From a virus (lineage: Duplodnaviria > Caudoviricetes): a stretch of DNA of 25,929 bases. The stretch lies in IMG/VR virus record IMGVR_UViG_3300002091_000107, positions 1-25,929 of that record, one strand, 5' to 3'. Shown here one piece after another: positions 1 through 25,929 of the stretch. Every line of letters starts with the position of its first letter. The stretch's first letter is position 1. A program made the translations under genes and the position numbers. Under the pieces are notes generated by a model, which did not search any database, was not told the DNA's origin, and saw only the letters and a list, made by a program, of their open reading frames with translations.

Positions 1-49
1 ATTATATTATATATATTAATATATATATATTAATTAATTAATAATTAAT

Positions 50-78
50 AGTATAACAGAACTTAATATAAAAGTCAA
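50..78 (-). promoter_or_regulatory. sigma70-type leftward promoter with extended -10
   Basis: Minus strand reads TTGACT (78-73), 17 bp, TATACT (55-50), with TGn directly before the -10; it fires into the AT-only tract at 1-50. Confidence 0.65.
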
Positions 79-113
79 GTAGTTTCTTCACTGTTGTTCC
101 AGAAACTTAATAA

Positions 114-185
114 CTATTTGTTTAATATATACATAGTTACTTCAAAACCAAATCTCATCTCAGTTGCTGATGGGGTTGTCCACAT
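114..185 (-). CDS. pqqA: Pyrroloquinoline quinone precursor peptide PqqA (23 aa)
   Basis: Hand translation MWTTPSATEMRFGFEVTMYILNK*. It has the PqqA pattern W-x-x-P...R-x-G-F-E-V-T-M-Y with the ExxxY pair. AGGAGA RBS at 196-191, 5 nt before ATG; TAG stop at 116-114. Confidence 0.95.
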   Translation of the reverse strand: MWTTPSATEMRFGFEVTMYILNK

Positions 186-289
186 AATAGTCTCCTAGGT
201 TAAGTTAATGTAAAGTTTTCACTCTACACTACTATTATACCCTAATGAATGAAAATAGTCTTCAGTAATATCATGAATCTATAGTAAGC

Positions 290-680
290 GAGGTTTCGGT
301 CGTTTCTCCGAAGCCGAGCTCCAAGAGTTCCCAGCCCTTAGGCTGGTCCACAAGGGTACCTCCTAGGCTCTCCCGAGACCCTAGTCGAGGGAACCCCTTA
401 GGGTACTACCCAAAAATTATATCTAGGTACCTTCCCGTTCGTCTTATGGGGATACTTACATCCATCTCTCCTTCCTGTGGGACCCCTTTGTAATTTTATA
501 AAAAAATAGTACGGGGCCTATATATATATATTTAATAAGTCTCATTTCCCCCTCCCCCTGCCCTGTGCGTTTAAACCTTTTATCAGTCCATTTTTAATCT
601 ATACTCCACCCTGATAAGTTTTACTTATCAAACATACCCCCATCATAAATAAATTTAAAGAGAGCCTAGCCCGCTAGGGC
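290..680. other. Non-coding GC-rich, palindrome-rich segment; candidate genome terminus/packaging region
   Basis: No credible ORF. Clustered CCTAGG/CCTTAGG/GGTACC motifs, a (TA)n run near 520-531 and CCCCCTCCCCC at 548-558. Lies between divergent transcription units. Confidence 0.35.
612..630. promoter_or_regulatory. Perfect inverted repeat, operator-like
   Basis: TGATAAGT-TTT-ACTTATCA (8-3-8); contains a T-N11-A core (615-627). Confidence 0.4.
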
Positions 681-685
681 ATAGC

Positions 686-751
686 TTAACATCTGATTAA
701 ATATTAAGCAGTTAATTTAACTGAGTAATGATTTTAACATGTGATTAAATA
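686..751 (+). repeat. 18-bp direct repeat pair flanking a 7-1-7 palindrome
   Basis: TTAACATCTGATTAAATA (686-703) and TTAACATGTGATTAAATA (734-751); CAGTTAA-T-TTAACTG at 709-723. Confidence 0.6.
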
Positions 752-806
752 GTAGGCACTTGTTAAGCAGGGTGTGAGTTAAGGTGTGCATATACCCTAT
801 ATAATA

Positions 807-819
807 AATCAATAACTTA
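807..819 (+). promoter_or_regulatory. IHF-consensus site upstream of the first early promoter
   Basis: AATCAATAACTTA matches WATCAANNNNTTR. Confidence 0.4.
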
Positions 820-858
820 CGTTAACTTAAATATAACAAAATAATATAAAGAAATGTA

Positions 859-887
859 TTGACAAATAGAAATAAGGTATATATGAT
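859..887 (+). promoter_or_regulatory. sigma70-type early promoter
   Basis: TTGACA (859-864), 17 bp, TATGAT (882-887); A-rich upstream; GGAGG RBS before the ATG at 922. Confidence 0.8.
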
Positions 888-921
888 GATCTTACTTACT
901 TGATTAATGGAGGGTTAAATT

Positions 922-1215
922 ATGAAAAGCAAAGAGCAGGGAACTATGAGTTATTTAGATGACGCTTTAAAGAGTGATGAGTTATTTTATTCACTTGAAA
1001 GAATTGCCTCAGATGACGGGAAAGAAATCAAAGACTATACGCTTCTAGAAGTATTATCAGAAGCCCGTTATGTTTTATCCTGTTTTTATGAAGGCGGTCA
1101 TGTAAATAATGAATGGCTTAATTCAGATGATATTTATGAGAAAAGAGAGGCGATTAAAGAGGTTAAGACGCTTAAATCATTCATTAACAAATATGAGAAG
1201 GCTATTTCACTGTAA
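922..1215 (+). CDS. Early hypothetical protein
   Basis: 97-aa ORF with GGAGG RBS, first gene after the promoter. Confidence 0.75.
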   Translation: MKSKEQGTMSYLDDALKSDELFYSLERIASDDGKEIKDYTLLEVLSEARYVLSCFYEGGHVNNEWLNSDDIYEKREAIKEVKTLKSFINKYEKAISL

Positions 1216-1248
1216 GCGGACATTCTATAAATATTTATTAAAAAGGGG

Positions 1249-1276
1249 TTGACAAAATGAAATTATCGTATATTCT
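1249..1276 (+). promoter_or_regulatory. sigma70-type early promoter
   Basis: TTGACA (1249-1254), 16 bp, TATTCT (1271-1276), intergenic. Confidence 0.65.
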
Positions 1277-1350
1277 ATGGTTTATAGTAAGTGCAATAAA
1301 TTTTTATATGTTTTTAATTTTATGTTTATCATTCTAAAAAGGGGCTTAAA

Positions 1351-1596
1351 ATGTTATTAAAAAAGATCGGTAATAATATGAATGAAATTTTATTAAATAA
1401 TGGTGATCAAGTATTAATCAGTTATGAAACGCCAGTGGCGTGTATAAAAGAGGGTGAATTATATTATACTAATAAAAAATGGTCTCAAACGACTACAAAG
1501 CATATTAATAAGTGGTTTAAATTAAAAGGGTGGATTCTATCAAACCCAATTCATGAAGATCAAAGCTTTTTTAATAACTTAATCAAAGGGGTTTAA
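1351..1596 (+). CDS. Early hypothetical phage protein
   Basis: 81 aa; SYETPVA...WSQTTTKHINKW motif seen in small early phage proteins; AAGGGG RBS. Confidence 0.8.
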   Translation: MLLKKIGNNMNEILLNNGDQVLISYETPVACIKEGELYYTNKKWSQTTTKHINKWFKLKGWILSNPIHEDQSFFNNLIKGV

Positions 1597-1598
1597 TC

Positions 1599-2117
1599 AT
1601 GATAAATACTAATATTAATTTTATGGGTTTTTATAACTCAATTCATTCTGATAATGTTGATCACGCTATTGAATGCTATTTTAGTGATGAGGACGGGAAT
1701 TTTAATTATGATGATGTTGAAGATCAAATTGAATATGATGTCATTCATAACAATTACATGGAGTTTTTTTGTAATAAGTTTGAAGAGTGGGTCAAAAATA
1801 AGTACCCTTTGACGCCGTCTTTTTGTAATTTAAAGCTAATAAGCCCTAAATTTTACAATTATTCAACCGATGTTATTAATTGTGAAATGCAGGAATCCGA
1901 TGTTATATCTATGATTAACTTTTTTAAAGACGATCAAGAGTTTTTATCATTCTTAAAAGATAGAACCAAGTCTTACGATGGTTATATATCTTTTTACACT
2001 TTCGAGAGTGCATTATCAAACAAAGACGATATTCTATCGGATTATATTTTAGAATTTTTAGTTCGAAAATTCGAGTTTGACGGCTTTGAATTGGATAATT
2101 ATGAATTCATGAACTAA
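1599..2117 (+). CDS. Acidic early hypothetical protein
   Basis: 172 aa, D/E-rich; FxGFYxS, SPKFYNYSTD and SYDGYISFY motifs. Confidence 0.8.
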   Translation: MINTNINFMGFYNSIHSDNVDHAIECYFSDEDGNFNYDDVEDQIEYDVIHNNYMEFFCNKFEEWVKNKYPLTPSFCNLKLISPKFYNYSTDVINCEMQESDVISMINFFKDDQEFLSFLKDRTKSYDGYISFYTFESALSNKDDILSDYILEFLVRKFEFDGFELDNYEFMN

Positions 2118-2118
2118 C

Positions 2119-2168
2119 TAGTTTAATCTTAAAAAGCCTTGTTATAGGGCTTTTTAGGGCTTAAATTA
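2119..2168 (+). terminator. Long RNA hairpin (terminator and/or RNase III-type site)
   Basis: Core AAAAAGCC...GGCTTTTT extends to a ~23-bp stem through several G-U pairs that form only on the + strand. Confidence 0.55.
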
Positions 2169-2197
2169 AGTCATATTTTAATTTTATTGGGGGTTAT

Positions 2198-2518
2198 ATG
2201 TATCAATCTATTAATGAATATCAATTTAGAGACGCTTTTCGATCAATGGGGCGTGGTGATCAATTCACCTATGAGGGTTTAAATATCCTCTTTAATTGGT
2301 TAGAACAATATGAGGTGGATACTGGCGAAAGGGTGGAACTTGATGTTATCTCTTTATGTTGCGACTTTTCAGAGGATAGTGAAGACATAATTAGGGGGTC
2401 TTATGCTGACATGATGGACGAGGGCGAAGACATAGAGGACTTTTTAAATGATAACTCTTTGGTTATAGGTTCGCATGAAATGGACGGCGTGAAGTATTTT
2501 ATTTACCAGCAATTTTAA
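2198..2518 (+). CDS. Highly acidic early protein
   Basis: 106 aa, about 25 D/E versus 6 K/R by hand count; GGGG RBS. Confidence 0.8.
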   Translation: MYQSINEYQFRDAFRSMGRGDQFTYEGLNILFNWLEQYEVDTGERVELDVISLCCDFSEDSEDIIRGSYADMMDEGEDIEDFLNDNSLVIGSHEMDGVKYFIYQQF

Positions 2519-2525
2519 GGGGGTA

Positions 2526-2633
2526 ATGATGGACTTAAACGAGGGCTTTAGCACGAAGTATTTATTATTTAAAGCAACATATCAAAGCATGCTATATAAA
2601 CTTATTAAACAAAAAGAGAGGGCTATAAAATGA
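2526..2633 (+). CDS. Small hypothetical protein (35 aa)
   Basis: MMDLNEGFSTKYLLFKATYQSMLYKLIKQKERAIK; AAGGGGG RBS; ATGA overlap with the next ORF. Confidence 0.5.
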   Translation: MMDLNEGFSTKYLLFKATYQSMLYKLIKQKERAIK

Positions 2634-2800
2634 ACACTTATACAATAGAAAATGAAACGTGTATGGAATGCGACAAAAAGGGCGAAATGGTTTATAACGA
2701 CTCTATAACAGCTATACATTGTCAAGCGTGTGGTACATGGTTTGATACTAACGGGGATATAATGCTAGATTCTGAAATCACTGAGGAAATATTAAAATGA
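2630..2800 (+). CDS. Small zinc-ribbon protein (56 aa)
   Basis: MNTYTIENETCMEC...HCQACGTWFD... with two CxxC pairs; GAGG RBS; ATGA coupling. Confidence 0.65.
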   Translation: MNTYTIENETCMECDKKGEMVYNDSITAIHCQACGTWFDTNGDIMLDSEITEEILK

Positions 2801-2976
2801 TTGAAATATTATATAAAAATTACCTTATAAATAATAGCTATAGTTTTTCAGGTAAAACAATGTATTACAATGTATGGAAACTGGACGAAGAGGGAAGCCC
2901 CTTTGATGTTTGGGGAGATTCTTTTAGATCTATTAAGCAAGCTAAAAACTTTATAAACATGGAGGTTACAAAATGA
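2797..2976 (+). CDS. Small hypothetical protein (59 aa)
   Basis: MIEILYKNYLIN...FRSIKQAKNFINMEVTK; GAGG RBS; ATGA coupling at both ends. Confidence 0.65.
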   Translation: MIEILYKNYLINNSYSFSGKTMYYNVWKLDEEGSPFDVWGDSFRSIKQAKNFINMEVTK

Positions 2977-3191
2977 AAACTTTATATCATATCGAATCAG
3001 AAGTAGAAATAGACTTATCGCTTTTAGATGATGACGACATTATCGAGGAAGCTAACGAAAGGCAGTTATGCGTTTATGATGATGAGATGATGGCTATCTT
3101 TGAAAGTATATACCACGCAAAGGCTAATAATCAATGCTATGCTGAACTAGTTAATAAACTTATCGACAAAACTTTAGGGAGGATTTTATAA
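2973..3191 (+). CDS. Hypothetical protein (paralog of 3760-3966)
   Basis: 72 aa; GGAGG RBS; VEIDL...NKL..TLG pattern. Confidence 0.8.
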   Translation: MKTLYHIESEVEIDLSLLDDDDIIEEANERQLCVYDDEMMAIFESIYHAKANNQCYAELVNKLIDKTLGRIL

Positions 3192-3448
3192 TGTTAGCAA
3201 TTCAAAGTATTGAGGATTTAAAAAATCATTGTGATGAGGAACCTTATAACGAATTTTATTTAAAATTAAATGGGGGTTGTAGGTCAACGAAAACCATTCA
3301 ATATTTTAAAGATAACGATTATTGGTATATTTTAAATCATATTGATGACAGCGTTTCAGAGTATGAATCAACGCAGGACTTTAAGCAAAATGAACGCTTA
3401 ATTTTCGAGGCTATGACTAAAAACGCATTCTTTAAAGATGGGGATTAA
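3191..3448 (+). CDS. Hypothetical protein
   Basis: 85 aa; GGAGG RBS; TAATG coupling. Confidence 0.75.
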   Translation: MLAIQSIEDLKNHCDEEPYNEFYLKLNGGCRSTKTIQYFKDNDYWYILNHIDDSVSEYESTQDFKQNERLIFEAMTKNAFFKDGD

Positions 3449-3450
3449 AA

Positions 3451-3630
3451 ATGAAATCATTCAAAGCAAGGATTTACTATAATGGTTATTATGATATGAA
3501 CATAGACGCACCCACGGAAGCACACGCACGAGACATTATCGAAGATATTGCACTTGATTATTCAGAAGATGTAAAGCTTTCTTATGATTTTGCAGATATT
3601 GACGAGATAGAGGTGTATAAACATGCTTGA
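3451..3630 (+). CDS. Small acidic hypothetical protein (59 aa)
   Basis: MKSFKARIYYNGYYDMNIDAPTEAHARDIIED...; GGGG RBS; fills the gap between ORFs. Confidence 0.65.
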   Translation: MKSFKARIYYNGYYDMNIDAPTEAHARDIIEDIALDYSEDVKLSYDFADIDEIEVYKHA

Positions 3631-3763
3631 TAATGATGAACTAGACGACAGCACAGAATACTGTATTTATTGTTATGAAAAGAAGTATAGAAGCGGGTGC
3701 TGTGGTGAGAATCATTTCATGACAGGTAAACAAATAAAAGAAAATGAAAAGGATAAACAATGA
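3623..3763 (+). CDS. Small Cys-rich protein (46 aa)
   Basis: MLDNDELDDSTEYCIYCYEKKYRSGCCGENHF...; GAGGTG RBS; CxxC...CCxxxH. Confidence 0.65.
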   Translation: MLDNDELDDSTEYCIYCYEKKYRSGCCGENHFMTGKQIKENEKDKQ

Positions 3764-3966
3764 AAACACGAGTTGAAATTGATCTAAAGACCATAAATCT
3801 ATGGACGCTATTTGATGAACTAGAGGAAAGAAAAATCTATGTCACTAATGAAAACAATTTTAAAATAATTGAGCTTATGTATTCTATAAAATATGAAGAT
3901 AACAACGCAAACATAGATAAACTTTTAAATAAACTTTTTAAATCTACTTTAGGGGTTAGTTTATGA
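3760..3966 (+). CDS. Hypothetical protein (paralog of 2973-3191)
   Basis: 68 aa; AAGGA RBS; ATGA coupling. Confidence 0.75.
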   Translation: MKTRVEIDLKTINLWTLFDELEERKIYVTNENNFKIIELMYSIKYEDNNANIDKLLNKLFKSTLGVSL

Positions 3967-4364
3967 TATTAGATGTTGAACACGCAAACGCAGACCTAAA
4001 TTGTATGGCTATGGCATTGTACGCAGAGGGTCATACAGCTAGTGATAAATCTAAAGAGAAAATTGCACAAGTGATATTAAATAGATTTAGAGAAGGTCAT
4101 TTTGGAACTAATATTTGTGAGATTGTTTACAGTAATAAAAACGGATCATGGCAGTTTAATGGTGTAGAGGATATAGTAAAAGGTAATCACGAATTTCCAA
4201 CGCTTGAAGACATGCTTAAAAGTAAACTTATAGCTCACAGGGTTTATTTTCACAAGATAGCTCCACCCCTCCCCTCGCACGTGTTATATTTTCATGATAC
4301 AAGCATTAAAAATCCATTCAAACGAAAGCCCTATTGTAAGACTGACAATCTTATTTTCTATTAA
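3963..4364 (+). CDS. SleB/CwlJ-like cell wall hydrolase (Hydrolase_2 family)
   Basis: LNCMAMALYAEG (catalytic Glu), IAQVILNR, ICEIVY...QF, LYFH and terminal IFY motifs. Confidence 0.8.
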   Translation: MILDVEHANADLNCMAMALYAEGHTASDKSKEKIAQVILNRFREGHFGTNICEIVYSNKNGSWQFNGVEDIVKGNHEFPTLEDMLKSKLIAHRVYFHKIAPPLPSHVLYFHDTSIKNPFKRKPYCKTDNLIFY

Positions 4365-4381
4365 AATCAAGGAGTTATACT

Positions 4382-4480
4382 ATGGTTGCACTTATTATTG
4401 TTTTTGTGATAGGCTTTGGAATCGGTTATGTATTAGGAAACCGAGATTATAAAAAAGAAACTTATTTTGGAGATTATTAA
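4382..4480 (+). CDS. Single-pass membrane peptide (32 aa)
   Basis: MVALIIVFVIGFGIGYVLGNRDYKKETYFGDY; AAGGAG RBS. Confidence 0.65.
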   Translation: MVALIIVFVIGFGIGYVLGNRDYKKETYFGDY

Positions 4481-4582
4481 ATGAATAGTTTTAAAAAGTA
4501 TCACATGGAAATATGTTTTTGGATTATGGCAGTATGTAGTATCACAGACACATTAACTAACATTGTAAAAGGATTATCATGA
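4481..4582 (+). CDS. Small hydrophobic peptide (33 aa)
   Basis: MNSFKKYHMEICFWIMAVCSITDTLTNIVKGLS; GGAG RBS; ATGA coupling to the next ORF. Confidence 0.55.
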   Translation: MNSFKKYHMEICFWIMAVCSITDTLTNIVKGLS

Positions 4583-4806
4583 ACTTATTTGAAGAACAAG
4601 CTAAAAAAGATATTGAAGAATATAAAACTAAACAAACTTATGTTGTATACGCAGAAGAAATTACAAAGAAGTCAGTTGTAGTTGAAGCGTCTAATATTAC
4701 AGATGCTTATTTAAAAGCTATTAAAACACCTAAAGGATTATTTAGAGAAGAAGGCTATAAATCTTTTCATGTATTAGCTAGTGATATTAAAAGAATTGTG
4801 GTATAA
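4579..4806 (+). CDS. Hypothetical protein
   Basis: 75 aa; AAGGA RBS. Confidence 0.7.
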   Translation: MNLFEEQAKKDIEEYKTKQTYVVYAEEITKKSVVVEASNITDAYLKAIKTPKGLFREEGYKSFHVLASDIKRIVV

Positions 4807-4807
4807 T
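4796..4807 (+). promoter_or_regulatory. Extended -10 promoter for middle genes
   Basis: TTGTGGTATAAT; the same 12-mer occurs in the promoter at 11122-11133. Confidence 0.5.
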
Positions 4808-4844
4808 GTTATTGGAGGATTAACTTTTTAATAGAAAGAAACTT

Positions 4845-5066
4845 ATGAGATGTATTGCATGTAATGCTCTTTTATCTGATTATGAGGCTACACGGAAATC
4901 AGAATTAACGGGTGAATATGTAGATTTATGCAATCATTGTTATGTCGCAGTAAAAAGTGACATAGTAACAATTGAAAGAGAAGATTTAGCAACACCTGAA
5001 AACATGGAAGAAGATTGGGAAGACATTGAAGACATAAAAGATTGGAGTATAAATGAAAACACCTGA
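4845..5066 (+). CDS. Zinc-finger hypothetical protein
   Basis: MRCIAC...DLCNHC with an acidic tail. Confidence 0.8.
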   Translation: MRCIACNALLSDYEATRKSELTGEYVDLCNHCYVAVKSDIVTIEREDLATPENMEEDWEDIEDIKDWSINENT

Positions 5067-5283
5067 TGCTTGGATGTATGAAGAGTGGGACAGTAATGGA
5101 AAGTTAAGAGCTAGTCATGTATATACCTTTTTACCTAGTGATTTAAAACAATCAATGAAGTTAAAAGATGTTCACCATGCAGAACTTACCCCTATGTATA
5201 AAGAAGAGAAGTTTAAGCAAGTGTTTAATAAAGATAATAAGTTTGACAGTAAAAAACTAACAGAGGCATTTTGTGGACTTTAG
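5053..5283 (+). CDS. Hypothetical protein
   Basis: 76 aa; GGAG RBS; overlapping chain of ORFs. Confidence 0.7.
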   Translation: MKTPDAWMYEEWDSNGKLRASHVYTFLPSDLKQSMKLKDVHHAELTPMYKEEKFKQVFNKDNKFDSKKLTEAFCGL

Positions 5284-5455
5284 TCATGCAATCATAGATG
5301 ACAATGGTGACATTATACGAAAGTATAGATGGAGTGCTAAAGAAGCTAAATGGCATAAAGATCAAGGTAAAACTGTCATTAAGTTAGAAGTAAAAGTAGT
5401 TAAGATAAATCAGTATCAACAAGCATTGGAGTTTGTCGGTGAGTCACTTTATTAA
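5273..5455 (+). CDS. Hypothetical protein
   Basis: 60 aa; GTG start with GAGG RBS. Confidence 0.65.
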   Translation: MDFSHAIIDDNGDIIRKYRWSAKEAKWHKDQGKTVIKLEVKVVKINQYQQALEFVGESLY

Positions 5456-6140
5456 ACATGAGAGATGTCCTAAATGCAGTCGCATGGGTAATGACAGGTC
5501 AGGTAATAACTTAGCTGTATATTCTGATAGTCATAAACACTGTTTTGCGTGTGGGTATTATGTTCGAGGTGATATTGTTGAAGCTTATAAACAAAAACAG
5601 GAGGTAAAAAAAGATGCTATATCTTATTTTGTTCGTAGTAATCATTTTAATCCTAAGGGATTAATTTATTTAAAGAAATATGGTCTTACAGATAAAGAAA
5701 TACATGATAATTACTTTTGGTGTGATGATGGATTTTTAGTTTTTAATGGTGGTAAGTACCAAAACGCTAGGAATTTCAATGCAGTAGGTGTGAAATATAT
5801 ATCAAGAGGGTTGATTCGTGGTAATGAAAAGATATTTTTGCAGAATATGCAAAAAGATAATGTAGTTGTTGCAGAAGATGCAATTTCAGCAATAAAGATA
5901 GCTAGGACATGTAATAGTGTTCCTATACATAACTCTATAATACCCCTAGAACTCATTTTAAGGCTATCTAAGCAGTTTAAAAACCTTTTTATATGGCTAG
6001 ATAGGGATAAAGCAAAAGAATCGTTTAAAGAGGCTAAGAAAGCGGAAATTTACTTTGATAAGGTAAATATCATATGGTCTGAGAAAGACCCTAAAGAGTA
6101 TAGTGATATTGAGATTAAAAATTATTTAGAAAAGGATTGA
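5439..6140 (+). CDS. DNA primase (Zn finger + TOPRIM), standalone
   Basis: CPKC...HCFAC Zn finger; TOPRIM VAEDAISAIK and WLDRD; KDPK. Likely GTG start at 5439 (GGAG at 5428-5431) rather than TTG at 5433. Confidence 0.88.
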   Translation: MSHFIKHERCPKCSRMGNDRSGNNLAVYSDSHKHCFACGYYVRGDIVEAYKQKQEVKKDAISYFVRSNHFNPKGLIYLKKYGLTDKEIHDNYFWCDDGFLVFNGGKYQNARNFNAVGVKYISRGLIRGNEKIFLQNMQKDNVVVAEDAISAIKIARTCNSVPIHNSIIPLELILRLSKQFKNLFIWLDRDKAKESFKEAKKAEIYFDKVNIIWSEKDPKEYSDIEIKNYLEKD

Positions 6141-6165
6141 CATTTATTATGATTGAAACTATAAT
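6137..6165 (+). promoter_or_regulatory. Perfect-consensus sigma70 promoter overlapping the helicase start
   Basis: TTGACA (6137-6142), 17 bp, TATAAT (6160-6165). Confidence 0.7.
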
Positions 6166-7366
6166 ATTAAATTATATATTAAATAATAATATATATAATA
6201 GATATATTAATAATATTATAATAACTAACAAGGAACTTGTCAAGTTATTTTATTGTATTAAAGCATTACATGAACAAGAGTCTAAAGATTACACAGTAGA
6301 TGATCTTGAGTTAAAGTTTTATGGTGACTACCCATATCTTAAAGATGTTGAGAAAGAAGCTTATACAGCTATCTTTGAGAAGCTTCGTAAGGTGGATACA
6401 GACCCAGCTCGTATTGAGGAGTATCTTGGAAAGCTAAGGGAAGCATCCTTTGCTCAACAGATTGCTCACTTGTCTCTAGAAGTTACAGAGGGTCGTAAAG
6501 ACTTTCAAGACATCTTAGACCATGTGTCTAAAGTGGATATTAATAAACCAATGTCTGAGGAGTTTGAGTTTGTCTCTACTCGGCTGTCACAGATTTATCA
6601 GAACCAAGTTAAGACCAAGGGTCTTCGTTGGAGAATGAAGTGTCTTAACCTATCGTTAGGTTCTCTTCGTAAGGGTGACTTTGGATTTGTCTTTGCAAGA
6701 CCTGAGACTGGTAAAACTACATTCTTGGCTAGTGAAGTGATGTATATGCTAGAGCAAGCAGAACGGCCTGTTCTTTGGATTAACAATGAGGAACAGGGTG
6801 GTAAGGTAATGCTACGATGTATGCAAGCATTCTTTGGCTTTGGTACACCTCAGTTGATTTCTGATATCGAGGGTAATGGTAAGAGGTTTTATCAATACAC
6901 AGATAACAAGTTTAAGCTATTCGATCAAGCTATCATCCACAAGAATGAGATTGAAAGATTGTGTGAGTCCATTAAGCCTAGCCTCATTATCATTGATCAG
7001 ATTGATAAGATCAGAGGGTTTGAGCAAGACCGTAATGACTTGATGTTAGGTAGTCTATACCAGTGGGCTCGTGAGTTGGCTAAAGAATATGCTCCTATCA
7101 TTGCAGTGTGTCAAGCAGGGGGTGAGGGTGAAGGTGTTCGTTGGTTAGACATGGGTCATGTGGCTAATGCTAAGACATCTAAACAAGCAGAGGCCGACTG
7201 GATTCTTGGTATCGGTAAATCAAACGATGAAGGCATGGAATATATCCGCTATTTAAACATCAGTAAGAATAAGTTGGTCGGTGATGAAGATACTCTTCCT
7301 GATAGACGACATGGAAGAATGGAAGTTTTAATTCGTCCTGACATTGCTAGATATGAGGACATTTAA
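6149..7366 (+). CDS. DnaB-like (SF4) replicative helicase
   Basis: Walker A ARPETGKTT, NNEE, Walker B IIIDQID, QAEAD and ISKNK. ATG at 6149 preferred over TTG at 6137. Confidence 0.92.
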   Translation: MIETIILNYILNNNIYNRYINNIIITNKELVKLFYCIKALHEQESKDYTVDDLELKFYGDYPYLKDVEKEAYTAIFEKLRKVDTDPARIEEYLGKLREASFAQQIAHLSLEVTEGRKDFQDILDHVSKVDINKPMSEEFEFVSTRLSQIYQNQVKTKGLRWRMKCLNLSLGSLRKGDFGFVFARPETGKTTFLASEVMYMLEQAERPVLWINNEEQGGKVMLRCMQAFFGFGTPQLISDIEGNGKRFYQYTDNKFKLFDQAIIHKNEIERLCESIKPSLIIIDQIDKIRGFEQDRNDLMLGSLYQWARELAKEYAPIIAVCQAGGEGEGVRWLDMGHVANAKTSKQAEADWILGIGKSNDEGMEYIRYLNISKNKLVGDEDTLPDRRHGRMEVLIRPDIARYEDI

Positions 7367-7896
7367 TGAAACATTTTAAAAAAGTAGGTGAATTTAATCC
7401 TGAATTAATTAAAAAAGAACTTGAAGCTACTCCATTATGGAACTGGCTTAATTTAAGGAGAATGGCTTACCAATCACAACACAATTATGTTGATGATATT
7501 GTTTTAAGATTTCAACCTGTTCAAGGTAAGTTTATTATGTCTGACTTTATGGATAGTGAAGAAATGGCCGATTACTTTGTTCAGAACTATTTACCCTATA
7601 CTATGAATTTTATTAACACATTGACAAATGGAAAGAAAATTGGTAGAATAGTAATAGCTAAATTAAAAGCAGGTGGTATAATTAATGATCATATTGATGA
7701 AGGTGATTATCATAAAAATTATTTGAGATATCATTTAGTAATTGACACAAACGATAAAGTAATATTTACTTGTGAAGATGAAAAACAATTTATGCCTCAA
7801 GGCACAATATGGTGGTTTAATAACCGAGTGACTCATAATGTCTATAATGATGGTGATACAGATAGAACTCACATTGTGGTGGACATTAGAAAATGA
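7366..7896 (+). CDS. 2OG-Fe(II) dioxygenase, Asp/Asn beta-hydroxylase-like
   Basis: HID...H triad: GGIINDHIDEG, RYHL, WWFNNRVTHNVYN, and R-x-H-I-V-V-D. Confidence 0.85.
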   Translation: MKHFKKVGEFNPELIKKELEATPLWNWLNLRRMAYQSQHNYVDDIVLRFQPVQGKFIMSDFMDSEEMADYFVQNYLPYTMNFINTLTNGKKIGRIVIAKLKAGGIINDHIDEGDYHKNYLRYHLVIDTNDKVIFTCEDEKQFMPQGTIWWFNNRVTHNVYNDGDTDRTHIVVDIRK

Positions 7897-9056
7897 ACGA
7901 ACTTATATTAGATGTAGAAACAACGATTAGTAGTAAAGGCAATCCATTTGATGAGAGGAATAAACTTTGTTATGTTGGACTCTATAATAATACTATTTGT
8001 GACTTGGTTGATATTGATTACAGTGGAACTCCTTACCGAGAACGACTTGCCTCTATACAAGGACGGATTGATAGCCACTCTATTCTTGTTGGCTTTAACA
8101 TTAAATTTGATTTGCACTGGATAAGAAACTATGGAATCAATTTTATGGATAAGCGTATTTGGGACTGTCAGTTGGTACATTTCATACTTACGAACCAACA
8201 ACATCCCTATCCAAGTCTTAATAGTGTCGCTGAGTACTATGGTTTGGGTAGTAAGCTTGATGTTGTGTCTACTGAGTATTGGAGCAACAATATTGACACC
8301 CCTGACGTACCTAAAGACATTCTTGAGCAGTATTTAAAACAAGACTTAGAACTTACTTATCAAGTGTATTTGAAGCAGAAAGAAGAAGTAGATAAACTTC
8401 CTGAAGCTAGACAAAGATTAATCAGTTTACACAATCAGGACTTATTAATATTAGAGGAGATGGAATATAATGGATTACTCTTTGATGAAAGCAAGAGCTT
8501 GGAGCTTGCAGAAGAATTGGATAAGAAAATTAAAGGTATTGACTTTGAACTCGCTAAAGCTTGTTCTATTGACGGCTTTAATTTTAATAGTAAAGATCAT
8601 CTTAGCACTTTACTATATGGTGGACGCTTGGTTATACCTAAAAAAGAAATCATTGGCAATTATAAAACGGGTGAAAGAAAAGGGCAAGAAAAAGAAGGAT
8701 GGGTGGACTATACCCATGACCTTCCTAGATTAATAGAACCATTAAAAGGGAGTGAATTAAAAAAAGATGGATACTTTAGCACAGACGAACAAACTCTCAG
8801 AAGTCTCAAAGGTACAAAGGAGAGTAAAGAAATTATTAAGCTCATACTTGAAAGGAATGTCTTGGAAAAGCGTAAAGGAACTTACTATATCGGACTCCCA
8901 GAGTTACGAGCTACTCAAGGTTGGATTCAAGGCAGATTATACGGTCAACTCAATCAATGTGTCGTTAGAACAGGTCGTTTATCTTCCTCGAAGCCGAATT
9001 TACAAAACTTCGACTCGGAAATAAAAGAGTTATTCTATAGTAGATATGGAGGATAA
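7893..9056 (+). CDS. polA: Family A DNA polymerase, N-terminal part (3'-5' exonuclease + thumb)
   Basis: ExoI LDVET, ExoII GFNIKFD, ExoIII YLKQD, then ME.NG, FNFNS and TGRLSSSKPNLQN; stops just before motif A. Confidence 0.92.
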   Translation: MNELILDVETTISSKGNPFDERNKLCYVGLYNNTICDLVDIDYSGTPYRERLASIQGRIDSHSILVGFNIKFDLHWIRNYGINFMDKRIWDCQLVHFILTNQQHPYPSLNSVAEYYGLGSKLDVVSTEYWSNNIDTPDVPKDILEQYLKQDLELTYQVYLKQKEEVDKLPEARQRLISLHNQDLLILEEMEYNGLLFDESKSLELAEELDKKIKGIDFELAKACSIDGFNFNSKDHLSTLLYGGRLVIPKKEIIGNYKTGERKGQEKEGWVDYTHDLPRLIEPLKGSELKKDGYFSTDEQTLRSLKGTKESKEIIKLILERNVLEKRKGTYYIGLPELRATQGWIQGRLYGQLNQCVVRTGRLSSSKPNLQNFDSEIKELFYSRYGG

Positions 9057-9058
9057 TT

Positions 9059-9580
9059 ATGAGTAGCAGTAGTGGTAGACTAAATGGTTTAAAAGTAGTT
9101 AGAGAACATCAATCAGATTCTTATGAACATATTGAAGAAGTAATTAAAAGAGAAGCTTTAAAAGTAGAAGAAGCACAGCAAGGTTGGTTAGTACAAGCTA
9201 AGAATAAAAGCTTTTATTGGATAACACCTTATAAATTATGGAAACCAAAAGGACAAAGAGGTAAAAATTGGTATCATTATAAAACAATAGAAGATTTATT
9301 TGAAAGATATTTGAATGTTGATAGAGATGCTAGATTTAAAAAGGAGACTAATATGAAAGTAGTAAAGCCAGCAATTAAGAAACGAGATGGAACAATTGTA
9401 AAAGCAAAGAACAAAGACCAAAGCCACGCTGATATTGGTGTATCTGGTCAACATGGATTTATATTGTCAGATGGAACATTTGCTGATAGAGAGAAAGCTG
9501 CTGATGTAGCAAGAGAAGCAGGACAAGTAACAAGTGTTAAGAAACTTCATAGCCATCATTTAAGAAAGGGAAAGAAATGA
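9059..9580 (+). CDS. Hypothetical protein between polymerase halves; internal in-frame start at 9353
   Basis: GGAGG RBS before 9059; second RBS AAGGAG at 9341-9346 before the in-frame ATG at 9353; C-terminal HGFILSDGTFADREKA...AGQ motif. Confidence 0.7.
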   Translation: MSSSSGRLNGLKVVREHQSDSYEHIEEVIKREALKVEEAQQGWLVQAKNKSFYWITPYKLWKPKGQRGKNWYHYKTIEDLFERYLNVDRDARFKKETNMKVVKPAIKKRDGTIVKAKNKDQSHADIGVSGQHGFILSDGTFADREKAADVAREAGQVTSVKKLHSHHLRKGKK

Positions 9581-9780
9581 GTGACGATTTAACAACAGAA
9601 GAATATTATGCAGAAGAACAGCAAGCACAAGAAGAAGCTTATTACTTTCACACTATTAAAGAGTTTGAAGCAATTACTAAAGCCTTTGGTGCTAATCATG
9701 TTGTTCAAGATTTAGATAAAGAAACACTTGTACGACTTAAGACAGAGTTAAATAAGTTTAAGTTTACAGGTGAAGCTTAA
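9577..9780 (+). CDS. Hypothetical protein between polymerase halves
   Basis: 67 aa; ATGA overlap upstream and TAATG coupling to the polymerase C-terminal gene. Confidence 0.7.
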   Translation: MSDDLTTEEYYAEEQQAQEEAYYFHTIKEFEAITKAFGANHVVQDLDKETLVRLKTELNKFKFTGEA

Positions 9781-10496
9781 TGCTTATTCAGGGGGATGCT
9801 TCAGCTTTAGAGTGGCGATGTGCTGCTTTTTTGAGTCAAGACCCAGTAGCATTAGAGGAGATAAAGAACAATGTCGACCAACACACTGATAATCAAGATC
9901 GTTTTGGTTTGCCTAGCCGTCTTATTGCTAAGACATTTGTTTTCCGTCTTATTTATGGAGGATCAGCTTACTCCTACGCTAATGATGCTAACTTTGCTGA
10001 TGTAAGTAAGTCAGAGAAATTCTGGCAGAAAGTTATAGATGAATTTTACACAAAGTATAAAGGATTACATAAGTGGCATACTAAACTTATGCAAGAAGCA
10101 ACAACGACAGGAATGGTCAAGTTACCCACGGGGAGAGTCTATCAATATAAGTCCGAGGATAGACGAGGCGAGAAAGTGTGGCCTCGTACCACAATTCTCA
10201 ACTACCCAGTACAAGGATTAGGGGCTGACTTGATGTCAATAGCTAGAGTATCTTTACATAACCGAATGAGGAAACTTAACTATGAAAATGCGAAACTTGT
10301 CAATACGGTTCATGATAGTATTATCATTGATTGTGATGATAGTCATACTGATATTTTAGCTAAAATGATGTTAGATGTGTTTGAGGATGTACCTAGCAAC
10401 TTTAAGAAATTGTTTGGTACTGAGTTTAATTTACCTATGAAGGCAGAAGTACAGGTAGGTAAAAACTGGAAAAATATGGAGGTGTGGAATGGCTAG
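9780..10496 (+). CDS. polA: Family A DNA polymerase, C-terminal catalytic part (palm/fingers)
   Basis: Motif A GDASALEWR, motif B RLIAKTFVFRLIYGG (Phe at the 762-equivalent), NYPVQG and motif C VHDS. Confidence 0.93.
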   Translation: MLIQGDASALEWRCAAFLSQDPVALEEIKNNVDQHTDNQDRFGLPSRLIAKTFVFRLIYGGSAYSYANDANFADVSKSEKFWQKVIDEFYTKYKGLHKWHTKLMQEATTTGMVKLPTGRVYQYKSEDRRGEKVWPRTTILNYPVQGLGADLMSIARVSLHNRMRKLNYENAKLVNTVHDSIIIDCDDSHTDILAKMMLDVFEDVPSNFKKLFGTEFNLPMKAEVQVGKNWKNMEVWNG

Positions 10497-10695
10497 AAAA
10501 GTAACATTAGATGTGATTAGTATTAAAGATAATAAAGATGGTTCTTGTGATGTTAGGATAGATGCTAATGATGAAGGTAAAAGACTTCTCATGGAAGCAG
10601 GATTTATAAAAATATTAACAGACTTTATGGATAAAGAAAAAAATAAGTTATCATGGTGGGAACGATTTAAACTAGCTTGGAGGACAGCAAAATAA
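10489..10695 (+). CDS. Hypothetical protein
   Basis: 68 aa; GGAGGTG RBS. Confidence 0.7.
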   Translation: MARKVTLDVISIKDNKDGSCDVRIDANDEGKRLLMEAGFIKILTDFMDKEKNKLSWWERFKLAWRTAK

Positions 10696-10970
10696 TGGCT
10701 AAATATAAATTAAAAATGCAAGAAGGTGACTTTGTAAATACATTAGAATTTGAAGCTGATGGATTAGAAGATGTAGTAGCTAATATGGAAATCTTTTTAA
10801 AAGGGAATGGTTTTTTCTTTGATGGTATATTAGATGTACATACAGGAACACCAGAAACAAATGCTATGCACGGAACTATGGTTAAAATGCAATATAGAGA
10901 AAGAGATTTTGATGACATCATCACCGATAGCGATCAATTAGATATGGAAATCAAAGATGATCCTATTTAG
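10695..10970 (+). CDS. Acidic hypothetical protein
   Basis: Likely ATG at 10695 (TAATG coupling, GGAGG upstream); FEAD.LEDV...FLKG.GF pattern. Confidence 0.7.
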   Translation: MAKYKLKMQEGDFVNTLEFEADGLEDVVANMEIFLKGNGFFFDGILDVHTGTPETNAMHGTMVKMQYRERDFDDIITDSDQLDMEIKDDPI

Positions 10971-11109
10971 CCCTTATAGAATTAATGGAAAGCTCTTATT
11001 AAAACGCTTTCGCAAGGTGCGTGGTTCAGATAAGCGTAAAAGAATAGATCAAGAAATAAGAAAGTTAAGAAAAATGTGGTGGCATTTTAAAACAAGATGG
11101 GATAGTTGA
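10957..11109 (+). CDS. Small basic protein (50 aa)
   Basis: MILFSPYRINGKLLLKRFRKVRGSDKRKRIDQEIRKLRKMWWHFKTRWDS; fills the gap before the promoter. Confidence 0.5.
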   Translation: MILFSPYRINGKLLLKRFRKVRGSDKRKRIDQEIRKLRKMWWHFKTRWDS

Positions 11110-11133
11110 CATTTTGTGTATTTGTGGTATAAT
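11106..11133 (+). promoter_or_regulatory. sigma70-type promoter with extended -10
   Basis: TTGACA (11106-11111), 16 bp, TGgTATAAT (-10 at 11128-11133); AAGGAG RBS before 11163. Confidence 0.8.
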
Positions 11134-11162
11134 ATTATAGTAACAATAGAAAAGGAGAAAGT

Positions 11163-11654
11163 ATGTTAATTACATTAGTAGATGTTTCAACCCCGCAGGT
11201 CACTAAGACTGCTAAGGGTCAATATCAAGCAATTGAGGTAAGTTATAAAAACGAGCAAGGTCAGATTCAAGGTAAGAAACTTATGTCTTTTAGTAACCCT
11301 ACAGTCTTTAAGGCTATTCAGGAGTTTGCTAAAGGGGATGTTCTTAGCGTTGAAGCTAGTAAAGATGATCAAGGCTATTGGCAATGGAAGTCTGTACAAA
11401 AGTCTGATGGTACAGAACCTGTTAAAACTTCAGCACCTGCAGCATCTGGTGGTCGAGTTACAGGAAGTAATTATGAAACACCTGAAGAAAGAGCTAAACG
11501 ACAAGTTTATATTGTTCGTCAAAGTTCAATCTCAAGTGCTATTGACTTACTTAAATCCAATGGTAATGATGTAAAAGTAGAGAATGTACTATCAGTCGCT
11601 AAGCAATTAGAAGCTTTTGTGTTTGGTAACGAATCTTCTGATACACCTAGCTAA
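11163..11654 (+). CDS. Putative single-stranded DNA-binding protein
   Basis: Beta-rich OB-like N-terminus with GYWQW, flexible linker, own strong promoter and RBS, located before the 5'-3' exonuclease. Function inferred mainly from context. Confidence 0.5.
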   Translation: MLITLVDVSTPQVTKTAKGQYQAIEVSYKNEQGQIQGKKLMSFSNPTVFKAIQEFAKGDVLSVEASKDDQGYWQWKSVQKSDGTEPVKTSAPAASGGRVTGSNYETPEERAKRQVYIVRQSSISSAIDLLKSNGNDVKVENVLSVAKQLEAFVFGNESSDTPS

Positions 11655-12334
11655 TGACAACGGCACTTTTAGATGGTGATATATTTGCATTTAGAGTAGC
11701 TTGTACTACAGAGAATGATGCTGATGGTATTGCCATCTATCGTGTTAATGAAATGATTGAACAGTGTTTGGCTGAGGTGGATGCAGATGAGTATAAAATA
11801 TTCTTAACCTCCAAAGATAATTTCCGTAAAAAGATTTATCCTGAATATAAAGCTAATCGTAAAACTCCACCCCCTAAACATTTAATATTTTTAAAGGATT
11901 ATTTAATCAATGATTGGAATGCTATTGAAGCACATGGAATGGAAGCTGATGACTATTTGGCTATACATCAGAATGACGATACTGTCATTTGCTCTATCGA
12001 CAAGGATCTATTACAAGTTGCTGGTAAACACTATAACTTTGTCAAGAAACAAGCAAGTGAAGTGGAAGAATTTGAAGGGCTAAAAAGATTTTATTTACAA
12101 CTTTTAACAGGTGATAATTCAGATAACATCAAAGGTATTGAAGGAATTGGACCTGTTAAGGGAAGTAAAGCTCTTATGTTTTGTGAGACAGAAAAAGAAA
12201 TGTTTGATGTGGTTCGTGGTATGTACAACAATGATGACTGGTTATTAATGAATGGCCGTTGTCTATGGATATTAAGAAGTCTAGATGATGACTGGACTAA
12301 ACACTATGAAAGGTTACTAAATGAGCAAAGGTAA
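11654..12334 (+). CDS. 5'-3' exonuclease (T7 gp6/flap endonuclease family)
   Basis: LLDGD, YKANR, EADD, SIDKD and GDNSDNIKGIEGIG motifs. Confidence 0.92.
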   Translation: MTTALLDGDIFAFRVACTTENDADGIAIYRVNEMIEQCLAEVDADEYKIFLTSKDNFRKKIYPEYKANRKTPPPKHLIFLKDYLINDWNAIEAHGMEADDYLAIHQNDDTVICSIDKDLLQVAGKHYNFVKKQASEVEEFEGLKRFYLQLLTGDNSDNIKGIEGIGPVKGSKALMFCETEKEMFDVVRGMYNNDDWLLMNGRCLWILRSLDDDWTKHYERLLNEQR

Positions 12335-12524
12335 TTCACCAGCATTCCCATGTCAAGATAATAAGAAGCAAATCTGGACAGGTATGAACCTTAGGGACTA
12401 CTTTGCATTGGAAGCTATGAGTGCCATTATAGAGTCTGCTGCTATGGTTAAATTAGATGAAGTTCCTAAAAAAGCTTACAAATTAGCTGATATGATGCTT
12501 GAAGAACGTGAGAACTACAAGTAA
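12321..12524 (+). CDS. Conserved phage hypothetical protein
   Basis: PAFP...GMNLRDYFA...AYKLADMML motif. Confidence 0.8.
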   Translation: MSKGNSPAFPCQDNKKQIWTGMNLRDYFALEAMSAIIESAAMVKLDEVPKKAYKLADMMLEERENYK

Positions 12525-12907
12525 TGGATTGGACTGAAGGAAGACGAAAATCATTTATAACAAGTGTATTAAGAAGTGGTTATCGAAGATGGCCTCCCAA
12601 ATATGAAACCCTTAAACAAGCACAGTCAGGAAAGAAAGAGAATGCAAAGACTAAACGAATTGCAATGCACTACACATGCAATTCCTGTAAAGAAGACTAC
12701 CCTGCTAAAGAAGTTCAAGTTGATCATATTGAACCTGTTGTCGATTCTAAGGGGTTTAGTACTTGGGATCTATTTATTGAGAGGTTGTATTGTGAAAAAG
12801 AAAACCTCCAAGTCTTATGTAAATCGTGCCATTCAGAGAAAACATTAATAGAAAAGAAAGAGAGAACAGGTGCAAGTAAAAAGCCTAAAGCAAGTAGAAA
12901 ACGATAA
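12524..12907 (+). CDS. HNH endonuclease
   Basis: CNSC...VDHIEP...NLQVLCKSCH. Confidence 0.88.
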   Translation: MDWTEGRRKSFITSVLRSGYRRWPPKYETLKQAQSGKKENAKTKRIAMHYTCNSCKEDYPAKEVQVDHIEPVVDSKGFSTWDLFIERLYCEKENLQVLCKSCHSEKTLIEKKERTGASKKPKASRKR

Positions 12908-13067
12908 GTTTGATCTTATCTTAGAAGTTAATGAAGAAGAGGCTAATTTCTTTACACAAATAGCTCTAGACTACCTTGTAAACACTATAAGAATTATTAG
13001 AGAGAATAAAGACGCTGACAGAGATATACTTAGTCAAATACCTGATGAGGAGTTTATTAGGGCATGA
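12870..13067 (+). CDS. Hypothetical protein
   Basis: 65 aa, GTG start, ATGA coupling to the next ORF. Confidence 0.6.
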   Translation: MQVKSLKQVENDKFDLILEVNEEEANFFTQIALDYLVNTIRIIRENKDADRDILSQIPDEEFIRA

Positions 13068-13303
13068 GTAGGAATGAAATAACTGGAGATCGACTTATAA
13101 ACAAAACCCTTACTAAAGAAGGCGAAGAGAATTGGGATATGATATTTGGTAAGAAGGTAGAGAGTCCTTGTATTAGTGTTTGTAAATTAATTAATGAGGT
13201 ATGTAAAGGTTGTAAAAGAACTACCGAAGAAGTAACAGAATGGTATAATTATAGTAATAAACAAAAACAACAAGTACTAGATAGAATTAAGGAGTTAAAA
13301 TGA
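13064..13303 (+). CDS. DUF1289-domain protein (4-Cys, putative Fe-S/Zn)
   Basis: ESPCISVCKL..VCKGCKRTTEEVTEW after a short N-terminal peptide; GAGGAG RBS. Confidence 0.75.
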   Translation: MSRNEITGDRLINKTLTKEGEENWDMIFGKKVESPCISVCKLINEVCKGCKRTTEEVTEWYNYSNKQKQQVLDRIKELK

Positions 13304-14046
13304 GTAAAATATTATTATTAGATATTGAAATGGCTCCGAATGTAGCACATGTATGGGGTATTTGGGATCAGAACATTGGTATCAATCAACTAAGAGAAAG
13401 TTCTTATGTCATGTGTTTTGCTGCAAAATGGCTAGGTGATAAAAAGATGATGTTTGACTCTGTTAAAAAGAGTGGTGACAAGAAAATGTTAGCTGGCATA
13501 CATAAGCTTCTTGACGAAGCGGATGCGGTCATCCACTATAATGGGAAGCGGTTTGATATACCATCACTTAATAAAGAGTTTTTATTGCATGGTATGTTTC
13601 CTCCAGCACCTTTTAAAGAGATTGACTTATTGACAGTTGCTAAAGGTAGATTTAGATTTGTATCTAATAAACTAGACTATGTAGCACAGTCATTAGGTTT
13701 AGGTAAGAAAACAGAGCACAGTGGTCATGAGTTATGGGTACAATGTATGGCAGGTGTTCCAAAAGCATGGAAGCTTATGGAGGAGTATAATAAGAATGAC
13801 GTAATCCTTTTAGAAGCCGTGTATGAACGCTTTAAGCCATGGATTAAGAATCATCTTAATCACAATATTATTGATGGTACTACTGAATGTTGTCCTACAT
13901 GTAAGTCTTCTAACATACAAAAAAGAGGCTTTAACATTACAACAACAAGTAAGTATCAAAGATATCAATGTAGAGCCTGTGGTAATTGGTTTAGAGATGG
14001 TACAAATCTTAAACCTAAAGGGTCGCAAAAGCTTGTCAATATTTAG
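13300..14046 (+). CDS. DEDD/RNase H-like 3'-5' exonuclease with C-terminal Zn ribbon
   Basis: LLDIE, YNGKRFD and YNKND motifs; CPTC...YQCRAC. Confidence 0.85.
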   Translation: MSKILLLDIEMAPNVAHVWGIWDQNIGINQLRESSYVMCFAAKWLGDKKMMFDSVKKSGDKKMLAGIHKLLDEADAVIHYNGKRFDIPSLNKEFLLHGMFPPAPFKEIDLLTVAKGRFRFVSNKLDYVAQSLGLGKKTEHSGHELWVQCMAGVPKAWKLMEEYNKNDVILLEAVYERFKPWIKNHLNHNIIDGTTECCPTCKSSNIQKRGFNITTTSKYQRYQCRACGNWFRDGTNLKPKGSQKLVNI

Positions 14047-14054
14047 GAGACTTT

Positions 14055-14300
14055 ATGAAAGATCATGATATACCTGTGTGGGATTTAGTAAGAGCTGATA
14101 TTGACTTTAGAGATAGAGTTGGTACCAAAACTTATAAAAGACCTTTAACACCTTTTAATGGTAAAGATGCTTTATGGGAAGCCTATGAAGAAGCTTTAGA
14201 TTTAGTAGTCTATTTAAGACAATTTATATATGAACAAGATATTAATAAAGGTTATAGTCCTGAACCTAATAAAAATAAAACTGAAAGCGTAGGAAATTAA
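14055..14300 (+). CDS. Hypothetical protein, possibly all-alpha NTP-pyrophosphatase-like
   Basis: G..TY...L...NG.DAL.EAYEEALDL.VYL; AGGAG RBS. Confidence 0.6.
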   Translation: MKDHDIPVWDLVRADIDFRDRVGTKTYKRPLTPFNGKDALWEAYEEALDLVVYLRQFIYEQDINKGYSPEPNKNKTESVGN

Positions 14301-14301
14301 G

Positions 14302-14484
14302 ATGTTGACTTTAGAAGAGCTTAAACAAAAGCTTGCCGAACGACTAGATGAAATTACTCTTCTAGAGTTGCTAAGTATTAATTCCTATGATATAGTGGAA
14401 AGGTTTGAAGACTTTATTGAAAACAATTACGATAGACTAATGAAAGAAATTGAAGATGAATACGACATTAACGAATTACAGTAA
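14302..14484 (+). CDS. Conserved acidic phage hypothetical protein
   Basis: LDEITLLELLSINSYDIVERFED; AGGA RBS. Confidence 0.75.
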   Translation: MLTLEELKQKLAERLDEITLLELLSINSYDIVERFEDFIENNYDRLMKEIEDEYDINELQ

Positions 14485-16330
14485 ATTTATACATAAGAGT
14501 CGCTATGCTAGATACATAGATGACCAAGGAAGAAGAGAGTCTTGGGAGGAAACTGTTGATCGTTTAATCTCTTATCTAAAGACTAAAACAGAATCTAAAT
14601 CAATACCTTGGGAAGATTTACAAAAGTCAATTATTAACTTAGAAGTAATGCCTTCTATGCGTCTATTAATGACTGCTGGTGATGCTGTAGAACGAGATAA
14701 CATTGCAGCTTATAACTGTTCTTATCTTGCTATAAATAATAAGAGAGCATTTTCTGAAGCTCTTTACATACTAATGAATGGTACTGGTGTTGGATTCTCA
14801 TGTGAAAGACAAGAGATTGACAAACTACCTATTATACCTAGTTCCTTTAAGGAGGTTGACGATGTCATTGTGGTCGGAGATAGTAAATTGGGTTGGGCAA
14901 AAGCATTCAAGAAGTTATTGTCCAGTTTGTGGGAAGGAGATGTCCCTAAAATCGATTACTCTAAGGTCAGGCCGTCGGGTGCGAGACTCAAAACTTTCGG
15001 AGGCAGGGCTTCGGGTCCAGATCCATTGCGAAAACTGTTTAATTTCACGGTGGCAACATGCAAGGAAGCTGCGGGACGTAAGTTAAACTCTTTAGAAGTA
15101 CATGATATTATGTGTATGATTGGTGAGATTGTGGTAGTAGGTGGTGTAAGACGATCTGCCTTAATCTCATTATCTAACTTAACAGATAAAAGGATGAGAG
15201 ATGCAAAAACAGGGGCATGGTATAACGATTTCCCTTACAGAGGACTTGCCAACAACAGTGTGGCCTATACTGAACGACCCGATAGTGAAACTTTCATGGA
15301 AGAATGGCTCGCTTTGGTTAAATCAAAGTCAGGTGAACGAGGAATATTTAATCGTATTGCTTCTCAGAGTCAAGCAGGAAGATGGGGCAGAAGAGATACA
15401 ACTCTCAGCTACGGAACCAATCCATGTTCAGAAATTATCCTCCGTGATAAACAGTTCTGCAATCTTACGGAAGTGGTTGTACGGGCTAACGATACCGAAT
15501 CTACCTTGGCTCACAAGGTGTCCCTTGCAACAATACTCGGTACGCTTCAATCCACCCTCACCAGCTTCCAATTTCTAAGTGAAGAGTGGAAAAAGAATAC
15601 TGAAGAAGAACGATTATTAGGTGTTTCATTAACAGGTATTATGGATTGTAAAGTAACTAATACTCCTGATCCTAAAATGTTAGAAAGGTTAAGAGATGCA
15701 GCAAGAAAAACAAACGAAGAACTTTCTAAAGAACTTGGTATTCCTCCTTCTGCTTCTATCACTTGTGTTAAGCCTTCAGGTACAGTCAGCCAGTTGGTGG
15801 ACAGTGCTAGTGGCATTCATGCTAGACACAATACTTTTTACATTAGAAGGGTTCGAATTGATAAAAAGGATCCTGTATACTCGTTCCTCAAGGAAAAAGG
15901 TTTCCCAGTGGAAGACGAAGTCTTTAGGCCAGATTCGACAGCTGTATTCTCGTTTCCGATGAAAGCACCTAAGGGAGCTATCACTAGAAATGATATGACT
16001 GCCTTAGAGCAATTAGAATTATGGTTAGTGTATCAAAGACATTGGTGTGAACATAAACCATCAGTGACTATTACAGTGACAGATAATGAGTGGCCTGAAG
16101 TGGGTGCATGGGTATGGAAATACTTTGATGAGGTTAGTGGTATTAGTTTCTTACCCCACTCAAACCATACATATCAACAAGCACCTTATGAGGATATAAC
16201 AGAAGAGCAATATAAAGAATTAGCATCTAATATGCCAGGTGATATCAATTGGGAAGATCTGGTTGAAAAGGATGATAATACCGAGGGAAGCCAAACCCTA
16301 GCTTGTGTTGGCGGAACATGTGAGATATAA
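14456..16330 (+). CDS. nrdJ: Class II (adenosylcobalamin-dependent) ribonucleotide reductase
   Basis: PSMR, YNC, GTGVGFS, VVVGGVRRSA, TNPCSEI, FCNLTE, KPSGT and C-terminal LACVGGTCEI; no nrdB partner. ATG at 14456 preferred over TTG at 14450. Confidence 0.93.
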   Translation: MNTTLTNYSKFIHKSRYARYIDDQGRRESWEETVDRLISYLKTKTESKSIPWEDLQKSIINLEVMPSMRLLMTAGDAVERDNIAAYNCSYLAINNKRAFSEALYILMNGTGVGFSCERQEIDKLPIIPSSFKEVDDVIVVGDSKLGWAKAFKKLLSSLWEGDVPKIDYSKVRPSGARLKTFGGRASGPDPLRKLFNFTVATCKEAAGRKLNSLEVHDIMCMIGEIVVVGGVRRSALISLSNLTDKRMRDAKTGAWYNDFPYRGLANNSVAYTERPDSETFMEEWLALVKSKSGERGIFNRIASQSQAGRWGRRDTTLSYGTNPCSEIILRDKQFCNLTEVVVRANDTESTLAHKVSLATILGTLQSTLTSFQFLSEEWKKNTEEERLLGVSLTGIMDCKVTNTPDPKMLERLRDAARKTNEELSKELGIPPSASITCVKPSGTVSQLVDSASGIHARHNTFYIRRVRIDKKDPVYSFLKEKGFPVEDEVFRPDSTAVFSFPMKAPKGAITRNDMTALEQLELWLVYQRHWCEHKPSVTITVTDNEWPEVGAWVWKYFDEVSGISFLPHSNHTYQQAPYEDITEEQYKELASNMPGDINWEDLVEKDDNTEGSQTLACVGGTCEI

Positions 16331-16473
16331 TGCACGTTTCTATTAGGCCAATTTGTGGTGTAGGAGTAGGATTTGAGATACTTGAGGCTAAGTATATTCC
16401 TGAACTAGATGATGATGGGGTTTACTTAGTATTAGAGCTTCTCTTATTTAGAGTAGTAGTAAATTTAAACTGA
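16330..16473 (+). CDS. Small hypothetical protein (47 aa)
   Basis: MHVSIRPICGVGVGFEILE...LFRVVVNLN; TAATG coupling to nrdJ. Confidence 0.6.
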   Translation: MHVSIRPICGVGVGFEILEAKYIPELDDDGVYLVLELLLFRVVVNLN

Positions 16474-16488
16474 GAAAAAGGAGAACTA

Positions 16489-16635
16489 ATGAATTACAAT
16501 CAAGTGCAATTAAATAAAGTGGATAATGGTTTTATTGTGAGTACAACTAAGATTGATGTATTGACACAAAAACCTGATCAGAAAGTAGCAATCTTTGCTA
16601 CATTTGATGAAGTAGTTACTTACCTTAAGGGGTAG
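16489..16635 (+). CDS. Small hypothetical protein (48 aa)
   Basis: MNYNQVQLNKVDNGFIVSTTK...YLKG; AAGGAG RBS. Confidence 0.7.
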   Translation: MNYNQVQLNKVDNGFIVSTTKIDVLTQKPDQKVAIFATFDEVVTYLKG

Positions 16636-16643
16636 TACAAATT

Positions 16644-16670
16644 AGAAAGGGGCTTAAATGCCCCTTTTCT
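16644..16670. terminator. Bidirectional intrinsic terminator between the convergent arms
   Basis: AAAGGGGC-TTAAAT-GCCCCTTT with T-rich tails on both strands. Confidence 0.85.
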
Positions 16671-17068
16671 TATTCTTCTTTATATATAGTTAATGTTGCT
16701 TTACCTGCTTCTTTTAACTTCTCAAAGAATGGCTCAAAAGCAAATTTAGAGTTACCTACAAAGTCTTTACCCGCCCATGTAGTACCTAATAATATACATC
16801 CCTCAGTATCGTGAGAAGTATTACCAGTATGAATCCGTATACCTTCAAATCCAGGTACGTCTAGGACATGAGGCATAGGCCTACCAAAACGAGTAGAAAT
16901 ATCGATAATGACACTATAAATGCCATAAGGAATAGCTGTTTCATTCTGAACCTTTTCTCCTTCCCTTACTTTATCTTCTAAAGTAAAACAATGATAAATA
17001 CCATCTATGTAAAGTTTACCGATAGTATAAGTAGTACCAAATTCAAATCTTCTAAGTTTTATATCCAT
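16670..17068 (-). CDS. DUF5675 family (L,D-transpeptidase-like) putative endolysin
   Basis: TIGKL, TLED, AIPYG.Y and GIRIHTGN...TEGCILLG (His/Cys pair); last gene of the late arm. Confidence 0.8.
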   Translation of the reverse strand: MDIKLRRFEFGTTYTIGKLYIDGIYHCFTLEDKVREGEKVQNETAIPYGIYSVIIDISTRFGRPMPHVLDVPGFEGIRIHTGNTSHDTEGCILLGTTWAGKDFVGNSKFAFEPFFEKLKEAGKATLTIYKEE

Positions 17069-17712
17069 TAAGTTGCCTGTGTTTGTGCTGTTAAGATACC
17101 ATTAGTAAATGTCATACTACCCTGTGTCCCTAAAGCAGTTAAAGCAGCTGTAGTAATAGTAGCTGTAATACCTGTATTCTGAGTAGCCATAGTACCTAAC
17201 CCTAGGTTAGTTCTAGCAGTAGAAGCACTAGCTAAGTCTGATAAATTATTTGTACGATAAGCATAAGTTGTATCTGTACCCGTTGTAGAATATGAAGTAG
17301 TATTCTGTGCTGCCATGGTTCCTAATGTAGGAGTACCTGTTAATACTGAATAAGGTATTGTAGTAGAGGCAGTCATAACACTTGAACCATTACCATAAAC
17401 ATAGCCTGTTAAGGTAGTAGCCCCAGTACCTCCATTAGGTACAGTAAAAGGTACTGAAGGGAAACTAGATACAGTTGCATATTGAACAGCACTTAAATGA
17501 TAATATTGATTAGATATACCACCTTGAATGTCTTGTAAAGCATTATGTTGACGAGTTACAATATCTCGAAGATTAGAACCAGTAAAATCAATGCTGGACC
17601 AAGCAATAGATGCTTGCTGAACAAGTAACTGAGAAACTTTAAAAAACCAATCTCGCCAGACGAAAACATCGGTGATAGGGTTATTAGGTATTGGAGGTAA
17701 TTGAACAGCCAT
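17068..17712 (-). CDS. Tail fibre/needle-like structural protein
   Basis: Thr/Gly/Ser-rich; NGGTGATT, NNLSDLASASTARTNLGLG, repeated LGTMAxQN and terminal FTNGILT. Confidence 0.65.
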   Translation of the reverse strand: MAVQLPPIPNNPITDVFVWRDWFFKVSQLLVQQASIAWSSIDFTGSNLRDIVTRQHNALQDIQGGISNQYYHLSAVQYATVSSFPSVPFTVPNGGTGATTLTGYVYGNGSSVMTASTTIPYSVLTGTPTLGTMAAQNTTSYSTTGTDTTYAYRTNNLSDLASASTARTNLGLGTMATQNTGITATITTAALTALGTQGSMTFTNGILTAQTQAT

Positions 17713-19046
17713 TAGTCTTCAGACTCTTCTTTTTTTTCATAGATAAAGTCAGTGCAGTAGCCATACTTTTGAAGTTTAGGAAGTTCTTTTTCAAGTCTTT
17801 CTCCTATATCATCTCTAACGATTAAGCTATTAGGTACATTTATTTTATCAATAACTTCATAAGCTTTTTTAGATGCAGTGCATACATCATTACCAGTTCC
17901 TGTAGCCACAAGAATGTAATCCCCAGCTGAAACAATATGATCCTCAGTAACAATTTCATTACCTTTCATAATAGGAGCTTTCCCCCTCATAACTTCACAT
18001 AAGTGTACATCTTCCATAATATCTTCTAAACCATAAATAGGATAACCTGTAGGGTCACGACCAGTTGATTTAGTAAATGGAAAATCAGGGATAGCTGCAA
18101 CAATACCTACCGCTGTTTTATTTGTTGTTCTTAATGTATCTTTACCATTAATTAAATCTAGCATCCATGCCACTGGATCTGATTTGTGTAGGGCTGTTTG
18201 AATATTAAATAAAGGCCAACCAGGACGAGTAGTCCATTCTAAAGGTCTAGGTGATCCCTTATCATCAATAATGAATGCAAGATCAACATAACCTGTATAA
18301 TTATGATAAACAAGGAAGTCTTCACATTTCTTTAAGGTTTCATTGAATAGATTAGATTCTTTAACATACTTAAGAACTGTACCCATTTCACCAGTATTTA
18401 CACCAAAGTTAGAAGGCATAAGTTTCTTAAATTCAAAGTTTTCTGTAATATGATCTGTAAATCCATTACGTCCAATCCAACAACCTACAGCTACTTCAAT
18501 ACCAGGCACAAACTCTTGCATGATGAAAGGCATCTTACATTTACTTTTAGATTTCCATCTTTCAAGCATAAATATCATGTCTGCTGCTGATTTAGCTACA
18601 TAGCTTAAAGCTTTATCTGCATCACCAGAAGGTTTAGATACATATCTTACAGGGTTATTTTTAACATACTCAATAGCATCATTATAGTCTTTAAATGTTT
18701 GAGAAGGGATGACATCCATACCAGCTTTTTTTAAGATGTCTTGACCAAAACCTCTATCTAATTCTAAATCAGATGTTAAGTCATTAGCACCTAAGATAGG
18801 ATACCCTTGTTTATGGTATTTCTCTAATTCCCTCATCTGATAAGCATTATCTGATAAAACAATGATATCAGCCCAGTTCATATGTAATTGCCAGTTATAG
18901 ACTCTAGGAATGAGTCCTTGACCTATTTTAGAGTCATCATGACCAGGTACTTTTCTTATCCATTGTTTGACTTCATGACCTGCTTCTTGACATCTTAAAG
19001 CAAAGTCAACAAAGGCACCTGCTGGATCAATTAGTAATACTTTCAT
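17712..19046 (-). CDS. Divergent PurD (GAR synthetase)-fold ATP-grasp ligase
   Basis: Colinear with PurD: LE, VSKP, QEFVPGIE, NTGEMG, YTGY, LEWTTRPGWP and RDDIG; canonical substrate motifs are altered. Confidence 0.8.
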   Translation of the reverse strand: MKVLLIDPAGAFVDFALRCQEAGHEVKQWIRKVPGHDDSKIGQGLIPRVYNWQLHMNWADIIVLSDNAYQMRELEKYHKQGYPILGANDLTSDLELDRGFGQDILKKAGMDVIPSQTFKDYNDAIEYVKNNPVRYVSKPSGDADKALSYVAKSAADMIFMLERWKSKSKCKMPFIMQEFVPGIEVAVGCWIGRNGFTDHITENFEFKKLMPSNFGVNTGEMGTVLKYVKESNLFNETLKKCEDFLVYHNYTGYVDLAFIIDDKGSPRPLEWTTRPGWPLFNIQTALHKSDPVAWMLDLINGKDTLRTTNKTAVGIVAAIPDFPFTKSTGRDPTGYPIYGLEDIMEDVHLCEVMRGKAPIMKGNEIVTEDHIVSAGDYILVATGTGNDVCTASKKAYEVIDKINVPNSLIVRDDIGERLEKELPKLQKYGYCTDFIYEKKEESED

Positions 19047-21046
19047 TATTGTCCTTCTGAAGTAAATGGTTTAGATACTTGACCTGCAATAACAGGAGCT
19101 AGTCCATTAGCTATAATGTTTCTCATAAGTATTGCTCTTTTTTGAGCACCGATTGCTGCAGGTAAAGATTGAATCTTATCATAAATAGCTGTAAGTTCAG
19201 TTTGACTCATAGCTTTTGTTTCTTGTAAGATAGGTCTAAGTCTTTGCCACTCTTTAGTAATCTTCATAGGATCTAAAGTAGAAGGTTTAGTTTCATCAAT
19301 AATATTATAGAAATGTTTATTGACAGCTTTAGCTAAATCCTCTTTACCAGTAGGACTTTGCATAATATTTTGAATAGCAGACTTTAATCCCATTTTAGCA
19401 TCATTACCATAGATAGCTTTATTTTCAAAGCCATGTTGAACTAATGTAGGAATACTATCAAGACCTTCAGCTATCTTCTCAGCATTAACAGCTTTATCAA
19501 AATAGTTATATTTACTCATTTGAGTAATCTCACCAGTTTGAGGATTCTTATATTCAAACTTAGGTAGTTTCTCTTTCATAAAATTCTCAAAAGCTTGTCT
19601 AGTATCTGAACTAAGAACTTGATCAGTAACTCTATTAGCCTTAGGATTAAAAGGACCACCATGCTTCATGTAGTTTACAATGTCAGCATTAGCTTTTTCA
19701 GATAGGTTAGGTTTAGCACGATTTTCTAAGATTCTCTTAATACTAGCAATCTCTTCTGGTTTAGCACCAGAGGCTGTTAATTGTCTTGATAAATCAGACA
19801 TATTAATTGTAAGGTTTTGAGTGTCTTTATAGATGTTTTTAACAATACTCTCAGATACTTTTTTAGCAGGATCTAATTCCATACCAAGTTTAGTAGCTTC
19901 ATTAGAAAGAACTTTACGAATTGCTTCTGAATGAGCAATAGTACCCATACCTTCAAAAGTATCTTTACCAAACATAGCTTCTTTAGCAGCTAGGGTAGCT
20001 TTAATTTCAGTTGAAGACTCTGGGAAGAATTTAGATGCCCATTTAATAGCACTAGGCATTGTAAGTGCACCTAAGGGAGTAGAAGATAATTTCTTAATAG
20101 TACCATAACCACCACCAGTTAAAAGTTCAGCTGTAATAGCAGCACCTTCAGAACCACCAGATGATCTAATAGCCTCTCCAACACCAGCAGAAAAAGCACC
20201 AATAGCACCAGCTGCTAATAAAGATAATCCACCTGTTTCAGGAGCTAATCCCCAAGCCAACCCAGTACCAATAGCTCCACCAACACCAACGGGTAAGAAA
20301 CTAAATTGTCTAGATTCACCTTCTTTAGATAAATAATCAGTTACTTTACTTAAACCAAGTTTTTCAGCCCCCTTAGCATAACCTTGAGTAGCTTTTTGAA
20401 TCATATTTGCAGCTGTTTGTAATCCACCAAGTTGAGTTGGTTTAGTAGGAGTGGTTTGTATAGGAGTAGAAGGTTTACCACTAGTATCAGTATCAAAAGC
20501 TTTTCTAACCTCAGCTATTTGATCTTTATTCTTAATACGAGGTTCTACTACATCTTTGAAATACTGATCACGAGCAGCATTCTTTTGATCTTCAGGAAGT
20601 TTTTGGAAGTCTGGGTTTTGAGCTACTTCATCCCAAGTAGGAGCTGGTTTATAATTCTCATTGACTTTTTCAACATAGTTTTTAGTTTCAGTTGGAAGAT
20701 GATCTTTCCAGTTATCACCATGTTTTTCAATAAGTTTATCTACAGCACCTGGTCCAGCATTATAGGCAGCAGCAGCCTTTTCAGGACTACCACTGTATTT
20801 GTTGTAGAGAGCTGATAAGTAATCTTTACCAAATCTCATAAATTCTTGAGGTGACTTGTCCTTCATTGGTTGAACACCAAATCCAGGATCTTTTTGAGTA
20901 GAAGGTATTACTTGAGTAGCACCTTCAGCACCTTTAGGGGATGTTAAAATATCACCAGAAGTATCATATTGCTTACCTCCTGATTCTATATTAACTACTG
21001 TTTTAAATAAGTCATCTGGTACATAACTATCAATAGTATCATCCAT
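19046..21046 (-). CDS. Large ejection/internal virion protein with N-terminal lytic transglycosylase (SLT)
   Basis: IESGG, GAEGATQVIP, AAYNAGPG and ETKNYV; hydrophobic Gly-rich segment mid-protein. ATG at 21046 via TAATG coupling. Confidence 0.85.
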   Translation of the reverse strand: MDDTIDSYVPDDLFKTVVNIESGGKQYDTSGDILTSPKGAEGATQVIPSTQKDPGFGVQPMKDKSPQEFMRFGKDYLSALYNKYSGSPEKAAAAYNAGPGAVDKLIEKHGDNWKDHLPTETKNYVEKVNENYKPAPTWDEVAQNPDFQKLPEDQKNAARDQYFKDVVEPRIKNKDQIAEVRKAFDTDTSGKPSTPIQTTPTKPTQLGGLQTAANMIQKATQGYAKGAEKLGLSKVTDYLSKEGESRQFSFLPVGVGGAIGTGLAWGLAPETGGLSLLAAGAIGAFSAGVGEAIRSSGGSEGAAITAELLTGGGYGTIKKLSSTPLGALTMPSAIKWASKFFPESSTEIKATLAAKEAMFGKDTFEGMGTIAHSEAIRKVLSNEATKLGMELDPAKKVSESIVKNIYKDTQNLTINMSDLSRQLTASGAKPEEIASIKRILENRAKPNLSEKANADIVNYMKHGGPFNPKANRVTDQVLSSDTRQAFENFMKEKLPKFEYKNPQTGEITQMSKYNYFDKAVNAEKIAEGLDSIPTLVQHGFENKAIYGNDAKMGLKSAIQNIMQSPTGKEDLAKAVNKHFYNIIDETKPSTLDPMKITKEWQRLRPILQETKAMSQTELTAIYDKIQSLPAAIGAQKRAILMRNIIANGLAPVIAGQVSKPFTSEGQ

Positions 21047-22608
21047 TATCTTTTCCAACCAAATTGTTTACCATAGTCAATTTGACCTGCTTGATTAGTA
21101 CTTACTGGTTTAGTTGTATTTGTAGTTTCTTTTGGAGTCTTTTCAGCAAATGATCTACCTTGATCCCTTAACCAAGTTTGAAAACCTTTAAGGTTAGCTT
21201 TTTCAAAATGATCTTTAGCATACTCTTTGTAATCTAATACATCATTTTGGTTGAATGGAATAAGTTTATTCCAGTCTTGATATGCTCTAGCAATACCTTC
21301 TCTTTGAGCAGCATTAAATGAAGTATTTTCAGATGCACCCATTAAACCTGATTTAATAATGTTAGCTGCTTCACCAACTTTTTGTAGTTTAGTCATTTCA
21401 TCTTGACCAGGTTGAGAAGTAATAGAAGCATCTAGAGCATTAATCTGAGCAGCACCACCACCTTGACCATACCCTGCAGTTTCAAGACTAGAAGCCATAC
21501 GAGCTAATGGTTTCATAAGAGCTGTATAAGATTGTTTAGAAGGATCAGTAATCTTAAGACCAAGTTGTTTACCAATAGCACCAACCCATGTATTGTCTTT
21601 TAAATTACCAAACATACCCGCTTCACCTAAACCGTCATTTTTAATAGATTGATTAATAGACTTAGCAAAGCCTGAGATTTCTTCAGCCATTGTTGCTACC
21701 TGAGAATTACGGCCAACTTGATAAGCAGCTGGTTTAGTCATAGGTTGATTTAAGTTTCCAATGAGACGTTTTTCTTTATCATCTTTAGGAACAATTTCTT
21801 CACCAGATGTACCTTTAAATACATTACTGTCACTAGAACCAATAGAAGTGTTAGGAACAGATACACCTTGTTTAGATTCTCTATTAGAAATTTCAGATAG
21901 TTGATTTTTAATTTGAGATTGCTTATTAGCATCCAATAAACTCATACCATAAGTATTAGCAAACTTCTGAAGTTCAGGTGAGAAGATATCTGTACGAATT
22001 TGTTTAAGAGCTGGTTTACCAGTGTTAGGATCCATTTGAGGTTTACCATCTTGACCCATTATAGGTACTTGAATAACTGGGGGAATATTTATATTCTTAG
22101 ATCTAAGTTGCATCATACCAATATCTAAACTTTGTTGATCATTAATATTTAATAATACACCAGAGACTTCTTCACGCTTTTTATCCATTAAAGCTTGATC
22201 ATCTTTTCTTCTAGTATTAAGCTTAGTAATTTCTTGGTCAGCTTGATTAGCAAGCTTCATACCTAAATCAAGAGTAGCTCTATTACCTTGTAGGTTCTTA
22301 GCAAAAGTAAGTTGTGCATTAAGCTTTTGTTCTTCTTGATCATAGTTTTTTAATGTTTGACCAAGTTGTACAAAGTCTTGTTGATCTGCTTGTTTTTGAT
22401 CAGTAGGTTGTTGGAATCCTTTAGGACCTTGAGCTGTATCAGGTTGTTGACCCATTTTAAAGTAGTCACCTAAAGCTGCACTAGCTTTCTTTTGGTCTTC
22501 AAGGGAAATTCTACCTTCTTCAGCTTTTTGAACTTCTTGTTGAGATTTTGCTACATCACTTTGAACTTCATACCAAGTAGGTAGAGCAGTTAATTGAGGA
22601 ACAGCCAT
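21046..22608 (-). CDS. Ejection/internal virion protein (P22 gp20-like position)
   Basis: Q/A-rich helical, no Cys, between two other ejection genes; ATG at 22608 with AAAGGA RBS. Confidence 0.7.
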   Translation of the reverse strand: MAVPQLTALPTWYEVQSDVAKSQQEVQKAEEGRISLEDQKKASAALGDYFKMGQQPDTAQGPKGFQQPTDQKQADQQDFVQLGQTLKNYDQEEQKLNAQLTFAKNLQGNRATLDLGMKLANQADQEITKLNTRRKDDQALMDKKREEVSGVLLNINDQQSLDIGMMQLRSKNINIPPVIQVPIMGQDGKPQMDPNTGKPALKQIRTDIFSPELQKFANTYGMSLLDANKQSQIKNQLSEISNRESKQGVSVPNTSIGSSDSNVFKGTSGEEIVPKDDKEKRLIGNLNQPMTKPAAYQVGRNSQVATMAEEISGFAKSINQSIKNDGLGEAGMFGNLKDNTWVGAIGKQLGLKITDPSKQSYTALMKPLARMASSLETAGYGQGGGAAQINALDASITSQPGQDEMTKLQKVGEAANIIKSGLMGASENTSFNAAQREGIARAYQDWNKLIPFNQNDVLDYKEYAKDHFEKANLKGFQTWLRDQGRSFAEKTPKETTNTTKPVSTNQAGQIDYGKQFGWKR

Positions 22609-22618
22609 GTTTAATCCT

Positions 22619-23575
22619 TTATGAGAAGAATGAACCAACACCAGCAAGACCTGCTAGTAATTGTTTTTGTTGATTTGCTTGAACTAAAGATTGATTTGTA
22701 GCGGCAGTATTATAGGCATTTTGACCATATGCAGGGGCTTGTGTAGCACCTGATAAACCTGCTAAAGTACTTACATAATTATTAAACCATTGATTAGCTA
22801 TATTAGAAGTAGTATCTGTAATAGCACCTAAAGTATTACCTGAAACAAGCGTACCAGCTGCTGCAGCATTTCTATTAACAGCTGTTCTACCTTGTCTTTG
22901 AGTTGATTGATAACCAGGTAAAGAATAAGCTAGATTAGGATTGTTCATTAAATCTTGTAGCTTTTGAGCATTAGCAGAACGATATGGACCAAAAGGATCT
23001 GCAGCAAGCTTAGCAGCATCAGGTGACTGTCCTTGAGGACCAAATATACCTGAATACAAGTTAGAACCTACAGAAGCAATATTAGAAATATTTTTAAGGT
23101 TGCCTAAAAAGTTACTTCCACCAGCTGCTGTAGCAGCATCAACTGCACCAGCCGTATTAGCACCAATTGTAGCAAATGGTGAAAAGCTAGATCCATACCC
23201 ACCAATTGTACCACCTAAATCAACACCTACACTAGGTATACTACCTGAAGTAAGTCCTGTAATACCTCCTGATATTCCTGGTGTAAAAGAACTACCACTT
23301 CCAAGATAATCTAAAGCACCTGAAGATAAAGTAGAACCAACATCTCCTATAGCTGCAGCAGCCCCTGCTCCACTTAGACCTAAACCAAGCCCACCTAAAG
23401 CAGCATCACCAACAATACCACCCATACCAGCACCTAAAGCAGCTGCTCCTAAAGTAGCTTCTGTAGCTCCTGCGGCTCCTAGTAAAGTAGGACCAATAAG
23501 ACCCATGCCTACCGCATCTACACCTTCGGCTGCTACTGCTCCTCCAATGACATCAACTGCTGCTGAAATACCCAT
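22619..23575 (-). CDS. Ejection/DNA transfer protein (P22 gp7-like)
   Basis: Gly/Ala-rich hydrophobic N-terminus; PGYQ...NRNAAAAGTLVSGNT motif; amphipathic C-terminus. Confidence 0.7.
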   Translation of the reverse strand: MGISAAVDVIGGAVAAEGVDAVGMGLIGPTLLGAAGATEATLGAAALGAGMGGIVGDAALGGLGLGLSGAGAAAAIGDVGSTLSSGALDYLGSGSSFTPGISGGITGLTSGSIPSVGVDLGGTIGGYGSSFSPFATIGANTAGAVDAATAAGGSNFLGNLKNISNIASVGSNLYSGIFGPQGQSPDAAKLAADPFGPYRSANAQKLQDLMNNPNLAYSLPGYQSTQRQGRTAVNRNAAAAGTLVSGNTLGAITDTTSNIANQWFNNYVSTLAGLSGATQAPAYGQNAYNTAATNQSLVQANQQKQLLAGLAGVGSFFS

Positions 23576-23577
23576 AA

Positions 23578-24033
23578 TTAATCCTTTATGATTTTTCCTA
23601 CGATTATATCTTCATCAACATACCCCATATGATGGAGTATTCTGGTGAAATCTTTATTAAATTTAACATGCCAAAGAATCTTTGACACTCCTAAAGCTTT
23701 TAAGAACTGCTCAGAATATTGAATGAGCCTTGGACCAATCATCCCTTTACGGTAATCAGGATGTAAATATAAAAGGTCATTATTAGCATAAAAAGTAGAC
23801 TTATAATGAAGATGGTTTGTAACAAAGAATATAGAATATCCTATAAGTTTACCATCATCTCTAGCAGTAATGAGATATGCAAGTTTATTAGCAATAAGAG
23901 TTTTATACCTATCCCAATCAGGATCTAATGGTATAATATCTTTATTTAATGCTATTTCTTCATAATGAAGACTTATTAAACCTTCTATTTCACTTCTAGC
24001 TTGGTCAAATCCTTCTACACCAAACTCAATCAT
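23578..24033 (-). CDS. GNAT family acetyltransferase-like protein
   Basis: DGKLIGY, acetyl-CoA motif LYLHPDYRKGMIG and MGY; AGGAG RBS. Confidence 0.82.
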   Translation of the reverse strand: MIEFGVEGFDQARSEIEGLISLHYEEIALNKDIIPLDPDWDRYKTLIANKLAYLITARDDGKLIGYSIFFVTNHLHYKSTFYANNDLLYLHPDYRKGMIGPRLIQYSEQFLKALGVSKILWHVKFNKDFTRILHHMGYVDEDIIVGKIIKD

Positions 24034-24041
24034 TTTAGCTC

Positions 24042-25928
24042 CTAGGTTGCCCCTGGATCTACATCTACCTCACATGCTTGTAATCTAAGTGGAACATTGT
24101 CTGTGTTAAAGAACTCATAAGCTCTTCTACGGAATGAACCATTCTGATATAGAACACTTCGATTTGCATTCAAATCAACATTACGGTATTGAGACCAGTT
24201 GTTATAATCGTCATCCGTATATCTAATTCTTAAGGTTGCTCCAATTTTATCACCTACAACTTCTACTCTAGAAATAAATTTACGCTTAGTTGATTCAGCG
24301 TCTATTAGATTAGTTCTTACTCTAAATTGAATTGGACCAGCATCATCAGTATACGAATCTTCACTAATATTATACAACTTTCCATCCAAATTGTCAAGTG
24401 AATAATGTTTATTATTATAAGAAGTATAAAATACTCCATCTAAGATGTCTTCTTTACCATCAAGGTAAGAAGTCCAAATAGACCATTGTTTAGCTTTAAC
24501 ATCTAGCACTAAAGTCATATTATCATCTAGAAGATTAAGAATATAAAAGTAATGTCCTGAAACTTTTAATGTATATGTTCTAATATTAGCTAAACTAGAA
24601 TTATTTAATATTCTTTCAATAGAAGCATCTGATACTTGACTAGGACGAACACCATCTAACATAAGTACCATTTTACCGTTATTTTTACCAACACCAATCC
24701 ATAGTACAGTTTCTTCCATTTGAGCAATAGAATCACCATTAGCACAACCAAACTCTAATGTTAAAGTTGTATTAGGTAATAATGGAGAACCTGTTGGGTT
24801 AGCATTATCATAAAAGAATTGAGTAGAATATTGTTTAAATACTACAATATAGTTTAAGTGTTTGGTTACACCAACACCTAAGTCAGACTCAGCTTCAGCT
24901 GTTATATAGTCTAATGGATACCAACTTGTAGGATCATTAGAACCAGAGTTCCATAACTTACCATCTTCTGTTAAGATAAATGTATAAGAATCTAAATAAG
25001 CTACACCAGGCATAATAGCACTTGATGTAGGAAAACCATTTAATAAGCAAGTAGCTGTAGCAGCAGTACCTGCATAACTAATAGAACAAGTACCATCTGT
25101 ACCAGTTCCTGAAGTAAAACTAGGGGCAGTTGTTCCAGAAGTACCTGCTGTAGTTACTGTATATAAATTACCATTAGCAGCATATTGTTGATATTGAGCA
25201 TAGGGTGTAGAAGCAGTCCATTGATCCCCTATTGTAACTATTGGTGGATTAATATAACCACTACCTGAATTAATAATAACAATATCAATTACAATACCAG
25301 CATCAACAGTAGCTGTACCAGTAGCTGGACTACCTGCATAAGCTAATACAGCTGTTCCATCTGTTTGTGATCCACTAGTAAAAGTAGGGGCAGTTGAAGC
25401 AGTAGTACCAGCAGTTGTTACTGTATAAAGGTTATTACCATAAAATATTTGATCATTTATATTATAGGTAGTAGTTGCAGCCCACTGAACACCAAATACT
25501 ACATTAGGGTATATTGAACCCACATAAGTAATAGTAGCACTACCATCAGTTTGAGAACCGCTAGTAAATGTTGGTGGTGTTGTACCTGTAGTACCAGAAC
25601 CTGTTATTTGATATAAATTAAGTCCATAATAAACTCTAGTAGGAGCTGTATATGAATAAGACGCTGTCCATAATGGGGGTACAATATAACCACTACCACC
25701 TGTTGTTACTGTTGTAAATTGAACACCAGTAGAACTAATTTGTTTTAATGTAGTACCATCATAAGTATAAGCACTATCACCTTTTTGGATGAACATATAT
25801 AAATCATTAATAGTTTTAGTAAAATAGCAAGGACTATAAGGTCCTACTAATGTACCTACTGTTGTTGTAGTAGTGCCATCTGTTTGATAGACAACATTAT
25901 TAACAACTGCTATAATTTTATTCTTAAA
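24042..25928 (-). CDS. Tail hub/DNA stabilisation protein (P22 gp10-like), 5'-truncated by the window edge
   Basis: The frame stays open from 25796 to 25928 (hand-translated). C-terminal pattern AYLDSY, AEAESD, FGCA, GHYFYIL, LRIRYTDD...WS and GSFRRR. Sits upstream of the ejection genes. Confidence 0.8.
   Translation of the reverse strand, partial: FKNKIIAVVNNVVYQTDGTTTTTVGTLVGPYSPCYFTKTINDLYMFIQKGDSAYTYDGTTLKQISSTGVQFTTVTTGGSGYIVPPLWTASYSYTAPTRVYYGLNLYQITGSGTTGTTPPTFTSGSQTDGSATITYVGSIYPNVVFGVQWAATTTYNINDQIFYGNNLYTVTTAGTTASTAPTFTSGSQTDGTAVLAYAGSPATGTATVDAGIVIDIVIINSGSGYINPPIVTIGDQWTASTPYAQYQQYAANGNLYTVTTAGTSGTTAPSFTSGTGTDGTCSISYAGTAATATCLLNGFPTSSAIMPGVAYLDSYTFILTEDGKLWNSGSNDPTSWYPLDYITAEAESDLGVGVTKHLNYIVVFKQYSTQFFYDNANPTGSPLLPNTTLTLEFGCANGDSIAQMEETVLWIGVGKNNGKMVLMLDGVRPSQVSDASIERILNNSSLANIRTYTLKVSGHYFYILNLLDDNMTLVLDVKAKQWSIWTSYLDGKEDILDGVFYTSYNNKHYSLDNLDGKLYNISEDSYTDDAGPIQFRVRTNLIDAESTKRKFISRVEVVGDKIGATLRIRYTDDDYNNWSQYRNVDLNANRSVLYQNGSFRRRAYEFFNTDNVPLRLQACEVDVDPGAT
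25068..25670 (-). repeat. Three 51-aa repeats inside the tail hub gene
   Basis: W-x-A...NLY...GT...P-x-FTSG-x-x-TDG...Y-x-G at 25670-25518, 25484-25332 and 25220-25068. Confidence 0.85.
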
Positions 25929-25929
25929 T

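Follow-up and report, generated by a model that had tools for sequence, protein, structure and literature searches.

A reading frame of 23 codons on the minus strand, close to one end of a viral contig, raises two questions: whether a phage carries the gene for PqqA, the peptide precursor of PQQ, by itself, and what this gene would do during infection. The DNA analysed here (the window) is an entire virus record of 25,929 bp. A preliminary description had placed a small pqqA gene with an AGGAGA ribosome binding site (RBS) at 114..196 on the minus strand, and we found both the ORF (185..114) and the RBS (196..191) again. The operator and the promoter upstream of the gene were absent from that description and were found in this analysis.

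The pqqA gene and its peptide

The features used in the following are listed by position in the window.

50..78, minus strand: separate sigma-70-like promoter, predicted from the sequence and the relatives, reading out of the contig toward the relatives' next late-strand gene
81..107, minus strand: weak hairpin following the stop codon that may be a terminator (z = −2.24; 5 of 200 shuffles as good)
114..185, minus strand: pqqA coding sequence, 23 amino acids and stop, with Glu15 and Tyr19 as the PQQ-forming residues by family homology
191..196, minus strand: RBS AGGAGA, with a 5-nt spacer to the ATG, from the sequence
234..239, minus strand: perfect sigma-70 −10 hexamer TATAAT without a consensus −35; predicted start at about 227; kept in 6 of 6 close relatives
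261..277, no strand: 17-bp palindromic operator of the host type (15.3 bits with a matrix built from host DNA only), in the position of the host's proximal site
922..16330, plus strand: early/replication arm of the MEP401 type (primase, helicase, split PolA, exonucleases, class II RNR), divergent from pqqA, by profile and homology matches

The ORF (ATG at 185–183, TAG at 116–114) encodes the 23-residue peptide MWTTPSATEMRFGFEVTMYILNK. A PqqA profile match had been set as a check, and the peptide passed the cut-offs of both families, matching PF08042 over 19 of 19 model positions (E = 1.4e-10; 41.3 bits, cut-off 21.1) and TIGR02107 over 21 of 21 (E = 1.8e-10; 40.4 bits, cut-off 20). The Glu-x-x-x-Tyr motif is intact (E15-x-x-x-Y19); the equivalent residues of M. 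extorquens PqqA are given as Glu-16 and Tyr-20 in the accessible part of PMC10906245. The ORF at 185..114 is a genuine PqqA, far beyond chance. An RBS-like word (AGGA, GGAG, or GAGG) precedes 120 of 127 viral pqqA copies.

The search pattern fixed most of codons 1–19; therefore, selection was judged on the free part, codons 20–23. All 120 IMG/VR loci among the matches listed have a 23-codon ORF with a stop at codon 24. Codons 20–23 gave a pN/pS of 0.13 over 109 distinct sequences, whose pairs are phylogenetically non-independent, and the mean identity was 0.81 for the tail and stop versus 0.28–0.30 for the flanks. Purifying selection acts on the peptide and not on the DNA. A search of related phages for a conserved ORF with synonymous variation had also been set as a check; the gene is present in nine methylophage records and in 6 of 6 close relatives that reach the site. 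In scans of the whole collection, no copy had a codon starting with a base other than G at Glu15, and none had Ser, Phe, Leu, Cys, or Trp at Tyr19, the substitutions covered for that residue. The two most frequent viral peptides are also the two most frequent host peptides. The tail of the window peptide, Ile20-Leu21, was seen in no other copy of the 127 viral and in none of the 133 host ones, and the window gene is identical to host copies at 61 of 72 bases at best.

Phage context and distribution

The window is derived from a lytic podophage related to the OM43 phages MEP401 and MEP402, which the accessible text of PMC10580990 describes as a new subfamily of Zobellviridae with a split polymerase and latent periods of 17–20 h. 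It contains the MEP401-type replication module with the DNA polymerase split, the PolA halves being encoded by two genes at 7893–9056 and 9780–10496. The helicase of the rightward arm is a DnaB helicase, and the leftward arm encodes head closure, ejection, and tail proteins. MEP401 and MEP402 are the nearest cultured phages; they give the best cultured match to the C-terminal half of PolA (58–59%) and are among the best cultured matches to the helicase (47%). They share with the window the split PolA, the helicase, two divergent arms, and pqqA as the first gene of the late strand. However, their host is marine OM43, and pqqA of MEP401, unlike that of the window, runs straight into the next gene without an operator. 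Neither TerL nor a major capsid protein was identified within the window.

Several other genes were observed in the two arms. ORFs of 173 and 67 residues lie between the PolA halves (7893–10496), as in MEP401-like phages, and an oxygenase of the Asp/Asn beta-hydroxylase family is encoded at 7366–7896 between the helicase and the polymerase. The virion module includes a PurD-like ATP-grasp protein (below the cut-off) and a GNAT acetyltransferase (17712–19046 and 23578–24033, minus strand).

Because pqqA is located at the end of the contig, its phage origin needed support, and the preliminary description had itself named a misassembly, with host DNA at positions 1–250, as the observation that would overturn it. 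Bases 1–113 have no contig cover, and their sole support is therefore a similar TA-rich tract in relatives. However, the first 3 kb of the window are 96–100% present in four runs, all of them freshwater metagenomes of 2017, three of which may be sources of the window DNA. In run X2, a possible source of the window DNA, a single contig extends over 132–991 with zero differences, and in run X4, which is not flagged as a source, the contigs 132–293, 264–819, and 790–991 tile the same span with zero differences, joining pqqA to the first early gene. Relative G010 can be aligned over 112–321 at 76%.

The relatives, 29 selected by the helicase and one by the first early ORF, were searched as whole records for PF08042. 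Twelve are close (64–67% helicase identity), and all six that reach the pqqA site carry the gene, 5.6–6.3 kb upstream of the helicase on the opposite strand (5.95 kb in the window); the records of the other six end at most 5.2 kb from the helicase. In the close relatives, pqqA has the early genes on one side and a late-strand gene on the other, and it is equipped with a −10 box, an RBS, and a terminator-like hairpin of its own. Phage genes flank it on both sides in the relatives and on one side in the window, where the contig ends. Isolate genomes have pqqA as well. A misassembly is ruled out by the bridging contigs and by the synteny in 6 of 6 relatives, and we regard its probability as vanishingly small; pqqA is a host-derived metabolic gene inside bona fide phage DNA and a putative auxiliary metabolic gene. 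The PF08042 search found no pqqA in the 17 distant helicase relatives (32–54%, some of them complete) or in G001, the sole relative from the query with the first early ORF.

Some features of this end of the genome were noted in addition. In the close relatives L280 and L282, a divergent 24-codon pqqA occupies the same site as in the others, which suggests an exchange of the gene at its site with the position of the operator kept. A long TA-rich tract, a possible origin or unwinding element, follows the pqqA cassette at 1–60 of the window and at the same place in all six close relatives (L279–L284). Positions 132–990 form a non-coding control region with a GC-rich part and a 28-nt direct repeat (686, 734). 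In three runs the contig depth over this region, which is no measure of copy number, was about 1.7–2.3 times that of the next 2 kb, and it could reflect shared strains or a terminal repeat; record G009 as stored shows no repeat at its ends.

A tblastn search of 50,697 phage records gave 12 matching records: P19250A, Venkman, MEP301, MEP401, MEP402, four records of Melnitz, one unassigned spring phage, and two entries titled 'Acinetobacter phage MD-2021a'. One of the last two, contig L512 (CAKLQF020000010.1), was rejected as a true phage source, as it contains ppk and a full pqqBCDE set in a pqqABCDE operon and looks bacterial. All nine cultured-methylophage GenBank records returned carry pqqA, and it is annotated as pqqA in none of them. 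They range from P19250A to the myovirus Melnitz. The five small methylophages have no annotated feature beneath the match, and in one Melnitz record and the spring phage a hypothetical gene overlapping pqqA has been called on the wrong strand. No match was returned for MEP431–434, HIM624-A, phiMB624-A, Venkman EXVC038S, MG-MTP1, and RSA-MFP1, for which either the gene or the record is absent; the count refers to the records returned and not to all cultured methylophages.

A codon-degenerate pattern found at least 120 loci in IMG/VR; the total is about 1,600 stretches, as estimated from 5 of 64 parts. A pattern for the 24-codon variant found 122 further stretches. Gene sharing divides 87 loci (80 with flanks and 7 references) into 19–24 groups, T4-like ones included. 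Thus, pqqA is common across unrelated methylophage lineages and is no rarity. In bacterial genomes (7 of 64 parts), the same pattern found 122 loci, of which 104 carry Methylophilaceae, Methylophilales, or one of their genera in the title, 16 have a name of higher rank only, and 2 are in one MAG titled Acidovorax. The likeness to Methylophilaceae PqqA noted in the preliminary description is therefore borne out. Its assignment to an OM43/Methylopumilus-type host stands for Methylophilaceae; however, a freshwater member is likelier than marine OM43 because the DNA was found in freshwater metagenomes. The phage likely infects methanol-using bacteria.

The gene had also been described as an orphan without pqqB–E, and PqqD was found in none of 50 long viral records among the matches listed. 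A PQQ dehydrogenase occurs in one of these 50. A 72-kb IMG/VR contig (G043; locus L029, 2103–13768) has pqqA amid genes for a 624-residue PQQ alcohol/methanol dehydrogenase, a 946-residue molybdopterin oxidoreductase, a quinoprotein-associated SoxYZ-like carrier, an RNA polymerase omega-like protein, and a CHASE2 cyclase. This contig may come from a jumbo phage that carries a complete C1-oxidation module, or it may be DNA of a host.

The operator, the promoter, and a possible host regulon

The hexamer TCATGA occurs in 60 of 124 host pqqA upstream regions (3.7 expected). A symmetric 17-bp matrix was built from host DNA only (consensus CTAATGA-www-TCATTAG; threshold >8 bits). It detects a palindrome in 115 of 123 unique host pqqA upstream regions and in 62 of 111 viral ones, compared with 2 of 351 other viral intergenic upstream regions and 0.5–1.6% of shuffles. 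In a held-out viral set fetched after the matrix was built, the count was 44 of 85 (shuffles, 1.2%), and among sequence-independent groups of viral upstream regions it was 23 of 41. The sites of P19250A, Venkman, MEP301, and Melnitz score 12–19 bits. Below the threshold are 49 of the 111 viral regions, MEP401 (−9.9 bits), and two of the six close relatives (about 6 bits).

The window operator (277..261) is located 21 nt before the TATAAT hexamer (239..234), which is the host spacing, and no distal site is present. In the hosts, the distance from the strong site to a −10-like hexamer downstream is exactly 44 nt in 64 of 115 cases, and a weak second site begins 6 nt past the first and ends 21 nt ahead of the −10. 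The orphan pqqA genes of Methylophilaceae thus resemble the window gene in the near-identical 23-residue peptide, the stand-alone arrangement, the palindrome, and the 21-nt spacing. They differ in having a strong distal and a weak proximal site with a degenerate −10, whereas the window gene is preceded by a single, strong proximal site and a perfect TATAAT. In the viral regions, the spacing from the operator to the −10 peaks at 21–22 nt, with a smaller group at 43–44 nt. A perfect TATAAT within −75 to −25 is found in 40 of 112 viral upstream regions versus 1 of 126 host regions. The operator centre near −42 and the lack of a −35 box suggest an activator site.

A second match in the window (16.5 bits, at 16388) is situated inside a 47-codon ORF and was rejected as a real site, which indicates that single matches can be chance. 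A loose form of the pattern gave 23 sites in host genome G031 versus 28 in the control, without genome-wide enrichment. Only the weighted matrix together with position separates real operator sites. Downstream of the gene, the hairpin at 81..107 was not called by a terminator scan; close relatives have a clear GC stem with a T-run at its place.

In three host genomes, further strong sites precede the pqqB operon without pqqA, a PqqU-like receptor, a quinoprotein-relay hydrolase, a PQQ-associated beta-propeller, and a UhpB/UhpA-like operon (for the receptor, hydrolase, beta-propeller, and pqqB: G035:C9:236987, G034:C1:1557752, G031:C1:76591, and G035:C10:54729). By profile, the hydrolase is above the cut-off, and the beta-propeller and the receptor (a partial sequence) are below it. 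Several other matches in the host genomes are within coding DNA or before unrelated genes. These sites suggest a PQQ-specific regulon; to our knowledge, no such regulon has been described in Methylophilaceae. None of 12 PQQ-dehydrogenase genes has the palindrome in the 450 nt before it, and the palindrome is therefore no general methanol-regulon site. No description of the palindrome was found in the literature covered, from which most subscription papers are missing.

In two of the three host genomes, a conserved UhpB/UhpA-like two-component operon has the palindrome about 85 nt ahead of it (G034:C1:733005 and G031:C1:~543850; L497 and L494), with 14.3 and 9.0 bits, one of the two being weak. 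With the fixed −10 spacing, these sites hint that a NarL/UhpA-type response regulator is possibly the reader of the operator. A canonical Fur box was rejected, as the window site has 9 mismatches to the 19-bp Fur consensus, and no more than 4 were counted in only 6 of 115 host sites. In the three hosts, the Fur-like sites form a distinct set that does not lie at pqqA. The Fur core, which the palindrome resembles, scores 15.9 bits in the operator matrix, and judged by this score cross-binding of Fur at the operator is possible.

A probable supply of PQQ precursor during infection

The window carries an intact pqqA in a stand-alone cassette made up of the palindrome, the −10 box, the RBS, and the 23 codons. 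We consider it probable that this cassette is under a host activator, adds precursor for the host PQQ enzymes, and thereby sustains PQQ-dependent methanol oxidation. A host reader, possibly of the NarL/UhpA type, would bind the palindrome at about −42 and activate the promoter for transcription by the host RNA polymerase. Host PqqD and PqqE, a protease, PqqB, and PqqC would then process the phage peptide, one peptide being spent per PQQ. As host expression falls and phage DNA replicates, the phage copies of pqqA could keep PQQ flowing to XoxF-type methanol dehydrogenase; a long infection such as that of the related MEP401 and MEP402 would be the setting for this supply. Energy and C1 supply might thus be sustained, giving a higher phage yield.

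The accessible parts of PMC10906245 and PMC12997753 report that PqqA binds PqqD and that PqqE cross-links its Glu and Tyr. In a methanotroph, pqqA transcripts amounted to 11,857 versus 157–372 for pqqB–G, about 30–75 times as many (PMC3615186). Methylophilaceae hosts have 3–12 pqqA copies versus one pqqB–G set, according to the text available of PMC4109929, and even the streamlined genome of Ca. Methylopumilus universalis (1.27 Mb) has three. Of this pathway, the phage has copied nothing but the component that is consumed, and the hosts amplify the same component. Two points count against a need for precursor. PQQ is a recycled cofactor, and existing holo-enzyme may therefore last through infection. 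Overexpression of pqqABCDE in Methylovorus gave only a limited rise (as cited in the accessible part of PMC9851590), and PqqA supply may thus not be limiting.

The peptide may be made into PQQ for a benefit other than methanol oxidation, as a redox protectant or for another quinoprotein during infection. Free PQQ is redox-active, the operator precedes none of the 12 xoxF/mxaF-type genes, and the hosts have additional PQQ-dehydrogenase paralogues. Yet many non-methylotrophs with many phages make PQQ, and among the 50,697 phage records the gene is confined to Methylophilaceae phages, the spring phage, and the mislabelled bacterial contigs; the large contig described above also combines pqqA with an alcohol/methanol-type dehydrogenase. 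We regard such a use as unlikely, although it has an appreciable chance. It is quite unlikely that pqqA is an expressed and conserved passenger of little consequence, cheap and often re-acquired, or that it serves for attachment or recombination at the pqqA of the host. The gene is only 72 bp, and 9 of 120 viral copies among the matches listed are identical to a host copy over 69 of 69 bases. However, synonymous positions vary freely against a conserved peptide, RBS, and operator, and a 20-mer common to viral and host upstream regions occurs in only 3 of 111 viral ones. An attachment site of a temperate phage was rejected: tyrosine integrase (PF00589, the only integrase type covered) is present in 0 of 50 long records among the at least 120 viral loci, 7 of these records being at least 90% complete, and the longest exact run shared by the window and any of 133 host loci is 20 bases.

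A decoy would act in the opposite direction, the peptide tying up PqqD/E or the replicated operator titrating the host regulator, so that methanol oxidation and formaldehyde are damped. The window has a strong palindrome where the hosts have a weak one, and its peptide tail is unlike all host copies seen. Against these points, most viral peptides are identical to host substrates, with no exceptions at E15 and Y19 in the substitutions tested, and the operator is a single site at a fixed promoter spacing to the −10 rather than an array; we find this role very unlikely. A function in defence or counter-defence rather than cofactor supply seems highly improbable. A PqqA-annotated RiPP family is co-expressed with defence systems in Pseudomonadaceae (PMC11118758, accessible part), but this is a correlation in a different host family, and the operator is common to pqqA and the genes of PQQ synthesis and uptake.

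The presence of pqqA in viruses and the hypothesis that it boosts PQQ are already published (PMC7678222, with viral pqqA also in PMC13188868, both in their accessible parts), so the earlier report mentioned in the preliminary description does exist. The Lake Baikal virus VP_266, a predicted Methylophilaceae virus with PqqA, was proposed to boost PQQ and methanol oxidation (available text of PMC7678222). It resembles the window in this phage-borne gene and in the role proposed for it, but it is T4-like and has a methanol dehydrogenase, whereas the window is from a small podophage with pqqA alone. That account, in its accessible part, describes no functional test, promoter, or operator and states that P19250A is without such genes, whereas we found an unannotated pqqA in P19250A. 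Virus-encoded pqqA, pqqD, and pqqE in reservoir sediments also include pqqA as a viral auxiliary gene, but there the gene is assigned to phosphate solubilisation, and the available part does not connect it with phages of methylotrophs (PMC13188868). The accessible text of PMC10580990 and its two supplements do not mention pqq, and phage pqq was not found in the main text or the searched supplements (9 of 19 files for PMC8163748) of the isolation papers of Melnitz, MEP401/402, MEP301, and Venkman. The breadth of pqqA in cultured phages, P19250A included, and the host-type operator were not found in the literature covered.

We take cyanophage psbA and the pho-box-controlled pstS and phoA to be analogues of the pqqA cassette. 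They share the presence of a host gene across a lineage, the refilling of a consumed or limiting part at an entry point of energy, and the placement of an auxiliary gene under the site of a host regulator. They encode an enzyme subunit or a transporter, whereas the pqqA product is a RiPP-type substrate destroyed to give the cofactor. A wider proposal, tentative and a little short of probable, is that pqqA is a hallmark auxiliary gene of lytic Methylophilaceae phages, gained by many unrelated lineages and missed in annotation. Many of them would also have acquired an operator from a host PQQ regulon, itself undescribed, and moved it into an activating position before a consensus −10, so that the host signal of PQQ demand drives the phage supply of precursor. 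A routine refilling of the precursor by phages is directly testable because cultured pairs with an unannotated pqqA exist (P19250A, Venkman, MEP301, MEP401/402, and Melnitz).

For uncultured phages, the 23-codon gene offers a cheap marker of the host, and the palindrome can serve as a DNA bait for finding the regulator of the PQQ regulon. Methylophilaceae oxidise methanol and are abundant in lakes and on coasts. If replenishing the pool of PQQ precursor is routine for their phages, infection would alter C1 turnover by a route that gene callers miss.
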